A stretch of 64,000 bases of DNA, taken from the NCBI GenBank assembly GCA_033763455.1, contig JANRKO010000020.1, positions 32,001 through 96,000 on the forward strand, written 5' to 3'. The translations under genes and the position numbers were made by a program. Shown piece by piece: positions 1 through 64,000 of the stretch. A model generated the notes under the pieces. The model was not told the DNA's origin, searched no databases, and worked only from the letters and a program-made list of their open reading frames with translations. Origin of the DNA: Polyangiaceae bacterium. Lineage in GTDB: Bacteria > Myxococcota_A > Polyangia > Polyangiales > Polyangiaceae. Positions within the stretch are counted from its first letter, which is position 1. Every line of letters starts with the position of its first letter.

Positions 1-108
1 AACCCTCGCTATCTGAGCCGCCTTTTTCGGCAACACCTGGGCTTGCCGCCTTTGGCATTCAGGCAACAGGCGCGGCGGGGCGCCCCCCCTCCGAGCCGGC
101 GTTCGTGA
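1..108 (+). CDS. AraC-family transcriptional regulator, C-terminal end (5'-truncated by window)
   Basis: Not in ORF track. Frame +1 reads NPRYLSRLFRQHLGLPPLAFRQQ...stop TGA 106-108, matching the second HTH signature of the AraC family. Confidence 0.7.
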   Translation, partial: NPRYLSRLFRQHLGLPPLAFRQQARRGAPPPSRRS

Positions 109-141
109 ACGAGTGCGCACCCCCCAATGGCAAGCAAGCGG

Positions 142-2259
142 TCAACGCAGATCGGACACGCAGCCTGGGGAACACCCATCCCCAGCGGCCTTGTTCCCGT
201 CGTCACACTGTTCCTGGCCGTTGATCTTGCCGTCGCCGCAATATTCGCCAGCCCGACACTCGGGTGCACACTTACCGTAGCCGCCAACGTTCGCACCGTC
301 GTCGCACGCTTCACCAAATACACTATCGACAACGCCGTCTCCACAAAAGCCTGGCTTCTTGCAGTCGGGTGCACAGCCACCGGCCGTAGCCGATGCCGCG
401 TGGCTGGTGAGATTCAAGCCATCATCACAGGCCTCGCCCGCTGCAGCCTGCACAACGCCATCGCCGCAACGCGGACCAAGCGTACAGTCCATATTGCAGC
501 CGCCGTAGGAGCCGTCGTTCGCACCCTTATCACAGGCTTCATTCGAGGCCACAACTCCGTCGCCACAGGTGGATTTGCACACGGAGCGGCCGTTTAAGAA
601 GTTCTGAATAGTGAGCTTGTAGCCGGACTTATTGGTGTGGCGTTCCGCCTGAAAAACGGCAACTTCGTACACTTTGCCAACTTCGAGATTCATGCCGGCG
701 GGGCCAATGTCTGGAAAACCCATGCTCGCAGGATAACCGTCAGGGTGAATGCCCGCGCCCGTAGCGCCGACCCCTGGTGGCCCTAATAAGATCCAGCGCT
801 CCTCAGCCGGGTGTAGACCCGGAAGCGCGACAGCCAGGCGGCCGTTGATGAACACCCACACGTCATCATCACCGTAAAAGGTGAGCTTTTCCCCACCCCG
901 ATAGGTGAACCAATAGCGCAGTTCACTAGTGAACCCGAAGTTGTGCGGGCCGTCGTCACCCTCACGCGGGAACTCCATGAAAGCATTCGGATCGTTGAAG
1001 CCTCGCCCATCAAGCGGGAAAAACGTGGGATCTTCGAACTGGAAGGTGTCCGCCATATTAGCGACGGGCGTCATCACCAAAGTGTCCGCGACCGTGCGGT
1101 TGATGGTGTTGTCGCTGCGGTACCACTGCGCAAAAGATGCTGCGCTCTGCAGGCAGGACTTGGTCCCGCCCGCGGCCAGCTTGGGCTTCCCCTGCGGATC
1201 GAGGACATTCTCGACGACCTGCTGACAACCATCGTTCACGATGGCGTCATTCTCAAAGTCCGGGTGCCGCGGCCCAGTGTCTTCGTTGGAATCATCCGTG
1301 CCAACAAAATCCCGGTATACCACTGGCAATACCGGCGGATCTTTAGTGACGGTGCAGGTAAAGCCTGCCTCTATCTTGCAGGCAGATGAGCACCCGTCGA
1401 AATTCCGGGCGTTGCCGTCATCGCACTCTTCGCTATCGAGCTTCAAGCCATCGCCGCATTTGGCCTGGCACGCTCCATTCACACATACAGGCTCGCTGCG
1501 ACAGAACGGCGAACAACCATCCCCGGTATTGAAATTCTGATCGTCGCATTGCTCGCCGCCTTCCGCCTTGCCATCCCCACAAACCGTGGGAGCGCAGGGC
1601 GCGCCGGGAACATCACACTTGAACTTAGGCTCAAGGGTACAAGTAGCTGAGCAGCCATCCCCTGCCGTTGGATTGCCATCATCACACTCCTCGGAGCCTG
1701 CAATCTTGCTGTCGCCACACTGCGCCGCCACACAGTGGGCACCCACAGCTGGACATTTATATCCGGCCTCGATTAAACACTTTGCATCGCAACCGTCCCC
1801 CGCCGCAGCATTGCCGTCATCGCAAGTTTCGGTCCCCGTGATCTTTGAATCCCCACACGTTACGGTCGAAACACACGCCATACCCGGCGTGACGCAGGCA
1901 AAATCTTTATCAACGGCGTCGCAGTTAGCGCCGCAGCCATCCCCCAATTGCGCGTTTCCGTCGTCACACTTTTCCCCCGGATCAAGCACAGAATCCCCGC
2001 ATGCCGGCATCTTCTCCATGCACATGGCGGCGCCACAGCTAGCTGCGCCACCGGCCACCATCCCACCGCCCTTGGTCGGATCAATCATACCGACAGGAGC
2101 ATCACCGCCGGTGCCTTCATTAGCTACCGGCCCAGAACCTGAAGCGCCGATAATCTTGGCCTCCCCGTGAGTAGTACTACCCCCGGAGGAACACGCTTGC
2201 GCTACCGCAATGCTTACAAACACAATGCCTACAAGGCCCGCAAGGAAGCTTGATTTCAT
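142..2259 (-). CDS. Secreted/lipoprotein with fibro-slime domain and Myxococcus-type Cys-rich repeats
   Basis: Signal peptide ending AQAC. Nine CGD-x-E-x-CDxxN-type repeats (5 before, 4 after) flank a central fibro-slime motif set (YRDF..HPDFE, FFPLD, HNFGFTSE, F.GDDDVWVFING, FQAERH). Confidence 0.88.
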   Translation of the reverse strand: MKSSFLAGLVGIVFVSIAVAQACSSGGSTTHGEAKIIGASGSGPVANEGTGGDAPVGMIDPTKGGGMVAGGAASCGAAMCMEKMPACGDSVLDPGEKCDDGNAQLGDGCGANCDAVDKDFACVTPGMACVSTVTCGDSKITGTETCDDGNAAAGDGCDAKCLIEAGYKCPAVGAHCVAAQCGDSKIAGSEECDDGNPTAGDGCSATCTLEPKFKCDVPGAPCAPTVCGDGKAEGGEQCDDQNFNTGDGCSPFCRSEPVCVNGACQAKCGDGLKLDSEECDDGNARNFDGCSSACKIEAGFTCTVTKDPPVLPVVYRDFVGTDDSNEDTGPRHPDFENDAIVNDGCQQVVENVLDPQGKPKLAAGGTKSCLQSAASFAQWYRSDNTINRTVADTLVMTPVANMADTFQFEDPTFFPLDGRGFNDPNAFMEFPREGDDGPHNFGFTSELRYWFTYRGGEKLTFYGDDDVWVFINGRLAVALPGLHPAEERWILLGPPGVGATGAGIHPDGYPASMGFPDIGPAGMNLEVGKVYEVAVFQAERHTNKSGYKLTIQNFLNGRSVCKSTCGDGVVASNEACDKGANDGSYGGCNMDCTLGPRCGDGVVQAAAGEACDDGLNLTSHAASATAGGCAPDCKKPGFCGDGVVDSVFGEACDDGANVGGYGKCAPECRAGEYCGDGKINGQEQCDDGNKAAGDGCSPGCVSDLR

Positions 2260-2587
2260 AAGAGTTCCAGTGAGGGGTGGAGCTTAACATGTTGACGACA
2301 TTTTTGGCCGTCCATGAATTCGAATTCGGGCATGTTTGCCACGAGCTTTCAGTGCAAAAGTGCAAGATGAATCCGACTCTGTGCGTGTGAGTGAGCGGTG
2401 TGCGATAAGGACTTTTCCGTCAAACTCAGCGCCGGGGAGAAGCTGGCTGCATGATCCACGTGTCGCGTTTCCACGAGCAAGAGCCCACCCAGCAGGCCGG
2501 TCCCAAGGGAGATCGGACCCCAGCGGCCCGTACGATCCGCTCGCAAGGACGCAATTTTTGACAGAACCCTAGGGTCCCCGGCAGAGT

Positions 2588-2603
2588 TGGCCCAGCGCTT
2601 GCT
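2588..2603 (+). promoter_or_regulatory. Putative sigma54 (-24/-12) promoter
   Basis: TGGCCCAGCGCTTGCT: GG-N10-GC with TTGC, 38 bp upstream of the ATG at 2642. Confidence 0.6.
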
Positions 2604-2641
2604 TCAACCCTTCACCTTCCCTTCATTAATTCGAGGAACTC

Positions 2642-3532
2642 ATGAATCATACTTTTCTTAAATTCACCGCCTTCGCTTTGCTCGCATCCGCGGGAGTGGC
2701 TTTAAGTGCCTGCACCGAAGAAGCCGCGGATTCCACGGACATCAAGACAAGCGGCATTCACGCCGTGTTCTCGGCTGTGGCCAAGGGCGATGGCAGTACG
2801 GTTGTCACCGGCGACCTTCACGTGGCGAGCTCTTCGGGTACACCACTTGAGCTCAAAGGTTCGGACGAATTGATGGCGAAGGTTGCTGCTGAATCGAAGA
2901 GACTTAGCGGCACGAACACGCAAGGTAGGTACCAAGGTTCCTTTGGTACGGACGCCGCCGACACCGTGATCGTCGTGGATTTCAATCGCGCCCCCGAAGA
3001 CGTGAGCGCCCCTGGCTCCACCGTTACTTTGCCCGCCCCCTTCACGCTTTCGCTCGATGGCTTGAGCAGTGGCGCCTCCATCCAACGCGGCACAGACGTG
3101 AACCTAAAGATGGAGCCTGCTGGGGCCTCCGGTGCAAAGGTAAATTGGTCTGTTTCCGGGACTTGCCTTTTTGACAAGGGTGGCACTGCGGGCGACGACG
3201 GAACGATCATGATCCCAGCATCCAGCATCGATCTGACGCTTTCCGGCGAAGGGAAGACGTGCGAAGTTACCGTCACCGTGGAGCGAGTGAACGGCGGCAT
3301 CTTAGCCACTCAGTTTAAGGAAGGTGGCTCGGTTACCGCTAAACAGATCCGCAGCGTGACCTTCAATTCCACTCCGGCACCCGGCGAGGTGATGCAGCCA
3401 GGAACGGGCGGCAGCACTGGTGCAGGCGGCGCCTCGAGCGCAGGCGGCGCCTCGAGCACTGGGGGAGCCAACAGTGGCGGAAGCCCCAGCACTGGCGGCG
3501 CCAACAACGGTGGAGCGGCAGGCGCTCAGTAA
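2642..3532 (+). CDS. Lipoprotein of unknown function with Gly/Ser/Thr-rich C-terminal tail
   Basis: GAGGA RBS, lipobox LSAC, beta-rich core, C-terminal GG(A/S)SS(T/A)GG repeats. Confidence 0.8.
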   Translation: MNHTFLKFTAFALLASAGVALSACTEEAADSTDIKTSGIHAVFSAVAKGDGSTVVTGDLHVASSSGTPLELKGSDELMAKVAAESKRLSGTNTQGRYQGSFGTDAADTVIVVDFNRAPEDVSAPGSTVTLPAPFTLSLDGLSSGASIQRGTDVNLKMEPAGASGAKVNWSVSGTCLFDKGGTAGDDGTIMIPASSIDLTLSGEGKTCEVTVTVERVNGGILATQFKEGGSVTAKQIRSVTFNSTPAPGEVMQPGTGGSTGAGGASSAGGASSTGGANSGGSPSTGGANNGGAAGAQ

Positions 3533-3554
3533 GTCGGTGGGGGTTAGTAACAGA

Positions 3555-3579
3555 GCCCTCCAGTGCAGTGCTGGAGGGC
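3555..3579. terminator. Stem-loop between convergent genes
   Basis: GCCCTCCAG-tgcagtg-CTGGAGGGC, a perfect 9-bp inverted repeat. No clear U-tract. Confidence 0.5.
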
Positions 3580-3596
3580 CGGGGCTCCCCCGAAGC

Positions 3597-3962
3597 TTAG
3601 CCCCCTAAGAGTGGCTTCAGCGCAGTCTCAAAGGCTTCTACGGTGAAAGGCTTAGCAATCAGGAACTTAGCGCCGGTACTGGCAGCCTGCTGCCGCATTT
3701 CAACGGTGCCTTCCGAAGTAACAAACCCGAACGGCACGTTGATGGCCCGATCCCGCAGGGCTTCCAGCAGCTGAATGCCGCTCATGTTGGGCATATTCCA
3801 GTCGCAGAGCACAAGATCAGGCTTTTTCTCTTCTATCGCTTTGAGGCCCTCGACGCCGTCGCCCGCCTCACGCACATCGTGATCTCCGAAGCCAGCTTGG
3901 CGCAACGTCTTTCGCACGATCATCCGCATCGCCTTGCTGTCATCAATTATCAAGATATCCAT
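3597..3962 (-). CDS. cheY: Single-domain response regulator, CheY-like (paralog A)
   Basis: MDILIIDDS..LCDWNMP..VTSE..AKPF. Start set at ATG 3962 by alignment with the paralog at 19871-20236. Confidence 0.85.
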   Translation of the reverse strand: MDILIIDDSKAMRMIVRKTLRQAGFGDHDVREAGDGVEGLKAIEEKKPDLVLCDWNMPNMSGIQLLEALRDRAINVPFGFVTSEGTVEMRQQAASTGAKFLIAKPFTVEAFETALKPLLGG

Positions 3963-3994
3963 ATGCCTAAACCGAGAGAGTGTTCCTTTTAACC

Positions 3995-4021
3995 TCAACG
4001 GTCGGGGCCGGGATATCTTTA
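3995..4021 (-). promoter_or_regulatory. Putative sigma28-like promoter
   Basis: Minus strand reads TAAA-N15-ACCGTTGA, 33 bp upstream of cheY. Confidence 0.55.
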
Positions 4022-4164
4022 GCCGCTAAGGGCGGGTTGTTCTGATCGGAAGCGGTCGCTATGCGCTGGTCACAAATCCACCACGAACGGATTCTACACT
4101 ACCTGGGCGCGCCTTAGCCCTGGTCCGGAGGCTCCCTGCCCTTAGGAAATACCCGAAATGATCC

Positions 4165-5310
4165 GTGAAAAGTGTTGGTGTATTGCATCCAATGAGGCAA
4201 CCGGCTGTGTCCTACGATCTGTTGGGTCAATCCAAGGTCAAGCGGTTAACCTACCGAGGCAGCAAATGGTGCCTTGAGGTCACGCGGCTCATTGGCAAGT
4301 CGGGCGTATACCACCCTGAGCTCGACTACCTGCGCAGCCCCCGCGCGATCCTTGGGTTCTTGGATACCTATGCGAGCCGTGAGCTCGCCGCCGAAGCTCG
4401 GGTGCTCCTGGCGAAACCTCCTGCCAAAGACACGAGCTATGAGGCAGCCAGCGGTGTTTGGGTGGCCCACGGCACTGTCACCGATCCACCGCCGAGCCGA
4501 GGGCATCGCGGTGGGAGGGCTGCCCCCGAGATACAGGCGCTCAAGGAGGAGCTCGCTCGTGTGAGAGCCATGTGCAGCGAGCTGCGTTTGAACCTCACGC
4601 AACTCGAAGGTGAGGTTGCGCGACTGCGAAGCGGTGTCCGGCAACCAACAGCACAGCAGCCGCGGGTTGACGAAATCGCGCCCAGCGTCCGAATCCCGCA
4701 GACAGTTGGACGCCCACCGGCCTCCGTACGCGAGCCATTGATCGAACCCCAAGCGCCGAAGCCGGAGCCGCCGAACGTGGACGCAGGACCGGCTGCGCCG
4801 GCTGCACCGGTAGAAGCTGTGGAAGCGCCAGCTCCTGTTACCACCAAGGCACTCACGCTACCCTCCTCCGAAAAGTTGCTGAAGTGCATTTCCAAGCTGT
4901 TGGATCAACCGCTCACGGGTACCCCCATCAAAAAGCCGCCCGTTCCCTCGAGTGCCCCGGAAAATTGGTATATTTCCGTAGTGATCGACAATAGCGGCAC
5001 GGAGGTCGGCGCGCTCTTGGGTGACATCGAAGCTACGGTACGTTTGGGCGCAACGCTGATGATGCAACCCGCTGGTGTTATCCAAGAGCAGCTATCGGCT
5101 GGTACTCCGGACGAATCCTCGACGGAGTCGATGTCTGAGATATTTAACACGGCGAGCTCCACCTTCAACGAGGTGAAAGGGAACGCCCACTGCCGGATGC
5201 GGCCACTGCACGCTCTTAAGGATCTTGAGATCCCGTGGCTAGATCAAGCCCGCGCCCAAATGGCAATCCAACTGGGTGTAGGGGGCGTGCTGCTATGCCT
5301 GGGACGCTAG
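4165..5310 (+). CDS. Hypothetical protein: N-terminal domain, coiled coil, Pro/Ala linker, C-terminal CheX/CheC-like domain
   Basis: Coiled coil IQALKEELARVRAMCSELRLNLTQLEGEVARL, a Pro-rich linker, and a C-terminal ~150 aa carrying ExxN (MSEIFNTASSTFN). Start uncertain. Confidence 0.6.
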   Translation: MKSVGVLHPMRQPAVSYDLLGQSKVKRLTYRGSKWCLEVTRLIGKSGVYHPELDYLRSPRAILGFLDTYASRELAAEARVLLAKPPAKDTSYEAASGVWVAHGTVTDPPPSRGHRGGRAAPEIQALKEELARVRAMCSELRLNLTQLEGEVARLRSGVRQPTAQQPRVDEIAPSVRIPQTVGRPPASVREPLIEPQAPKPEPPNVDAGPAAPAAPVEAVEAPAPVTTKALTLPSSEKLLKCISKLLDQPLTGTPIKKPPVPSSAPENWYISVVIDNSGTEVGALLGDIEATVRLGATLMMQPAGVIQEQLSAGTPDESSTESMSEIFNTASSTFNEVKGNAHCRMRPLHALKDLEIPWLDQARAQMAIQLGVGGVLLCLGR

Positions 5311-5329
5311 AACGTACGCTACGAGGGCT

Positions 5330-6370
5330 CTAGCTAGCGGCTCGACGCTTGAGCGCGAGGGTCGCTGAAAGAGCATTGGCATGCTTGCCCACAACCCGCC
5401 CCATGGCGTCAATGGGTGCGACATCTTTCACGATCCCTGCCCCAATCGCAGTGCGCGGCATGTACGGGTTGGCTGCAGTGTCTGGATCTTGAGCCAAGAC
5501 CACGCCGCCTGCAGCCGCTATCTGTGTGGCTCCACGCGTGCCATCTTGCCCCATGCCGGTGAGAATCACCGCCACCGAATAACGCCCAAATGCCTGAGCT
5601 ACACTTCGAAATAGAGGATCGGCAGCTGGCCTCACGAATTGCTCCTTGGGCGAAGCTTCCAGGTGAAGCGTGAGCTGTTGATCGACGATTAGATGGCAAT
5701 CCGAACACGCGAAGTAGACAGTGCCCGCTTCTGCCCTCATACCGGATTCGGCAAGAGCTAGCCGCAATTTGGCCTTGCGCTGGATTGACTCAACCAGTGT
5801 GCGATGCATCCAATCTGGCCCATGTTGCACCACGAAATAGACGCAATTTTCAGGAAGCGCGGAGTCCGGAAGGAAAGCCTGAAGCGCAACAGGGCCCCCG
5901 GCGCTGGAGGCTATGGCAACGGCCACAAAGGGGGGGATGATCTGGTTAACCTGCGACGCCAATGGGGCGGCCGCCAAGGGGTAACGAGTCAGGGCTTTCG
6001 CAGCCTGGGAGCACCGCTCGGCCGCGGCGGCGACACACGCACGAATCGCCGCAGGCGTGGCTGGCTTGGCCAGAAACTCATCCGCGCCGGACTGCATTGC
6101 GTGCTCCCGCGCGGGCTTCGAGGAAAGCAACGTGTGCATGATCACGAAGGGTGGCTTTCGCGCCGCCTCTCTAATGCGCCGGATGAGCTCAATGCCGTCC
6201 ATGCCTGGCATCATCCAATCCGTAACCAGGATATCAAATCCCTCAAGGCGGCACCGCTCCAACGCCTCCTTGCCGGAAGCGACCAGGGTTAGCTGCGGAA
6301 AAGTTGGCCTGAGCGCTGCATCTAACAGCAATCGGTGCATCTCGTCGTCGTCGACAACCAGGATCCGCAT
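5330..6370 (-). CDS. cheB: REC-CheB methylesterase (divergent receiver)
   Basis: REC (VVDDD, TDWMMP, AKP) plus a CheB triad: ASSAGG, VQHG, LTGMGQDG; also RPAADPLF. Confidence 0.85.
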   Translation of the reverse strand: MRILVVDDDEMHRLLLDAALRPTFPQLTLVASGKEALERCRLEGFDILVTDWMMPGMDGIELIRRIREAARKPPFVIMHTLLSSKPAREHAMQSGADEFLAKPATPAAIRACVAAAAERCSQAAKALTRYPLAAAPLASQVNQIIPPFVAVAIASSAGGPVALQAFLPDSALPENCVYFVVQHGPDWMHRTLVESIQRKAKLRLALAESGMRAEAGTVYFACSDCHLIVDQQLTLHLEASPKEQFVRPAADPLFRSVAQAFGRYSVAVILTGMGQDGTRGATQIAAAGGVVLAQDPDTAANPYMPRTAIGAGIVKDVAPIDAMGRVVGKHANALSATLALKRRAAS

Positions 6371-6372
6371 GA

Positions 6373-8526
6373 TTACGCACTCCCTTTCTGTGCCTGAACG
6401 CGGGAGAGGTACGCTGCCAACTCCGAAAGCCTCGCTGCGACCACCGCTTCATCCTTCAATACGGCGCTGTCTTCCAGTTCGCCACCCAACTCCGTAAGCT
6501 CAGCAAACCCGAACGAAGTGCCACTGCCTCGCAGCCCATGCGCGTGACGGCGGAGCGTCTCGAAATCACCAGCCATAAGTGCATCATTCATTTCTACGGC
6601 GCGCTGATTGCAGAGCTCAAGGTAATGCGGCACCAATTGCTCGATCTCTGCTTCCACCGCGCGTTCACGAGCCACCTCTGGCGGTGAGTGCTGATCTACT
6701 TTCTGGCGTGGGAGCTCAGGCTCGGTAGGCCCTGAAAACTGATGAATCACCGCAATTAGACTCGCCCTTTTCACTGGCTTGGCCAGATGCGCGTCACAGC
6801 CGGCATCCAAGCACCGCTCCATCTCCTCACGCATTGCGTGTGCGGTTACCGCAACGATCGGAACCGGGGCTCGCCCCTCAGAGACTTCGGCCTGACGGAT
6901 CAGACGTGTTGCCTCATATCCGTCCATTCCGGGCATTTGGATGTCCATCAGGACGAGGTCGATCCCACCGGCCCGGCAACGCTCAACTGCTGCTCGCCCG
7001 CTGTCCGCACACTCAAGCGCCCAGGGCATGCCGTCCAGGAGTGCCACTATTAGGTCGCGATTGATCGCAATGTCATCTACCACCAAGATCCGAAGCCCGG
7101 CGGCTGCAGCTTTCTGGCCCAGCAACGCACTTCCCTGAGCGCCTAGCGGTCGCCCGCTCGGGTACTGGGGTTGGCGGCTATGACGCTGCGGCTGCCCGCT
7201 GTGGCGGTGCGTGCGTTTACTCGCTGGTAGTTCAGCGTCGGCTTCAGCAACATCCGCCGGCAAACGTGCAGTGAAGGTGAAGGTGGTGCCCACCGAAAGA
7301 GTGCTTTCGAGATGGATCCTCCCCCCCATAAGCTCCACCAGGGCCCGGCAAATGGTAAGGCCGAGCCCTGTCCCACCGTAACGGCGGGTTATAGAATTAT
7401 CTGCCTGCGTGAAAGTAGCAAACACCGCTTCGAAGCGATCAGGCGCAATACCGACGCCGGTGTCCTTAATCGAGAACACAAGTGTATCAGGCACTCTCTC
7501 GCTCACCCCAACAGTGACAACAATCTGACCTTTGGAGGTAAACTTAAAGGCATTATCGATCAAATTGATGAGAACTTGCCGAAGCCGCGCCGGATCTCCC
7601 CGTACCAGGCGAGGCACATTGGGCGCGATATCTAAAATGAGCTCGACTCCCGTAGCTTCGGTGCGCACTGACATGAGCCCCGAAAGCCCATCGAGCAGCA
7701 AATGGATCGAGATAACGGCATCTTCAAGCTCGATCTTCCCAGCCTCGATCTTAGCAAGATCAAGAATATCGTTGATGATAGCCAGCAGGTGCTCACCCGC
7801 CGTACGCATCGTGTTCACGTAATTCTGCTGTGTGGGCGTCAAAGGCGTAAGCCCGAGCAATTCTCCCATGCCGATGATGGCATTCATGGGCGTGCGAATT
7901 TCGTGACTCATATTGGCAAGAAACTCGGATTTGGCTTGATTGGCTCGCTCAGCGATGGTGATGGCGGCAAGCAGATTCTCTTCAATTTCTTTCCTTTGGG
8001 TAATGTCCGAGTGGGTCCCCACCACCCGACTAGGCTTACCCTCTAAATCGCGGCTCATTACAAGGCCCCGATCCAGGACCCATTTGTAACTTCCATCTCT
8101 ACAGAGAACCCGATGCTCGTTCGAGTAAAATGGAGTTTTTCCTTCGAGGTGTGCCTGCAGATCGTCCATCACACGCGGCATATCTTCGGGATGCACGCGG
8201 GTTGACCATTCCTCTAAGCCCTCGCCAACCTCATGCTCCTCGTACCCCAGCATGGCCTTCCACTGTTTTGAGAAGAACACCCTATTCTCTAGGACAATCC
8301 AATCCCAAACGCCGTCACCTGCGCCTTCGATAGCAAAGCGCCACCGTTCATCGCTAGTACGCAGCTTCTCGTCGTAACGTGCCTGGGTATTGGCCAACTC
8401 TGCCAATAGCTCCTGATTGCGAACTTCTAGCGCTCGCACGTCCCTCTGCAACGTTCGCACCTGGTGTTCAAGATCTTGAGAGGGAGTGAGTCTGTTCGCT
8501 GCCGATGGGGGTGAACTCGGGGGCAT
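6373..8526 (-). CDS. Soluble hybrid histidine kinase (coiled coil-PAS/PAC-HisKA-HATPase-REC-HPt)
   Basis: AGDGVWDW/VHPED PAS, H-box FLANMSHEIRTP, N/G boxes, REC LMDIQMP, HPt HAHGLRGSG. Confidence 0.92.
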   Translation of the reverse strand: MPPSSPPSAANRLTPSQDLEHQVRTLQRDVRALEVRNQELLAELANTQARYDEKLRTSDERWRFAIEGAGDGVWDWIVLENRVFFSKQWKAMLGYEEHEVGEGLEEWSTRVHPEDMPRVMDDLQAHLEGKTPFYSNEHRVLCRDGSYKWVLDRGLVMSRDLEGKPSRVVGTHSDITQRKEIEENLLAAITIAERANQAKSEFLANMSHEIRTPMNAIIGMGELLGLTPLTPTQQNYVNTMRTAGEHLLAIINDILDLAKIEAGKIELEDAVISIHLLLDGLSGLMSVRTEATGVELILDIAPNVPRLVRGDPARLRQVLINLIDNAFKFTSKGQIVVTVGVSERVPDTLVFSIKDTGVGIAPDRFEAVFATFTQADNSITRRYGGTGLGLTICRALVELMGGRIHLESTLSVGTTFTFTARLPADVAEADAELPASKRTHRHSGQPQRHSRQPQYPSGRPLGAQGSALLGQKAAAAGLRILVVDDIAINRDLIVALLDGMPWALECADSGRAAVERCRAGGIDLVLMDIQMPGMDGYEATRLIRQAEVSEGRAPVPIVAVTAHAMREEMERCLDAGCDAHLAKPVKRASLIAVIHQFSGPTEPELPRQKVDQHSPPEVARERAVEAEIEQLVPHYLELCNQRAVEMNDALMAGDFETLRRHAHGLRGSGTSFGFAELTELGGELEDSAVLKDEAVVAARLSELAAYLSRVQAQKGSA

Positions 8527-8610
8527 GGTTGGTAGCTCTCCACTTCCCTACGGGCTCTCTGGGCCGTTTCGATAGGTCACTTGAGCAAGAGTGCGTGGGA
8601 TAATGTGCGT

Positions 8611-9669
8611 CTAACGTGCGACGGCACGCCCGAGACTCTCAGACTGCGTGAGCCTCACGATGAGGAGCCGGGCAATATCAGGCAGGGGCACCACCCGTTC
8701 GGCGGCACCCAACAAGATGGCCTGCTTGGGCATGCCAAACACCACGCAGCTCTCCTCATCCTGCGCGATAGTGAATGCTCCCGCGTCACGCATATCCTTA
8801 AGGCCCAGGGCGCCATCCGCCCCCATCCCGGTCAGAAGCACACCGGTGGCATTCGGACCCGCACACGTTGCGAGCGAGCGAAACATAACATCCACGGCGG
8901 GCCGCTGGTAATGCTCTGGCGGCGCATCCGAGAGCGCCGTCATGTACCTCGCACCATCGCGACGCACGAACAAGTGTCGCCCCGCCGGAGCCACAAACGC
9001 AGTACCAGGAGCAATCACTTCTCCCCCCAGAGCCTCCCGCACGTCCAGGTGTGAACCCCGCGCCAGTTGATCGGCGAATGCTTTGGTGAACCCCTTGGGC
9101 ATATGCTGGGTAATCACGACGCCTGGGCACATCCTGGGCAGCTGCGAAAGCACCGCCTCCACTGCAACCGGGCCACCTGTGGAAGCCCCAATTGCCAACA
9201 CGTGATCTGAGGCTCGATAACCCAGAGATTGGTCCTTGGCTGCCTGGACGGGGGGTGCTTTCGCTACAAGCTTCCGCACGTTCGCGACAGAAGCGGCTCG
9301 AATCGCCGCAACAAGAGTGTGCTCAACATCTGGCACACTAAAACTTGAGCCCGGCTTGGCCACTACATCCACGGCGCCGCACTCAAAAGCGCGAAACGCC
9401 ACTTCACTATTTTCGGGGGCGAGCGAGCTCACCACAACTACCGGAAGCGGGTGGTGCACCATCAGCTTCTTCAAGAAGGTAAGGCCATCCATGCGGGGCA
9501 TTTCGAGGTCCAGAGTGAGCACATCGGGAGAAAGCTCCTGGATCCGCTCACGCGCGATATACGGATCCCCGGCCACCCCCACCACTTGGATGTCCGGGAA
9601 CTTACTCAATTCCCGAGTGAGGACTTTTTGCACCACCACCGAATCATCAACGATTAATACGCGAATCAT
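8611..9669 (-). CDS. cheB: Chemotaxis response regulator protein-glutamate methylesterase
   Basis: MIRVLIVDDS, TLDLEMP, GASTGG, QHMP, LTGMGADG, VVFGMP. Start trimmed to ATG 9669. Confidence 0.95.
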   Translation of the reverse strand: MIRVLIVDDSVVVQKVLTRELSKFPDIQVVGVAGDPYIARERIQELSPDVLTLDLEMPRMDGLTFLKKLMVHHPLPVVVVSSLAPENSEVAFRAFECGAVDVVAKPGSSFSVPDVEHTLVAAIRAASVANVRKLVAKAPPVQAAKDQSLGYRASDHVLAIGASTGGPVAVEAVLSQLPRMCPGVVITQHMPKGFTKAFADQLARGSHLDVREALGGEVIAPGTAFVAPAGRHLFVRRDGARYMTALSDAPPEHYQRPAVDVMFRSLATCAGPNATGVLLTGMGADGALGLKDMRDAGAFTIAQDEESCVVFGMPKQAILLGAAERVVPLPDIARLLIVRLTQSESLGRAVAR

Positions 9670-9753
9670 TGTGCCTGCCTCTCGCCGCACGTTGCAACGT
9701 CCACCCATTCACGGAATGACACGCGGTGAACTCTCCTTGCTTTGTTACTGCTT

Positions 9754-10275
9754 TCAAAGTTCACGCAACTCTCCCCCGCTGCGCACTGTCACCCGACCCG
9801 TGCCAAGCTCCAACTCCAGGGTGCGGGATTCATGACCGCCCGTGTCTTCCGCCTTTATCATTACGCCGTTTTTCCAGAGCATTTTGCGGAGAGCGACCAT
9901 ATTGCGCTTGCCGATCTGAAAGACATCCTGCGCCTCGTCCCCAAAGCTTGCTCCACCCGCAACTTTGAGAACCATTCGCGATTTACTTGCACCAAGGGCG
10001 TAGCTACTTTTAAACAACAACGGCAGGCCAGTATCGACAAAAGTCGCTGGGAAGGCTTCCGCGCGGTCGAGAGCAACCTTCGAGTCCGGCATCATGACGT
10101 GCAGCATCCCGCCAACACCCGCCACCTCATCGAACACCGTAATGCCTAAGCAGCTACCCAAAGCGTGAGTGATGATACTTTGAGTACGGTCTTTCGAGAC
10201 CCGAAACTCCGCGATGCCCACCACCAACCGGGATACCGGTTGCAGCAACTGGCTCGAACCGCGCTGTGAATTCAT
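9754..10275 (-). CDS. cheD: Chemoreceptor glutamine deamidase CheD
   Basis: THALGSCLGI, GGMLHVMMP, KVAGGA, IGKRN, EDTGG. Confidence 0.93.
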   Translation of the reverse strand: MNSQRGSSQLLQPVSRLVVGIAEFRVSKDRTQSIITHALGSCLGITVFDEVAGVGGMLHVMMPDSKVALDRAEAFPATFVDTGLPLLFKSSYALGASKSRMVLKVAGGASFGDEAQDVFQIGKRNMVALRKMLWKNGVMIKAEDTGGHESRTLELELGTGRVTVRSGGELREL

Positions 10276-11090
10276 CGCCGATAAACCGCCGGTTCAACGT
10301 AGTGAAAGGGATGCCCCGTTTGGCCCAAGGACTCGCTCATCCCTATGAACAGGAGCCCGCCTGGAGCCAGTAAATCATAAAAGCGACCCACCACCCGAAG
10401 CCGTGTGGGCAGATCGAAGTAGATCATCACATTGCGGCAAAAAATTGCATGAAATGGGCCCCGCATCGGCCAACTTTCCATCAGATTCAGGCGCGCAACG
10501 TGAACACGCTCGCGAAGGGGTGCACGCACCCTATGTCCGGCGGGCACACGCTCGAAGTGTTTGGCTCGGCGCGCCTCATCGACGCCGACAAGCTGATCTT
10601 CATCGTAAATTGCTGCCCGGGCAACGCCGAGTACCCGTGATGAAATGTCTGTGGCCAGGATCCGCGCCTGCCGAAACGCTGAGGGCTCAAGCTGCTCGGC
10701 TAGCAACATGGCGAGCGTGTAGGGCTCCTCGCCGGTAGAGCACCCCGCACTCCAAATGCGCAACGGCTCCTCCGCGGCCGAAACTCCAAACCCCTCTTCC
10801 ACCAAAAGGTCAAAATGGCGAGATTCCCGGAAGAAGTTGGTCTTGTTGGTGGTGAGCACATCCACCATTTCGGCCAGCTCTTTAGGGTCCGCCTCTACGA
10901 GGTCCAAGTAGCTTGAGTAGCTTGCTACCCCTAGAAGCCGCATTCGACGTTGTAGGCGGGTGCCCACTAGGGCCTGCTTTCCATCACGGTACTCAAGCCC
11001 GGCGGCTTCATAGGCAAGATGCGCAACCCGCTCGAATTCAGCTGCGCTGAGAAGATCGCCATTTGCCGACTGAGCGGAAGATGAATTCAA
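10272..11090 (-). CDS. cheR: Chemotaxis methyltransferase CheR
   Basis: [40 protein letters not shown]. Confidence 0.95.
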
Positions 11091-13570
11091 TGCGGTAACC
11101 CTGTTCTAGCGATCAGGTCGCGCCGGCGCGCAATAGAGGCAGTCCCCGTAGGCCTTCTTAGGGGGATCACATCCTCTTTGCTCAGCTTGAATGCACCCAC
11201 GAGCTCCTTCATGCTGCGTGCCTGCTCCGAGAGATGCAGGGCAGCGCTGGCGGCCTCTTCGGTGGTTGCCGCCGTGTGTTGAGTGGTTCGAGAAATGTCT
11301 TCTACGCCCAAGTGGATCTGCGAAACCCCTTGGCTTTGAGCCTGGGCGCGCTGGGCGATATCCGACATGATGTCCACCATTCCTGAAACTCCACGGGAGA
11401 TCCCTTCGAACCCTCTCGTCAGTTCCCCGGTGAGGTGCGCCCCCTTCTCCGAGTGCGCCACCGACGCATCAATCAACTCGGCGGTACTTTTCGCAGCGTC
11501 CGCGCTGCGTGTGGCCAGGTTGCGAACTTCTTCCGCAACCACCGCAAACCCTCGGCCCGCCTGCCCGGCTCGCGCTGCTTCCACTGCTGCGTTGAGGGCT
11601 AAAAGGTTGGTCTGGAAGGCTATCTCGTCGATTGTGCGCACGATTTTTGCGGTTTCGGCCGAAGATGCCCGGATCTTCTGCATGGCGTCAGCTACACGCT
11701 CCACAAGCTCTTGACCGCTCGTGGCGCTCCGCCGCGCATCTTCGGCAAATGTACGTCCTTGGTTGGCGCTCACAGCCGTGCTCTGCGAAGCAGAATTGAT
11801 CTCCTGGAGGCTCGCCGAAATTTCCTCTAACGCGCTCGCTTGCTGACTTGAAGCTTGCGCGAGTGACTGGCCACCGTCGGTAATTTCAGCAGCCGCCGCG
11901 GCCACCTGATCCCCAGATTTGCTCACCTCACCGAGTGCCGTGGAAAGAGAGGCCAGGGCCGTGTTGAGAGACTGCTTGATGGCGTCGTAATCCCCTGTGT
12001 AAACGCCTGTCATGCGCACGCTGAGGTCACCCTTTGCCACAGCCTCGAGCACGTCACGGGAGGCGTTGATGGGAGCACTCACTGCCTGCAGCATGGCGTT
12101 CATCCCAGCTAGTAGCTCCCGGTAGACGCCACCCAGATCTTCAGTCTCCGCACGGTTCGACAATGCACCAACTTTGGCCGACTCGATAAGCTGCGCAGTT
12201 CGCTGCACCAGGCGTTCGAGTGCGGCATGGGCCACCAGGAAGCTTCGATTGAGTTCATCTTTTTCCCCCGCCAGCTGGGGCCTCACTGAAAGGTCACCAC
12301 GCCCAAGCGCTTCTGCCACCCGAGCGACCTCGCGTGTGTAATTCGTCGTATCGCGCAGCGCCTCGGCCAACTCCCCCACTTCGTCCGTTCCCTCGTGGGT
12401 CACGCTCTGGCTAAAGTTACCGTGTGAGATAGCGCGAGCCGCAACTGCCATCTGAGCGAGGGGGGCCGCAAAACGCTTACCAATCCACCAGCCCAGAAGC
12501 AGGCAAAGCACAGCCGTGGCTCCGGCTAATATCGCGAGAGCTCGCCGGACGTCTGCGCTTTGACTTAGAGCCTGGTCAGTCGATATCCGAACCATCACAG
12601 TCCACGGCATGCCCGCGAACCCCATGGCCCCTCTGAAATGACTGTACCCGACGACTTGAGGAACCTTCTTCCTCAGGTGTTCCGCGACGAGTGTGCCCTG
12701 CTCCCCCTTCAACGCCTTTCTTATCGCTGCATGGTCCGCCAGTGAGAACTTCAACAACACGCCGCGGTCACGCGCTAGCTCCTTTCCTGCGCCACGAGTT
12801 GGATCATAGTCCACAAGGATTTTGCCCTCACTGTTGGTGAGTACGATATCGGCTCCCGGGAACCCCGCTTCACTGATTTCGGCGTGAGCGGACCGTACAA
12901 TCTCCTCCACCAAGGCCAAATCCGCGGTGTTGTGGACGTAGCCGACCACTTTACCAGAGTCATCGAACATTGGAGCACTGAAAGTCAGGACGTACGCTTC
13001 CCTGCCCAAAACCTGCGCCAACGAATCATCGAAGCGTGCGTCTTCGATGTACGTGCCCGTTGCCTTGTCGTTGCCCGATCCCGCAAAGGGTTGTTGAGTC
13101 GTGAACCTGCCGGCTTGAGTCTCTTGAAACCACTTGGCCCCGCTCAGATCTCGCCCCAATAGCGTCGCGGTCGGCAGAGATTTGCCAGCCGCATCCTTCG
13201 AACTTACTGCCACAACTTTGCCACGAACATCCGTCACTTCTATGAGCAGGTAGACGCCGTAGAGACGAATGTACGTATTGAGCGCGTTTGTCGTCGGGGA
13301 GTCAACCTTGCCCCAATGCTCGGCATTCCTGAGCGTTGCGCTACTTGCGAACGCCTGCACGTCTCCGTAACGCTCAAATATGTTGCGGTCCACTCGGTCT
13401 CCGAGGAGCTTTGAGAAGATCGCAAACCGCGGATCCTCCAGATCATGCTTCTTGGAATCTTCACCTGTGGTAATCGCGATGATGGCCACGGGCACCAAGG
13501 CGAAGAGGCTGAGCACCGCAATGACTTTACGGGCTAACGTCCAACGGAATGCACTTTTTCTTAATGCCAT
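11087..13570 (-). CDS. Membrane methyl-accepting chemotaxis protein (TM-Cache-TM-multiple HAMP-MA)
   Basis: Two TM segments around a Cache-like sensor ([14 protein letters not shown]), several HAMP units, hairpin [20 protein letters not shown]. Start set at MALRK (13570). Confidence 0.92.
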
Positions 13571-13580
13571 CTCGGTGCTC

Positions 13581-15254
13581 CTAGAAATCCAGCAGGCCAT
13601 CTTGGCCTTCATCGTCGTCAAACGGGATTAGCTTTGCGGCTGCGTTGCCTGTCGCCTTGCTGAGGGTTTGATTGCGCTCGGGTGCTCTTGGCTTGGGCGG
13701 CACACTCTTCGGAGGTGGCGAGCTTCTGCGAGTCCCCGTGCTGGCACGAAGTGGCACTCGTAGCGCAGACGGCTCACGCGCGGGGGCGTACCCCTCGCCA
13801 CTCAAAGAAAAGCCGGCAAGTAGCCGCGCGATATCCCCACTCTGACTAGTGAGCTCTTGGGCAGCTGCGGCCGACTCTTCCATCGCCGCTGCCGTCTGCT
13901 GGCTCGACCTAGACATCGATTCGACAGTCGCTCCTATCAGGGCCACACTCTGGCTTTGCTGCTCGGTGGCCAGCGCTATTTCCGCCATGACTTCCACCAC
14001 CGCACCCACGCGTGAAGTAATCTCTTGAAATCCGGCAACGGCCGCTGCATTCAACTTAACGCCGTCTTCGGCGCTCCGAACTGACTCATCGATCATTCGC
14101 GACGTATCCCGCGCTGCCTCGGCACTCCGCATAGCCAGAGCTCGCACCTCTTCGGCGACTACGGCAAATCCGCGCCCCGCGTCACCCGCCCGAGCCGCTT
14201 CCACTGCGGCATTGAGCGCAAGAAGATTCGTTTGGAACGCGATCTCATCGATGACACGAATAACCTTCGCCGTCTGGGTGGCGGTCGCTCGAATGCGCTC
14301 CGTAGCCAGCGACATTTTGGCGAGATCCGCGGCCCCTAGCACAGCGCTGTCGCGAGCACCCTCGGCCAGCCCTCGAGCTTGTTGAGCATTGGCCGCGTTT
14401 CGTTTGCCGCTTCCCATTACCTCCTGGAGGTTAGAGGTGATCTCTTCAAGCGCAGCGGCACCCTCGCTCGTCGCTTTGGCAACCACCTGCGCGCCCAAAT
14501 TGATTTCAGCAGCTGCCCCCGCAAGGCTCTGCCCGGTGAGGGCTACCTGACTGAGAACCTGATCGATGGTCTCTGCCGCTTGATTTAAGGCATCCATGAC
14601 CTCTCGATCCTCAGCGAAAGCTTCTCCCCGAACGGTGAAGTCACCCGTGGCCAGGGCTCGGGCAACTATGCCAAACTCGGCAAGAATTCGCGTCCGCTCA
14701 GCACGCGCGGACTCAACATTCGCAAGCTGTGCTGCCTCTCGCGACATACGTTGCGCAAAAGCAGCAACTATTGCAGCATCTGCTTGAAACACGCAAAAAA
14801 GAGCTTCCCGAAACCGAACCAGAGAGGCTCCTTTAACACCCGCGGCCGACGCGGTGGCAAGAAGCCCGTCCTTTAGATCAGTCTGTGCATCCAACAGCCA
14901 GAACCTGTGGTCGCAATCAGAGAGGCGCACCAGTTTCTCACGCGTAGCGAGGGCCCCATCACCAAACGTTCCAGCGAAAATCGAGTCAAGATACGCAGGC
15001 AATTGCCCCCGAGCTTCATCTTGTGCTTTCACGTCCGCCCCGAGCCTGCGGTCACGCTCTAAACGAGCCACCACGCTCCAGCTCAACTCCGCGAAACACC
15101 CCTGAACCGTCGCCCTATGAGTAGCAAGCTCATGCAGAGCCATCGGCAGGCCCGGATGAAACGCCAGAAGCGCAGCAACAGTCGAATCTGACACCCGCAC
15201 CTCCGGCAGCGCGGTGATAGCCTGGTGAGCTCGGAAGAAAAACCAATTAAACAC
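13581..15254 (-). CDS. Soluble MCP with N-terminal protoglobin-like domain and acidic C-terminal tail
   Basis: No clear TM; MA hairpin [20 protein letters not shown]; ends in a Pro-rich linker plus [15 protein letters not shown]. True start may be about 60 bp downstream. Confidence 0.88.
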
Positions 15255-15257
15255 AGC

Positions 15258-15752
15258 TCAATGCCCTTTCCCGCCGGCTACTCGTGCGGGCTCTTCGGTC
15301 GCAAGGATGCGATCTATATCGAGTATCAACCGCACCCGACCCTCTTGCTTGGCGACCCCCAACAGATATGAAGTATCTACGGACACTCCAAATTCAGGCG
15401 AAGGCGCGATCTCGCCAGGCGCCAGTGTCACCACCTCGGACACGCGGTCCACTAGAAGACCAACTTCCCGGCCACGAGACACGACGACCACAATGCACGT
15501 CTCTCGAGTTGCAGCAGCACGTGCCATCCCGAAGCGGCAGCGCAAGTCTATCACGCTAATAATCTTGCCACGCAAGTTAACCACACCGGCAACATATTTA
15601 GCCACCCGTGGCACCACCGTGATTGGCATACTCCCCACAATTTCCTGCACCGCTAGAATCCCAAGCGCGTACTCTTCCGCACCCAAGAAGAAGGATAGGT
15701 ATTGCTCTCCGTGAGGGGAGGAATTGTCGCTCGGTGCAAGTTCGGTGCTCAT
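15258..15752 (-). CDS. cheW: Chemotaxis coupling protein CheW
   Basis: YLSFFLGAEEYAL, GVVNLRGKIISVIDLR, GLLVDRV. Confidence 0.95.
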   Translation of the reverse strand: MSTELAPSDNSSPHGEQYLSFFLGAEEYALGILAVQEIVGSMPITVVPRVAKYVAGVVNLRGKIISVIDLRCRFGMARAAATRETCIVVVVSRGREVGLLVDRVSEVVTLAPGEIAPSPEFGVSVDTSYLLGVAKQEGRVRLILDIDRILATEEPARVAGGKGH

Positions 15753-15764
15753 GTTCGTCTCCCA

Positions 15765-17639
15765 CTAGCTAGCCAACGACAAGGGAACGTTGGCCTCATT
15801 TCGAGCGAGCAGCTTCAGCTCTGGTGGGTCTAAAATGAGCCCCACCCGGCCATCACCAAGAATCGCTCCGCCTGAGACGCCATCCACATGCCCCATCGTT
15901 TCCCCTAGGGCCTTTGCCACCACCTGTTGTTGACCTAAGATCTCATCCACCATCAGCGCGCAACGCCCATCAGAATCCGACAGAACCAGTAGGATTGCTT
16001 GGCTTGGATCCGTCTCCGCATCGGGCACATCGTACAAGCGATGCAAGCGGAACACTGGAATCAACTCCCCGCGCAACATCAGCATTTCTCCCCGCCCGGC
16101 AACGCTCGACAACATCGATGGTGTGGGCCGGAGGCTAAGCTGAATATTAACCATCGGCACCAGGTAGCGCTCACTCCCCACTCGCACCAACATACCCTCT
16201 GTAATCGCGAGAGTTAAGGGTACGAAAATGCTAAACGTGGTGCCACGTCCCAGGGTGGAGCTGATATCGATTCTCCCTTTCAGAGATTCGACACTGCGCC
16301 GCACCACATCCATCCCCACCCCACGCCCAGAGAGATCTGTAACCTGCTGTGCTGTGGAAAAACCAGGCGCAAAAATCAGGTCATAAACCGACGCATCGCT
16401 CATGCCGGCTCCGCTCTCAATCAGCCCCTTAGAAATCGCCTTGGCGATCAGTCGCTCACGGTCGAGCCCACCGCCATCATCCGAGAGCTCCACGACAACG
16501 TTGCCGCCGGCGTGAAACGCTCGCAGCAAAATCTCTCCGTCGCGGGGTTTGCCCGCCCGAGCGCGCTCTTCCGGCGTTTCAATCCCATGATCCACCGCGT
16601 TTCGAAGCATGTGCACCAGAGGATCCGCCAGAACGTCCACCATGTTGCGGTCGATATCTGTATCTTCCCCTTCAGTGCGCAGGCGAACCGCTTTGCCGCT
16701 TTTTACGGAAGCATCCCGCACCACACGGCCAAGCCGCTGGAAGGCCGCACGCAGAGGCACCATCCGGAGCGCCAGGCTGAGCTCTTGCAATTCGCGCACG
16801 ATTTTGCCGGCATGGTTCACCTTCTTCTGCAGCTCAACCTGCCCGGGGCGCCCGAGGGTTTCGTCCTGCGAGACCATGGATTGCGCAATCACCAGTTCGC
16901 CTACCATGTCGATCAAGCGATCAAGTCGATCCGTCCTCACCCGCACTGAAGCCTCCTGAGCCGCCGCTGCCTCTCGGCGCACGGGTGCTTCGGCGACGGG
17001 TGCTTCCGCAGTGCTAGATGCTGGCCTCTGAACTGCGGTCGGGGCTGGTTTGAGTACTCCTGGTTCCGCTACAGAGGACGCTGGCGCCACTACCCCGTGT
17101 GCCCTTTCTTGTAGCTCTGCCGTCAGCCCTGCGAGGCCCTGCGGAAGGTAAGCTGGCCCGCCGCTAGTCGCCGATTGCACGGCCTCCACCAGCGCCTTGA
17201 GGGCGTCCAGGGAACGGAGGGCGAGCTGTGGCACAACTCCCGTGAAGTTGAGCTCCCGATCGCGCACCTTGCTCATGAGCGACTCGGCCACGTGTGCAAA
17301 GTGCGCTATCACGTCGATGCCAAGCATTGCAGCGACGCCTTTCACGGTATGAAATGCTCGAAATACCGTCCCGACAGCTTCCATATCGTCGGGGTCCTGT
17401 TCCAAAGACAAGAGTGCCGTCTCGGCCTGGGCTAAGTACTCGCGTGATTCGGTAAGGAACTCGGAAACCAACTCCTGATCACGGTCAGCGGGCAGCACTA
17501 AGCGCTCTCGGAGCTCTTCCTTTGCCACCATGGCTTCCGAACTCTCGGACTCATCGAGCCAGTTTGGCTCCGAACCTGTGGTTACCCGAGGGGGGGGTTC
17601 GGGCGCCGTGGGTTTGGAAGGGGGTGTTTTTCTTGCCAC
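15765..17639 (-). CDS. cheA: Chemotaxis histidine kinase CheA (no P2 domain)
   Basis: P1 FRAFHTVKG, P3 VRVRTDRLDRLIDMVGELVI, P4 RNAVDHGIE/SGRGVGMDVV, single P5. Confidence 0.95.
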   Translation of the reverse strand: MARKTPPSKPTAPEPPPRVTTGSEPNWLDESESSEAMVAKEELRERLVLPADRDQELVSEFLTESREYLAQAETALLSLEQDPDDMEAVGTVFRAFHTVKGVAAMLGIDVIAHFAHVAESLMSKVRDRELNFTGVVPQLALRSLDALKALVEAVQSATSGGPAYLPQGLAGLTAELQERAHGVVAPASSVAEPGVLKPAPTAVQRPASSTAEAPVAEAPVRREAAAAQEASVRVRTDRLDRLIDMVGELVIAQSMVSQDETLGRPGQVELQKKVNHAGKIVRELQELSLALRMVPLRAAFQRLGRVVRDASVKSGKAVRLRTEGEDTDIDRNMVDVLADPLVHMLRNAVDHGIETPEERARAGKPRDGEILLRAFHAGGNVVVELSDDGGGLDRERLIAKAISKGLIESGAGMSDASVYDLIFAPGFSTAQQVTDLSGRGVGMDVVRRSVESLKGRIDISSTLGRGTTFSIFVPLTLAITEGMLVRVGSERYLVPMVNIQLSLRPTPSMLSSVAGRGEMLMLRGELIPVFRLHRLYDVPDAETDPSQAILLVLSDSDGRCALMVDEILGQQQVVAKALGETMGHVDGVSGGAILGDGRVGLILDPPELKLLARNEANVPLSLAS

Positions 17640-17669
17640 GCAAACCTCGAAAAAGGGGGTGTAGGGTTA

Positions 17670-17696
17670 CGAACGGCTGATCCGGACGTGTGTTAA
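17670..17696 (-). promoter_or_regulatory. Putative sigma28-like promoter
   Basis: Minus strand reads TTAA-N15-GCCGTTCG, 31 bp upstream of cheA. Confidence 0.45.
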
Positions 17697-17784
17697 GGTG
17701 CTGTTCTTTGTCTAAGTTCTGGCTTTCTCCGTGGCCAAGCCTTAACTCGAACCAAACACCAGCCGCTTACCTGGCAAGGCAAAC

Positions 17785-18189
17785 ATGGGGACAGCTAGAT
17801 TTGGCACTTTTCTGGTAGAACGCGGCGCGGTGACCGCGACGGATATCATGCAGGCTCTCGACGAGCAGTCGCGAAGGCGGCCCGTGCTGGGGCGCTTAGC
17901 GATCAAGCACGGATACCTAACGGTGGCGCAAGTGTTCCAGGTTTTGAACCAACAGGCGGATACCGGGCTCAAATTCGGCGAACAAGCCATGCGCCTCGGG
18001 TACCTCAAGGATGCAGACGTCTACAGCCTCCTCCAGCTACAGCGCAGTGAAACTCCGCGCATGAGCGATCTTCTAGTACAGCTTGGCAAGATCTCTGAGC
18101 CCGCTCTCAGAGCAGCGCGACTCGCGTACGAACGTGAAGTTCCCGAGGCAGACCAAGGATCCACCAGAGGCGACGAACTCCGATTCTAG
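17785..18189 (+). CDS. Small protein made of four MshEN-like (GSPII N-terminal) repeats
   Basis: RFGTFLVERGAVTATDIMQALDEQ / VLGRLAIKHGYLTVAQVFQVLNQQ / KFGEQAMRLGYLKDADVYSLLQLQ / RMSDLLVQLGKISEPALRAA. Confidence 0.75.
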   Translation: MGTARFGTFLVERGAVTATDIMQALDEQSRRRPVLGRLAIKHGYLTVAQVFQVLNQQADTGLKFGEQAMRLGYLKDADVYSLLQLQRSETPRMSDLLVQLGKISEPALRAARLAYEREVPEADQGSTRGDELRF

Positions 18190-18193
18190 AGGA

Positions 18194-18676
18194 TCATGCC
18201 GCGCCCTTCTTTGACAACACTCGAAATCGCAGGCTCGCGTCGACCTCGCCCTCCTCTAGTGCAACCCTGACGTTTGCGTCGCCACTGGGAAGCTCCTCCC
18301 CGAGGGCAAGGATGCGCGGCGACATCAAATCAAACACGGCTTGGCCGCCAGCGATGAGCGGCAAAACGTTACCGCACACGATGTTGGCAAGCTCACGCAA
18401 AGCATCTTGTTGAACCGTTTCGGACTCGACGTCATCATCCCCCAGCATTGCCGAAGCGATGGGAGCGAGCATACTTGGCGCCACCGAAATCCAGAGCGTT
18501 CCCTCAGCTGGGCCAATGAACTCCACTGCCACCGCAACGCTTCCCCTCGGCAAGTCGGCCAGAGCGACACCGTTCGTGCCCGGAGGCGGGACGCTCGGTT
18601 GAGGCAGCATGAAGCAAAGGCCTTCAAAAACCTGATAAACGGATTGCGTAAGAGCGGACGCCCAAGCCTGATTCAT
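18194..18676 (-). CDS. cheX: CheX-family phosphatase
   Basis: VEFIGPAEGTL, DALRELANIVCGN (ExxN), FDLMSP. Start trimmed to MNQAW. Confidence 0.85.
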   Translation of the reverse strand: MNQAWASALTQSVYQVFEGLCFMLPQPSVPPPGTNGVALADLPRGSVAVAVEFIGPAEGTLWISVAPSMLAPIASAMLGDDDVESETVQQDALRELANIVCGNVLPLIAGGQAVFDLMSPRILALGEELPSGDANVRVALEEGEVDASLRFRVLSKKGAA

Positions 18677-18680
18677 GTTG

Positions 18681-19061
18681 TTAGCCTCCCGTCGTGGCCG
18701 AAATAATAGCGTCCACGAGCACCTCGGGGCCAAAGGGCTTCCGTATGAACGTGGCCCCTAACTGGCGGAATAGTTCGATGCGGGCCTCACTACCCTCCGT
18801 GGACACCATAATGACGGGAAGCTCTGCCAACTTAGCATTAGCCCGAATGCGCCTTACCAATTCCTCCCCATTCATCCCGGGCATATTAACGTCAAAGAGC
18901 CCTAGATTAATGTCCGCTTCGCGCGTCAAGACGTCCAGCGCTTCTTGCCCTTCGCAGGCCTCGTGTACTCGCCCAATCGGCAAGTTACTCATCCCCAAGA
19001 CCCGGATGAGCATTTTGCGCATCACCGGGCTATCATCTACCACCAGCACCTGATAACTCAT
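18681..19061 (-). CDS. cheY: CheY-like response regulator
   Basis: VLVVDDSPVMRKM, FDVNMP, MVSTEG, RKPF. Start trimmed to MSYQ. Confidence 0.88.
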   Translation of the reverse strand: MSYQVLVVDDSPVMRKMLIRVLGMSNLPIGRVHEACEGQEALDVLTREADINLGLFDVNMPGMNGEELVRRIRANAKLAELPVIMVSTEGSEARIELFRQLGATFIRKPFGPEVLVDAIISATTGG

Positions 19062-19116
19062 CGTTCGTTTCCTTCCCAAAGAACTCGCGCCAAAGCTCCC
19101 ACTCTCCCCCGTACTG

Positions 19117-19602
19117 TCATCGGCGCCCAAGTTCGATGATGTCTTCCGTTGAGAGGATGGCGTCTATGTCGAGCAACAAACGAACCTTGCCGTTTGCCTT
19201 GCATATGCCCAAGAAATATTCAGCAGCCATGCCACTTCCGAGATCTACCATCGCTTCGGTATCTGCGGAGGTGACGTCCCTCACCTCGGAAACGGTGTCG
19301 ACAACGATGCCGAGCTCCATATCTGGCCGACGCACAACGATAATACACGTTTCGCGGCTCGCTTCGCGGGGTGGCATGGAGAACTTCGCACGCAAGTCGA
19401 TTACAGGAATAATCTTGCCGCGGAGATTAATCACACCTTGCATGAACGAAGGGGTTCCGGGCACGGGCGTAACCGGCATCATTCCGATAATCTCTCGCAC
19501 CTTGAGGATGGCGATGCCGTACTCCTCGGCTCCAAGAAAAAAGGAGAGATATTTGCCTTCCAGGCCGGGCTTCCGTGGGCTGGTGGACGCGTTTTCGGTC
19601 AT
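19117..19602 (-). CDS. cheW: Chemotaxis coupling protein CheW
   Basis: KYLSFFLGAEEYGI, GVINLRGKIIPVIDLR, GIVVDTVSEV. Confidence 0.95.
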   Translation of the reverse strand: MTENASTSPRKPGLEGKYLSFFLGAEEYGIAILKVREIIGMMPVTPVPGTPSFMQGVINLRGKIIPVIDLRAKFSMPPREASRETCIIVVRRPDMELGIVVDTVSEVRDVTSADTEAMVDLGSGMAAEYFLGICKANGKVRLLLDIDAILSTEDIIELGRR

Positions 19603-19666
19603 GCTGTCGCCATTTCGTTGAAGGCCCTTGTCAACCTTACCTTAGAAGCAATAAGCGCTCGCAGAA

Positions 19667-19693
19667 CAAGCGGCCGCCTGAAACTTAAGTTTA
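19667..19693 (-). promoter_or_regulatory. Putative sigma28-like promoter of the cheW-cheY-cheX unit
   Basis: Minus strand reads TAAA-N15-GCCGCTTG, 65 bp upstream of cheW. Confidence 0.5.
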
Positions 19694-19726
19694 GGATTCA
19701 TGGACTTAAGTTTAGGATTCATGGAC
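19683..19726. repeat. Perfect 21-bp tandem duplication
   Basis: ACTTAAGTTTAGGATTCATGG at 19683-19703 and 19704-19724, followed by AC. Confidence 0.95.
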
Positions 19727-19870
19727 GGAGCCCGGTGCAGGCAAAGCTGCTACTTCCAACCACACCAAAGCGCAGTTGCCGATGCGTTGACGGTCCCTAT
19801 CTCAAAGTGACACGTCGCTGACGCACACACGCCGTTCCCCACCCACCATCCAGCCTACAGGCCGACATCT

Positions 19871-20236
19871 TCAGCCTCCCAAAATCGGCTGGAGCGCCTC
19901 TTGAAAAGCCTCCGGTGTGAAAGGTTTGGCAATCAGAAACTTCGCTCCGGCCGAAGCCGCCTGTTGGCGCATTTCGACAGTTCCTTCCGAAGTGACGAAC
20001 CCAAACGTAACTTTCACGTCCCGTTCACGCAGCGTTTCGAGCAGCTGAATGCCCGTCATGTTTGGCATATTCCAATCACAAAGAACCAGGTGCGGCAGCT
20101 TCTCCTCGATAGCCTTGAGGCCTTCCAACCCATCACCAGCCTCTCGAATATCGTGTTCTCCAAGGCCCGCCTGGCGCAACGTTTTCCGCACAATCATGCG
20201 CATGGCCTTGCTGTCATCAATAATCAATATATCCAT
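19871..20236 (-). CDS. cheY: Single-domain response regulator, CheY-like (paralog B)
   Basis: 19 differences in 121 aa from 3597-3962 by manual count; GGAGG RBS. Confidence 0.88.
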   Translation of the reverse strand: MDILIIDDSKAMRMIVRKTLRQAGLGEHDIREAGDGLEGLKAIEEKLPHLVLCDWNMPNMTGIQLLETLRERDVKVTFGFVTSEGTVEMRQQAASAGAKFLIAKPFTPEAFQEALQPILGG

Positions 20237-20251
20237 CTTGCCCTCCAGAAA

Positions 20252-20277
20252 TCTCTAACCGTCTCTAACCGTCTCTA
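20252..20277. repeat. Short tandem repeat (TCTCTAACCG x ~2.5) in the cheY leader
   Basis: tctctaaccg tctctaaccg tctcta. Confidence 0.8.
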
Positions 20278-20305
20278 CGAACGGACGGAGCACACCACAT
20301 CTTCA
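20278..20305 (-). promoter_or_regulatory. Putative sigma28-like promoter
   Basis: Minus strand reads TGAAG-N15-TCCGTTCG upstream of cheY paralog B. Confidence 0.35.
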
Positions 20306-20496
20306 CCGTCTGCCGCAAATTGCAGGAAATTGTCAACAACTCATGACACCATTCCAGAGCATTCGGCGCCTGCGTCACGAAATCACCAAGGTGTGATTCA
20401 TCACTTCTCGTACTCCCACCGAAGCCACCGCTCGCACACTCGCAGCCCGACCACGAGCTCACCGCAGGATGCCTTACGCGCAAGCTAAAAGCGACC

Positions 20497-21741
20497 GTGA
20501 TATCTGGCATGCTCACTCCCTCGCCCACTCTGGAACAACCGGCACGCCGTGATTCTATGTTGTTGTTAGGCGCACTCGTTTTCTTCCAAATGTTGCCAGC
20601 AACGCTGCTCGTACCAACGGCTCGGCCACTTTTCGCCCAAATTTACCATACAGGCGACAGCTACATTCACGCATTCATGTCGATCAATATGCTGGGTGGA
20701 TTCATTGCTGCGCCCTTCATTGGCTGGGCCACCGATCGCCTTGGATTTCGGCTACCAACCTTCGTGGCTCTCGGATTTCTGGACGCACTCATTCAGTTCC
20801 TGTTACCAACGGGCTTGCCGCTGCCGCTCTTGCTCGCGCTACGCACGCTCCAAGGTGCCACTCACGTGGGCGCAGCAACCTTGTTGTTAACCTGTGCAGC
20901 TTCTACGGCGCGCCGAACCGGCAACGCCAAAGTGATGGGGATCGCGGGCTCTGCGCTCATGTTGGCTGTGGCATTCGGCAGTTCCATCGGAGGGCTCTTG
21001 CTGAAAGCCGGGCTCTCTGTTCCCTTTTGGACCGGGTCAGGCCTCGCGGTGCTGGCGGCCGGGCTCGGGTTTCTGCTGCCTCAACAATGGTGGACCGAGA
21101 GCCGTCGAAGTGGGGTAACGTTTGCACTCCTCAGGAACGAACCGTCCTTGTGGGTCCCGGTGAGTTCGGCGTTTGTCGGGCGGTTCACGGTTGGTTGCAT
21201 TGTTGTAAGCTTCGCGCTTTATGCGCACCGAGCGTTCAACATCACCGATACTCAGGTAGGCCTGCTCTATTCTTTGCTCACGCTACCGTTTGCACTCTTG
21301 ATGTACCCTGCCGCTCGCTTGGGAGATCGCTTTCCGCGGGTGCACGTGCTCGTGGGAGGTGGGGCCGTGTACGCGTTTTCATTGGGGCTCCTAGGGCAAG
21401 TGGGCCCGCTGGCGTTGCCGGGAATCATGGTGTTGATCGGCACCTCGGGCGCCCTAGTGTTTGCATCTACGTTGTGCCTAGCTGCGGGCAATGTGAGCCC
21501 GGAAAGACGCGGCACATCTATGGCCCTCGTGAACTCCGCGGGTTGTTTGGGAATGCTCCTGGGTCCCGCCGTGGCGGGTGGGCTGTCAGTAGCGCTGAAA
21601 GCCCAGGGGTGGGATTCGGTAGAGGCTTACCGCGCCATTTTTGCTGTGGCTGCGCTGTCCTCTCTGCTGTGGCTGGTATCCGTCGCGGTTTGGGCGAAAC
21701 GTCAGCCAACGCGTCGCGAAATTTTCGCTTTTGACCGATGA
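20497..21741 (+). CDS. MFS transporter
   Basis: About 12 hydrophobic helices; motif A-like GWATDRLGFR and ARLGDRFPR. Confidence 0.9.
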   Translation: MISGMLTPSPTLEQPARRDSMLLLGALVFFQMLPATLLVPTARPLFAQIYHTGDSYIHAFMSINMLGGFIAAPFIGWATDRLGFRLPTFVALGFLDALIQFLLPTGLPLPLLLALRTLQGATHVGAATLLLTCAASTARRTGNAKVMGIAGSALMLAVAFGSSIGGLLLKAGLSVPFWTGSGLAVLAAGLGFLLPQQWWTESRRSGVTFALLRNEPSLWVPVSSAFVGRFTVGCIVVSFALYAHRAFNITDTQVGLLYSLLTLPFALLMYPAARLGDRFPRVHVLVGGGAVYAFSLGLLGQVGPLALPGIMVLIGTSGALVFASTLCLAAGNVSPERRGTSMALVNSAGCLGMLLGPAVAGGLSVALKAQGWDSVEAYRAIFAVAALSSLLWLVSVAVWAKRQPTRREIFAFDR

Positions 21742-21948
21742 AACCGCGAGGGAGCTATTTGAGCTCCGGAGTGCACCGATGCCAAAAATCTACCCATGAG
21801 CTAACGCAGCGGCAGCTTGCGTGCCAATCCTATCGTGTGGCACAAATGTGGGCGCCCAGTGTGGCAGAAATGCTGAATTCAGGAGTTCTAACCACCCTTC
21901 GCTAGATGGGGGTCAACAATATCAACTAGTTAAGGCGTGGCGGTTTGG

Positions 21949-21964
21949 CGGCACGAATTCTGCT
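21949..21964 (+). promoter_or_regulatory. Putative sigma54 promoter
   Basis: CGGCACGAATTCTGCT: GG-N10-GC. Confidence 0.5.
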
Positions 21965-21976
21965 CTATGCATATTC

Positions 21977-22504
21977 ATGATGTCAACCAACTCAGCCGAT
22001 GTTCCCCTCATTGCCCCGTCGTTCCTCAACGCCCACCGTTCCGCACCAGGCCTAAAGCCTCGCGGGCCGGCATCGCACAGGGCCTCACGGGGTAAGTCGA
22101 TAGCTGTGGTAGCTTCTATCCACGCCGAGTCCTTCGAGCTTGAATTTGGGGACAGGTACGTTCGAATCGCCCTACTCGGCTTGCAGACGTTGCGTTCTAT
22201 CGATGCGGTGTACTCGGCCCTGCTGGAATCTCACCACTATCGGGAGGGTCTCAACCTGATTTGGGACCTGCGCGAGGCCGAGCTATTCGGACTCTCCGAT
22301 TGGGACTGGGCCCTGCTCACTTCACGCTTAGCCCGCGCCCCAGTAGCGAAGCGCCGCGCTCGTATGGTGTGGGTGTTGCCTAGGCTTTGCGACGATGCAT
22401 TGGAGGGCAAAGTTCGCCGTCTGATGAGTAAGCTCAAAATGGTCGACTGGCGATTTGCCTCTGAGCTTGAGGGTGCTGTGAGCTGGGCGTCAACCGACGA
22501 ATAA
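21977..22504 (+). CDS. Hypothetical protein, STAS/SEC14 (SpoIIAA-like) fold suspected
   Basis: LNLIWDLREA, RMVWV and C-terminal FASELEGAVSWA fit this family's pattern. Start uncertain. Confidence 0.55.
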   Translation: MMSTNSADVPLIAPSFLNAHRSAPGLKPRGPASHRASRGKSIAVVASIHAESFELEFGDRYVRIALLGLQTLRSIDAVYSALLESHHYREGLNLIWDLREAELFGLSDWDWALLTSRLARAPVAKRRARMVWVLPRLCDDALEGKVRRLMSKLKMVDWRFASELEGAVSWASTDE

Positions 22505-22518
22505 CTCCTGGCGTTACA

Positions 22519-23874
22519 CTACGCTTTGACTTCTTCGTAGTGTTGCAGCTTGCGATACAGAGTGCGTCGATCGAATCCCAAGATCCGAGCCGCTTCCACT
22601 TTATTACCGCCAACGGCCTCCATCACGCGAAGGACATACCGCCGTTCGACCTCCTCCATGGGCACAAGCTCGGTCGGATCGAGCGCTGCCACCAATACGT
22701 CAGATGCTCTATATTCGGCGATTCGCTCAGGCAAATCGTCCGCTTGTATTTGCTCGGAGAGGGTTAGAACTACAGCGTGCTGGATGGCGTTCCGCAGCTC
22801 GCGCACGTTACCAGGCCACGGATAGGCTAGTAGGCGCCGTTCGGCATCGAGAGCGAAGCCAACGACGCGCTTGCTGCCCTGTTTGGAGAACTCCGCCGCA
22901 AATAGCTTTGCCAAAAGGAGGATATCCGTTCCACGCGCACGAAGCGGCGGCAACGTAACCTTCACTACATCCAGCCGGTAATAGAGGTCTTCGCGAAAGC
23001 GGCCTTCGGCCACTGCGCCAGCTAGATCTCGATTTGTCGCCGCCACCAATCGAAAGTCCACCGCCGTTTCCCCCGAGCCGCCGACGGCGCGGATCTTCCG
23101 CTCTTCCAGAGCTCGTAAAAGCTTGGGCTGGAGCCCAAGCGGCAGCTCACCGATTTCGTCTAGGAAGAGGGTTCCTCCGCTGGCTTGAACGAACAATCCT
23201 TCGCGGTCCGAGCGTGCATCTGTGAAGGCTCCCTTCTTGTGGCCGAACAGCTCACTTTCAAGCAACGCTTCGGGCAACGCCGAGCAATTCACGGCGATGA
23301 AGGGTCCCCGGCTCCGCGCTCCGGCGTCGTGCACGAAACGCGCGGCCAACTCCTTGCCGGTTCCACTCTCCCCTGTGACAAGGACGCTCGCTTCTGTTGG
23401 TGCCACGCGAACAAGCTTGTCTTTCATCGCCCGCATTGGAGTCGATTCACCCACAATGCCGTCGAACTCCCCACCACGGGTGATGACACGCTGCAGCCGA
23501 AGTACCTCTTTTTTGCTCTCACTTTCAGAAATCACACGCTGCAGCCGTAGAAGAGCTCCAGCCGGGGTAAAAGGTTTGCTCAAAAAGTCATCCGCACCTG
23601 CCTGAATCGCTTGAAACGCGGTTTCGAGGCTGTTCGCGGAGGTCATCACCACTATTGGCAGATGCGGCTGCTTCTGCCGTAGCCGTCGACAGAACTCCAA
23701 GCCGTTCATCTGCGGCATGAGCACGTCCGTCAACACTGCTGCCACCTGGCTGTCCTCAAGACGGCCAAGTGCAGCCTCGGCGTCGGTGAACACCTCCACC
23801 TCAAAGTGAGCTTTGAAGGTAAGCCTGAGGAGCTCTCCCAAGTCGCTGTCGTCGTCGACAATGAACACGCGCAT
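22519..23874 (-). CDS. Sigma54-dependent response regulator (REC-AAA+-Fis HTH), NtrC family
   Basis: TDVLMP REC, Walker [67 protein letters not shown] before ATG 23874. Confidence 0.95.
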
Positions 23875-24074
23875 ATCAGTCTTCTCCTTCATTACGGCAA
23901 CCAGTGCGTGAACAGAAGGCGTGAAACCCGAGCGGCGGGCCGGCAGTCCGGTGACCCTCCCGCCAAAGACCTGACACCTCTCCCGGAAGCGCGCACCGGA
24001 AACCTGTAGTGCCACGAACGCGCGAGCAGCTTAAATTAGGCATATTCCCGCTAAAGCTAGCTCTCGGCGCGTGC

Positions 24075-24090
24075 TGGCACCCGGCTTGCA
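24075..24090 (+). promoter_or_regulatory. Sigma54 promoter, consensus match
   Basis: TGGCACCCGGCTTGCA = TGGCAC-N5-TTGCA, oriented toward flagellin. Confidence 0.7.
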
Positions 24091-24402
24091 CAGCAGCCTA
24101 CCGAGTGACTTCTCTTGTACGCCCGCCAACGCCAAAAAAGAGCCGCGTAGTGCCGTGCCTTTGCTTCAGACACGACCCGAACGTGCACCCAATATTTCTT
24201 ACTCTCCCGCGAAACTCTCGATTAACTGACTCACCTGCACTCCTAACGTTAGCCTGTGATTCCAGCAAGGCTCGGCTCCCAAGGATGTCAACTCGCTGAC
24301 GAAACGCCGCCAGCAGAGTGACCGACTGGCCCCTTTTTGACCGACGAAGCCTCAATCAACCCCACCCAAACTCTCGAATAACCTGAGCACAAGGAAAACA
24401 TC

Positions 24403-25230
24403 ATGCCCCTATTCGTCCAGACGAACTTTGCCGCTCTTGCAGCGCAAAAGAACCTCAACATCAACCAAGGTCAGCTAAACGGTAGCTTCCAGAAACTATC
24501 GAGCGGCTACCGTATCAACTCCGCCGCCGATGACGCCGCGGGCCTTGCCATCAGCGAAGCCATGAAGTCGGACATTCGTTCCTACTCCGTGGCTGAACGA
24601 AACGCGATGGACGGTATCTCCATGGCACAAACGGCTGAAGGCGCCCTGGGTGAGATCCACCAAATTGTCGCTCGCATGCGCGAACTCGCGGTGCAATCTT
24701 CGAACGGCTCGATGAGCTCGCAAGATCGCGGGTTTCTTCAGACGGAGTTCGGTGAGCTTCAGGCTGAAATCGTGCGTATTCAGGGCGCAGCACAGTTCAA
24801 CGGTCAGGCGCTTCTCAACACCGCAGCTACAACCATCGACTTTCAGGTGGGCATCGGCACTACCGCGAGCGACCAGGTTTCCGTGACCTTCGGTGCCGTA
24901 GATCTGACCGCCATCACTGCTGGTATTTCTGTCACGGGCGTGGATGAAACCAACTCTTGGGCAGCCATCAATGCGCTCGACACCTCGATGGACGACATCT
25001 CCACCGCGCGCGCCCGTTTTGGTGCCGTAATGAACAGGCTTGAGGTTTCAGCGGCCACTGTGGCTACCATGCGCGTCAACACCTCCGCTGCCAACTCCCG
25101 CATTCGTGACGTCGACGTCGCAGCAGAAACGGCTTTCCTGAGCCGTAACCAGGTGCTCACTCAAACTGGCATTGCCGTCTTGGCCCAGGCCAACCAGCTT
25201 CCCCAATCCGTACTCCAGTTGCTTCGCTAA
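24403..25230 (+). CDS. fliC: Flagellin (short, 275 aa, essentially D0/D1 only)
   Basis: KLSSGYRINSAADDAAGLAIS, NAMDGISMAQTAEGAL, RMRELAVQS, RARFGAVMNRL, SRIRDVDVAAET, LAQANQLPQSVLQLL; AAGGA RBS. Confidence 0.97.
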   Translation: MPLFVQTNFAALAAQKNLNINQGQLNGSFQKLSSGYRINSAADDAAGLAISEAMKSDIRSYSVAERNAMDGISMAQTAEGALGEIHQIVARMRELAVQSSNGSMSSQDRGFLQTEFGELQAEIVRIQGAAQFNGQALLNTAATTIDFQVGIGTTASDQVSVTFGAVDLTAITAGISVTGVDETNSWAAINALDTSMDDISTARARFGAVMNRLEVSAATVATMRVNTSAANSRIRDVDVAAETAFLSRNQVLTQTGIAVLAQANQLPQSVLQLLR

Positions 25231-25259
25231 GCCCGCCTTTTGGCAACGTAAAGCGGGCT
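25230..25259 (+). terminator. Stem-loop after flagellin
   Basis: AGCCCGC(C)TTT...AAAGCGGGCT inverted repeat immediately after the stop codon. Confidence 0.55.
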
Positions 25260-25457
25260 GGCGCTTGGTCGCAGCTTAGATAACCGCGCCAACCCTGCGC
25301 GCATGCGCACAGGCTCACGGGTCGGACATTCTCTGACGTGATAGAAGCGGCTAGCGGCGTCCTTGAAATCGTGATTTCCTGGCGGTTCGGCGATGGGCCG
25401 CTCCCAGCAGGATCGCGCCCGCAACCCACCCACTAAGTAACAGGATGAGGCACGAGC

Positions 25458-25922
25458 ATGACCGCTGACGCTAAGCAGTGGCTTGAAGCAACCATAGCCA
25501 CCATGCGCGATTGCGCTGGGATGTTTGAGGCTGAGGGAGTCGAGGTGCTCGAGGTCTCGGGAGCACTCCCGGCCCACACCGGTGGCGCCTATATCTCCGT
25601 AGTTGGTAGCCAGCAGTCCGCGGAGCTCGGAGTTGTTTGCTCGCCAGATGCGCAACAGGCCCTTGGCCAAAAGTTCCTGGGTGCCGATGCCCCTCTTGCT
25701 CCCGACGAAGTCGCGGATTCGATGCGCGAGATGGCCAACATCGTTGCTGGGGGTCTGAAAACCATGATGGTCCAATACGATCCTACCCTCGCCTTGGGGC
25801 TGCCGATGTTTGTGGACGGAGTTCACCTCGGGTCGAACACGCACACGCACGTCGCGAAGGTGTCGCTCGCAGGCCAAGAAGTTTACTTGATCGTGATCCT
25901 GCGGTCCTCTCACGCCCGCTGA
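25458..25922 (+). CDS. cheX: CheX-family phosphatase (paralog of 35935-36402)
   Basis: EVADSMREMANIVAGGLK...LALGLPMFV. Confidence 0.85.
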   Translation: MTADAKQWLEATIATMRDCAGMFEAEGVEVLEVSGALPAHTGGAYISVVGSQQSAELGVVCSPDAQQALGQKFLGADAPLAPDEVADSMREMANIVAGGLKTMMVQYDPTLALGLPMFVDGVHLGSNTHTHVAKVSLAGQEVYLIVILRSSHAR

Positions 25923-26602
25923 CGCGAGGGCTGGGCCCATTTCAGCTGGCTTTGCCCACTTGACCGGACGGACTGGCGTCGAGTTCGGCAACCGTTCAAC
26001 AGCGCTGCGCTTCGAAGGGGGTCAGCGTCTGGGTAATACCGGCGTTTGCCTGGTCTGCCTGCTCCCCACTGATTTTTGCTAGCCAGCTTGCATCCTCGAC
26101 GCGCACGCTGGGTATAGAGAGGGTGGCCAACGCACGTTCGGGGCATTCGCGTCTTTCTGACTTGCCCGACCGCTCCCACCTCCGTCCTGACCCTCGTTCG
26201 CCGGCCGCCGGGAACGTCTTAGGCCAGTTCCAGCAGAAGCCCACTAGCGTTGACGCCTGAGCAACACCCTCCTCATTGAGAATGATGCTTGACCGAGTCC
26301 CTCACTGGGCAAGAGCGCGCGCCCGCGCCCGACGCCGCACGCCAGGACACTGAGAACCTGCAACTGCGTCGCTTTGTCCGAAACCTGCAGTTGCGCCTAG
26401 GCGAACTGAACCCGTCGCGCACAACGCAACGAGATGGCAAAAAAGCTACCAAAACCTAGGCCACAAAGGCTCAACAACAATCAATCAACAACCTTCGCTC
26501 CCTCCACAGGCGCAAGCTCCCGCAGCGTCATCACCAGATACCATGACACGCATCATCTGGTTCCGTGCATAGATTTCTCAAAAAAAAAAGGCCCACGCGC
26601 CT

Positions 26603-26629
26603 TAAATCGCTATCTTCGCCAACCGTTCC
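26603..26629 (+). promoter_or_regulatory. Putative sigma28-like promoter of the second che operon
   Basis: TAAA-N15-ACCGTTCC, 77 bp upstream of cheA. Confidence 0.55.
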
Positions 26630-26705
26630 ACTCAGCTCGAACAGAGGGAAATAAGGCATATCGCGATTCCCGTGACCCACGTTCACTACTTTCAGGTAAG
26701 CGCCC

Positions 26706-29045
26706 ATGACGGAACTTGATGACGTCGTTAAAGAATTCTTGGTTGAAAGCCATGAGAACCTGAGTGCGCTGGAGCAGGATCTGGTTCGGCTGGAGCAAAC
26801 CCCAGACGACTCAAAGGAAGCCCTCGCTCGGATATTCCGCACGGTGCACACAGTCAAAGGCACCTGCGGGTTTCTAGGATTCTCCAAACTTGAGAGCGTC
26901 ACCCACGTCGGCGAGAACCTGTTGAGCAAGCTGCGTGACGGCGTTCTCCACGTTACAGGGGACATAACCTCCGCACTTTTGGCCTTAGTGGACGCCATCC
27001 GGGAGATGCTAACCTCGGTCGAAACGACCGGAGAGGAGGGCCCGGGGGACTACAGTGCTCTCATCGCCGAGCTCACCCGCCTGCTTGAACCCAAGCAGGC
27101 TCCCCCAAAACCACAACTTCGAGCCGCTGATGCATCCGTTGAGGTGGAGCGAGCGGAAGCCCCAGTGGCTCCCATCGGGGAGCTCTTGGTCCAAGCGGGC
27201 CGCGTGACCCGCGAAGAGGTCAAAGAGGTGCTTGAGCTCCAGCAGGCGGGCGACCCCCGGCACGTAGGCGAAATCTTAGTGGAGCAAGGCAGAATTGTTC
27301 CCGAAGACGTGGTGGACGCGCTCAACGTCCAGAAGAAGGCCAAGCCGCAAACGGGAGGCCTTGCCGACACAACTATTCGCGTCGAAGTGAGCCAACTGGA
27401 TAAGCTCATGAACCTCGTGGGCGAGCTTGTTTTGGCTCGAAATCAGATCCTACAGTTCATCGGCCCGGACACCGACGCAGTACTGCAAACCACCACTCAG
27501 CGACTGAACCTCGTTACCACTGAGCTGCAGGAAGGCGTGATGAAGACGCGCATGCAGCCCATCGATACCGTGTGGTCCAAGTTCCCAAGAGTGATTCGGG
27601 ACTTAGCGCGTTCCTGCAGGAAGCGTGTACGCGTTGAGATGGAAGGGCGAGATACCGAGCTCGATAAGACGATTATCGAGGCGATCAAAGATCCACTCAC
27701 ACACATCGTTCGCAATGCGGTCGACCACGGCGTGGAATCTCCCGAAGAGCGAGAAGCAGCAGGAAAGCCACCGGAAGGCTTCTTAAGGCTCCAAGCATTT
27801 CATGAAGGCGGACACGTAAACATAGAGATATCGGACGATGGTGGCGGCATCGATCCGGAGAAACTAAAGCGCAAAGCGCAGGAAAAAGGCCTGGTATCAG
27901 CCGCTGCTTTGGCACGCATGTCCGAGCGTGAGCTTCTTTCATTAATTTTCATGCCCGGCTTTTCGACGGCCAAGGAAGTCACCAACGTCTCCGGCCGCGG
28001 AGTGGGCATGGATGTGGTGAAGACCAACATCGAACGCATTGGCGGTACCGTGGATATTAGTAGCCGCATCGGTGCCGGAACAACCATCCATATCAAGATC
28101 CCCCTCACCTTAGCGATCATTCCCGCACTTGTGGTGGCTTCCGGTCACGAGCGTTTTGCGATTCCGCAGGTGAGCCTTTTGGAGCTCGTGCGCATGGATC
28201 TGGAAAAGCCCAACGGGGGCATTGAAGACGTGAGCGGTGTGCCCGTGTATCGATTGCGCGGGAACCTGCTTCCAATAGTTGACCTTGGCTTCGAGCTTTT
28301 CGGAAAGAAGTCCAACATCGGCGAAAATGGCGTAGCCACCATTGTTGTTCTGCAAGCCGATGAGCGGCAGTTTGGGCTTTTGGTCGAAGAGATCCACGAC
28401 ACCGAGGAAATCGTCGTAAAACCTCTAGGCAAGCAGCTCAAGAATCTCTCCGCATTCTCAGGTGCGACCATCATGGGAGACGGCCGCGTAGCCCTAATCT
28501 TAGACGTTTTGGGGCTGGCTCAAATGGCGCGTGTCGTGGGTACAACGCGAGATCGTTCGCTCGGCGATCGTGGCAAACATGCGCAAGAGTCAGCCGAGAA
28601 GCCGGAATCGTTGCTGCTGGTACGTGTGGGTACACGCCAGACTCTGGCTATCCCGCTCAGGCTCGTGGCACGCCTCGAAGAAGTTGCGTTAGATTCGGTC
28701 GAAAGGGCTGGTGCCAGCAACGTCGTTCAGTATCGCGGGCAGATCATGCCCCTCATCCACCTGAGCGAGGTTGTTTCTGAGATTGTAGAAGCGGATCTGG
28801 TTGCGCCCGAAGTATTGTCCGTAGTGGTATTCGATCACCTGGGGCAAAGCGTGGGCCTCGTGGTTTCGGCCATCGTAGATATCGTGGATGAGGCCGTAAA
28901 GCGCCACTCAACCGCCAAACGCCCAGGAATTTTGGGCTCCGGCGTGGTGCAAGGGCAGGTTGTTGAGTTGGTTGATCTTCCTGGGTTGATGCAGCGCGTA
29001 TTGCCCCGCGCCGTTTCGGACGCCCCCGCCGCACTCGTAGCTTGA
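26706..29045 (+). CDS. cheA: CheA with MshEN-like insert at the P2 position and two C-terminal CheW-like domains
   Basis: FRTVHTVKGTCGF, IRVEVSQLDKLMNLVGELVL, RNAVDHG, SGRGVGMDVV, P5 plus an extra CheW domain (AIPLRLVARLEE..VQYRGQIMPL). Confidence 0.95.
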   Translation: MTELDDVVKEFLVESHENLSALEQDLVRLEQTPDDSKEALARIFRTVHTVKGTCGFLGFSKLESVTHVGENLLSKLRDGVLHVTGDITSALLALVDAIREMLTSVETTGEEGPGDYSALIAELTRLLEPKQAPPKPQLRAADASVEVERAEAPVAPIGELLVQAGRVTREEVKEVLELQQAGDPRHVGEILVEQGRIVPEDVVDALNVQKKAKPQTGGLADTTIRVEVSQLDKLMNLVGELVLARNQILQFIGPDTDAVLQTTTQRLNLVTTELQEGVMKTRMQPIDTVWSKFPRVIRDLARSCRKRVRVEMEGRDTELDKTIIEAIKDPLTHIVRNAVDHGVESPEEREAAGKPPEGFLRLQAFHEGGHVNIEISDDGGGIDPEKLKRKAQEKGLVSAAALARMSERELLSLIFMPGFSTAKEVTNVSGRGVGMDVVKTNIERIGGTVDISSRIGAGTTIHIKIPLTLAIIPALVVASGHERFAIPQVSLLELVRMDLEKPNGGIEDVSGVPVYRLRGNLLPIVDLGFELFGKKSNIGENGVATIVVLQADERQFGLLVEEIHDTEEIVVKPLGKQLKNLSAFSGATIMGDGRVALILDVLGLAQMARVVGTTRDRSLGDRGKHAQESAEKPESLLLVRVGTRQTLAIPLRLVARLEEVALDSVERAGASNVVQYRGQIMPLIHLSEVVSEIVEADLVAPEVLSVVVFDHLGQSVGLVVSAIVDIVDEAVKRHSTAKRPGILGSGVVQGQVVELVDLPGLMQRVLPRAVSDAPAALVA

Positions 29046-29057
29046 AAAGGGAACTCT

Positions 29058-29507
29058 ATGCTGACTGAGAACCAATACTGCACGTTCACATTGGGCCCAT
29101 TCATGTTCGGAGTCGGTGTGCGTGAGGTGCAAGAGGTCATTCGCTACCAAGAGATGACACGTGTGCCCTTGGCCCCACGCACGGTGGGAGGCCTTATCAA
29201 TCTACGCGGGCAGATAGTGGTAGCCGTAGATTTGCGCGAGCGATTGGGCTTACCCGCGCGCGATTCAACGGTGCTTCCTATGAATGTGGTCGTGTGCTCT
29301 GACGACGGTGCCGTGAGCCTTTTGGTCGACGAAATCGGCGACGTTATCGAGGTCAGCCCGTCCGAATTTGAAGCCGCACCCGACACACTTACGGGAACAG
29401 CTCGAGATCTAATAACCGGCGTCTACAAACTTGAGGGAAAGCTCCTGCTCGTTCTCGACGTCAACAAGACCGCCACCACTGAACTTGAAATCGCAAAAGT
29501 TGCCTAG
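29058..29507 (+). CDS. cheW: Chemotaxis coupling protein CheW
   Basis: [32 protein letters not shown]. Confidence 0.95.
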
Positions 29508-29526
29508 ATTTTTGAGGGAAATATTC

Positions 29527-32500
29527 ATGACTACTACATCTGCCGCCACCTCTGAAGACGTGAACCTTTATGAGCTCCTAGGAGGTGAAGATATTATCCG
29601 AGCCGCCGTGGACGCATTTTACGAACGCGTGCTCGCTGACGAAGAACTTGCACCCTACTTCGAAGACGCAAATATGAAGGGGCTAAAGAAGAAGCAAACG
29701 ATCTTCTTGTCGCAGGCTTTGGGCGGCCCCCAAAAGTATCGCTGGCGCGACATGCGAACGGCTCACGCAGGAATGAACATCACAGCCGAGCATTTCGATC
29801 GAGTTGCTGAACACCTGGTGGCAACACTCACCGGCTTGGGCGTGAACATGCCCACCGTAAACAAGATCCTAGCGGTGGTAGCGCCGCTTAAAAACGACAT
29901 CGTGGACGACCGCAGCAGCGGCAAACAACCAATCTCAGAGGAATCTCGCATGGCAAGCTTATCGCAAATCCCCCCCCATCAGAACGGCTCCGCTCGCAGC
30001 TCCGCCCCGAAGGCCCCGCTTGGGGCCCTCGCGCAGGATAGCGCAATTTTGGCAGAGCTGCTCGAAGCCCTGCACACTACAACTGCCTTTCAAGACGTGG
30101 TCACCACCGCGCTGGAGCTTGTGTGTGAACGCATGGGCTGGAGCTACGCCGCGTACCTATCCGTCGATACCGAACAAGACGTGATGCGTTTTGTAGCCGA
30201 CTACGGGCAAACGGACGCCGCCCTTTCCCGTCTAGTGCGAGGTGCACAGTGGCGGCGTGGCGAAGGGATCGCCGGCCAGGCCTGGGACGATGGTAAACAA
30301 CTCGTGGCGGATGCGGATGAGGACTTTGGAAATCCGCGCTTGGCAGCAGCCGCGGAACGCGCACGAATGGCCACCAGTCTCGCGTTGCCCCTCTCGCTAG
30401 GGAACCGTACGGCAGGCGTATTCCTTTTCTACTCAACCACTGAGCAGAACGTGAACTCCCAGGCGCAGAAGGTGTTCCGAAGCGTGGCCACATTAGTGGG
30501 TGCTGCCGTCGAACGCGCTGACACTGGACGCATTCGATCCATGTTGGATAAGGCCCCCACCAACGTCATTTACGCGGATAAAGACTTCATCATCCGCTAC
30601 GCTAATGCGGCTTCACTGAAGACCCTCCGGTCCCTGGAAACGTATCTCCCCTTCAAGGCCGACGAACTTGTTGGAAAATCAATCGACGTTTTTCACAAGC
30701 ATCCAGAACACCAACGCAAGTTACTTTCGGATCCGAAGAACCTCCCCCACCAAGCCCTCATCCAGCTTGGTCCGGAGACACTAGATCTTTTGGTGAGCGC
30801 AATTACGGACGACTCTGGCCGCTACCTTGGGCCCATGTTGACCTGGCAGGTTGTTACCCAGAAGGTGAAAACCGAACGCGAAATGGCGCGCATCTTCAAC
30901 ATGATGGAAAACGCACCCATCAATGTGATCTATGCCGACAAGAATTTCAACATTCAATACATGAACCCGGCATCGCTCCGCACGCTAAAGAGCATTGAGC
31001 AATATCTGCCTGTGCGTGCTGATGAAGTTGTCGGAAAGTCAATTGACGTTTTCCACAAGCACCCAGAGCACCAGCGCACCTTGCTCTCTGACCCAAAGAA
31101 GCTACCTCATCAGGCCATCATCAACGTAGGTCCAGAGAAGCTCGACCTGCTAGTAAGTGCCATTTACGACTCCAAGGGGGAATACCTGGGCCCGATGGTC
31201 ACCTGGCAGGTGGTAACGCAAAAGCTCAAGACCGAGCGTGAAATGGCGCGAATCCACAACATGATGGAAAACGCACCCATCAACGTCATTTACGCCGATC
31301 GCGAAGGCACCATTCAGTACATGAATCCTGCCTCTTTGAAGACGCTCCGCTCCCTCGAGGCACACCTACCGGTGCGCGCGGACGAAATCATCGGAAAATC
31401 GATCGACATCTTCCACAAGAAGCCGGAGCACCAGCGCGGTATCGTTGCCAACCCAAAGAACCTCCCCCACGAGGCCACCATTTCCGTCGGCCCAGAGAAG
31501 CTGCGACTGCTCGTGAGTGCGATTCTCGACCAAAAGGGTGAATTCCTCGGGCCAATGCTCACTTGGGAAGTAGTTACCGAAAAACTCAAGCTTGAGGCCA
31601 AGCAGAAGGAAACCGCAGTGCTATCTGCCGGCATGTCAAAGCTGATGGAAGCCCTGGGCAATGCACTCACTCCGAGCGAGTGCCTGCGTGTCGCCCTCGA
31701 CACCATGCGCGAAGGCTTCAACTGGACCTACGGAGCGCTGTGGCCTCTGGACACCGAGAGCAAAACGCTCAAGTTCATGCAGGATTCTGGCGAAATTGCG
31801 CCGGAGTTCCGGCGTTCATCTGAAACAGCGACGTTTCGTTTGGGGCAAGGCCTCGGTGGTCGCGCCTGGCAAAGCATGGACATGATAGCTGTGGATGATC
31901 TCTCCCAGCTCACCGATTGCCCCCGCGTAGGCGTGGCGGGTCGCATTGGTATCAAAACAGGAGCCGCCTTTCCCATCATTGTGGACGGTAAGCTCTGGGG
32001 CGTGATCGATTTCATCTCGACCGAACCCATCCCGATCTCTCCCGAGCGCCAGGAAACATTGCGGAACGCAGGACGCGCTCTGTCTGCGGCGTTCGAGCGT
32101 TTGCTCGGTGTCGCCAAGCAGAAGGAAGCCGCAGTGCTGTCCGCGGGCATGTCCAAGCTCATGGAAGCCCTGGGCAACGCGCCTAGTTCCAATGATTGCC
32201 TACGCGTTGCACTCGACACCATGCGCGAAGGTTTCAACTGGACCTACGGAGCCCTCTGGCCGCTCGACGCTGAAACCAAAACCCTCAAATTCATGCAGGA
32301 CTCTGGCAACATTGCACCCGAATTCCGGCGTTCATCTGAAACCGCTACATTCCGCTCAGGGCAAGGCCTCGGTGGTCGCGCCTGGCAGAGCATGGACATG
32401 ATAGCTGTGGATGATCTCTCCCAGCTCACCGATTGCCCCCGCGTAGGCGTGGCGGGTCGCATTGGTATCAAAACAGGAGCCGCCTTTCCTATCATTGTGG

Positions 32501-33600
32501 AAGGCAAGCTCTGGGGCGTGATCGACTTTGTCTCCCTTGAACCCATCGCCATCTCCCCGGAGCGCCAGGAGACGCTGCGAAACGGCGGGCGCGCCCTTTC
32601 GGCAGCGTTCGAACGACTGCTTGGAGTGGAGCGCGAGCAGCGGCATGCCGCCGAGCTAAAAGACAAGGTCGATCAAATGTTGGCAGTGGTGAACGCCGCA
32701 GCTGCAGGGGACCTCACACGCGAGGTTACGGTGAACGGTAAGGATGCGATCGGTCAGATGGGTGAAGGATTGAGCCGCTTCCTCACCGATCTTCGTCAAA
32801 GTATTGGTGACATCGCATTGAACGGAAAATCGCTCAACGGCTCCTCCGAGGAACTGCTCGGCATGAGCCAGACCATGGCTTCAAACTCTGAGGAAACCTC
32901 GGCACAAGCCAACGTCGTTTCAGCAGCGGCCGAAGAGGTGAGCAAGAACGTGCAAACGGTGGCAGCGGGCGTGGAGGAAATGAGCGCCAGCATTAAGGAG
33001 ATTGCCAAAAATGCAAGCGACGCCGCCAGAGTGGCCATCGAGGGTGTCAAGGCCGCCGAGACCACCAACGCAACGGTTGCCAAGCTCGGCGAAAGCAGCG
33101 CGGAGGTCGGTAAAGTTATCAAAGTCATTACCTCCATCGCCCAGCAGACCAACCTACTCGCGCTCAACGCGACGATCGAAGCAGCGCGCGCCGGTGAAGC
33201 GGGCAAGGGCTTCGCGGTGGTGGCCAATGAAGTGAAGGAGCTCGCCAAAGAAACGGCTAAGGCGACGGAAGACATCAGTCAGAAGATTGAAGCCATTCAG
33301 GGTGATACGCACATGGCCGTCGAAGCTATCGCAAGAATCAGCGAGATTATCCGCCAAATTAACGATATTCAGGCCACAATAGCAGCCGCTGTAGAAGAGC
33401 AAACCGCCACCACCAACGAAATCTCCCGCAACGTGAGTGAAGCTGCGCGCGGCAGCTCCGAGATCGCGGACAACATCACCAGTGTGGCGCAGGCCGCACA
33501 GGAAACCACGACCGTGGCTACCAAGACGCAAGAGGCTGCCAATGCCTTGGGCAGAATGGCGGCCGACCTCACCAAGTTAGTGGCTCGCTTCAAAAACTAA
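29527..33600 (+). CDS. Giant soluble chemoreceptor: truncated hemoglobin-GAF-3xPAS-2xGAF-HAMP-MA
   Basis: LYELLGG..FYERV..YF..LGGP..AH (group I 2/2 globin); three 120-aa PAS repeats; two 172-aa GAF repeats; [20 protein letters not shown]; no TM. GAGGGA RBS before ATG 29527. Confidence 0.93.
30541..31596 (+). repeat. Intragenic triple repeat (360-nt period) encoding PAS domains
   Basis: Units start near 30541, 30901 and 31261; each has NVIYAD..VGKSIDxFHKxPEHQR..GPMxTW. Confidence 0.92.
31597..32628 (+). repeat. Intragenic tandem duplication (516-nt period) encoding GAF domains
   Basis: GCCAAGCAGAAGGAA at 31597 and 32113; long near-identical nucleotide stretches. Confidence 0.95.
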
Positions 33601-33629
33601 CCCCCGGCTCCCTCAGGTTCGGAGGCCCC

Positions 33630-34019
33630 ATGAAAGCCATTGTAGTAGATGATTCCGGAACGATGCGACGCATCTTGAAACGGATGCTAATTGAACTCGG
33701 CTTCGAGGTGAGCGAAGCCGAGGACGGGGTGGCGGCACTCGAATGGTTCAAGCTCAACGGCGCCATTGATTTGGCACTTTTGGATTGGAACATGCCGGAA
33801 ATGAGCGGTTACGATCTATTGCGCATGGTGCGCTCGAAGCATGAATTCGACAGCATGCGCATCATGATGGTGACCACCGAAAGTGAGATGGAAAAGATGT
33901 CCCAAGCACTCGACGCGGGGGCCGACGAATATGTAATGAAGCCGTTTACGAAGGACGTCATTACCGATAAGCTAAGCCTCTTGGGATTTGAGGGCAGCGT
34001 TCATGGAGCTGCCCCTTGA
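33630..34019 (+). CDS. cheY: Chemotaxis response regulator CheY
   Basis: AIVVDDS, LLDWNMP, MVTTE, YVMKPF. Confidence 0.93.
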   Translation: MKAIVVDDSGTMRRILKRMLIELGFEVSEAEDGVAALEWFKLNGAIDLALLDWNMPEMSGYDLLRMVRSKHEFDSMRIMMVTTESEMEKMSQALDAGADEYVMKPFTKDVITDKLSLLGFEGSVHGAAP

Positions 34020-35122
34020 AGAAAATCCGCGTCCTTATCGTTGACGACGCCGTTGTCATCCGAAAGATCCTTTCGGATGTGCTATCGGCGGAGCCCGATA
34101 TGGACGTGGTGGGCACGGCGGCCAATGGCGCCCTCGGGCTCAAGAAGATTGAACAGCTCTCGCCCGACGTAGTGCTGTTGGACGTGGAGATGCCAGAGAT
34201 GAACGGCATCGAAACCATCAGGGCGATTCGACCGCTCTACCCGAGGTTGCCCGTCATCATGTTCAGCACGCTCACGAACGCGGGAGCGGCCACCACCATT
34301 GAGGCCCTGCTACTTGGTGCTACGGATTACGCCACCAAGCCTGCCAACGTTGGCAGCACCACCAACGTGGTGAAGGAGGTTCAAACCACCCTCCTGCCAA
34401 AGATCCGCAATGCCTGTGGGCAATTGCTCCCAGCGCAAGCTACCGCCGTTCGCCAGAGTGCGCCGCCTCGCCTCGCCAAACCCATCCCCGCTTCCAACAA
34501 GCGTCCAGAAATACTGGTCATCGGCACTTCCACCGGTGGGCCCAATGCGCTCGCTGAAGTCCTGAAAGATATTCCCGCGTCATTTCCGGTGCCGGTGTTG
34601 ATCGTTCAACACATGCCCCCGCTCTTCACACACTTTCTGGCCGAGCGACTGAACAAGAACTGCCCGTTGCGCATCCGCGAGGCAGTGGATGATACCCCGC
34701 TCCTACCGGGGGAGTGCTGGATAGCCCGGGGTGATTACCACATGGACTTGAAGCGAACGGCGAGCGACGTGCGGCTCGCCTTAAACCAAGCCCCCCCCGA
34801 GAATTCCTGCCGTCCCGCGGTAGACGTAACTTTTCGCGCAGTGGCCCGCCTTTACGGCGGAGCAAGCTTAGCCGTTGTTCTCACCGGAATGGGGCAAGAT
34901 GGCCTGCGCGGAGGGAGAGCGATCCGAAGCGCAGGCGGGCGAGTTCTGGCTCAAGATCAAGCTTCTTCTGTGGTGTGGGGAATGCCGGGAGCAGTGATCG
35001 AAGCGGGGATCGCAGAGGCCGGGCTGCCGCTTTCCCAAGTTGCCGCGGCCATCTTGGAACGGTTTGGTTTGAGCAAGCGCACGGCTATTCAAGCTAAGGA
35101 GCGGGCCGTTGGAAACAGTTGA
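34016..35122 (+). CDS. cheB: Chemotaxis methylesterase CheB
   Basis: REC LDVEMP; GTSTGG, QHMP, LTGMGQDG, VVWGMP. Confidence 0.95.
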   Translation: MKKIRVLIVDDAVVIRKILSDVLSAEPDMDVVGTAANGALGLKKIEQLSPDVVLLDVEMPEMNGIETIRAIRPLYPRLPVIMFSTLTNAGAATTIEALLLGATDYATKPANVGSTTNVVKEVQTTLLPKIRNACGQLLPAQATAVRQSAPPRLAKPIPASNKRPEILVIGTSTGGPNALAEVLKDIPASFPVPVLIVQHMPPLFTHFLAERLNKNCPLRIREAVDDTPLLPGECWIARGDYHMDLKRTASDVRLALNQAPPENSCRPAVDVTFRAVARLYGGASLAVVLTGMGQDGLRGGRAIRSAGGRVLAQDQASSVVWGMPGAVIEAGIAEAGLPLSQVAAAILERFGLSKRTAIQAKERAVGNS

Positions 35123-35918
35123 TTTCCAGTTCCTTCAGAGGTTCATGCACAGCCACGCGGCGATCGTGATCGACGAGGGCAAGCAGTACCTGGTGGAGAA
35201 CCGACTTCAGCCAGTGGCGAAAGCGGCAGGCCTAGCCGATCTGCATGGCCTCGTTGCGCGCCTCAAAGGTGAACCATTCGGGCACCTCCACCGCGACGTG
35301 CTCGACGCGATGACCACCAACGAAACCTCGTTTTTTCGCGACACCAAGCTCTACGAAGCGCTGGAAAGGGAGATCCTACCTGAGCTTCTTACGTACACTG
35401 CGGGCCGCAAGCTAACCATCTGGTGCGCTGCGTGCTCCACGGGCCAAGAACCCTATACATTGAGCATTATCTTCAAGGAAAAGCTCAGAGTTGGCCCCGA
35501 GCGCGTCGAAATCATCGCTACCGATATCTGTGAACGAGCGCTCGCGGCCGCCACGCTTGGGGAATACAGCCAGATGGACGTGAATCGCGGCTTGCCAGCA
35601 CCTCTTTTGCTCCGCAATTTTCAGCAGGCAGGGCGCACCTTCCGCATTAACGATGAGGTCAAGAAATACGTAAAATTCCGCAAATTGAACCTTGCTCAAG
35701 CCTGGGAAGGCCTCGGTTCACTCGATCTCGTCCTCATCCGCAACGTGCTAATTTACTTCAACATCGACACCAAGCGGCAAATCTTGAACAGGGTAAAGAG
35801 CCTCATGAAGCCCCACGCCTATCTTATTCTAGGTGCCGCGGAGACCACGCTCAATATCGATGATTCCTACGAACGAATCGTCAAAAAAGACGCAACTATC
35901 TACCGTCCTGTACGTTAA
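35109..35918 (+). CDS. cheR: Chemotaxis methyltransferase CheR
   Basis: MTTNETSFFRD, IWCAACSTGQEPY, RNVLIYF. Confidence 0.95.
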   Translation: METVDFQFLQRFMHSHAAIVIDEGKQYLVENRLQPVAKAAGLADLHGLVARLKGEPFGHLHRDVLDAMTTNETSFFRDTKLYEALEREILPELLTYTAGRKLTIWCAACSTGQEPYTLSIIFKEKLRVGPERVEIIATDICERALAAATLGEYSQMDVNRGLPAPLLLRNFQQAGRTFRINDEVKKYVKFRKLNLAQAWEGLGSLDLVLIRNVLIYFNIDTKRQILNRVKSLMKPHAYLILGAAETTLNIDDSYERIVKKDATIYRPVR

Positions 35919-35934
35919 CGCGAAGAGCAACTCA

Positions 35935-36402
35935 ATGACTATTGCTGAACAACTATGGATCGACGCCAGTTTAGGCGCCTTGCGCGACAGCATCTCGATG
36001 TTTGAAGCGGACACCCTCGACGTGATTTCTGTGACAACCACGCTCCCTGTTCGCACGCGCGGCGCCTTTATCTCCATAGCCGGCAAATCGCAGTCGGTGG
36101 AGCTCGGCGTAGTGTGCGAAAGCGATGTGCAGCAGGTGCTGTCCCAACGTTTCCTAGGCGAATCCACCACCCTCTCTGAAGAAGAAGTCGCCGACGCCAT
36201 GAGGGAGTTCGCCAATATCCTGGCTGGTGGGCTCAAGGGTGCCATGGTCCAGCATGACCCAACTCTCGCCCTCGGCCTGCCTCTATTTGTTGACGGCATC
36301 CATCCGAGCCCCGCTACGCGGACGCACAGTGCACAGGTAATGCTGGCGGACCAAGAGCTGTGTTTGGTCGTAATTGTGGGCTCTTTGGGGCTCGCAGCGT
36401 GA
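35935..36402 (+). CDS. cheX: CheX-family phosphatase
   Basis: EVADAMREFANILAGGLK..LALGLPLFV. Start set by alignment with the 25458 paralog. Confidence 0.85.
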   Translation: MTIAEQLWIDASLGALRDSISMFEADTLDVISVTTTLPVRTRGAFISIAGKSQSVELGVVCESDVQQVLSQRFLGESTTLSEEEVADAMREFANILAGGLKGAMVQHDPTLALGLPLFVDGIHPSPATRTHSAQVMLADQELCLVVIVGSLGLAA

Positions 36403-36412
36403 AGCCGTAAGA

Positions 36413-37045
36413 ATGGCAACGCCAAGCTCCCCGCCACGTGAAAGACGCCGCCTCCCGTTGGCGATGCGCAAAGGGCAGCTTGAGCTAACGGATCTATCCG
36501 GTTCCGAGTTTATGTCACTGGTTTCGCAACAGGCTCGCTCGGAAGAAAGTGGGTCTATCAGCTCTCAGTATGAGCGTGAGCTCTGCCGCGGTGACACACA
36601 CGTAGGCGCGCTTGGAGTCCGTGCGTGCGACGCCGTCGTTGGCGCTATTAGCTACGGCAAGCTTGCTCTACCGCGCCACCCAGGCAAAGTGTCCCTGCGC
36701 ATTGACGTGGTGGTCACTCGGCGCCATTGCCGCAAGATGGGCATTGGGGCCCTCCTCATTGCTGCCCTGATCAACAAATTTGCCAAGGAGCTCGGCCCGA
36801 ACCTCCACCATGTTTCCGTGATGGCCGTGCACCCGGCCATGATCCAGGTCTTCTCGAAGTTGAACTTCGAGCGAGCGGCTCCGAACGTACCGCTTTATTC
36901 GAGGCTACTGAATGAGCGCGAACTATTGGACATGCAGCGCCAAACAGACGGTATCGTTAACCTGAAGCTCCGTGATCTGAAAGCTCTGTGTGTGCCCTGC
37001 CGGCGCTTTGAGCGGCATGCTCCTTGGTGTGCGGCCGAGGGCTAA
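36413..37045 (+). CDS. GNAT-family N-acetyltransferase with Cys-rich C-terminus
   Basis: Motif A-like IDVVVTRRHCRKMGIGALLI, AVHP..FSKLNF, tail CVPC..H..WC; starts 10 bp after cheX. Confidence 0.72.
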   Translation: MATPSSPPRERRRLPLAMRKGQLELTDLSGSEFMSLVSQQARSEESGSISSQYERELCRGDTHVGALGVRACDAVVGAISYGKLALPRHPGKVSLRIDVVVTRRHCRKMGIGALLIAALINKFAKELGPNLHHVSVMAVHPAMIQVFSKLNFERAAPNVPLYSRLLNERELLDMQRQTDGIVNLKLRDLKALCVPCRRFERHAPWCAAEG

Positions 37046-37048
37046 CGC

Positions 37049-37990
37049 ATGGCAACGGGCTACCTATGGGACAGTGCTTCGCTCGGCTACGTGACTGGAG
37101 ATCAGCTACCTGAACATCCGCGCCGCGCTCGGGCGCTGACTCCCGCACAGTTTGCCGGCATGAGCGGCGTCGAACAAATTCACACGCAGCCAGATTTGGG
37201 ACTACCCTGGGTCGGGCGCGTGCACTCTGCGCAGTTTATGCGCGAGGTCCGCCTTGCTTCGCAGAATTCGCGGCTCTGGTTTGACGGCGGGGACACGGTG
37301 GTCCGCCCGGACGCATTCGAAGTGGCGTTGATGGCGGCCTCAGGGGCTCTAACGCTCACGGATGCCGTGCTCCGCGGCAAAGTCCACAATGGTTTCGCGG
37401 CCATTCGGCCTCCAGGCCATCACGCTTCTTCTGAGCAAGCTCGTGGGTTTTGCATTTTCAACAATGTGGCCATCTGCGCCCGCTACGCCCAGCAGGTTTT
37501 CGGGATTGAGCGCGTTCTGATTGTGGATTGGGACGTGCACCCTGGGGACGGCACAGCCGCCATATTCTTCGAAGATCCAAGTGTTTTCGTGTTCAGCATG
37601 CATCAGCGAGGCATCCTCGGTCCGGAGGTGGGCGGCGAGCAACTAGAGGGGCGAGGCCCTGGCCGCGGGTGCACCCGCAATGTACCAGTGGAGGCTGGAA
37701 CCTCAGCGGCGAGCTATCTGCACACGTTTACCCACGCACTCCGCCAGGTTGCCCGCAGCTTCAAACCGGGTCTGGTTCTTGTAAGTGCGGGCTTTGACGC
37801 GCATCGGGCCGATCCGCTCGGTGGGCTTTTGTTGGAGGAAAGTTCCTTTGCCGAGCTCACCGGGCTCGTGAAGGACATGGCTGCCATCTATGCCTCCGGA
37901 AGGCTTGTATCTTTGCTTGAAGGTGGTTATCAACCTGGTGTATTGCGAGATTGTGTGGGGGCCCACTTGGCAGCCCTAGCAGGAAGCTGA
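37049..37990 (+). CDS. Zn-dependent histone-deacetylase-family amidohydrolase (AcuC/HDAC-like)
   Basis: PEHP, RPPGHHA, GFCIFNN, DWDVHPGDGT, SAGFDAH, LEGGY. Confidence 0.93.
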   Translation: MATGYLWDSASLGYVTGDQLPEHPRRARALTPAQFAGMSGVEQIHTQPDLGLPWVGRVHSAQFMREVRLASQNSRLWFDGGDTVVRPDAFEVALMAASGALTLTDAVLRGKVHNGFAAIRPPGHHASSEQARGFCIFNNVAICARYAQQVFGIERVLIVDWDVHPGDGTAAIFFEDPSVFVFSMHQRGILGPEVGGEQLEGRGPGRGCTRNVPVEAGTSAASYLHTFTHALRQVARSFKPGLVLVSAGFDAHRADPLGGLLLEESSFAELTGLVKDMAAIYASGRLVSLLEGGYQPGVLRDCVGAHLAALAGS

Positions 37991-37993
37991 AGT

Positions 37994-38009
37994 TGGCATC
38001 ATGCATGCA
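37994..38009 (+). promoter_or_regulatory. Putative sigma54 promoter for the PAS kinase/NarL pair
   Basis: TGGCATCATGCATGCA: GG-N10-GC. Confidence 0.5.
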
Positions 38010-38057
38010 GGGGAGAGATTCTGGGATGATAGCTATGGCTTCAAAAGTGGGAAGTAG

Positions 38058-39212
38058 ATGATCATGGGAATTGCGTTGAACCCAGGTGAAAGTTCGGCAG
38101 CGAAGCCAGCGGGTTCGCGGGCGTCTCAACAGGCACCCCGCGCCAGCTCAGGCTCACTTCTTAGCTGTATGTCGGACAGCACCTTGCGCCAGAAAGTGGC
38201 CGGATATTTTGACGAGGTGTTTTTTCTTTTGACGCCCGATTTGAGTCGAGAGCTGCACATTAGCCCCACGTACGAGCGGGTTTTCGGCTACCCAGTGAGC
38301 GCCGGAGTGCGGGACACCTGGTTCGAAAGAGTGCACCCTGAAGATCGGCCCGTTCTGGCAGCCTTCATGAACGCTTTCCCCGCGCTTGAGCCCGGAGGTG
38401 AAGTTGAACTCCCGCGCTACCGTGTACGGCGAGCTGATGGCCAATTCCGTCACGCCAAGTGTCGGATGTTCCCGATTATGGATGACACCGGCGAAATGGT
38501 GGCGGTGGGTGGCATTTTGGTGGACGAAACCGAGGCGCGCTTGGCCGAGGCCGCACTTCAGGAATCCAAGCGTGAGCTACAGCGCATGGCCGCCAACATC
38601 GAACGCGTCCAAGAAGAAGAACGCCGGGTTACGGCTCAATTCGTGCACGATCAATTGGGCCAATCCTTAGCCCTCGCCAAGCTCCGCCTGGATGCTTTTC
38701 TAGCCGCTCATAACGTGCCGCGCACGGATCCCGAGGCCGCAAAGGTCCTCCAAGCCATCCAAGCCGCAATCGATGATTCTCGGCGGGTGGCCTACGATAC
38801 GAGCCCACCCGTGCTGTATGATCTCGGCCTCATCCCGGCCCTGGAAGCCCAAGGGGAGCTTCTGTGTTCGGAACACCGCCTGGAATTTTCGATTGAGACA
38901 GTTGGCTCATTCGAAAGCAAATCTCAGAATAATGTATTGGTGTTTCGAATTCTTCGGGAGCTGATGCTCAACGTAATCAAACACGCAGCGGCGAAGCATC
39001 TGCGCCTCAGCGTGCAAGTTCAACCGCCCACGCTCTTCATTCAACTTATCGACGATGGGCGGGGTTTCGATATGGCTACGCACTCCCCCAATTACGGCCT
39101 GGCGAGTGTTCGCCAGCGCCTATCTTATCTCGGCGGTGAGCTAACGCTCACTAGCACTCCGGGCCAGGGCACTACCGCCGCCATTTCCATACCGCTTGGA
39201 GCATTCCTATGA
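38058..39212 (+). CDS. PAS-domain sensor histidine kinase (HisKA_3/NarX-like)
   Basis: VHPED PAS; EEERRVTAQFVHDQLGQ; ELMLNVIKHA; DDGRGF; YGLASVRQR. Start may be ATG 38169. Confidence 0.9.
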   Translation: MIMGIALNPGESSAAKPAGSRASQQAPRASSGSLLSCMSDSTLRQKVAGYFDEVFFLLTPDLSRELHISPTYERVFGYPVSAGVRDTWFERVHPEDRPVLAAFMNAFPALEPGGEVELPRYRVRRADGQFRHAKCRMFPIMDDTGEMVAVGGILVDETEARLAEAALQESKRELQRMAANIERVQEEERRVTAQFVHDQLGQSLALAKLRLDAFLAAHNVPRTDPEAAKVLQAIQAAIDDSRRVAYDTSPPVLYDLGLIPALEAQGELLCSEHRLEFSIETVGSFESKSQNNVLVFRILRELMLNVIKHAAAKHLRLSVQVQPPTLFIQLIDDGRGFDMATHSPNYGLASVRQRLSYLGGELTLTSTPGQGTTAAISIPLGAFL

Positions 39213-39847
39213 GAGTTCTGCTTGTTGACGATCATAAAATCCTACGTGATGGGCTAAAGAGCCTGCTCTTGGCCCAAGGGCTTAACGTTGTGGGCGAGGC
39301 GGGCGACGGAGAAACAGCACTCGCGTTGGTGGAGCAACTCCAACCGCAAGTTGTCGTGATGGATATCGGCCTAAAAGGCATGACCGGTATCGACGCGACG
39401 AAGCAAATCCGCAAGCGCTTCCCCAATGTTGCCGTTTTGGCTCTATCCACCCACTCAGAAAAGCACTTCGTGACGGGCATGCTGGCTGCCGGTGCACTGG
39501 GTTACGTCACGAAAGATTCGGCTTTTGAAGACCTCGCCAATGCCGTTCGTTCGGTGGCAGAGGGGCGCGTCTACACCAGCCAAACCATCACTGACGTGGT
39601 GATGAGAGAATACACCGGCAAGCAACAAAGACCCCAAGAAACTCCTACCCTTTCCGCACGTGAGGAGCAGGTATTAGCGGCCATCGCTGACGGCAAGAGT
39701 TCGCGAGAAATCGGGGATGCCCTGGGGCTCAGTGTGAACACCATCGACACCCATCGCCGGCGCATCTCAGAAAAGCTAGGTGTAAAAACCGTGGCTGCGC
39801 TTACCAAGTTTGCCGTGCGGCAAGGGCTCTCAAACATCAACCACTAA
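39209..39847 (+). CDS. NarL/LuxR-family response regulator
   Basis: LLVDDH, VMDI, LSAREEQVL..G.SSREIG..LSVNTIDTHR. Confidence 0.95.
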   Translation: MRVLLVDDHKILRDGLKSLLLAQGLNVVGEAGDGETALALVEQLQPQVVVMDIGLKGMTGIDATKQIRKRFPNVAVLALSTHSEKHFVTGMLAAGALGYVTKDSAFEDLANAVRSVAEGRVYTSQTITDVVMREYTGKQQRPQETPTLSAREEQVLAAIADGKSSREIGDALGLSVNTIDTHRRRISEKLGVKTVAALTKFAVRQGLSNINH

Positions 39848-40263
39848 GCTTCGTTTGCAAGCAGCTCGCACAGTGTTTTAAGCCGCTCGACAGCTGCGGC
39901 GAGTTTCTGGGAACCCTGAGGGGTAACAGACAAACCTAGAACGGACTCAATGTCTTGCGCCAACGCGGAAACCTGGTGATGTCCGAAAGTACCGGCTGTT
40001 CCCGCAATGCGGTGAGCCAAGCGCTCAGCCGCTCTCAAAAGCGAATCATCCTTACACTCCGATAACTGAGCCAATAGCTCCCTGAGCTCACCGAGCTGGC
40101 GAGTGAGCGTAGCCACATAGGCGCAGCTTAGAGCTCGGAGCTCGGCCCCTATCGCCCCAGCATCAGGCTCACCGTTGCCCGCGGGTAAGCCACCTGCCGT
40201 GCCCATGTCTAGAGGTGGTCTCGGCGGAGGCGACGACGCGTGCCCGTTCGCCCGGCCGCTCAT
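39844..40263 (-). CDS. Stand-alone HPt protein
   Basis: LAHRIAGTAGTFG HPt motif; overlaps the kinase stop codon. Confidence 0.85.
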   Translation of the reverse strand: MSGRANGHASSPPPRPPLDMGTAGGLPAGNGEPDAGAIGAELRALSCAYVATLTRQLGELRELLAQLSECKDDSLLRAAERLAHRIAGTAGTFGHHQVSALAQDIESVLGLSVTPQGSQKLAAAVERLKTLCELLANEA

Positions 40264-42740
40264 CCTTTGGCCTCATTATTCACGCTTCCTATTGGAAGCT
40301 CGAACTCGAAGGTAGTGCCGCCTTCGGTGCAACGGAAGTCAAGCCTTCCGCCCAACTGATCCACGATGGCCTTGGCAATGCTGAGGCCAAGCCCCGTTCC
40401 ACTCACGTGCCGTTCGTCAGAAGCATCCGCCTGAGCAAATCGTTCAAATACTCGGCCTTGGAATTCAGAAGGGATCCCTGGGCCGTGATCCGTGACAGCC
40501 GTGACTACAAAGCCGGACTTCTTTGTGACTCGGACCTCGATGGTAGAGGCGGCCGGGGAAAATTTCTGAGCATTTGAGAGCAGATTCGTCAGCACCTGCA
40601 GCACACGCTCGGGGTCAGTGATGCACCAACAAGGTTCAGGAGCATCGAGTACGAAAGCGACGCTTGTGGTGGAATGTATTGCCCGCATATCCGCTATTGC
40701 GCGCGCTGCGACATCGCACACGTCAACTTGGCTGAGCTCAAAATTCAGAGTGCCTCGCTCCACCTTTCCAATATCCAAGATGTCGTCCACAAGGCGCGTC
40801 AGGCGCCTGGCACTCATCAACGCCATTCGTACCATTTCACGCGGCCCCTCCGCGAGCTCCCCAGCCACCCCTCCGTCAAGCAACCCCAGGGCCCCGCGGA
40901 TAGCGGTAAGGGGGGTGCGCAGCTCGTGGCTCACGCTCGAGACAAACTCAGACTTCAGCCGTTCCACTCTCTTGCGCTCAGAGATGTCTCGCACGACCGC
41001 TACCAGGCTATGCTGGCTGCCAACTTCGACGTTGTTGAACGACACCTCGGCAGGGAATCTGGAGCCATCAGAGCGTACTCCCACAAGCTCCACCGGCGCC
41101 CCGATCAATCCATCATCCGGGCGCGCATGTTTGAGGAACTCCATTCCTAAGTCGCTCCTCGGGTCGATCAATAGTGACCCCACCTGGCTCTTAAGCAGCT
41201 CCGCAAGCTCTCTGCCGAAGAGCCGCGTTGTTGCCGGATTCGCCCGCTGAATGTTGCCCTCTTTATCGAACGCAATAATGGCGTCCCCTGCGGCATCCAC
41301 CACGGCGCGCAGACGTTCTTCGCTTTGTTGCAGTGCTTTTTCAGCCGAAGCGCGCAGCTCTTGGGTTCGAAAGGCCTGAATGATCGTGCCGCAAGTGGCC
41401 AAAAATGGCTCCAAGAACGCCACTAACTCCTCGGAGTAGCCCCCCTCGCGGTTCGCAACACCCAGCAAGCCGACGAGAGCATCCCCCATAAAGAGAGGCA
41501 GCCCAAGGAAGGCTTTGAGCGGTGGATGCCCAGGAGGCAGCCCCCCACGTCGATGATCCGAGCTCGGCTCATTGGCTATTACCGCGCTTCGGGTGGTAAT
41601 CACCCGCCCAAAAAGGTTGTCAAGATTTCGGAACGCGATCCCGGTTGTTGCGGCACCCCGGTACACCTCGCGCGAAGCCTCGTCCCATGCCACGTCAGAG
41701 AGCGCGTGACATTTCAAATAGGGCTTGCCCGCCTCACCTTCCACCACTTCTCCAATAAAGCCATAACTGCTCCCGGTCGCTCTTAGTAGACCTTCCAAGA
41801 GCAACTGGAACCAGGTCCCTGGGTCTCGCTGCTCAATTAAGCAGCTCTGCGCTTCGCTGATGCACGCGAGCAATGCGTGTGACTGTTGAGCGCCCTCAGC
41901 CGCCCTCACGCGTTCGGTAATGTCGTGCCCCACCAAGTACGTCACATTCTCGGCGGGATCGTGGCTTGCACTCCACGAAACCCAAAGGAAGCCTTCCCCC
42001 TTCTTCAACATGCGAACGTCGAACCCGGTCGACTCGCCACTCTTCACGCGTTCCAGTGCCGTTTTCACACCCGCAACGTCGTCCGCGTGAACTAGCCCAC
42101 CCCAGCCGAGCAGACTGATCTCTCCGACAGAAAATCGGAGGTGCTGCCCCCAGACTGGGTTGCTCTCCAAAATCTCCCCAGTTGGTGCGACGATCGCCGC
42201 GAAAGTTTGGGCAGCGGCGAAGAGCCTCCGGTACGTTTCAGCGGCGATCCGTTGGCGACGCAACTCCAACGTCCGCATCACTTGTCGAGCAAAGAGCTGC
42301 AGTGTTTCGAGTTGCTCCGCGCGCAGTGTGCGCGGGCGCTGATCGATCACGCAGAAGGTGCCAAGCACGTATCCCTCGGGGGTGAGAAGCGGCGCACCCG
42401 CGTAGAACCTGATCTTGGGCCCACCCGTAACGAGTGGGTTGTCTAAGAAGCGAACATCCTCCCGCGTATCTTCCACGATGAGCGGCACCCCATCGGCCAC
42501 CACGTGCCCGCAAAACGAAACCTCGCGCGGAGTTTCGCTAGCACTAATTCCGTAGCGTGACTTGAACCACTGGCGCCCCTCATCCACAAAAGAGATGAGC
42601 GCAACCGGCACCTCGAAGGTGCGAGCTACCAATTCGACGAATTCATCGAACACGAGCTCAGCTTCTGAATCCAACACCCCGTAACGCCGCAGCGCATTCA
42701 AGCGCTTAACTTCGTTCTCTGGCAGAGCTGGCGGCTTCAC
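40260..42740 (-). CDS. Soluble histidine kinase GAF-PAS-GAF-PAS-HisKA-HATPase
   Basis: RQWFKS..SFCGH..IRFYAGAPL GAF; GLPPGHPPL GAF; SHELRTPL; NLLSNAQKF; GTGLGL. Confidence 0.93.
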   Translation of the reverse strand: MKPPALPENEVKRLNALRRYGVLDSEAELVFDEFVELVARTFEVPVALISFVDEGRQWFKSRYGISASETPREVSFCGHVVADGVPLIVEDTREDVRFLDNPLVTGGPKIRFYAGAPLLTPEGYVLGTFCVIDQRPRTLRAEQLETLQLFARQVMRTLELRRQRIAAETYRRLFAAAQTFAAIVAPTGEILESNPVWGQHLRFSVGEISLLGWGGLVHADDVAGVKTALERVKSGESTGFDVRMLKKGEGFLWVSWSASHDPAENVTYLVGHDITERVRAAEGAQQSHALLACISEAQSCLIEQRDPGTWFQLLLEGLLRATGSSYGFIGEVVEGEAGKPYLKCHALSDVAWDEASREVYRGAATTGIAFRNLDNLFGRVITTRSAVIANEPSSDHRRGGLPPGHPPLKAFLGLPLFMGDALVGLLGVANREGGYSEELVAFLEPFLATCGTIIQAFRTQELRASAEKALQQSEERLRAVVDAAGDAIIAFDKEGNIQRANPATTRLFGRELAELLKSQVGSLLIDPRSDLGMEFLKHARPDDGLIGAPVELVGVRSDGSRFPAEVSFNNVEVGSQHSLVAVVRDISERKRVERLKSEFVSSVSHELRTPLTAIRGALGLLDGGVAGELAEGPREMVRMALMSARRLTRLVDDILDIGKVERGTLNFELSQVDVCDVAARAIADMRAIHSTTSVAFVLDAPEPCWCITDPERVLQVLTNLLSNAQKFSPAASTIEVRVTKKSGFVVTAVTDHGPGIPSEFQGRVFERFAQADASDERHVSGTGLGLSIAKAIVDQLGGRLDFRCTEGGTTFEFELPIGSVNNEAKG

Positions 42741-42742
42741 GG

Positions 42743-43123
42743 CTAACCTTCCTCGCCAAGTAATCTACGCAGCTCACTCGGAAGCTTCATGGGATCGAAC
42801 GGCTTTGGAATAACGCCTGAAGCCCCCATTTCCACGTAGGCCTGCACCTCGTGCTTCTGGACTTTGGCAGTTAAAAAAACCACGCGAATGTTAGCCAACG
42901 CTGCTCGTTTTCGGATCTCAAGCAGCGTGGTTGGGCCGTCCATTCCCGGCATCATCACGTCCAGGAGGATCACGTCAGGAAGCTCACGTTCGGCGACTTC
43001 GAGTGCCTCTTTTCCCGAGCCGGCAAGGAAGGTCTTCCAACCGCCCACTCTTTCCAAACTCAATCGACTGATCGTGCGAAGATCCGGTTCATCGTCCACC
43101 ACAAGCACTTTAGAAATCGACAT
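42743..43123 (-). CDS. Single-domain response regulator
   Basis: VLVVDDE, LLDVMMP, FLTAK, PKPFDP. Confidence 0.92.
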   Translation of the reverse strand: MSISKVLVVDDEPDLRTISRLSLERVGGWKTFLAGSGKEALEVAERELPDVILLDVMMPGMDGPTTLLEIRKRAALANIRVVFLTAKVQKHEVQAYVEMGASGVIPKPFDPMKLPSELRRLLGEEG

Positions 43124-43635
43124 AGGAACCCACGGGGACCGAATGAACACGACAGGATAAAAGCAATACGCCTACCTTCGCAAACAGGTTAGCCCACTTG
43201 CGCTAAGCATATCCAATTACAACATTCACCGGATCTAACGAATCAACACGCGGGCTGCAGGCACTTCTCATACAGAAAGAGCCTTTTTACACAGCAACGA
43301 CGCTGACCAACTTGCAACAGCCGCGCGCATGCGTCCGACCTCAAAAGCAGCGTGTTACTCATGCTAGCAAGCGCGTCCACGTTGTGCGTTCGCGGCATCG
43401 TGTCGCCGTGTTCCTCATGGCAATACTCAAGCCCCCAAACCATCAGGCTCGAGATGCGCAAACGCGAATCGACGAGTTGTCCCCGATGGCGAGGCTGCAT
43501 CCGAACGGCAGCAGACGTACGCGGGGCCTTCGGTGACCCCTCCCTATCCAACGTACGTTTGGAAGAGGCGAATCGCACACCTCAAACCCCAAACGCACAC
43601 CCCTCTGTGAACTATCTGAAACTCTTGAGCTTTTT

Positions 43636-43710
<75 letters not shown>

Positions 43711-43896
43711 GAGCGCGGTGAGGGCGGCTTCATACCATAGGGACCCCAGCGCACAAGAGGGAAAAGACTGTCGACCGCACGGCCGTTTTGAATGTTGTCG
43801 CATATATAGCGATGCGCCGGGCTTGGCGCCCTGAAGGCGCGACACCCTGGCTTTCTGGAGGGCATCTGGGCCACTCTCAGCCCACCGTTGACCCTT

Positions 43897-44619
43897 ATGA
43901 AGGAAAAGTCGAACAACCCGCCTGAGGGCACGGGAGCCCCCACGGGGCGCCCTCGATTGTTCCTCCTCCTCCTTCCCATGGTCGCTCTGTTCGCCCTGTG
44001 GTGGGTATTGCCGGTCGCCGAGTGGGTGCTGCGCACGGCTCGCTTTATTCAAGATCTCGGCCCTTGGGGAATCGCTGCGTACGCGTTCTTGTACATAGTG
44101 GCTATTCTCGCGCTTGCGCCTGGCACCATGCTGACCCTTGCGGGAGGTTTCATCTGGGGGCCTCTTGTCGGCACCCTGATCGCGTGGCCCACGGCTACGG
44201 TGGCTTCTACCACAGCATTCCTAGTCGGACGTTATCTTGCACACGAACAAGCCGAACGAATATTTGGCAGGCGACCCTTGTTCCTCGCTGTGGTGCGAGC
44301 TGTAGAGCGAGATGGCATCAAAATCATCGCCCTCTTGCGCCTGTCCCCAGTGATGCCGTTCAATTTCTTCAACTACGCGTTTGGCCTCACCCGGCTACGC
44401 GTGAGAACCTTTGCGCTCGGAAACGTGATCGGGATTTTACCCAATACCGTGCTCTACGCGTACCTGGGGTCCCTCGCGAAGAGCGTGACCGAACTTGGCA
44501 GTGGGGGAGCCAAAGTGCCTGGAGCCCTGTATTGGATTGGCCTGCTCATCACTGTTGGTGTCGCACTATTTGTGGCCCGCTCGGCGAAGCGCGCGCTCGA
44601 CGAACAAGCATTCGGTTGA
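43897..44619 (+). CDS. TVP38/TMEM64 (DedA/VTT) family membrane protein
   Basis: PGTMLTLAGGFIWG, FLVGRY, LLRLSPVMPFNFFNYAFG, GILP. Confidence 0.9.
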   Translation: MKEKSNNPPEGTGAPTGRPRLFLLLLPMVALFALWWVLPVAEWVLRTARFIQDLGPWGIAAYAFLYIVAILALAPGTMLTLAGGFIWGPLVGTLIAWPTATVASTTAFLVGRYLAHEQAERIFGRRPLFLAVVRAVERDGIKIIALLRLSPVMPFNFFNYAFGLTRLRVRTFALGNVIGILPNTVLYAYLGSLAKSVTELGSGGAKVPGALYWIGLLITVGVALFVARSAKRALDEQAFG

Positions 44620-44663
44620 GCCCCAATTGCATACCACCCTCCCTGCAACTACCTTGAGCGGGC

Positions 44664-45524
44664 ATGGATAAATTTTTCGTGCCCCTCGGGCACTTGCCAC
44701 GCAGCTTTCCCGGGCCTCCTCCGGTGGCAACCATTGGGTTTATCCCAGAGAAGAGCGAATGTTTGGATCGCATCTTCGACAGCTTCAACTTCTCATTTAT
44801 CCTCAAGGGCGGTGGATTTTATCACCTAGAGGGCTTTGAAACGGACGTTGTTGCACCCTATGTGATCACGCAATGGCCCAGCAGAAGGGCCTCTTATGGC
44901 CCGAGCGGGCGTTGGCAAACTTGGCAAGAGCTCTACGTCGTCTATAGCTCCGAATACCTGCCCGAGTTGCAGCGGAGAAACCTCGCACGGTTAGACAAAC
45001 CGGCTTGGTCCATCCAGCGCACCGGTGCATGGCGAGAGCCACTGGATACTTTGTTTCAAATTCTCAGGCGCCCCAATCACCACAAGGAGCCGGACCGCAT
45101 CGATCGCCTCTGCGAGCAGCTATTTTTCGAGAGCGCTTCGGGGGAGCAAAAAGCGCCACCCAGCCGAGAGGAGGACCTCGTCCGAACCGTGCAGGCACGC
45201 CTCAAAGCGCAACTGCCAGCGGTCCACGATTTTGACGCCATCGCGCGTTCCCTGGGAGTCGCGCCGATTACGTTCCGGCGCTATTGGAGCAAGTACGTTG
45301 ACGAGCCCCCGGCCCGCTACGTCACGAGCCTGCGCGTACAGGAAGCCCAACGGCTTTTACTACAAACAGTTCGTTCTGTAGCCGACATCGCACGCGGTTT
45401 AGGCTTCGACGATCCACTGTATTTTTCGCGCGTATTTCGCAAACAAACCGGCCTTACGGCAAGTGAATACCGCCGCCACTTTCACCCAGCTGGCCTTGAG
45501 CGGAACCCGCCGGACCTCAGATAA
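44664..45524 (+). CDS. AraC-family transcriptional regulator
   Basis: C-terminal IARGLGFDDPLYFSRVFRKQTGLTASEYR. Confidence 0.92.
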   Translation: MDKFFVPLGHLPRSFPGPPPVATIGFIPEKSECLDRIFDSFNFSFILKGGGFYHLEGFETDVVAPYVITQWPSRRASYGPSGRWQTWQELYVVYSSEYLPELQRRNLARLDKPAWSIQRTGAWREPLDTLFQILRRPNHHKEPDRIDRLCEQLFFESASGEQKAPPSREEDLVRTVQARLKAQLPAVHDFDAIARSLGVAPITFRRYWSKYVDEPPARYVTSLRVQEAQRLLLQTVRSVADIARGLGFDDPLYFSRVFRKQTGLTASEYRRHFHPAGLERNPPDLR

Positions 45525-46617
45525 CGCCCAGTGGCAGCCCAAAGGTTTCCGCTACGGCCTGATTCACCACCCTGCCCTGGTACATATTCACCGCGCTTCG
45601 AATGGTTGGGTTCTTCTCGATCGCGCCCAAGAGGCCGCGCCCCGCCAAGCTGAGTACGTAAGGCACCGTAGCGTTACACAGCGCGTACGTGCTCGTACGC
45701 CCAACCGCTCCTGGCATGTTGGCAACCGAATAGTGCACCACATCGTGAATAATATAGGTGGGGTTGGCGTGCGTGGTGGGGCGCGTGGTTTCAAAACACC
45801 CCCCTTGATCAACGGCAACGTCCACAACCACAGCGCCGGATTTCATGCGTTTTAGATCTTCTTTTTCCACCAGGCGTGGTGCGCGAGCGCCACGAATCAG
45901 TACGGCACCGATCACCAAATCAGCGCGCGTCAGTTGGTCCCGAATCGTGTGTCGGTCGCTGAACAACGTGGTCACATTCGGTGGCATCACGTCGTCCAGA
46001 TAGCGCAAACGATCGAGGTTATTGTCCAAAATCACCACATTGGCGCCAAAGCCCGCGGCAACCTTGGCCGCATTGGTGCCCACCACACCGCCGCCGAATA
46101 TAGTGATGTGCGCTGGCTCCACGCCGGGCACCCCGCCGAGCAAAATGCCCCGCCCCTCTTGGGGGCGTTCTAGATATTTGGCCCCTTCCTGAATACTCAT
46201 GCGCCCTGCCACCTCGCTCATAGGCGTTAATAAAGGAAGGCGTCCGCTCGCATCTTCGAGCGTTTCGTAGGCAATCGCGCTGCAGCCGGTAGCAAGAATG
46301 CTACGGGTGAGCGTTTCATCGGCAGCAAAGTGAAAATAGGTAAAAACGTTTTGGCCGCTTCGAATTTTGGGCCACTCCTCGGGCTGAGGCTCTTTCACCT
46401 TCACGATGAGCTCAGCTTCGCCCCACACCCGGTCTGGGCCATCCACCAGCACAGCACCTTGCTCTTCGTATTCGGAGTCCAAAAGGCCGCTTCCTATGCC
46501 AGCCCCTTTTTGTACCAAAACAACGTGCCCTCGCCGCACTAACTCATCCACACCGGAGGGCAAAAGAGCAACGCGGTACTCGTGCGATTTTACTTCTTTG
46601 GGGACACCGACAATCAT
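45517..46617 (-). CDS. ald: Alanine dehydrogenase
   Basis: GVPKEVKSHEYRV, KVKEP, FTYFHFAA, PMSEVAGR, GGGVVG, DVAVDQGG, VANMPG. Confidence 0.96.
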   Translation of the reverse strand: MIVGVPKEVKSHEYRVALLPSGVDELVRRGHVVLVQKGAGIGSGLLDSEYEEQGAVLVDGPDRVWGEAELIVKVKEPQPEEWPKIRSGQNVFTYFHFAADETLTRSILATGCSAIAYETLEDASGRLPLLTPMSEVAGRMSIQEGAKYLERPQEGRGILLGGVPGVEPAHITIFGGGVVGTNAAKVAAGFGANVVILDNNLDRLRYLDDVMPPNVTTLFSDRHTIRDQLTRADLVIGAVLIRGARAPRLVEKEDLKRMKSGAVVVDVAVDQGGCFETTRPTTHANPTYIIHDVVHYSVANMPGAVGRTSTYALCNATVPYVLSLAGRGLLGAIEKNPTIRSAVNMYQGRVVNQAVAETFGLPLGVI

Positions 46618-46717
46618 GATCGTTCTATTCCTTGTGGCTGGGTCACGCGGGGTTGACCATGCACAAGCCTACGGCCATATTTCATGCTCGGCTAAGCCAC
46701 GAACCTGGGCGCCCCCG

Positions 46718-47062
46718 TTGTTAGGCGCGGCCCCGCTCGGGCCCGGGCCTAAGCCCTGCCTTGCGTGCGGGGCATGCTGTTTTTCGGAGCTCTCAAGCTA
46801 CGTACGAGTCACGGGGACGGACCATGCCCGCCTGGGGGAGCGAGCGCTCGCCCTTGCCGATTTCGATGGGAACCAAGCCTTCATGCGTATGCAAGATGGG
46901 CACTGCGCCGCCTTGATTCTGGACCGAGCAACCAGCCAATGGTGGTGCACCGTCTACGACACGCGGCCCGAAGTATGTCGGGCTCTCGAACGCGGCTCGG
47001 CTGAGTGCTCCGCGGAACGTTCAGCGGCCGCTACTACTGTTGACCAGGCACCGCTGAGATGA
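46718..47062 (+). CDS. YkgJ-family CxxCxxCC metal-chelating protein
   Basis: CLACGACC...CAAL...CTVYDTRPEVCR. TTG start is tentative. Confidence 0.75.
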   Translation: MLGAAPLGPGPKPCLACGACCFSELSSYVRVTGTDHARLGERALALADFDGNQAFMRMQDGHCAALILDRATSQWWCTVYDTRPEVCRALERGSAECSAERSAAATTVDQAPLR

Positions 47063-47163
47063 GTTGCGGGCCGCCTGTTACCCCGCACAACGAGGTACTT
47101 GGCATGACAAGTACCTCAGCGACGGCCCCAATGACACCCAGACCAGCGCCGGACTGGTCTAAC

Positions 47164-47952
47164 CTATAGCAAGCAAAGCTGCAGCAGATCTCGCTCAACC
47201 GCGCAGATCCCAGTGGCCCCAGTGGCAGCAATGCCGATCTGGTGAACCATACCCACGAGATCAATCCCAATGTACCCCAGCGGATTGACAGGATCCGCGC
47301 CGTACACCGTGCCGAAGGTAGGATCCACAGGGTCCCATGCCACCACGAAGTAGCTTTGCGTAACTCGACCGACGCACGTGGACGTACTGAATCCGTCAAA
47401 ACTGCAGTCGAAATCTTCGGCGAATTCAAAAACGGTATAGTACAAGCTGAAACAGAACGCCGCCGTTGCCGCGGGCGCCGCGGTTGAACTTTGCAGCTGA
47501 ATCACCGGGCTGCAAACCGGCGTGCCACCACTGGTTCCACCTGTATTGGGTGTCCCACCAGTGCTTCCAGGAACGCCACCACTACCAGGCACCCCGCCGG
47601 TGCTTCCCGGAACGCCACCACTGCTTCCAGGCATCCCTCCACTCGCCATCTGACTTCCACCGGAATTGCTCGCCCCGCCGATGCCCATCGCCATGCCACC
47701 GGTGCTTGCACTCGGTTGTCCGCCTGAAGCCGCTCCACCGATACCAGAACCTGGTGCGACAACACACTTCTTCGACATGCAGGTGAGGCCTGCGCTGCAT
47801 GTATCATTGGGGAAACACGCCTGCCCATTGCTCCCGACTACGGCCTCATCGCCGAAATTCCGGTCCGGTGCGCCACACGCAACAGCTACCGCCAGTGTTG
47901 TCCCAAGAGCCCAAAACGCGTGAGTTACCCGCATAAGACCCGATGCAAACAC
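47164..47952 (-). CDS. Lipoprotein with Cys-rich module and Gly/Ser/Thr-rich linker
   Basis: Lipobox AVAC, C-x5-C-x5-C-x4-C module, GG(V/M)PGS(T/S) repeats. Confidence 0.7.
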   Translation of the reverse strand: MFASGLMRVTHAFWALGTTLAVAVACGAPDRNFGDEAVVGSNGQACFPNDTCSAGLTCMSKKCVVAPGSGIGGAASGGQPSASTGGMAMGIGGASNSGGSQMASGGMPGSSGGVPGSTGGVPGSGGVPGSTGGTPNTGGTSGGTPVCSPVIQLQSSTAAPAATAAFCFSLYYTVFEFAEDFDCSFDGFSTSTCVGRVTQSYFVVAWDPVDPTFGTVYGADPVNPLGYIGIDLVGMVHQIGIAATGATGICAVERDLLQLCLL

Positions 47953-47979
47953 ATCGGCGAAGGCCTAGCAATGCTGGAA

Positions 47980-50094
47980 TTATTGGCCTCGGCCCGGATG
48001 CGGGCGGGCCTGTTTTACAGCCAAAACCGGCACTTGCCCCGGGGGCGCGTCGAACTTGAATTCCACATCCATTCCGTAATACCCAAGCATATCAGCAGGT
48101 GGGGCGTAAGCCGGCGCGAAGTATTGGTGGATTTGGTCGAGCGCCACTCCGAGCTCGTACGTCTGCTCAGCGCTCAGCACCGTGCTACCCGCCTTCACGA
48201 GGTTCGAGTGCGCGAGAAACACGATGGGCTGCCCGGGGGAGTAGAAGTGATAAACAAACTGATCCGTCGTTGTCCCGGGATCCGGCTGCACTACCGACGC
48301 TTCACCCGCTTGCACATTCACATAGAAGCTTGGTTCAAGGCCCGAAACATCAAATGGATTCGAGGTGAGCGCCACGCCATTCGCCTCCTCGTCCGGAAAG
48401 GAGTGAGGCACCAAAAGCGCCATACCGACAGCCTTGTGATCAATGCTCCGGTACTCGCGCTCCTCAAAAGCACGAAAGCTCCACACGCTGGCCCAAACGG
48501 TGCGAACCGCGTTCAAGACGGGGCGCTTCGGGTCCCCGGGCTGCCCACTGACTGACGTGTACAAGCCAGCTCCGGTGAATCCCTCCAGATCTTCCGCATT
48601 GGTACTCGAACGAAAACGCATCCGCACCCCGGGGTAGTCAGCCTGGAGCTTGGCTAGCAGCAGCCCTTCAAACTCTGCATCCACCGGTGCCACTAGCATC
48701 GCGGCGCGCAGCTCGGCGAGCTTCTGATCGCGAAGCTTAGGATCTGCACGAAAAGCGCTGTCCGCCAAGAGCTCATCGACCCTGGCGAAGAACCCATTCT
48801 GTTCCATGAACTGATAATAAAACCAAACCGGAATGCCGAAGGCTTTGGCCACGGGCAACCCCGGGATCTGCGTTAAGACGGAGTAGTGCGAAGCCTTACC
48901 GCCAAATGCGGGAATTGCTGCAGAAATGGCCGCTTTGAGTGGGCCGCTCACGTCCACAATCGACTCTATGTTGGCAAGCTCACGCACGCTCAGATCCAAG
49001 CGTGGCACCTGCACTTGAGTTGGCTTATGCGACTGCCAATAGGCTTCCGCTTCATCAAAGCTAACTTCCTCCACCTTGTATTCAAAGGCGCCCACCGTGA
49101 GCCGAACCCACTTTCCTTCCAAGTTACGCAACTCTGCGTTCGTGGTAGCGTGGCGCAACGCCATATTCGGCGTCCCCCGGTTTTGCGACAACACGTTCAC
49201 ATGCGAAAGCGGGGTCTGAAACTCTTCAGTAATAATGCCGCTCACCACCGAAATGTCATTCGGCACGCGATCAAGGACTACAATATCCCGAAAGCCAACG
49301 TAATCCGTGCCAAGGTTCGCTTCTTGAACAAAGCGCAGGTAGCCTATCGTGACACCCAAGTTGAGTGGTTGATAGTCAATCCCTGAAAATAGGGTATCGT
49401 TCGTGAGGTAGGGGGCGCTTGCGGAAAGCTTGCGCGCCACAAGTTCCAGGCTGCTGGAGGTGGGGTGAAAGAGCAGATCCTTGCCGAAGTAAGCGTGTGC
49501 CTTCACCGCTTCCATGAGCTTCTCGATCAAAGAAACATCGGCCGTGTCGTACGGTGCGATTTCCAGGGCCCATGTTTGGGCCCCCTCGTAGAAGGTGACC
49601 GCCCCTAAAATGAAGCGCCGATCTGGAGAGTAATACTCGGTGCGGTTGAAGTCCGCGAGGGAGCCCACAATCGGCAGCGCTCCACCCGAGAGGTTCTTGG
49701 AAGCGAACTCCCAGTGGATCGGGAATTGGTTACTATTCTGAAAGTACAACTTATCGCCGTCGGCCCGATCGAGCACGACCTTAGCAGAGCGTGCGCCCGG
49801 AATGGTGGCATTCGCCGGGATGGAGGCGAGCACATCGAAATCCCTACGGCAACCCAGATGGCTCAGAAAGCTCGGAGCCGCTTCATCTGAAGCGACACAC
49901 GCGCCTTCCACTGACTGAAGTGGAGGGATGGCCGTTACACGCGGACCATAGTCAACCGCTTCTGGCTCCTTGCTACTACAAGCAACGCTCCAGATGGCCA
50001 AAAGCAACAGCCACCATTGCGCCGATCTCACGGCTGCGCGACTTTGGCCAACCAACGCACGGCTCGCACTTTGCACATTTCCCATAACACTCAC
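47980..50094 (-). CDS. Exported lipoprotein dikinase: N-terminal domain, phospho-His domain, PPDK-type ATP-grasp domain
   Basis: Hydrophobic stretch plus SVAC lipobox; IITEEFQTPLSHVNVLSQNRGTPN; FGGKA, RFRSSTNAEDLEGFTGAGLYTS, VWASVW, MDVEFK, KQARP. Confidence 0.85.
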   Translation of the reverse strand: MSVMGNVQSASRALVGQSRAAVRSAQWWLLLLAIWSVACSSKEPEAVDYGPRVTAIPPLQSVEGACVASDEAAPSFLSHLGCRRDFDVLASIPANATIPGARSAKVVLDRADGDKLYFQNSNQFPIHWEFASKNLSGGALPIVGSLADFNRTEYYSPDRRFILGAVTFYEGAQTWALEIAPYDTADVSLIEKLMEAVKAHAYFGKDLLFHPTSSSLELVARKLSASAPYLTNDTLFSGIDYQPLNLGVTIGYLRFVQEANLGTDYVGFRDIVVLDRVPNDISVVSGIITEEFQTPLSHVNVLSQNRGTPNMALRHATTNAELRNLEGKWVRLTVGAFEYKVEEVSFDEAEAYWQSHKPTQVQVPRLDLSVRELANIESIVDVSGPLKAAISAAIPAFGGKASHYSVLTQIPGLPVAKAFGIPVWFYYQFMEQNGFFARVDELLADSAFRADPKLRDQKLAELRAAMLVAPVDAEFEGLLLAKLQADYPGVRMRFRSSTNAEDLEGFTGAGLYTSVSGQPGDPKRPVLNAVRTVWASVWSFRAFEEREYRSIDHKAVGMALLVPHSFPDEEANGVALTSNPFDVSGLEPSFYVNVQAGEASVVQPDPGTTTDQFVYHFYSPGQPIVFLAHSNLVKAGSTVLSAEQTYELGVALDQIHQYFAPAYAPPADMLGYYGMDVEFKFDAPPGQVPVLAVKQARPHPGRGQ

Positions 50095-50766
50095 TCAAAA
50101 CTTGTAGCGATAGCTGGCACCCAGGATAACTACGCTTGGGTCATTCACATCCACCTGCTCCTGGTCCAAATAACCAAAGAGGCCGAAGCGGTGCGGCTTC
50201 AGGCTAAAGTCAGCACCCACGGCCCAGCGCATCTGCTTCCATTGGGTGCCATTGCTTCCCCCAACGCGCGTGCTCGTTTCGACGCCAACGTACGGCTCTA
50301 GGCTTTTGGTAACTTTGTAGCCCGCCTGCAGGCGATTTCGCACGGCTTTCCGCGTCTTGCGGCTCGCATCGGTGGGGATCTGGGTCTGAAGTCGCAGGCG
50401 ATAATCTAGGATGAACTTCCCCAGCTCTGGCGCTACCGAAACATCTGCGTAAAGGCGATTCCAGCTTTCGAAGGCGTCGTTCTTGTCTCGTCGTTCGATG
50501 TGGCGGTAGCCCACGCCAGGAGTAAGCCACTTGGTAACGTCGTATGAGAAGGAAAAATCTGGGCTCACCTCCACCACCTGAAAGGGAGCGGTGCCGAAGG
50601 CCAGCTTCTGCTCAAACTCAAGGGTTGCAGCTTTGATCGGGCTCCACGCCACGGAAGGCTCTGCCCATAGCTCAACCAGGGTTTCGGCACGTGCCGGGCT
50701 CGCAAGCGTGCTGAGCCCCACGACACCAACGAGCATGCCGACCAAGTGCTTTAGCGTCCTATTCAT
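50095..50766 (-). CDS. Outer-membrane beta-barrel protein (DUF2490-like)
   Basis: Signal peptide ending ARA, amphipathic strands, YRLRLQ and RNRLQAGY motifs, C-terminal YRYKF beta-signal. Confidence 0.75.
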   Translation of the reverse strand: MNRTLKHLVGMLVGVVGLSTLASPARAETLVELWAEPSVAWSPIKAATLEFEQKLAFGTAPFQVVEVSPDFSFSYDVTKWLTPGVGYRHIERRDKNDAFESWNRLYADVSVAPELGKFILDYRLRLQTQIPTDASRKTRKAVRNRLQAGYKVTKSLEPYVGVETSTRVGGSNGTQWKQMRWAVGADFSLKPHRFGLFGYLDQEQVDVNDPSVVILGASYRYKF

Positions 50767-50803
50767 AGGCTTCTTTTCAGACAACGCGGGGGTTGGATGC
50801 GCG

Positions 50804-51751
50804 TCACGGGGCACACGTTAGATTCCCTTGGCAAACACGCCCGCCGGGGCAATCCGCTGTTTCGTGGCAAGAGACCACGCCCGGAAGCGCGACATCCCGG
50901 ACAACTCCCGATTCAACGCGGAGCCGCACTGTGCCCGGAGCAATTTCAGTGCTTCCCGAGCTCACCCGTTTGAGAGAAATACTGGGAAAACCGGCAACTC
51001 CGAGCGCCACCAACTGGCTTATCAAATCAGCGTCGATCTCTAAGTTGCCCGTGTCCGCTGCATCACACTCTACAGCCCCCTTGCTGCCGCCATGATGCGA
51101 GATGTCGAGCTTCACCTCTATCCGGTGAGCCGGAGTGGCACTCATGGGTGGCTCCCAGCTCAACATCAAAGGCTGGCCGGGCTCAAGAGCCACAGGCCCA
51201 GCAGATACCAGGGGTGCCACCATTGAGCTCTTGATCGAAAACATGCCGTACAGGCTTTGGGCAACTACGAGCTCAACGGGAGCTCCCTCGCGCGCGGGGG
51301 GAAAATCGAGCGTGAGGCCCGGCGGAGCCGAATACCTTCCCGCTACCGCCACGAGGCTGAGAGGCCCCGTGCCCAAGCCGGCTAACACCACTTCGCCGAC
51401 ATCTTGAGCTATGGGGAATGATTGGCATTGATTGGTCTCAACGCATAAGTGGCCGGAGCCACAGCCGGGGTTGCAGAAAGGTGCACGCGGCTTACGAAGC
51501 GCACACGCTCCCTTCTCTGCCACCAAATCCCAAACTACCGCTGAGGGGGACGGGCCATCCAAAACAGCGCCAGAAATCCCAGTGTAAGCGACGTTGGTGC
51601 CCGTGGCCGCGTGGAGGTCAATCAAGAAGGTGCCAACCAGGGCCCCAGTCCTCGCAGCCGAAGGCTCCAGATCGCGCGGCTCGGAGGAGCAGCTCCCGAG
51701 CACGCCAAGCGCTGCGAGCACTAGCGACCATGATCCAATCCAATCTGACAT
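50804..51751 (-). CDS. Cys-containing lipoprotein of unknown function
   Basis: Lipobox LGSC; CNPGCGSGHLC and a C-terminal CHETADCPGGRVCQGNLTC. Start set at MSDW. Confidence 0.75.
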   Translation of the reverse strand: MSDWIGSWSLVLAALGVLGSCSSEPRDLEPSAARTGALVGTFLIDLHAATGTNVAYTGISGAVLDGPSPSAVVWDLVAEKGACALRKPRAPFCNPGCGSGHLCVETNQCQSFPIAQDVGEVVLAGLGTGPLSLVAVAGRYSAPPGLTLDFPPAREGAPVELVVAQSLYGMFSIKSSMVAPLVSAGPVALEPGQPLMLSWEPPMSATPAHRIEVKLDISHHGGSKGAVECDAADTGNLEIDADLISQLVALGVAGFPSISLKRVSSGSTEIAPGTVRLRVESGVVRDVALPGVVSCHETADCPGGRVCQGNLTCAP

Positions 51752-51788
51752 TGCGTGTGGAGGAGTGTCCTGACCAAGGCTCCTAGGC

Positions 51789-52919
51789 TCACGGCGTGAG
51801 GGCAAAACAGTAGATCCCGCCGTAGCCGCCACCGGAACCAACGATGGGGTTTTGTGGATCAGAACCACCGTTCCCTTCGATCGCCACTCCCGCACCGCAG
51901 CCGCCTTCGCTCTGCCCGGAAATCCAGTGGATGCGGTCCGAAATAGACCAAGAGAAACCTATGCGCGGGCGACCAGCGAGAACGCTATTGTCTGGATCGA
52001 CAACTCCATTGTTCTTGGAGGTAGACGTCCAGTCCAAGCAGGTGGCCTTGCTTCCTGAGCATTCTGGACAATCTGCGTCCTCATAAAGCATGCCTTGGGC
52101 ATCCGAGCCAGTAAGCACGTGGTGGTTATCCGCCTCGGGGAGATTGAGATCGGGCTGGTGATTCGGAGTTCCAGTTTCATTCGGGAGATCCTCCTTAATT
52201 GCCGGATGGGCCCCATCCGGGCGCTCCATAAGCAGAGCTGTCTTGTTTTCAGCCACCACCCTACCGAGTCGATCGTACCATGGCCCCTCGCCGATGCGAT
52301 CGCGAGCGTGCACTGGCGTTCCATTTCCTGCAATACTCAGAAAAGCCCGCCACTGCTTAACACCTGAGCCTGGCATCGAGCTCTCGGCGATCTCCGTGCA
52401 AATCTTGTCTGCACCGGCCAGCCCCGAGGCTTGCCCATACCGAAGATCGCCACCAAAGCCGTCTGGGCTGCCGGAGAGCCGGCGCATCGCATCCAGGCTC
52501 GTCATGAAGAAGCTAAAATGCGGTAAATCGGCCCCCGCGCCACCCGTTGCCGAGCCTCCACCCTGGGCACTGCTACTGCCCCCGACGCCCGGGTTGCCCC
52601 CCACTGGCGCATTGTTTCCACCGCCACTCGCGAGATTCGACCCACCTCCCGCTGGGCCTCCAACACCTGAACCACCAGTTGCCGCGCTTGCGCCACCCGC
52701 TCCATTCGATTTACCGCCGCTCGCGTTTTGCGCGCCACCAATCGCCAAAGGCCCCTGCCCGCCTGTGCTCGCGCTTTTGAAGCTCGATCCGGAATCGGAC
52801 GAACATGCGACAAAACTCAGACTCATCAGAGCCAGTGAGGCAAGCGCGCCCAGCGAGCGCAATCGCGTGGCAGTAAATGATTCTGAGGTGAACGGAGAAA
52901 TCCCGCAAAAAACAGCCAT
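51789..52919 (-). CDS. Lipoprotein with Gly-rich linker and endostatin/C-type-lectin-like domain
   Basis: Lipobox FVAC; GGDL..GLAGADKIC..WRAFLS..ARDRIGEGPWYD..TGSD..CLDWTS..IYCFA. Start uncertain. Confidence 0.72.
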   Translation of the reverse strand: MAVFCGISPFTSESFTATRLRSLGALASLALMSLSFVACSSDSGSSFKSASTGGQGPLAIGGAQNASGGKSNGAGGASAATGGSGVGGPAGGGSNLASGGGNNAPVGGNPGVGGSSSAQGGGSATGGAGADLPHFSFFMTSLDAMRRLSGSPDGFGGDLRYGQASGLAGADKICTEIAESSMPGSGVKQWRAFLSIAGNGTPVHARDRIGEGPWYDRLGRVVAENKTALLMERPDGAHPAIKEDLPNETGTPNHQPDLNLPEADNHHVLTGSDAQGMLYEDADCPECSGSKATCLDWTSTSKNNGVVDPDNSVLAGRPRIGFSWSISDRIHWISGQSEGGCGAGVAIEGNGGSDPQNPIVGSGGGYGGIYCFALTP

Positions 52920-53079
52920 AAAATCGCGGAAGCGTAGCTGGATTGTCATCGTGCCGTCAACAACCACCCGGAGCCCATTGGCGAGTTTAAAAACTACTTG
53001 GCATGCTAAGAATCAACGTTGCGGGCGAAAGGGCCCTCCGGCTCGCTTGGGCGTATTTCCGTGTCGCGACATCCCGGCA

Positions 53080-54210
53080 TCACTCAAAAAGGCCGCGCCA
53101 TACCTCGGGCGTCCAAGTTCCGGTCGCCGTATCCAAGCCCTTAAAACTCCCGCCGTCGTCCCAATACGCCCAACCGAAACCACAACGTTCGGCTTCGGTG
53201 CGCACGAGCCGCAAGAAGCGCACACGCGAAGCCGCATCTGCCTTGTTGATAGCCCCAAATTCCCCCATATACACGCTTCGGCCGGTTGATTTTGTGTAAG
53301 CCGCGGCTACCTCAAATTGGTGCAGGACGGCACGATACCCGCTCGGATTTTCGTCAGAGGGCAAGGTGTTGTAGCCCTCAAACCACTTACGCACCCACTC
53401 GAGCGACTCTGCCGCAGGTTCAGGTTTCACCGGCACAGCGGGAGGGCCCGGAAAGACGATCCCTGTGGTTGCATATTCGGGCCCCGCCCAATTCGCCCCC
53501 TGATGTGTGAATAGAGCGGGCTGATACATGTGAAACGAAGCCATAATTCGGGGATCTTCTGCCAGCACTAGCTGATGAAGCGCCGCCGCGGAGGCCCAGT
53601 CGAAGCTATCCGCGATCAGAAGGCGCGTCGGGTTGCTTGCGCGCACCACCGGGATCACTCGCGCGTAGAGTTCATTCACCTGAGTTGGAGTGAGTGGACT
53701 CCGTGGCTCATTCAACAACTCAAAAGCCACAGATTCTGGGTACTCTCGGTAGCGCTCGGCAACCTGCCGCCAAATTTCGACGAAGCGTTCCGTGTGCGCC
53801 GCTAGGTTCTCGATCAACTCGTTGTAGTGATGAAAGTCTAGAATAACGCCCAGGGCGTGCCTGGCAGCTTGCTCCAGCGCCCAATCAACGCGTGCCATGA
53901 ACCTCGGGTCCAGGGTGTAGGGGGGCTCGCTCAAAGCGTGCGCATTGAAGCGAACTGGCAGCCGCACATGATCTAGCTTTGCCGCGGCGACGCCACGAAA
54001 ATGCCTCTCGTTCAGGGTCACATTCCACTCCCCTTCCTTCGGAGCGTCGAGCGCATTTCCGAGGTTAAGCCCACGCTTGAAGGCAACTTCTCCGCCCGCA
54101 ACCGCAACCGCGCCACGGGCAGGCTCCGCCTTAGGGATACACGCATGACCGGCCATGCAACAGCCTGCCCCTAGGCCAAGAAAAGAACGACGCAACATAC
54201 CTGCAGCCAT
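53080..54210 (-). CDS. Glycoside hydrolase family 5 (endoglucanase-like), Tat/lipoprotein signal
   Basis: LRRSFL twin-Arg motif; RGLNLGNAL, HVRLPV, ILDFHH, FELLNEP (acid/base), FHMY, YMGEFG (nucleophile), WAYWD. Confidence 0.92.
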   Translation of the reverse strand: MAAGMLRRSFLGLGAGCCMAGHACIPKAEPARGAVAVAGGEVAFKRGLNLGNALDAPKEGEWNVTLNERHFRGVAAAKLDHVRLPVRFNAHALSEPPYTLDPRFMARVDWALEQAARHALGVILDFHHYNELIENLAAHTERFVEIWRQVAERYREYPESVAFELLNEPRSPLTPTQVNELYARVIPVVRASNPTRLLIADSFDWASAAALHQLVLAEDPRIMASFHMYQPALFTHQGANWAGPEYATTGIVFPGPPAVPVKPEPAAESLEWVRKWFEGYNTLPSDENPSGYRAVLHQFEVAAAYTKSTGRSVYMGEFGAINKADAASRVRFLRLVRTEAERCGFGWAYWDDGGSFKGLDTATGTWTPEVWRGLFE

Positions 54211-54260
54211 AGTGCCGAGGCGCAGGCTGGGAAAGGCACGAAAGCGCCCGCGCTCTCGGG

Positions 54261-54959
54261 TCACCCGGTCCTAGTTGTCAAGCTCCGTGCTCGTTGCCAC
54301 ACCAAAGAGCCAACCACCCACCCCACGCCTACGCCGGCATGCCCCGAAAATAAATGCAAAATATCGAGGCTCGGGCAATGGAAACTCAAAAGCAGATTGG
54401 CAACCACACCCACAAGCGCACCTCGCAGTATTAACGAACGCGTCGACGGAGCATCACTCCGATCTAGGAGTGCTAGCAAGAACGCGAGCGGGGCCGAATA
54501 CAACACACCGTGCGGAAAACATTCGAGCCCTTGAAACAGAGACTCACGGGCGGGCGCTGAGCCCACCGAGCCAACCGCAAAGGCGACCCAAAACGGCGCC
54601 AACACGAGAAATGCGCCAACGGTCAGAACCCTATCGCTGCGCGACCAAGTACCCGAGCGCAACCACAGGCTGGCCCCATGGGCTATTAGTAGGAGCTGCC
54701 CCACAACAATCGGCCAACTCCCGAGCAGCACCTGAAGGCGACCACTCTGTTCAGCTTCGAGCAGCATTAACCCCCCGAGCATGAGCGCCACCATTGCAAA
54801 TCGCAGCCGCGAGCTTCGGCTCCGGAGCCATGCTCGCGGCCCTTTTTCGCGGGCAAGTTGAGCCTCGAGGTTTGCAAAGAGGGCGTCAACCTCTGCCCCC
54901 GTCGGCGGCGCGCCCTTGAAGGCTGCTGCATCTTTCTGGGAGTTGTCGACGGAGATCAT
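54261..54959 (-). CDS. Multi-TM anti-sigma factor (NrsF/DUF1109-like)
   Basis: Overlaps the ECF stop codon (ATGA); about 6 TMs; conserved C..., LSFHCP...H pattern. Confidence 0.7.
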   Translation of the reverse strand: MISVDNSQKDAAAFKGAPPTGAEVDALFANLEAQLAREKGPRAWLRSRSSRLRFAMVALMLGGLMLLEAEQSGRLQVLLGSWPIVVGQLLLIAHGASLWLRSGTWSRSDRVLTVGAFLVLAPFWVAFAVGSVGSAPARESLFQGLECFPHGVLYSAPLAFLLALLDRSDAPSTRSLILRGALVGVVANLLLSFHCPSLDILHLFSGHAGVGVGWVVGSLVWQRARSLTTRTG

Positions 54960-55612
54960 GGCTTCCCCACTCCTATGTCCGAAGCTGCGGCAGGGTTACC
55001 GTTAGCGTCTGCCGTTGGCTCGTCCAGCGGCAGTGCTCCTGCAGGTAGTTCAATGTCAGACAAAAGCTCTCGCAGACGCGCGTAGCCCCGGTGAGCTCGT
55101 ACTTTGACCGCGCTCACCGTTGCCCCCAACACCTGGGCTATTTCGTGAAATGAAAGCTCATCGAACCAGTGTAGCTCGATGACTTCACGCTGCTGCACGG
55201 GCACCTCCGCAAAGGCGCGAGCAAGGGCTTGCGCGGCTTCCAAGCGCTCCGCGCCACGATGGGTTGTGTGCGGTTCATTCGCCACCTCCAGAGCTGCTTC
55301 CGGGCGCCGCTTCACGCGGCGGAAATATTCACGCTTGAGATTCAACGCAATTGTGAACAACCAAGGACGCAGGCGCTGAGCAGGGTCAAAATCATTGCGA
55401 GCCCGGTGCAGTTGCAGAAAGCATTGCTGCACCAGATCAGCCGCTTCTTCGGGCGAGCGCAGATCGCGCCGCATACTTCGTAGCAACGAAGGGGCGTGCC
55501 GATCGAAAAGCTCGCGGAAAGCCGCCGCCTCCCCGCCAACATAGGCGGCCATTAACGCTTCATCAGAACGCACGCTAACGCGCAGACTCCAAAAGCTCGG
55601 CGCCAAACGCAA
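54956..55612 (-). CDS. ECF RNA polymerase sigma factor
   Basis: DEALM..G...AFRELF.RH, AADLVQQCF, PWLFTIALN, LSFHEIAQVLGATVSAVKVRAHRG. Start may be slightly downstream. Confidence 0.93.
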   Translation of the reverse strand: MRLAPSFWSLRVSVRSDEALMAAYVGGEAAAFRELFDRHAPSLLRSMRRDLRSPEEAADLVQQCFLQLHRARNDFDPAQRLRPWLFTIALNLKREYFRRVKRRPEAALEVANEPHTTHRGAERLEAAQALARAFAEVPVQQREVIELHWFDELSFHEIAQVLGATVSAVKVRAHRGYARLRELLSDIELPAGALPLDEPTADANGNPAAASDIGVGKP

Positions 55613-55633
55613 GGGCAGAGGGCGCGGAATTCT

Positions 55634-56029
55634 TCAGCTCAATGCGGCCTCGTAGCGAGCTACGGCTTGGTACTTCAGCAAGCGGCGGCAATCCGCCGTC
55701 CCGAGCTGACCGCGGCATGAACTCTCCCCTGAGAATTCCACCTTGCCCCGTGTAAGGGCCCCAAGGATTTCGCGGGTTAAGTCGTGTCCGCCGTCTTTGC
55801 AACCCGTGTCACCGCAGGTGAGCTCAAACAGAGCCGCGGCGCTTGGCACCACGACCACCCGGGTATAACGCGTGCCGGCGACGGCACTTTCTGGGTGGCG
55901 CTCCTCAATATCCAAGCGCAACTCCCGGAGGAGCGGCACTTCCTTAGCTAAACGCGCACACTGATCTTCGCGTTCGCGGCGCTCCCTGGCCTTTACGGCC
56001 GCTTCGCTCATGTAGCGGTAGTTTCTCAC
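55634..56029 (-). CDS. Hypothetical protein, putative Zn-binding
   Basis: C-x4-C-x4-H (CGDTGCKDGGH) and C-x8-C; 4-bp overlap with the upstream ORF. Confidence 0.7.
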   Translation of the reverse strand: MRNYRYMSEAAVKARERREREDQCARLAKEVPLLRELRLDIEERHPESAVAGTRYTRVVVVPSAAALFELTCGDTGCKDGGHDLTREILGALTRGKVEFSGESSCRGQLGTADCRRLLKYQAVARYEAALS

Positions 56030-56244
56030 GATTCCACCCTCATCGCGGCGTCGCCGTCGCCGAACCCATCGGGTAACGGCTGCGGCCCGGGCACGATGCC
56101 GGCGATATCCGGATCTTCTTCGTCGGCCCCGCGCTCAGGTTTGTCGACCTCCTTGCGCTGCTGGCGACGCTCGGCCTTGTCCTTCTTGCGATCCTGCCGC
56201 TCTTTTTCCTTGCGGCGTTTGTCTGCACTGGCTCGACCTGTCAT
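56026..56244 (-). CDS. Small basic/acidic hypothetical protein
   Basis: Lys/Arg-rich helix followed by EDPDIAGIVPGPQP; translationally coupled to the next gene. Confidence 0.65.
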   Translation of the reverse strand: MTGRASADKRRKEKERQDRKKDKAERRQQRKEVDKPERGADEEDPDIAGIVPGPQPLPDGFGDGDAAMRVES

Positions 56245-56899
56245 TCCGCTACTCACCTTGTGGCGCCGGCCCGTGCAAAACACCCATCAAACGCCCACCT
56301 TTTGGGAGTCTGCACGAGTATCTGCGCAGCGAGCCTCCCATCCACCCAGTCCGAGAAACCTTGGAAACCAGGCGCAGGGCCCGCGGAGGCCAAGACGACC
56401 TAAGGTTCCAGAAGCGCAGCAAGACCCTAACACGAGGCGTGCCACCGCGCGAGTGGAACTTCAAACCCTTGGCAAAGGCGGCGTCCCGCGTGAGCCAGGG
56501 AATATCCACTGACGCCGACGAGACCCGAACGACCCAACGACTGGCCAGCGAGCCTACTTTCACCTCTGTGACACTCATTTGTCACGCACTTGTCACTTTA
56601 ACCAACCGGCCCCATACTTGGGTTCATGTTGACCAGGCTCCCCAGGAGGTTTCGACGCCAACTCTCCACGCGCGTTCTCGCTCCCCTTCGCGAAATGGAG
56701 CGTGAAGATCAGTGGGAGGCACGTTTAGTCGCTCTTACGGCGGTAAGTGCGAGCGTGATGGTGCTTCTACTTCGCGTGTGGTCCTAGCGCCCGCTGATCC
56801 AAAGGCCACTTGTTGGAGGCTGGGCTGCCAGGTTTCGGACCTTGGGACCTAGGAGCGGTCCAACCCTTTTTCCGACCCGCCGCTTCAGCGTGTTTTTCG

Positions 56900-56972
56900 T
56901 AGGCGGGACAGGACTCGAACCTGCGACATCCGGCTTGTAAGGCCAGCGCTCTACCAACTGAGCTACCCGCCT
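56900..56972 (-). tRNA. tRNA-Val(TAC)
   Basis: AGGCGGG/CCCGCCT acceptor stem; D-arm TAGCTCAGTTGGTAGAGC; anticodon loop CT-TAC-AA; GGTTCGAGTCC; CCA not encoded. Confidence 0.95.
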
Positions 56973-57041
56973 GTCCTCTTGGTGAGGTGGCACGCGCTCC
57001 TTACCTAGGATGGGCGCCTTGAGCAAGAGCGATAGCAGGTT

Positions 57042-59510
57042 TTACGAAATCCCCGGCTGCTCCACCGGGGGGTGTTCGACCAAGCCGGGAATTCGAGGGT
57101 CCACGGGCTCAAGCGCTTTGAGCGAACCGTCGATGAGCTCCCCCTCACGATACTCAAGCACCAGCCGGCGGGGGCCAAACATCTGGTCGGGGTTATCCAC
57201 GGCGAGGGCTTCGCGCAGCACGTCGTCCATGTGATCCACAAGGACGATCCGTAGCCCCCCGAGCACACGTCGCGGAACCTCCTTCAAATCTTTGCGGTTC
57301 TCTTTGGGCACGAGCACCGTCTTGATGCCGTTGCGATGTGCGGCCAAAAGCTTTTCCTTGAGGCCACCGATTGGCATCACCCGACCCCTGAGCGTGATCT
57401 CGCCCGTCATGGCGAGCTCGTGCCGAACTGGAATGCGGGCCAAAGCACTGGCAATGCCCGTGGCCATGGTAACACCCGCGCTCGGACCATCCTTGCGAAC
57501 GAAATCTGGAAAGTGAACGTGAACGTCCACCTTCTGGTAAAAATCTTTGTCGAGACCAAGGGTAGTGGCGCGGGAGCGAATGTAGCTCATGGCCGCCTGG
57601 CCACTCTCTTCCATCCCTTTTTCAAGAAGCCCCGTGATGACAAGCTTGCCCTTACCGGCAACCACGCTCACCTCACAGTCCAAGATATCTCCCCCGTAAT
57701 CAGACACGCTCAAGCCGTGAACGAGCCCAATCTGATTTTCTTCGTCTTTTTGGCCAAGCCGATACTTCGGGACCCCCAAGTACTTGGGAACATCCTCTGG
57801 CTTGATCACAACTTTGACTTGCTTGCCGTCTTTCACGACACGCAATGCGATCTTCCGACACAGGCTTGAGATTTCGCGCTCAAGGTTACGAACGCCGGCT
57901 TCTTTCGTGTAGTGGTGGATGACGGTGCGCAGCGTCGCCTGCCCCATGTCGATATCCACATCTTCGAGGCCGCACTCCTTTTTCTGCCGCGGCACCAGGT
58001 ATTGCTGCGCGATATTGAGCTTATCGTATTCGGTGTAGCTCGTGAGTTGAATGATCTCCATGCGATCTTGCAGAGGAAGCGGGATGCCACTCAGCGTGTT
58101 GGCTGTAGTGATGAACATCACGTCCGAAAGATCGTAATCTAGATCTAGGTAGTGATCGTTAAAGGTACTGTTCTGTTCCGGATCCAACACCTCAAGGAGT
58201 GCTGAAGCCGGGTCGCCCCGAAAATCAGCGCTCATCTTATCCACTTCATCCAGCAAGAAGACGGGGTTATTCGAGCCCACCTTCTTCAAGTTCTGGATCA
58301 GCTTGCCAGGCAAAGCACCGATATACGTTCGGCGGTGACCGCGGATCTCCGCTTCATCTCGCACGCCCCCTAAAGACAATCGAACGAATTTGCGACCCAT
58401 GGCGCGCGCGATGCTGCGCGCAATGCTCGTCTTGCCGACACCCGGAGGGCCCACAAAACACAAAATGGGGCCCTTGAGCTGCTTGGTGAGCGCCTGCACT
58501 GCCAAGTACTCGATGATGCGCTCCTTGCACTTTTTGAGTCCGTAGTGGTCCTCATCCAAGATGCGCTCGGCCTCTTCAATATCAAAACGCTCCGGCGTTT
58601 TGTCGAACCAAGGCAACCCGACGACCCAATCAATATAATTCCGAACCACTGTAGCTTCGGCACTCGTAGGGTGCATCATTTTGAGCTTCTTGAGCTCGCG
58701 CTTCATCTTACCGAGCGCTTCTTCGCTCATCTTCTTGGTCTTCAGCTTCTCTTCAAGCTCAGCCAAATCGCTCTTGAATTCATCACGCTCGCCGCCACCA
58801 AGCTCCTTCTGAATGGCCTGCATTTGCTCATTCAGGTAATATTCCTTCTGCGTCTTCTCCATCTGCTTTTTGACGCGAGAACGGATCTTCTTCTCAACCT
58901 GCAGGATCTCAATCTCAGCCTGCATGAGCTCGTACAAGCGCTCCAAGCGCTTCTTGGCGTCGAGCATTTCGAGCAAGCCTTGCCTATCAGCAAGCTTAAT
59001 GGTCGGTAGATTGGCCGCGATGGTATCTGCGAGCTTTGAAGGATCTTCAATGCTCTGCACAGCCATGAGGATCTCAGGCTGTACTTTCTTGTTCAGCTTT
59101 ACGTACACCTCGAAGGTGCTCTGAACACTGCGGATCAACGCCTCAACTTCAACGTCGCCGTCGGTTGCGTCACTTAACTCATCCAACTCAACCTGGAAGA
59201 ATTCACGCGTATCTATGTAGTTCCGCACCCGCGCACGCCTGCGACCTTCGATGAGCACCTTAACGGTGCCGTCCGCAAGACGGAGCAGTTGCACAATCGT
59301 GCCCACGGTGCCGATGGCGTAGATGTCCTCCGAAACAGGATCATTGGTCTTGGCGCTCTTCTGAGCCGCCAGAAATACTTCCTTGTCCCCCGCCATTGCC
59401 GCATCGAGTGCCGCGATGCTTTTCTCTCGCCCCACGAACAGTTGGGACACCATGTGTGGAAAAACAATAATGTCGCGAAGCGGAAGTGCAGGAATGGGTC
59501 GACGTGACAC
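57042..59510 (-). CDS. lon: ATP-dependent protease La
   Basis: [42 protein letters not shown]. Confidence 0.98.
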
Positions 59511-59580
59511 GTTAGCCCTTAGGGTTTAGAAATGTTGAAGGATTGTAGGGGAATGAGGCGCGAGTGGCCCAGCCGACGCC

Positions 59581-60834
59581 TCAGCCGACGCCTGCTTCCT
59601 TGTGATAGACAATCAACGGGGCTTCACCTTTGACGATGACGTCCTCATTGATGACCACTTCCTTGATCCCTTGCTGAGAGGGGATCTCGTACATGATGTC
59701 GAGCATCGCCTCTTCCATGATCGCCCTGAGCCCACGTGCGCCGCTCTCGCGGGCTAAGGCTTTTCTGGCGATGGCGGCAAGTGCTGCTTTGGCAAACTTC
59801 AGCTTCACGCCGTCCATCTCGAAGAGCTTCTGGAATTGCTTTACCAAGCTATTCTTAGGCTTCGTCAAAATATCGATCAACGCTTCTTCGGTGAGCTCAT
59901 GCAGAGTTGCCACTACTGGTAAACGCCCGATGAACTCGGGAATTAGGCCAAACTTCAGCAAATCTTCAGGCTGGACGCTGGCCAAAAGATCCCCAAGGCG
60001 CAGCTCGTTCTTACTCTTGATATCCGCACCAAAACCCAAGCGAGACTGGCCAAGGCGCCGCTGAATGATCTGATCGAGCCCTACAAACGCACCACCACAG
60101 ATGAACAGAATATTGCTGGTATCCACCTGCAAAAAATCCTGTTGTGGATGCTTGCGACCACCTTTGGGCGGCACGTTAGCGACGGTGCCTTCGATAATCT
60201 TCAGAAGTGCTTGCTGCACACCTTCGCCAGACACGTCGCGCGTGATGGACGGATTGTCGCTCTTTCTGCTGATCTTGTCGATTTCATCGATATAAACAAT
60301 GCCACGCTGAGCGCGCTCGACATCGTGGTCAGCATTCTGCAGGAGTTGCACGATGATGTTTTCAACGTCCTCGCCCACGTAGCCGGCTTCGGTCAGAGTA
60401 GTTGCGTCCGCAATGGCGAACGGAACCTTAAGGATCTTCGCGAGCGTCTGCGCAAGAAGCGTCTTTCCGCTACCGGTAGGCCCAAGCAGCAGAATGTTGC
60501 TCTTGCCAAGCTCAACGTCGTCCGACGCTATCTTGGTGTCGATGCGCTTATAGTGGTTGTGAACCGCTACCGAGAGCACCTTCTTCGCGCGATCTTGGCC
60601 AACGACGTAGTCGTCCAGGATGGCCTTGATCTCCGAAGGCTTGGGCATCGGATCTGAACCATTGCTGGGCTCGTCCTTTTCAACCTCCTCGGCGATGATG
60701 TCATTGCAGAGGGCAATGCACTCGTCGCAGATGTAGACCGTTGGCCCAGCAATAAGCTTTTTTACTTCCTTCTGGGATTTTCCACAGAAGGAGCAGCACA
60801 AGTTGCCATTTGAATCGTCTCGCCGTCGCTCCAC
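59581..60834 (-). CDS. clpX: Clp protease ATP-binding subunit ClpX
   Basis: CSFCGK..CDEC Zn finger, [30 protein letters not shown] loop. Confidence 0.98.
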
Positions 60835-61151
60835 CGGTTGTTCCTGTCTGACGTGCGCTAAAGGTTTCTTTTCAAGCTTAAAACCATAGAAATTCTAGGG
60901 CCTCGAGCCCAACACCGCAAGCTCATGGAAGCCAAAAAGGCAGAAGCACAAGTTCTTGCTTCGAGGGGGGTTCCCCCTGGGATTCTGAGGATTGTTGCCA
61001 CGTCGCCTGGACCGGCCGCCAATTAATTGACGATGGTTTCGAACGGGGCCTTCGGCTGCTGACCGCTCACCGAGGGCAAAGCCAGGGGGCCCAAGAGTGC
61101 AGCAGTTCGGATGTCCCATGAAGGTGACCTACGGCCACCCTCAGCGGCTCA

Positions 61152-61829
61152 TCAGCCTTCCTTCTTCTTCTTTCGCTCGAAGACTTCGTCGATCAGGCCG
61201 TACTCCTTGGCCTGAACGGGGCCCATGTAGAAATCTCGCTCAATATCCTTAGCGATCTCATCGCGCTTACGCCCAGTAGCGTTTACGAGGATGTCCGTGA
61301 TGACGTCCTTGGCGTGGCGAATCTCGCGAGCCTGGATTTCTATATCCGTAGCTTGACCGCGAGCGCCACCGAGAGGCTGATGGATCATGATGCGGGAGTG
61401 TGGGAGTGCGAACCGCCGACCCTTCTCGCCAGCACACAAGAGCAAGGCGCCCATGCTCGCCGCCTGGCCGATGCAGATAGTGCTGACCGGGCAGCGGACA
61501 TATTGCATGGTATCAAAAATCGCCAACCCTGCAGTCACGACGCCCCCGGGGGAGTTCACGTAAAGCTGGATGTCTTTGTCCGGATCCTCACTCTCGAGGA
61601 ACAAGAACTGCGCGATGATGATGTTTGCGACGTCGTCGTCCACACCGCTGCCGAGAAACACGATGCGGTCCTTCAGCAATCGGCTAAAAATGTCCCAGGT
61701 CCGCTCTCCGCGATGGGTCGTTTCAACGACGTGCGGGTAGATGACACCGGATGTGGCGGCCCTGATCTCGTCAGCGCGGCTTTCAAGTAGCAGAAGAGCG
61801 TCTTTGGGCGTTTCTGGTCGCTTCGACAT
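61152..61829 (-). CDS. clpP: Clp protease proteolytic subunit
   Basis: [28 protein letters not shown]. Confidence 0.98.
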
Positions 61830-61883
61830 GTTCCCTCGGTGGATATTCTGATCGGCTATAGATCCGGGCGCTCAGCCCAAGTT

Positions 61884-63158
61884 CTATGCATCGACTATGT
61901 TGGCCTTACTCTCGATGATGTCGAGTACCTTATTCTCAAGAATCATCCCAAGCAGCATTTCTCGCTTTCGAGGGTCCCGATACTCGACACGAAGCTTGGC
62001 TAGATTCTTCCCCGTCTGGGTTGCCAGCTCCGTGAGCCCTTCCTCAAATTCTGCGTCGCCAATCTTAATATTCTCTTTTTTGGCGATTTCAGCCATCAAG
62101 AGGCCTGCGCGAACCTTCATCTCGCTGTCCGCCAAAATTTGGGCACGAAGGTCGGGGCCTACACGACCGGCCTGTTGACCTTCGCTTCTAGCGCGGTTCA
62201 GAATCTCTTGCTCGGTGAGCTGCGATTGGCGCTCCACCAACGAGGGCGGCACCGGAACAGCGTTGGCCTGGGCCAAGGCCTGCACCAGTTGCTCAGCAAC
62301 AGAGGTGTCAGATTGCTCTTTAAGTTGCGCTTCAAGCCTTTCCCTGAGGCTCTTTTTTAGATCCGAAAGTGTCGAGAACTCGCCGACATCTTTGGCGAAT
62401 TCGTCGTCGGCTTCGGGCAGAACTCGTTCCTTGAGGTCCTTTACCGTCACCTTGAAGGTAGCCGTCTTGCCTCGCAGCTTCGGGTGGGGGTGCTGGGCCG
62501 GCAGAGCGACGTCGATATCAGCCGTGCCCCCAACCGCTTTGCCCAACAGGCCCTCCTCGATGGCTGCGATGAGCTGGCCGGCACCTAGCTCCACCTGGAA
62601 ATCCTGAGCGCCCGCGTCACTGACTTCTCGGCCGCCTACCGTGACCACGAAATCAATCGTCACAATATCGCCGAGCTTGGCCGGTCGAGCCTCTTTAACG
62701 GACTCTAGCGTCGAATGCTCCCGGCGCAGTCTGTCGAGCGCGGTATCGACGGCGCTGTCGTCAACCTTTGCGGCAGGACGCTTGGCCTCCAGGCCTTCGT
62801 ACTTCACGTCCGCTATCTGAGGGATTACCTCGAACCGTGCCTTGTAGAGAAACGGCTTGTCTTTAAGAAGCTTCTGCGGCTCAAAAGCCGGCGTCGTGAT
62901 GGGCTGAATATTTTTCTCGGATACTGCGCGAGAAAACGTTTCGTCGACGAGACGCTGCGCTACATCAGCAGCCACCCTCGCACCAAAGACCTGGTTGATA
63001 ATCGCCCGAGGCGCCTTACCAGGCCTAAAGCCTTTCACTTTTGCGGACTTAGAGAGCAAACCGTAAGCTTTTTCAAGCTCCGTGGCGACACGATCGGCAG
63101 CTATTTCTATGTCGAATTCAACGAGAACGGGACTGAGTTGGTTGACCTGAACCTGCAT
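61884..63158 (-). CDS. tig: Trigger factor
   Basis: GFRPGKAP ribosome-binding motif, FKBP-like middle domain, DDEFAKD; position upstream of clpP. Confidence 0.96.
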   Translation of the reverse strand: MQVQVNQLSPVLVEFDIEIAADRVATELEKAYGLLSKSAKVKGFRPGKAPRAIINQVFGARVAADVAQRLVDETFSRAVSEKNIQPITTPAFEPQKLLKDKPFLYKARFEVIPQIADVKYEGLEAKRPAAKVDDSAVDTALDRLRREHSTLESVKEARPAKLGDIVTIDFVVTVGGREVSDAGAQDFQVELGAGQLIAAIEEGLLGKAVGGTADIDVALPAQHPHPKLRGKTATFKVTVKDLKERVLPEADDEFAKDVGEFSTLSDLKKSLRERLEAQLKEQSDTSVAEQLVQALAQANAVPVPPSLVERQSQLTEQEILNRARSEGQQAGRVGPDLRAQILADSEMKVRAGLLMAEIAKKENIKIGDAEFEEGLTELATQTGKNLAKLRVEYRDPRKREMLLGMILENKVLDIIESKANIVDA

Positions 63159-63218
63159 TGGAGCGAGGGGCTCCAGTGCCACGCTCATTCAAGTTGGTCA
63201 AGTACAGTGGTGTGCCAC

Positions 63219-63260
63219 AAAAAAATTGACCCCCGCGAAGGAGGCAGCCTCCGGGGGGTC
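63219..63260 (-). terminator. Intrinsic terminator-like hairpin
   Basis: Minus strand: GACCCCC..GGAGGCTGCCTCC..GGGGGTC followed by AATTTTTT. Confidence 0.55.
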
Positions 63261-63312
63261 GGCGGGGTCGGGTCCGGGAGTGGACCGAAATCATTACGCA
63301 GAGACTCGACGC

Positions 63313-63504
63313 CTACTCATCGTCCGAGTAATCGTCTTTGCCGTCTTGCTCGGCTTCCCAAAGTGACGCCTCAAAGGGATCCATATCGAAATCGTGGTCG
63401 CGATCCATCGGGTCGAGGTCCTCGACTGACCACCCCGCTCGAGTGCTGGGCCGCAACTGTTCACGTTCGAAATCTGCAAAGTTACCGTAGCTCAGGGATG
63501 CCAT
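63313..63504 (-). CDS. Small acidic hypothetical protein (63 aa)
   Basis: Strong GAGGAG RBS, downstream terminator, Asp/Glu-rich sequence. Confidence 0.6.
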   Translation of the reverse strand: MASLSYGNFADFEREQLRPSTRAGWSVEDLDPMDRDHDFDMDPFEASLWEAEQDGKDDYSDDE

Positions 63505-63666
63505 TTTCTTTTACTCCTCGGTGCATGAGTCGGAACGTTCCATCGGGCCGAAAGTTCGCGATTGACTACTTACACCTACATCTGCTCACACACTACGCCA
63601 CCACGCTGAACGAGCCAAGAAAACCGCCCGTTCCTCTCGCATTTCGATAAGACTCCTGGATTTCGA

Positions 63667-64000
63667 ATGGGCACCAAACGACAGATCATCGCAATCGCGA
63701 ACCAGAAAGGCGGCGTTGGAAAGACAACGACGGCCGTCAATCTCGCGGCGAGCCTGGCCGCGGCCGAGCGACGCACGTTGCTGGTCGATCTAGATCCGCA
63801 GTCGAATGCAACCAGCGGCGTGGGGATCCGGCCGGGCACGCTGGAGCGCAGCATCTACGATGCCTTGATCGGTGCGGCGACACTACGCGACGTGATCGTT
63901 CACACGCAAATCCCCACCCTCGACATCGCGCCTGCCACCCAAGATCTTACCGCTGTCGAATACGAACTGTTCGAAGAAGATCGCGGTACTCACCTGAGAG
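63667..64000 (+). CDS. parA: ParA/Soj-family ATPase (3'-truncated by window)
   Basis: Not in ORF track. Translates as MGTKRQIIAIANQKGGVGKTTTAVNLAA..LLVDLDPQSNATSG. Confidence 0.92.
   Translation, partial: MGTKRQIIAIANQKGGVGKTTTAVNLAASLAAAERRTLLVDLDPQSNATSGVGIRPGTLERSIYDALIGAATLRDVIVHTQIPTLDIAPATQDLTAVEYELFEEDRGTHLR

Follow-up and report, generated by a model that had tools for sequence, protein, structure and literature searches.

A second flagellin gene between two chemotaxis clusters, and the flagellar gene cluster of the same genome, in an uncultured relative of the myxobacteria

Introduction

Flagellated relatives of the gliding myxobacteria include Anaeromyxobacter, of the class Myxococcia, and Persicimonas caeni, whose group is placed in Myxococcota. 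A flagellar cluster of 55.7 kb in the genome of Anaeromyxobacter dehalogenans 2CP-C contains over 30 genes besides motA, motB and fliC, and swimming was seen in Anaeromyxobacter strain K (Thomas et al. 2008, PMC2330069). In that paper, the 2CP-C cluster is argued to be ancestral and to have been lost in gliding myxobacteria, and model myxobacteria are stated to be without flagella. Persicimonas caeni YN101 (Bradymonadales) has flagella visible by electron microscopy as well as flagellar genes, and is described as moving by 'flagella and gliding' (2020, PMC7188933). For the class Polyangia, flagellar genes have been published, in one sentence, for Myxococcota metagenome-assembled genomes (MAGs) from Zodletone spring (Murphy et al. 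2021, bioRxiv 10.1101/2021.07.06.451402). Apart from the works cited here, a literature search turned up nothing on flagella in Polyangiaceae-type genomes.

The locus described here lies in a 64-kb window, meaning the whole stretch of DNA analysed (contig C20:32001-96000), from a binned genome of 6.56 Mb in 92 contigs, with an estimated completeness of 93.7% and an estimated contamination of 2.84%. Within it, a gene for a short flagellin (FliC2) sits between two chemotaxis (che) clusters, both of which encode a CheA. An earlier reading of the window from its letters and open reading frames (the sequence-only reading) treated a flagellin in a myxobacterium as a surprise; this was put too strongly, as flagella have been published for Myxococcota and FliG is encoded in 86/201 genomes of the host-phylum sample. 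Because flagellated Myxococcota are already in print, the host adds one more case to a phenomenon that is known. What is new is the breadth of flagellar genes over the host's family and phylum, with a congruent phylogeny, which extends the 2008 ancestral-flagellum argument for Anaeromyxobacter and does not overturn it; the idea that the window flagellin is out of place is thereby corrected. The finding matters mainly for the evolution of myxobacterial motility and for the enrichment and culture of such organisms, and reveals no new mechanism.

Compared with these systems, the host shows both likenesses and differences. As in Anaeromyxobacter 2CP-C, two cheA genes are associated with its flagellar genes. 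In the 2CP-C genome as described in PMC2330069, however, the che genes lie inside the flagellar cluster, whereas one flagellin copy of the host is found away from its flagellar cluster, on another contig, flanked on both sides by che genes. FlgA, FliJ and a FliK-like gene, which that paper reports as missing in 2CP-C, are present in the host cluster. Strain 2CP-C is cultured and belongs to another class, while the host lineage is uncultured. Persicimonas caeni, according to its description, is a cultured marine saltern isolate of a different class. The Zodletone MAGs come from an anoxic habitat and belong to another order and family than the host, and the single sentence on them holds no analysis of flagellins, their regulation or their inheritance.

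The flagellin gene and its product

The FliC2 reading frame (Table 1) is uninterrupted, with 275 codons from an ATG start, and its product matches both flagellin domains: Flagellin_N (PF00669) over residues 5-141 (profile positions 1-137 of 139, 6.6e-41, 140.1 bits against a cut-off of 26.6) and Flagellin_C (PF00700) over residues 190-274 (profile positions 2-86 of 86, 1.3e-23, 83.6 bits against a cut-off of 23). The sequence AAGGA at 24391-24395 stands 7 nt ahead of the ATG. The intact 275-aa flagellin and the ribosome-binding site of the sequence-only reading are therefore both confirmed. Among the NCBIfam flagellin models, none of the best 25 of 26 matches reaches its curated cut-off for FliC2; the best, NF009444, gives 268.5 bits against 332, and the LafA model NF038071 gives 229.1 bits against 365.

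FliC2 aligns over its full length with the 265-286-aa flagellins of many solved filaments. In PDB 6t17 (276 aa), residues 5-274 of FliC2 align to residues 3-275 of the chain (E 3.8e-53), and this flagellin, like those of 9hpz (270 aa) and 9lrz (281 aa), is of the same length class and has no outer domains. A FliC2 filament lacking outer domains is thus a reasonable prediction. The sheath that the sequence-only reading offered as an alternative to a thin filament finds no support.

Table 1. Features of the flagellin locus and of the flagellar genes on other contigs (window positions unless a contig is named)
Feature	Position	Strand	Basis or remark
Che cluster 1: CheB, hybrid kinase, CheB, CheD, CheR, two MCPs, CheW, CheA, CheX, CheY	5330..19130	-	
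CheA of che cluster 1	15765-17639	-	
Divergent NtrC-type response regulator / sigma-54 activator	22519..24015	-	Response_reg + Sigma54_activat + HTH_8; GAFTDA loop
Sigma-54 (-24/-12) promoter motif TGGCACCCGGCTTGCA	24075..24090	+	0-mismatch match, 328 nt upstream of flagellin
Long leader, ~300 nt given a start at the sigma-54 site	24091..24402	+	sequence, 3-orthologue alignment
Conserved leader block GTCAA-C/G-TC-G/A-CTGACGA...GTGAC	24280-24330		~100 nt before ATG; alignment of 3 orthologous upstream regions
Flagellin, second copy (FliC2), 275 aa, D0/D1 core only	24403..25230	+	Pfam matches, full-length alignments
G+C-rich hairpin, 7 bp	25230..25259	+	directly 3' of flagellin stop codon; fold
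CheX-like phosphatase 3' of flagellin	25458..25922	+	Pfam CheX 8.4e-08
Che cluster 2: CheA, CheW, globin-GAF-PAS MCP, CheY, CheB, CheR, CheX	26706..36402	+	
CheA of che cluster 2	26706-29045	+	
Full flagellar cluster	C73, about 38.8-72.8 kb		genome-wide profile search
FlgJ-like glucosaminidase, FliS, FliD, 277-aa flagellin (FliC1), CsrA, FlgL, FlgK, FlgM	C73		
FlgI, FlgH, FlgA, FlgG, sigma-54 activator	C73 (activator, 51547-52824)		
FlgB, FlgC, FliE, FliF, FliG, FliH, FliI, FliJ, FliK-like, FlgD, FlgE	C73		
FliM-like, FliN, FliO, FliP, FliQ, FliR, FlhB, FlhA, FlhF, FliA, FlgF, FliW	C73		
MotA	C31:24264-25097		TIGR03818; MotA_N + MotA_ExbB domains
MotB	C31, ORF next to MotA		MotB_plug + OmpA domains

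The terminator placed after the gene by the sequence-only reading is confirmed only in part, because the G+C-rich hairpin that follows the stop codon has no U-run and a consensus scan of 23900-25600 found 0 intrinsic terminators; the fold is also no better than that of shuffled sequences (z -0.29). The same scan found 0 sigma-70 promoters. Alignment of the three orthologous upstream regions revealed a conserved block in the leader, which is neither a sigma-28 nor a sigma-70 consensus site.

Flagellar genes elsewhere in the genome

Apart from the flagellin itself, the 55 ORFs scanned in the window include no member of a flagellar structural or motor family, in agreement with the earlier statement that hook, basal-body and motor genes are missing from it. 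This emptiness, together with the remark in PMC2330069 on model myxobacteria, is what speaks for a repurposed orphan flagellin, that is, a lone protein, for instance secreted or adhesive, in a gliding and non-flagellated myxobacterium. A genome-wide search for flg, fli, flh, mot and fliA genes, as the sequence-only reading had proposed, gave a different picture: contig C73 carries a full flagellar cluster, including the export gate and FliA, and contig C31 carries MotA and MotB (Table 1). The C73 genes cover the MS, P and L rings, the rod, the hook, the export gate and the ATPase, and include a flagellin (FliC1) that is 70% identical to FliC2.

FliS (TIGR00208) scores 94 bits against a cut-off of 53.75, FlgK (TIGR02492) 333.5 against 170.75, FlgL (TIGR02550) 175.6 against 127.2, FlhA 814 against 772, FliN 105 against 84 and MotA 321.1 against 303.8; FliG_C is matched at 1.9e-34, and FliD matches NF005955 at 9.9e-58, under that model's cut-off. 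The one gap in the set concerns FliM: the Pfam family PF02154 has no match in the genome, and the FliM candidate is a 291-aa ORF on C73 with the FliM/N C-terminal domain only.

The orphan reading is therefore rejected, and we consider it very improbable: the genome that encodes FliC2 also encodes a flagellar cluster, MotAB, FliS, FliD, FliA and FlgM, its 70%-identical paralogue lies inside that cluster, and the orthologues of FliC2 in congeners are 89% identical to it. With high probability, FliC2 is instead a second structural flagellin, paralogous to FliC1, in a bacterium that builds a Gram-negative flagellum of the ordinary type.

Two further genes were noted during this search. Directly beside fliS-fliD-fliC, a SAM-methyltransferase fused to TPR repeats is encoded at C73:39746-40969 (-), and may be a modifying enzyme associated with flagellin or the flagellum. 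Another FHIPEP (FlhA/SctV-type) gene, outside the flagellar cluster at C19:53326-55164 (-), probably belongs to a non-flagellar type III system like the one that PMC12248157 reports for Myxococcus.

Promoter and regulation of FliC2

The window was scanned with the sigma-54 consensus TGGCAC-N5-TTGC, with GG-N10-GC spacing. The motif TGGCACCCGGCTTGCA upstream of FliC2, in the same orientation, is the sole 0-mismatch match in the 64 kb, while matches with up to 2 mismatches are about as frequent as chance predicts (41, with 39.4 expected). In the two congeners with FliC2 orthologues, G008 and G007, a perfect motif TGGCACCGGGCTTGCA precedes the ATG by 250 nt and 241 nt, respectively, thus in 2/2 loci examined, and RpoN is encoded on contig C19 (419 bits against 277). 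As a sequence motif, the sigma-54 promoter named in the sequence-only reading is confirmed. The sigma-28 pattern TAAA-N15-GCCGATAA, allowing up to 3 mismatches, was matched 30 times against 28.8 expected, and at no position in 24015-24403. A scan of metagenome contigs yielded flagellin relatives of at most 63% identity and no orthologous loci for promoter comparison.

In Caulobacter and Campylobacter, the NtrC-type activators FlbD and FlgR, respectively, drive sigma-54-dependent flagellin genes. The arrangement found here is similar, with a flagellin behind a -24/-12 promoter and a response-regulator activator encoded nearby, the translation of which reads GAFTDA, just as the sequence-only reading had it. 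It differs in that the activator falls under the cut-offs of both curated models that it matches, NF050807 (324 against 750) and NF049963 (313 against 750), and in that the adjacency is not kept in G008. A role for this activator at the FliC2 promoter is a guess, because the gene is not upstream of the flagellin in that congener; a second sigma-54 activator of the genome is encoded inside the flagellar cluster on C73.

If FliC2 is a structural flagellin of an ordinary flagellum, the following course of events can be proposed. The sigma-54 promoter would transcribe the gene with a long leader, helped by an NtrC-type activator that may be the divergent neighbour. In Bacillus, FliW and CsrA control flagellin translation at the ribosome site, and by analogy the host's FliW and CsrA probably tune FliC2 translation at its AAGGA. 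FliS would then bind the protein for export through the FlhA/FlhB/FliPQR gate. Beyond FlgK and FlgL, and under the FliD cap, FliC2 would polymerise into a filament that is predicted to lack outer domains and probably contains FliC1 as well, and one or both of the flanking che pathways would steer the motor.

Integrity of the assembly

A bin of 92 contigs with some estimated contamination invites the suspicion that a different organism, one that is normally flagellated, contributed the flagellin or the flagellar contig, the more so as the public contigs that could confirm the locus are short (the longest piece on the region measures 1486 nt), no independent one spans the whole locus, and none joins the flagellin to housekeeping genes. 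Several observations oppose this. The flagellin shares contig C20 with tig-clpP-clpX-lon, at 57-63 kb of the window, the genes that place the host. The contigs bearing the flagellin (C20), the flagellar cluster (C73), MotAB (C31) and the ribosomal proteins (C70) have GC contents of 0.583-0.594, and their tetranucleotide use correlates with the genome mean, taken over 65 contigs of at least 20 kb, at no less than 0.992; GC is even along the window. An 882-nt public contig spans 23946-24827 and is identical to the window there, although its run, X1, may be the source sample. Contigs from two other studies (X3 and X4) match parts of the flagellin gene, likewise with 0 differences, and the comparison with public metagenome contigs flagged no joint from 23351 to 30822. 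Flagellin is, moreover, found in 3/3 congeners and 15/24 genomes of the family. The bin is coherent, and an origin of the flagellin locus by misassembly or misbinning is hardly credible.

The same comparison disclosed one difference, at 26471, just upstream of cheA, where 14 bases of the window are missing in contigs of three runs from at least 2 studies; this is a small strain-level intergenic indel.

Placement of the host

Names attached to the closest records point to the myxobacteria. Among the 120 Tig relatives listed, all 5 that bear organism names are a Myxococcales, Polyangiaceae or Sorangiineae bacterium (63-66% identity), and MAGs of Myxococcales and Polyangiaceae are among the named relatives of the flagellin, at 64%. 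A MAG titled 'uncultured delta proteobacterium' encodes a ClpX with 92% identity to the host's. In the window itself, the flanking protein at 142-2259 (-) combines TIGR02232 cysteine-rich repeats (1.1e-78) with a fibro-slime domain (2.8e-18), so the Myxococcus-type repeats reported there were correctly recognised.

Two trees were built by a quick LG+G4 analysis from named records together with genomes from the family, order, class and phylum to which the host belongs. The first combines Tig, ClpP, ClpX and Lon, with 54/61 rows kept after 7 rows with fewer than 3 markers were dropped. For the second, the ribosomal-protein region was chosen as marker because rpoB was not found: TIGR02013 has no match in the assembly, although 14/14 control genomes were matched, and with the bin 93.7% complete an assembly gap is the likely reason. 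This second tree uses 21 ORFs of the region, named by gene order with L2 alone located by a model, in 41 rows and 3120 columns. In both trees, Hyalangium (Myxococcia) and the SLRQ01 MAG ('Deltaproteobacteria bacterium') are the nearest named lineage to the host and stand inside the diversity sampled from its phylum, sharing with it a 24-row clade in the first (SH-aLRT 98) and a 23-row clade in the second (SH-aLRT 99). Named Desulfobacterota, Bdellovibrionota, Binatota, Nitrospirota, Pseudomonadota and Bacillota fall outside the host clade of the ribosomal-protein tree. The Lon/ClpX/Tig phylogeny suggested by the sequence-only reading thus leads to the same neighbours as the ribosomal proteins.

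If the host belonged outside Myxococcota, in another commonly flagellated phylum, the finding would be trivial. Some results lean that way: a host-phylum clade that leaves out Hyalangium was not rejected by an AU test (p 0.254; the group was defined after the tree had been seen), FliG occurs in 38-43% of the host-phylum sample, and searches of that sample (200 genomes, with counts given per 201) found 0/201 genomes resembling Hyalangium Tig at E <=1e-90, an empty result that weighs little, and a best match of 72% for Hyalangium ClpX, a weak test because the query was that genome's second ClpX copy. The ClpX of Desulfobacterium N47 likewise had 0/201 matches at E <=1e-195, which again weighs little. 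Against such a placement stand the 5/5 myxobacterial names among the listed Tig relatives, the Myxococcales and Polyangiaceae names among the flagellin relatives, the position of Hyalangium and SLRQ01 in both trees with Desulfobacterota, Bdellovibrionota, Binatota, Nitrospirota and Pseudomonadota outside, and the TIGR02232 repeats in the window. A host outside Myxococcota is, on balance, unlikely, though of the explanations that compete with ours it deserves the most weight. By the labels of its relatives the host is a myxobacterium, and its family is uncultured, with named members labelled Polyangiaceae or Myxococcales.

One feature of these data stands by itself: the host-phylum sample has no close counterpart of Hyalangium Tig or of its second ClpX, yet Hyalangium nests in or beside the sample in the trees.

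Distribution and descent of flagellar genes

Flagellin_N was found in 22/41 genomes of the relatives search, the host included: in 3/3 congeners, 15/24 genomes of the family and 6/16 from other families of the order. In one congener, G006, only the C73-type flagellin and FlgL were found. Over the host-phylum sample, FliG_C is matched in 86/201 genomes, 76 of them with E <=6e-24; most of the ten weak matches fall in proteins some 600 aa long, which are probably not FliG. By family, FliG_C is in places all-or-none (6/6, 0/18, 0/11). FlhA was detected at E <=1e-150 in 28/46 chosen genomes; at that threshold it was found neither in Hyalangium nor in G001, the nearest named relative. The latter genome, of 9.6 Mb, has ClpX and ribosomal proteins 92% and 78% identical, respectively, to those of the host, and has neither a Flagellin_N nor an FlhA match. 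Possession is therefore patchy even inside the family, and flagellar genes have been lost between close genera of it.

Such patchiness, with 15/24 of the family possessing flagellin and G001 without it, could also reflect a recent horizontal gain of the flagellar system from another phylum, in which case the genes would be silent on myxobacterial ancestry. FlhA identity to the host drops as relatives become more distant, in line with inheritance, from 63-68% within the family through 49-52% at the level of order and class to 44-49% in the rest of the phylum; the last range is no higher than to named outgroups (41-45%), which would be compatible with a gain. The FlhA tree (28 rows) argues otherwise, since it follows the ribosomal-protein tree: the family is recovered with support of 100, the class with 99 and the same two deep groups with 97 and 95, and every named outgroup lies outside. 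In its composition C73 matches the rest of the bin, and an ancestral flagellum was likewise the reading given for Anaeromyxobacter by Thomas et al. (PMC2330069). A recent gain is accordingly improbable, and the agreement of the trees points to a flagellum inherited vertically rather than newly acquired, with repeated loss in many relatives.

At the level of genes, a swimming myxobacterial lineage, one of the two possibilities raised from the window alone, is upheld by the flagellar regulon and MotAB of the host and by close relatives labelled Polyangiaceae or Myxococcales; gene content suggests that uncultured relatives of the Polyangiaceae swim by means of a standard flagellum. The FliG counts and the congruence of the FlhA tree with the species tree suggest that flagella are common across the host's phylum. 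A wider proposal, which we hold tentatively and at slightly less than even odds, is that the flagellum is ancestral to the phylum that holds the host (Myxococcota or its sister) and has been kept by about two-fifths of the species-level lineages, including a large uncultured family labelled Polyangiaceae, so that the gliding, fruiting model myxobacteria would be the exception, produced by repeated loss. The same proposal would have the host genus move a second, sigma-54-driven flagellin beside dedicated che pathways, an arrangement that may mark a switch between swimming and surface life.

Chemotaxis genes beside the flagellin

Profile matches recovered every component of the two CheA systems that the sequence-only reading had listed (CheY, CheX and CheD), and CheR, CheB, CheW and MCPs in addition. 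CheX is encoded three times in the window, once downstream of the flagellin (Table 1). This flagellin-CheX order is kept in G008, in which the CheX is 70% identical.

The MCP of che cluster 2 (29431-33600, +) is 1389 aa long, combines a bacterial globin domain at its N-terminus with several PAS domains and three GAF stretches, and looks like a globin-coupled sensor of unusual elaboration. Directly after the same cluster follow a weakly matched GNAT acetyltransferase (36374-37045, +) and a gene of the histone-deacetylase family (37049-37990, +), which might form an acetylation pair tied to chemotaxis signalling.

Follow-up and report, generated by a model that had tools for sequence, protein, structure and literature searches.

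A large family of predicted exported dikinases associated with VTC, DUF4956 and CotH genes

The minus-strand gene at 47980..50085 of the window (the whole 64-kb stretch of DNA that was analysed) encodes a dikinase-like lipoprotein that is very probably exported and predicted to be active as a phosphohistidine shuttle. Judged by sequence, it belongs to a large, widespread, exported and hitherto undescribed family, in the close clade of which the dikinase is probably tied functionally to a VTC/CotH gene module. With a probability of roughly 40%, we infer that the enzyme acts in the cell envelope as a shuttle between polyphosphate (polyP) and adenine nucleotides, with polyP as its direct substrate.

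Results

An exported protein with a lipobox

The open reading frame 47980-50094 on the minus strand comprises 704 residues and opens at a GTG (50094), while the database gene call starts at its Met4 (ATG 50083-50085); initiation at a further GTG, 50029-50031, would leave a signal of 18 residues. Read on the plus strand, 47980-50094 contains stops. The protein is organized as follows:

47980..50085, minus strand: dikinase-like lipoprotein gene, 701 aa from Met4, start as in the database call
49978..50085, minus strand: lipoprotein signal peptide, ending in the lipobox Cys39 (codon 49978-49980)
49375..49917, minus strand: novel N-terminal domain, residues ~60-240, about 180 aa, model pLDDT 96.1
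49039..49377, minus strand: phospho-His swivel domain, residues 240-352, from the model fold
47983..48990, minus strand: ATP-grasp nucleotide-binding domain, residues 369-704, from Pfam (PPDK_N) and the model fold

The N-terminus combines a hydrophobic stretch with the lipobox Cys39, and passes a self-written, PROSITE-like rule (not SignalP) for the hallmarks of bacterial lipoproteins, namely a basic n-region, a hydrophobic h-region and a lipobox Cys. Cys39 is retained in 55/56 close and 40/72 distant alignment rows. The signal peptide with lipobox claimed in a preliminary description of this DNA is thus upheld by a rule-based match, which recurs in 97 of 120 close homologues, compared to 129 of 687 long ORFs of the own genome. 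The motifs quoted there are likewise all present in the translation, and the CAT codon of His298 lies at 49201-49203, where it had been placed. A hydrophobic N-terminal stretch was found in 103/120 close homologues and 247/687 background ORFs, as against 0/120 bacterial PWD-like proteins.

The search retrieved 2853 matches among 8000 candidates; at 50% identity, a further search gave 1168 representatives with E up to 1e-30. By the same rule-based calls, export as proposed for the dikinase appears to extend to the entire family, with a lipobox or hydrophobic N-terminus in 107/120 close, 104/118 distant full-length and 101/120 long homologues, the latter bearing T9SS tails, CARDB, LTD, cadherin, fn3, LRR, SLH or RTX domains. 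A literature search, with most subscription journals outside its coverage, returned no paper on the family.

DNA contigs from three sequencing runs cover parts of the operon with zero indels; one of them, which may derive from the source sample, spans the codon of Pro563 unchanged. A promoter and terminator scan gave no matches above chance.

Domain folds and catalytic residues

The AlphaFold model of the dikinase (pLDDT 93.4, pTM 0.90) folds residues 240-352 as a swivel or phosphocarrier domain (2e28, Z 10.5, rmsd 3.0, 102 aligned; enzyme I 2wqd, Z 10.3; PPDK carrier 2fm4, Z 8.2), in which His298 is invariant in 128/128 alignment rows. Residues 369-704 adopt an ATP-grasp fold (RPH 5hv1, rmsd 2.3, 291 aligned) that is closer to the water dikinases (Z 30.9 for RPH) than to PPDK (Z 16.0), with Lys400, Arg495, Gln695 and Arg697 invariant and Asp676 and Glu678 nearly so. 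This Lys/Arg/Asp/Glu/Gln/Arg set, together with the swivel His, is characteristic of the swivelling phospho-His dikinase superfamily; one peculiarity of the query is Pro563, found in 1 of 128 rows. A pyruvate-binding barrel was not detected, as PPDK_N is the only Pfam match and the chain stops after the ATP-grasp domain. The swivel around the His, the C-terminal ATP-grasp domain and the missing barrel, all of which had been read from the sequence before, are borne out by the model and the Pfam scan, and the catalytic residues of the ATP-grasp domain are intact. By analogy with the chemistry of PPDK, PEPS, RPH and GWD, His298 would be autophosphorylated by the ATP-grasp domain and would swivel.

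The N-terminal domain, previously described as ~200 aa of no known kind, remains of no known kind at about 180 aa. It contains invariant His127 and Tyr154 and near-invariant Lys105, Arg159, Glu178 and Asp183, a site that is conserved across the whole family and that we regard as a putative second (donor or acceptor) site; a conserved Cys66/Cys82 pair is found in the close clade. Foldseek yielded no match at E up to 0.001, the domain profile nothing relevant among PDB sequences, the ESM Atlas only unnamed or own-family clusters, and a Pfam scan of 77 N-domains nothing relevant. The top fold comparisons were the phosphohistidine phosphatase PHPT1 (2nmm, Z 4.2, rmsd 3.6, 83/113 aligned) and the head domain of polyphosphate kinase 1 (9uuh, Z 4.2; 1xdo, Z 3.7), Z scores that lie within the background, where a typical best Z without a true match is 7-8. 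The model thus resembles PHPT1 weakly, which we treat as a lead only. In favour of it, the alignments begin with one and the same shift (model residue 45 on chain residue 18, 44 on 17) which, if the first strand is ungapped, would set Lys105 on Lys21 of PHPT1; Lys21 and His53 are catalytic-site residues of PHPT1 (PMC4817053). His127 begins the first helix of the aligned part of the model and, from secondary structure and the layout of PHPT1, may correspond to its His53. The comparisons reach Z values of only 4.0-4.2 at rmsd 3.6-3.9, however, and sequence profiles lend no support: PF05005 (PHPT1/Ocnus) matched neither the 77 N-domains nor, in a search of the own genome, the dikinase gene.

Relationship to known dikinases

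Enzymes of the PpsA, PPDK and RPH type carry the ATP-grasp domain first and are cytoplasmic. The dikinase shares the ATP-grasp fold and residues and the swivelling phospho-His domain with PpsA, PPDK, RPH, PigC/RedH and, judging by its title, HpeI (9goj), but it has neither the pyruvate barrel nor the rifampin domain. In an ATP-grasp tree with 'RPH-like' labels assigned by eye, the family forms one clade (100/100), which groups with PpsA and RPH-like rows in 0% of 200 bootstrap trees, in agreement with its earlier placement outside PpsA/RPH. Neither the PEP synthase/PPDK architecture (ATP-grasp, His domain, barrel) nor that of RPH/PigC/RedH, in which the ATP-grasp leads, a substrate domain stands in the middle and the His domain closes the chain, was found. 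It is extremely improbable that the protein is a PpsA/RPH relative that is cytoplasmic or inactive and owes its lipobox to chance: although PpsA and RPH models are its best NCBIfam matches and Pro563 is unusual, the scores amount to 54 bits for PpsA (cut-off 598) and 47 bits for RPH (cut-off 999), a true PpsA is encoded on contig C66 of the own genome, and export signals occur family-wide.

With GWD and PWD (plant GWD1 and PWD as well as the bacterial pairs), the dikinase has in common a His domain ahead of a C-terminal ATP-grasp domain, and the His domains are related. Pfam GWD1_pHisD (PF22973) matches 26/73 family members (best E 1.2e-6), compared to 2/73 for the PEP-utilizers model; hhalign gives 97.9% for the family against bacterial PWD and 84% against GWD (4 rows), versus 6% for PpsA (4 rows) and 14% for PPDK (7 rows); and residues 271-608 are collinear with a bacterial PWD-like protein at 25% identity. 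On these profile comparisons, the His domain is nearer to GWD/PWD than to PpsA/PPDK. None of the 120 top matches listed carried a plant label, and the kinship with GWD rests on Pfam and on bacterial GWD/PWD-like proteins. The query itself scores 15.8 bits against PF22973 (E 0.011), below the gathering cut-off of 27 bits and below the 54-116 bits of true bacterial GWD/PWD, and among 151 genomes of its phylum there were three weak PF22973 matches, all members of the exported family and none above the cut-off. The best ATP-grasp tree, which contains no plant rows, excludes GWD-type rows because their motifs come in a different order, and omits the long-branch row L197 (P0005 being skipped by the motif rule), pairs the family with bacterial PWD at a support of only 62/65; 38% of the bootstrap trees group PWD with PpsA/RPH-like rows instead. 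According to PMC12892837, no high-resolution structure of GWD or PWD exists.

Of the GWD/PWD likeness suggested in the preliminary description, the domain order and the nearer His domain hold. The protein has neither the glucan domains of these enzymes nor a match above the PF22973 cut-off. Just ~180 aa precede the His domain, so that the starch-binding module and the large glucan-binding region of GWD are absent; no CBM was matched at E up to 10 in 73 family members, nor a CBM or GWD glucan domain in the dikinase or among the 120 long fusions listed. The N-domain is unrelated, its profile giving no match among 120 PWD-like and 4 GWD-like proteins (best E 2.7), and the hydrophobic N-terminus that sets the dikinase apart as exported is found in none of the 120 bacterial PWD-like proteins. 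We therefore rejected an identity with GWD/PWD, whose true bacterial representatives are a separate cytoplasmic group. The domain order, the His domain and, at its low support, the tree would also speak for a GWD/PWD-like enzyme by which an extracellular glucan or an exopolysaccharide is phosphorylated; given the missing glucan domains and the unrelated N-domain, we consider this improbable, and the gene neighbourhood, discussed below, points the same way.

The operon and the partner lipoprotein c1

The dikinase gene lies in a co-oriented series of genes:

50095..50814, minus strand: DUF2490 outer-membrane-barrel-like gene, Pfam E 3.1e-11, stop 9 nt ahead of the dikinase ATG
50804..51751, minus strand: partner lipoprotein c1, 315 aa, Cys-rich, with invariant His220 and Arg262
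51789..52967, minus strand: lipoprotein c2, Gly/Ser-rich linker, DUF1554 matched weakly (Pfam E 7.7e-4, below cut-off)
47164..47952, minus strand: lipoprotein-like ORF, downstream, co-oriented, 27 nt past the dikinase stop

The membership of the last ORF is uncertain, as it is absent from the recurring neighbour clusters. A GH5 gene at 53080-54264 might have provided a glucan context, but was dismissed because it is not a recurring neighbour. The c2 gene recurs in 28/80 loci, and c1, upstream of the dikinase, in 54/80. Among 201 related genomes, c1 was found in 44/60 with a close-clade dikinase (E under 1e-170, a threshold chosen after the data had been seen) and in 0/141 others. It had no Pfam, NCBIfam or PDB-sequence match, and hence no solved relative by sequence; in the ESM Atlas it falls into unnamed clusters, mostly from Myxococcota.

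Complex prediction for dikinase and c1 gave a score of 0.67, compared to 0.00 for the best of three controls; the mark used was reached by 116/157 solved complexes and 2/215 mismatched pairs, and applies roughly here, where own alignments were used. Between runs, at least 77% of the contacts are the same, and the partner pLDDT is at least 84. The predicted interface brings c1 residues 219-224 around His220 together with N-domain residues beside His127, Tyr154 and Asp183, and the dikinase positions involved, conserved throughout the close clade, vary or are missing in distant members. c1 is thus predicted to be a dedicated partner that binds the dikinase.

This interface would also suit an ecto-dikinase running forward at the expense of ATP (ATP + H2O + X -> AMP + Pi + X-P), with only an indirect link to VTC. 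The N-domain would hold X, either a protein or a small molecule; one candidate is His220 of c1, in a relay like that of enzyme I and HPr. The ATP would come from another envelope source, such as lysed cells or further enzymes of the polyP module. The ATP-grasp domain is most like those of water dikinases, whose forward reaction is favourable, and T9SS surface and LTD-fused forms exist, some of them in genomes without VTC. On the other hand, no ATP source was identified, and c1 is absent from 16/60 close-clade genomes and all 141 others, including 33 with distant members only; with c1 patchy and the N-domain site family-wide, c1 cannot be the general acceptor. We regard this alternative as unlikely.

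Association with VTC, DUF4956 and CotH

VTC is absent from the 64-kb window; in the own genome, contig C60 carries the run CotH-X-VTC-DUF4956. Among 80 genome loci, neighbours of the dikinase included VTC (15), DUF4956 (14), Porin O/P (6), LTD (6) and DUF2490 (3), with CotH in five loci and two more by Pfam; seed loci match by construction, as the neighbour HMMs were seeded from them, and representatives were confirmed by Pfam. The 15 VTC loci represent 15 different anchor clusters at 70% identity, and VTC lies near the gene in 12 of the 43 loci that span 15 kb or more. Where related loci have DUF2490 (L011, L018, L023), this gene follows VTC-DUF4956. Two closed genomes show the runs c2-c1-dikinase-CotH-DUF4956 and c2-c1-dikinase-DUF4956-HlyD. 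In 80 metagenome loci retrieved with a Bacteroidota-type profile, DUF4956 occurs near the gene in 22, of which 20 are low-GC and which fall into five anchor clusters at 55% identity, and VTC in two, both high-GC.

The association is also seen genome-wide. Among the 201 genomes, VTC is present in 53/93 with any family member versus 5/108 without. For close-clade genomes versus all others, the counts are 50/60 and 8/141 for VTC, 44/60 and 8/141 for DUF4956, 49/60 and 22/141 for CotH, and 39/60 and 2/141 for at least three CotH matches, as opposed to 12/60 and 26/141 for the control CBM20; as related genomes are not independent, Fisher p-values overstate these differences. Of five hand-picked genera, dikinase and VTC carriers coincide in three (g135, g141, g127) and are discordant in two (g123, g1). 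VTC is also present in each of five additional carrier genomes, of which one is labelled Chitinispirillaceae and another Planctomycetales. Of the genomes with distant members only, 3/33 have VTC. Two genomes of one genus (94% complete) have an LTD-fused copy and no VTC, DUF4956 or CotH match; conversely, a single-contig genome (100% complete) has all three and no dikinase match. The own genome also encodes PPK1 and PPK2, and VTC is therefore not its only polyP enzyme. This polyphosphate and phosphate-gene context, like the partner lipoprotein, had not been noticed in the preliminary description.

The neighbour scan, which covered 74/119 unassigned neighbour representatives, found no recurring glycosyltransferase, and glycoside hydrolases only once or twice. 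Together with the lack of CBM or glucan domains and of CBM20 co-occurrence, this leaves the previously suggested polysaccharide or glucan acceptor without support. The module can, nevertheless, touch polysaccharides: CotH, polyP-polymerase and DUF4956 genes occur in Gram-positive pel loci (10.1101/768473), and deletion of a CotH-like or MgtC-like membrane gene altered Pel levels and aggregation (PMC12345266). Alongside the yeast VTC complex, these accessory genes are the closest known counterpart of the trio that accompanies the dikinase; unlike in the pel loci, there is no pel operon here and the trio occurs with Gram-negative envelope parts (DUF2490, Porin O/P, HlyD, lipoproteins), while a dikinase is not mentioned in the accessible parts of the published pel descriptions.

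Phosphodiesterase, GDPD, DSP phosphatase and Porin O/P genes among the neighbours would fit a phosphate-scavenging ecto-ATP diphosphohydrolase (ATP + 2 H2O -> AMP + 2 Pi), in which the N-domain would hydrolyse phospho-His298 in the manner of PHPT1, whose His53 activates water (PMC11277029), and Pi would enter through the barrel or porin for VTC to store inside. The weak PHPT1 likeness of the N-domain is consistent with this reading, but the partner lipoprotein and the CotH expansion are left unexplained. Moreover, simple nucleotidases hydrolyse ATP without a swivel. We consider such a function very unlikely.

Discussion

In the polyP shuttle that we favour, a lipid-anchored three-domain enzyme would reside in the cell envelope, its swivel moving a His298-bound phosphate between the ATP/AMP site of the C-terminal domain and a second site formed by Lys105, His127, Tyr154, Arg159, Glu178 and Asp183 of the N-domain. 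In the close clade, c1 would clamp the N-domain and the ATP-grasp domain and bring its invariant His220 loop to their interface. The dikinase would work alongside a VTC polyphosphate polymerase, with DUF4956 as the membrane partner of VTC, and either an outer-membrane barrel or an HlyD adaptor. VTC and DUF4956 may export polyP, a process in bacteria for which our literature search found no paper, and polyP reaching the envelope would then be the phosphoryl partner at the second site.

The likeliest use of such a shuttle would be AMP + polyP(n) -> ATP + polyP(n-2), a direction that would fuel exported CotH kinases. The net reaction would be that of class III PPK2 (AMP + polyP -> ATP), which, unlike the dikinase, is a cytoplasmic enzyme of the unrelated P-loop fold. 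Net ATP supply by the dikinase is rather doubtful. With water chemistry, ATP synthesis from polyP is uphill, and the ATP-supply version therefore requires that polyP also take the place of water or Pi at the nucleotide site. It also speaks against this version that CotH would release ADP, whereas the proposed reaction uses AMP. Only tentatively, and with the odds against it, do we extend the shuttle to an envelope energy circuit of many Gram-negative bacteria, in which VTC-DUF4956 would push polyP out, dikinase and c1 would make ATP via phospho-His298 and a PHPT1-like loading site, and exported CotH families would spend it. The enzyme would then also form a sister lineage to the starch dikinases, one that is exported.

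The envelope of bacteria is generally regarded as devoid of ATP. The earlier concern that the enzyme would need ATP outside the cytoplasm stands, and the VTC link offers a candidate answer. Whichever its direction, a widespread exported ATP-grasp phosphotransferase, with lipoprotein, T9SS and giant surface forms all within one family, means that nucleotide chemistry has to take place outside the cytoplasm. The family contributes a substrate domain of a new kind and a lineage close to GWD/PWD, along with a dedicated partner whose interface with the dikinase is predicted. Its link to VTC, DUF4956 and CotH bears on how secreted bacterial kinases are fuelled and on the role of bacterial VTC. The context suggests a function in phosphate metabolism rather than in starch-like glucan phosphorylation, and the dikinase, together with VTC and secreted kinases, may represent a way of moving phosphate-bond energy in the envelope.

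Results

The exported dikinase encoded in the window is genuine and represents a new variant among the swivelling phospho-histidine dikinases. Its translation, numbered from the GTG that opens the frame, contains every motif quoted in the preliminary description.

47980-50094, minus strand: dikinase ORF, 704 aa, probable start Met4
49201-49203, minus strand: codon of His298, the phospho-His of the swivel domain

PPDK_N is the sole Pfam match, and scores against the NCBIfam PpsA, RPH and PigC models all fall far below their cut-offs. An AlphaFold model built from a 128-row alignment (pLDDT 93.4, pTM 0.90) comprises, from N to C terminus, a signal helix, an alpha/beta domain (N-domain, about 60-240), a swivel domain (240-352) and an ATP-grasp domain (369-704). 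The modelled swivel domain resembles 2e28 (Z 10.5), enzyme I (10.3) and the PPDK carrier domain (8.2), and the ATP-grasp domain resembles RPH (Z 30.9, rmsd 2.3), in agreement with the proposed order of a swivel fold around His298 followed by a C-terminal ATP-grasp. A family profile aligned with solved PEP synthases brings the His motif, in a weak alignment, onto their catalytic His. His298, Lys400, Arg495, Gln695 and Arg697 are invariant in the 128 rows, with Asp676 and Glu678 nearly so; from alignment and model, the catalytic machinery looks active. Pro563 (window 48406-48408) is unique to this protein, 127 of 127 other rows differing, mostly with His or Gln in distant members; its codon is unchanged in one public contig covering the site, which may derive from the source sample.

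Export signals were scored by self-written rules against 687 ORFs of the same genome. The predicted lipoprotein nature is borne out by these rules, a lipobox being found in 97 of 120 close homologues versus 129/687 background ORFs. A lipobox or hydrophobic N-terminus occurs in 107/120 close, 104/118 distant and 101/120 long homologues; a hydrophobic N-terminus alone is found in 247/687 background ORFs and in 0/120 bacterial PWD-like proteins. With such signals in view, a cytoplasmic or inactive protein is barely credible.

Of 8000 candidates, 2853 match the family; a separate count gives 1168 representatives at 50% identity with E of 1e-30 or lower. Most close relatives that carry a name belong to Myxococcota and some to Fibrobacterota; Bacteroidota are among the more distant ones. 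Database names rest on the PPDK_N domain only, and no description of the family was found in the literature searched, a scope outside which most subscription journals lie. Long forms carry T9SS tails, CARDB, LTD, cadherin, fn3, LRR, SLH or RTX domains, and the 120 listed include no starch-binding Pfam family. Some members are giant surface proteins of 2000-3500 aa (P0139, P0254, P0272-P0273), the first two with two PPDK_N stretches each (Pfam) among fn3/Ig repeats. The window's own genome (G000) encodes a true PpsA (contig C66) and a second, LTD-fused family copy (C6:688213-691248; L165:8217-11222), a lipoprotein whose lamin-tail domain stands ahead of the three domains described above; the lipoprotein gene c1 (see below) does not adjoin it.

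The relation to GWD and PWD was assessed on bacterial sequences, without plant rows. The family His-domain profile lies nearest PWD (97.9%; 94-97% with 4-row subsamples), followed by GWD (84%), PPDK (14%) and PpsA (6%). The family forms a single clade (100/100) in a tree built from 66 ATP-grasp rows and groups there with PWD at only 62/65; it joined PpsA plus RPH-like rows in 0% of 200 bootstrap trees and thus lies outside them, as had been proposed. Because of profile scores and tree, we regard the family as a distinct lineage, probably near GWD/PWD among the bacterial sequences compared. The suggested GWD/PWD-like character therefore stands as probable proximity and not as membership: PF22973, the GWD His domain, gives weak matches in 26/73 members (2/73 for PEP-utilizers), the dikinase of the window scoring below the Pfam cut-off, and glucan domains were not found. 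Phosphorylation of a polysaccharide by the dikinase, for which two reports offer a pel-locus precedent (10.1101/768473, PMC12345266), is distinctly unlikely.

Among 201 genomes from another phylum, six contain true bacterial GWD/PWD-like tandem pairs (54-116 bits, above the PF22973 cut-off), which bear on the origin of starch phosphorylation.

L184:4440-11505, minus strand: tandem GWD-like (1184 aa) and PWD-like (1169 aa, TIM-barrel fused) genes; also in L185-L187

By eye, this type of pair adjoins a glycosyltransferase-like gene. Relatives number 1019, some labelled Planctomycetota or Desulfobacterales.

Folded alone, the N-domain reaches a pLDDT of 96.1. Two of its residues, His127 and Tyr154, never vary across the family, and four more (Lys105, Arg159, Glu178, Asp183) hardly do; the set reads as a putative catalytic or anion-binding site. 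Structure comparison gave no strong match; the top rows, PHPT1 (Z 4.2, rmsd 3.6, 83/113 residues) and the PPK1 head domain (Z 3.7-4.2), both lie within background, and sequence profiles lend the link no support. The aligned-range offset would, with an ungapped first strand, put Lys105 on PHPT1 Lys21, which with His53 belongs to the PHPT1 catalytic site (PMC4817053, PMC11277029); we infer that His127 would correspond to His53. The modelled likeness to PHPT1 and PPK1 is a lead.

In the window, three closely packed genes on the same minus strand precede the dikinase gene, in the order c2 (Gly/Ser-linker lipoprotein), c1 (predicted partner lipoprotein) and DUF2490 barrel. The predicted dikinase-c1 complex scored 0.67 (best control 0.00), with at least 77% contact agreement between runs and partner pLDDT of at least 84; the mark for such scores, reached by 116/157 solved and 2/215 mismatched pairs, applies only roughly to our own alignments. 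Predicted contacts bridge the N-domain (111, 122-158, 182-186) and the ATP-grasp (584-588, 617-622, 642-646), with a loop carrying the invariant c1 His220 inside the interface. Its dikinase positions are kept throughout the close clade (60 genomes with the closest relatives), and distant members vary at them or lack them. As a prediction, the model supports binding of c1. The dikinase might instead spend ATP to phosphorylate a protein or another small acceptor, c1 itself perhaps, an unlikely reading worth keeping in view.

Neighbours were counted over 80 genome loci, many of them short contigs, with Pfam-checked HMMs seeded from the same loci: c1 in 54, c2 in 28, an SGL-type propeller in 24, VTC (polyphosphate polymerase) in 15, DUF4956 in 14, a DUF3108-like lipoprotein in 12, Porin O/P, LTD and a long thymidylate-kinase-like protein in 6 each, CotH (exported kinases) in 5 and DUF2490 in 3. 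VTC lies near the dikinase gene in 12 of 43 loci of at least 15 kb. Closed genomes show the runs c2-c1-dikinase-CotH-DUF4956 and c2-c1-dikinase-DUF4956-HlyD. The window's genome holds CotH, a small membrane protein, VTC and DUF4956 in a run unlinked to the window (C60:15048-20153; L164:6052-11064), and a similar five-to-six-gene block adjoins the dikinase in L019, L028, L032, L059 and L074. A scan of 74 of the 119 unassigned neighbour representatives added two CotH, one HlyD adaptor, one phosphodiesterase and isolated enzymes of various kinds; no glycosyltransferase was among them. The thymidylate-kinase-like neighbour (560-650 aa, N-terminal P-loop; 6/80 loci, e.g. L017:2406-4085, L027:1200-2963, L051:3397-5343) could be a nucleotide or polyphosphate kinase. 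Upstream of the operon lies a GH5 cellulase-family gene (window 53080-54264, minus strand), not a recurring neighbour; by eye, ORF translations at about 43600-43750 and 56850-56930 resemble tRNA-gene read-through, and genes for Lon and ClpX lie next, at 57042-60834.

Among 201 genomes, an apparently mixed sample in which kin are not independent, VTC occurs in 53/93 with any family member and 5/108 without. In the close clade, whose threshold was set after the scores were seen, the frequencies (versus the 141 other genomes) are 50/60 (8/141) for VTC, 44/60 (8/141) for DUF4956, 44/60 (0/141) for c1, 49/60 (22/141) for CotH and 39/60 (2/141) for at least three CotH matches; the control CBM20 gives 12/60 (26/141). 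Of five genera checked, three are fully concordant, one (g123) has a VTC-only genome and one (g1) two dikinase-only genomes; the closed genome G219 is a counter-example, carrying the VTC-DUF4956-CotH trio without the dikinase. The polyphosphate link is strong for the close clade; for the family as a whole it is unproven, because VTC is rare with distant members (3/33 genomes with these only) and lies near the dikinase gene in only 2 of 80 metagenome loci, retrieved with a Bacteroidota-type profile. DUF4956 is near it in 22 of these 80, which group at 55% identity into five anchor clusters, a single cluster accounting for 12 loci. In low-GC Bacteroidota-type loci (L125, L128, L131, L133, L134, L142, L146-L152 and others) a lone DUF4956 converges on the dikinase from just downstream, with no VTC nearby.

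Discussion

A swivelling phospho-His mechanism is established for PPDK, PEPS, RPH and GWD. By analogy, His298 would swivel between the nucleotide site and a site in the N-domain, where polyphosphate delivered by VTC-DUF4956 may bind as its partner. Genomic evidence favours polyphosphate as this ligand, to which we assign a probability of about 0.4. Against it, the ATP-grasp is water-dikinase-like and making ATP from polyphosphate would be uphill unless polyphosphate also serves the nucleotide site; CotH would release ADP where the reaction takes AMP; and family members exist without VTC. ATP hydrolysis for phosphate scavenging is an improbable alternative. On the polyphosphate reading, the dikinase might, doubtfully, be of most use in making ATP for the CotH kinases. 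Such an envelope ATP circuit, if confirmed, would make the dikinase categorically new.
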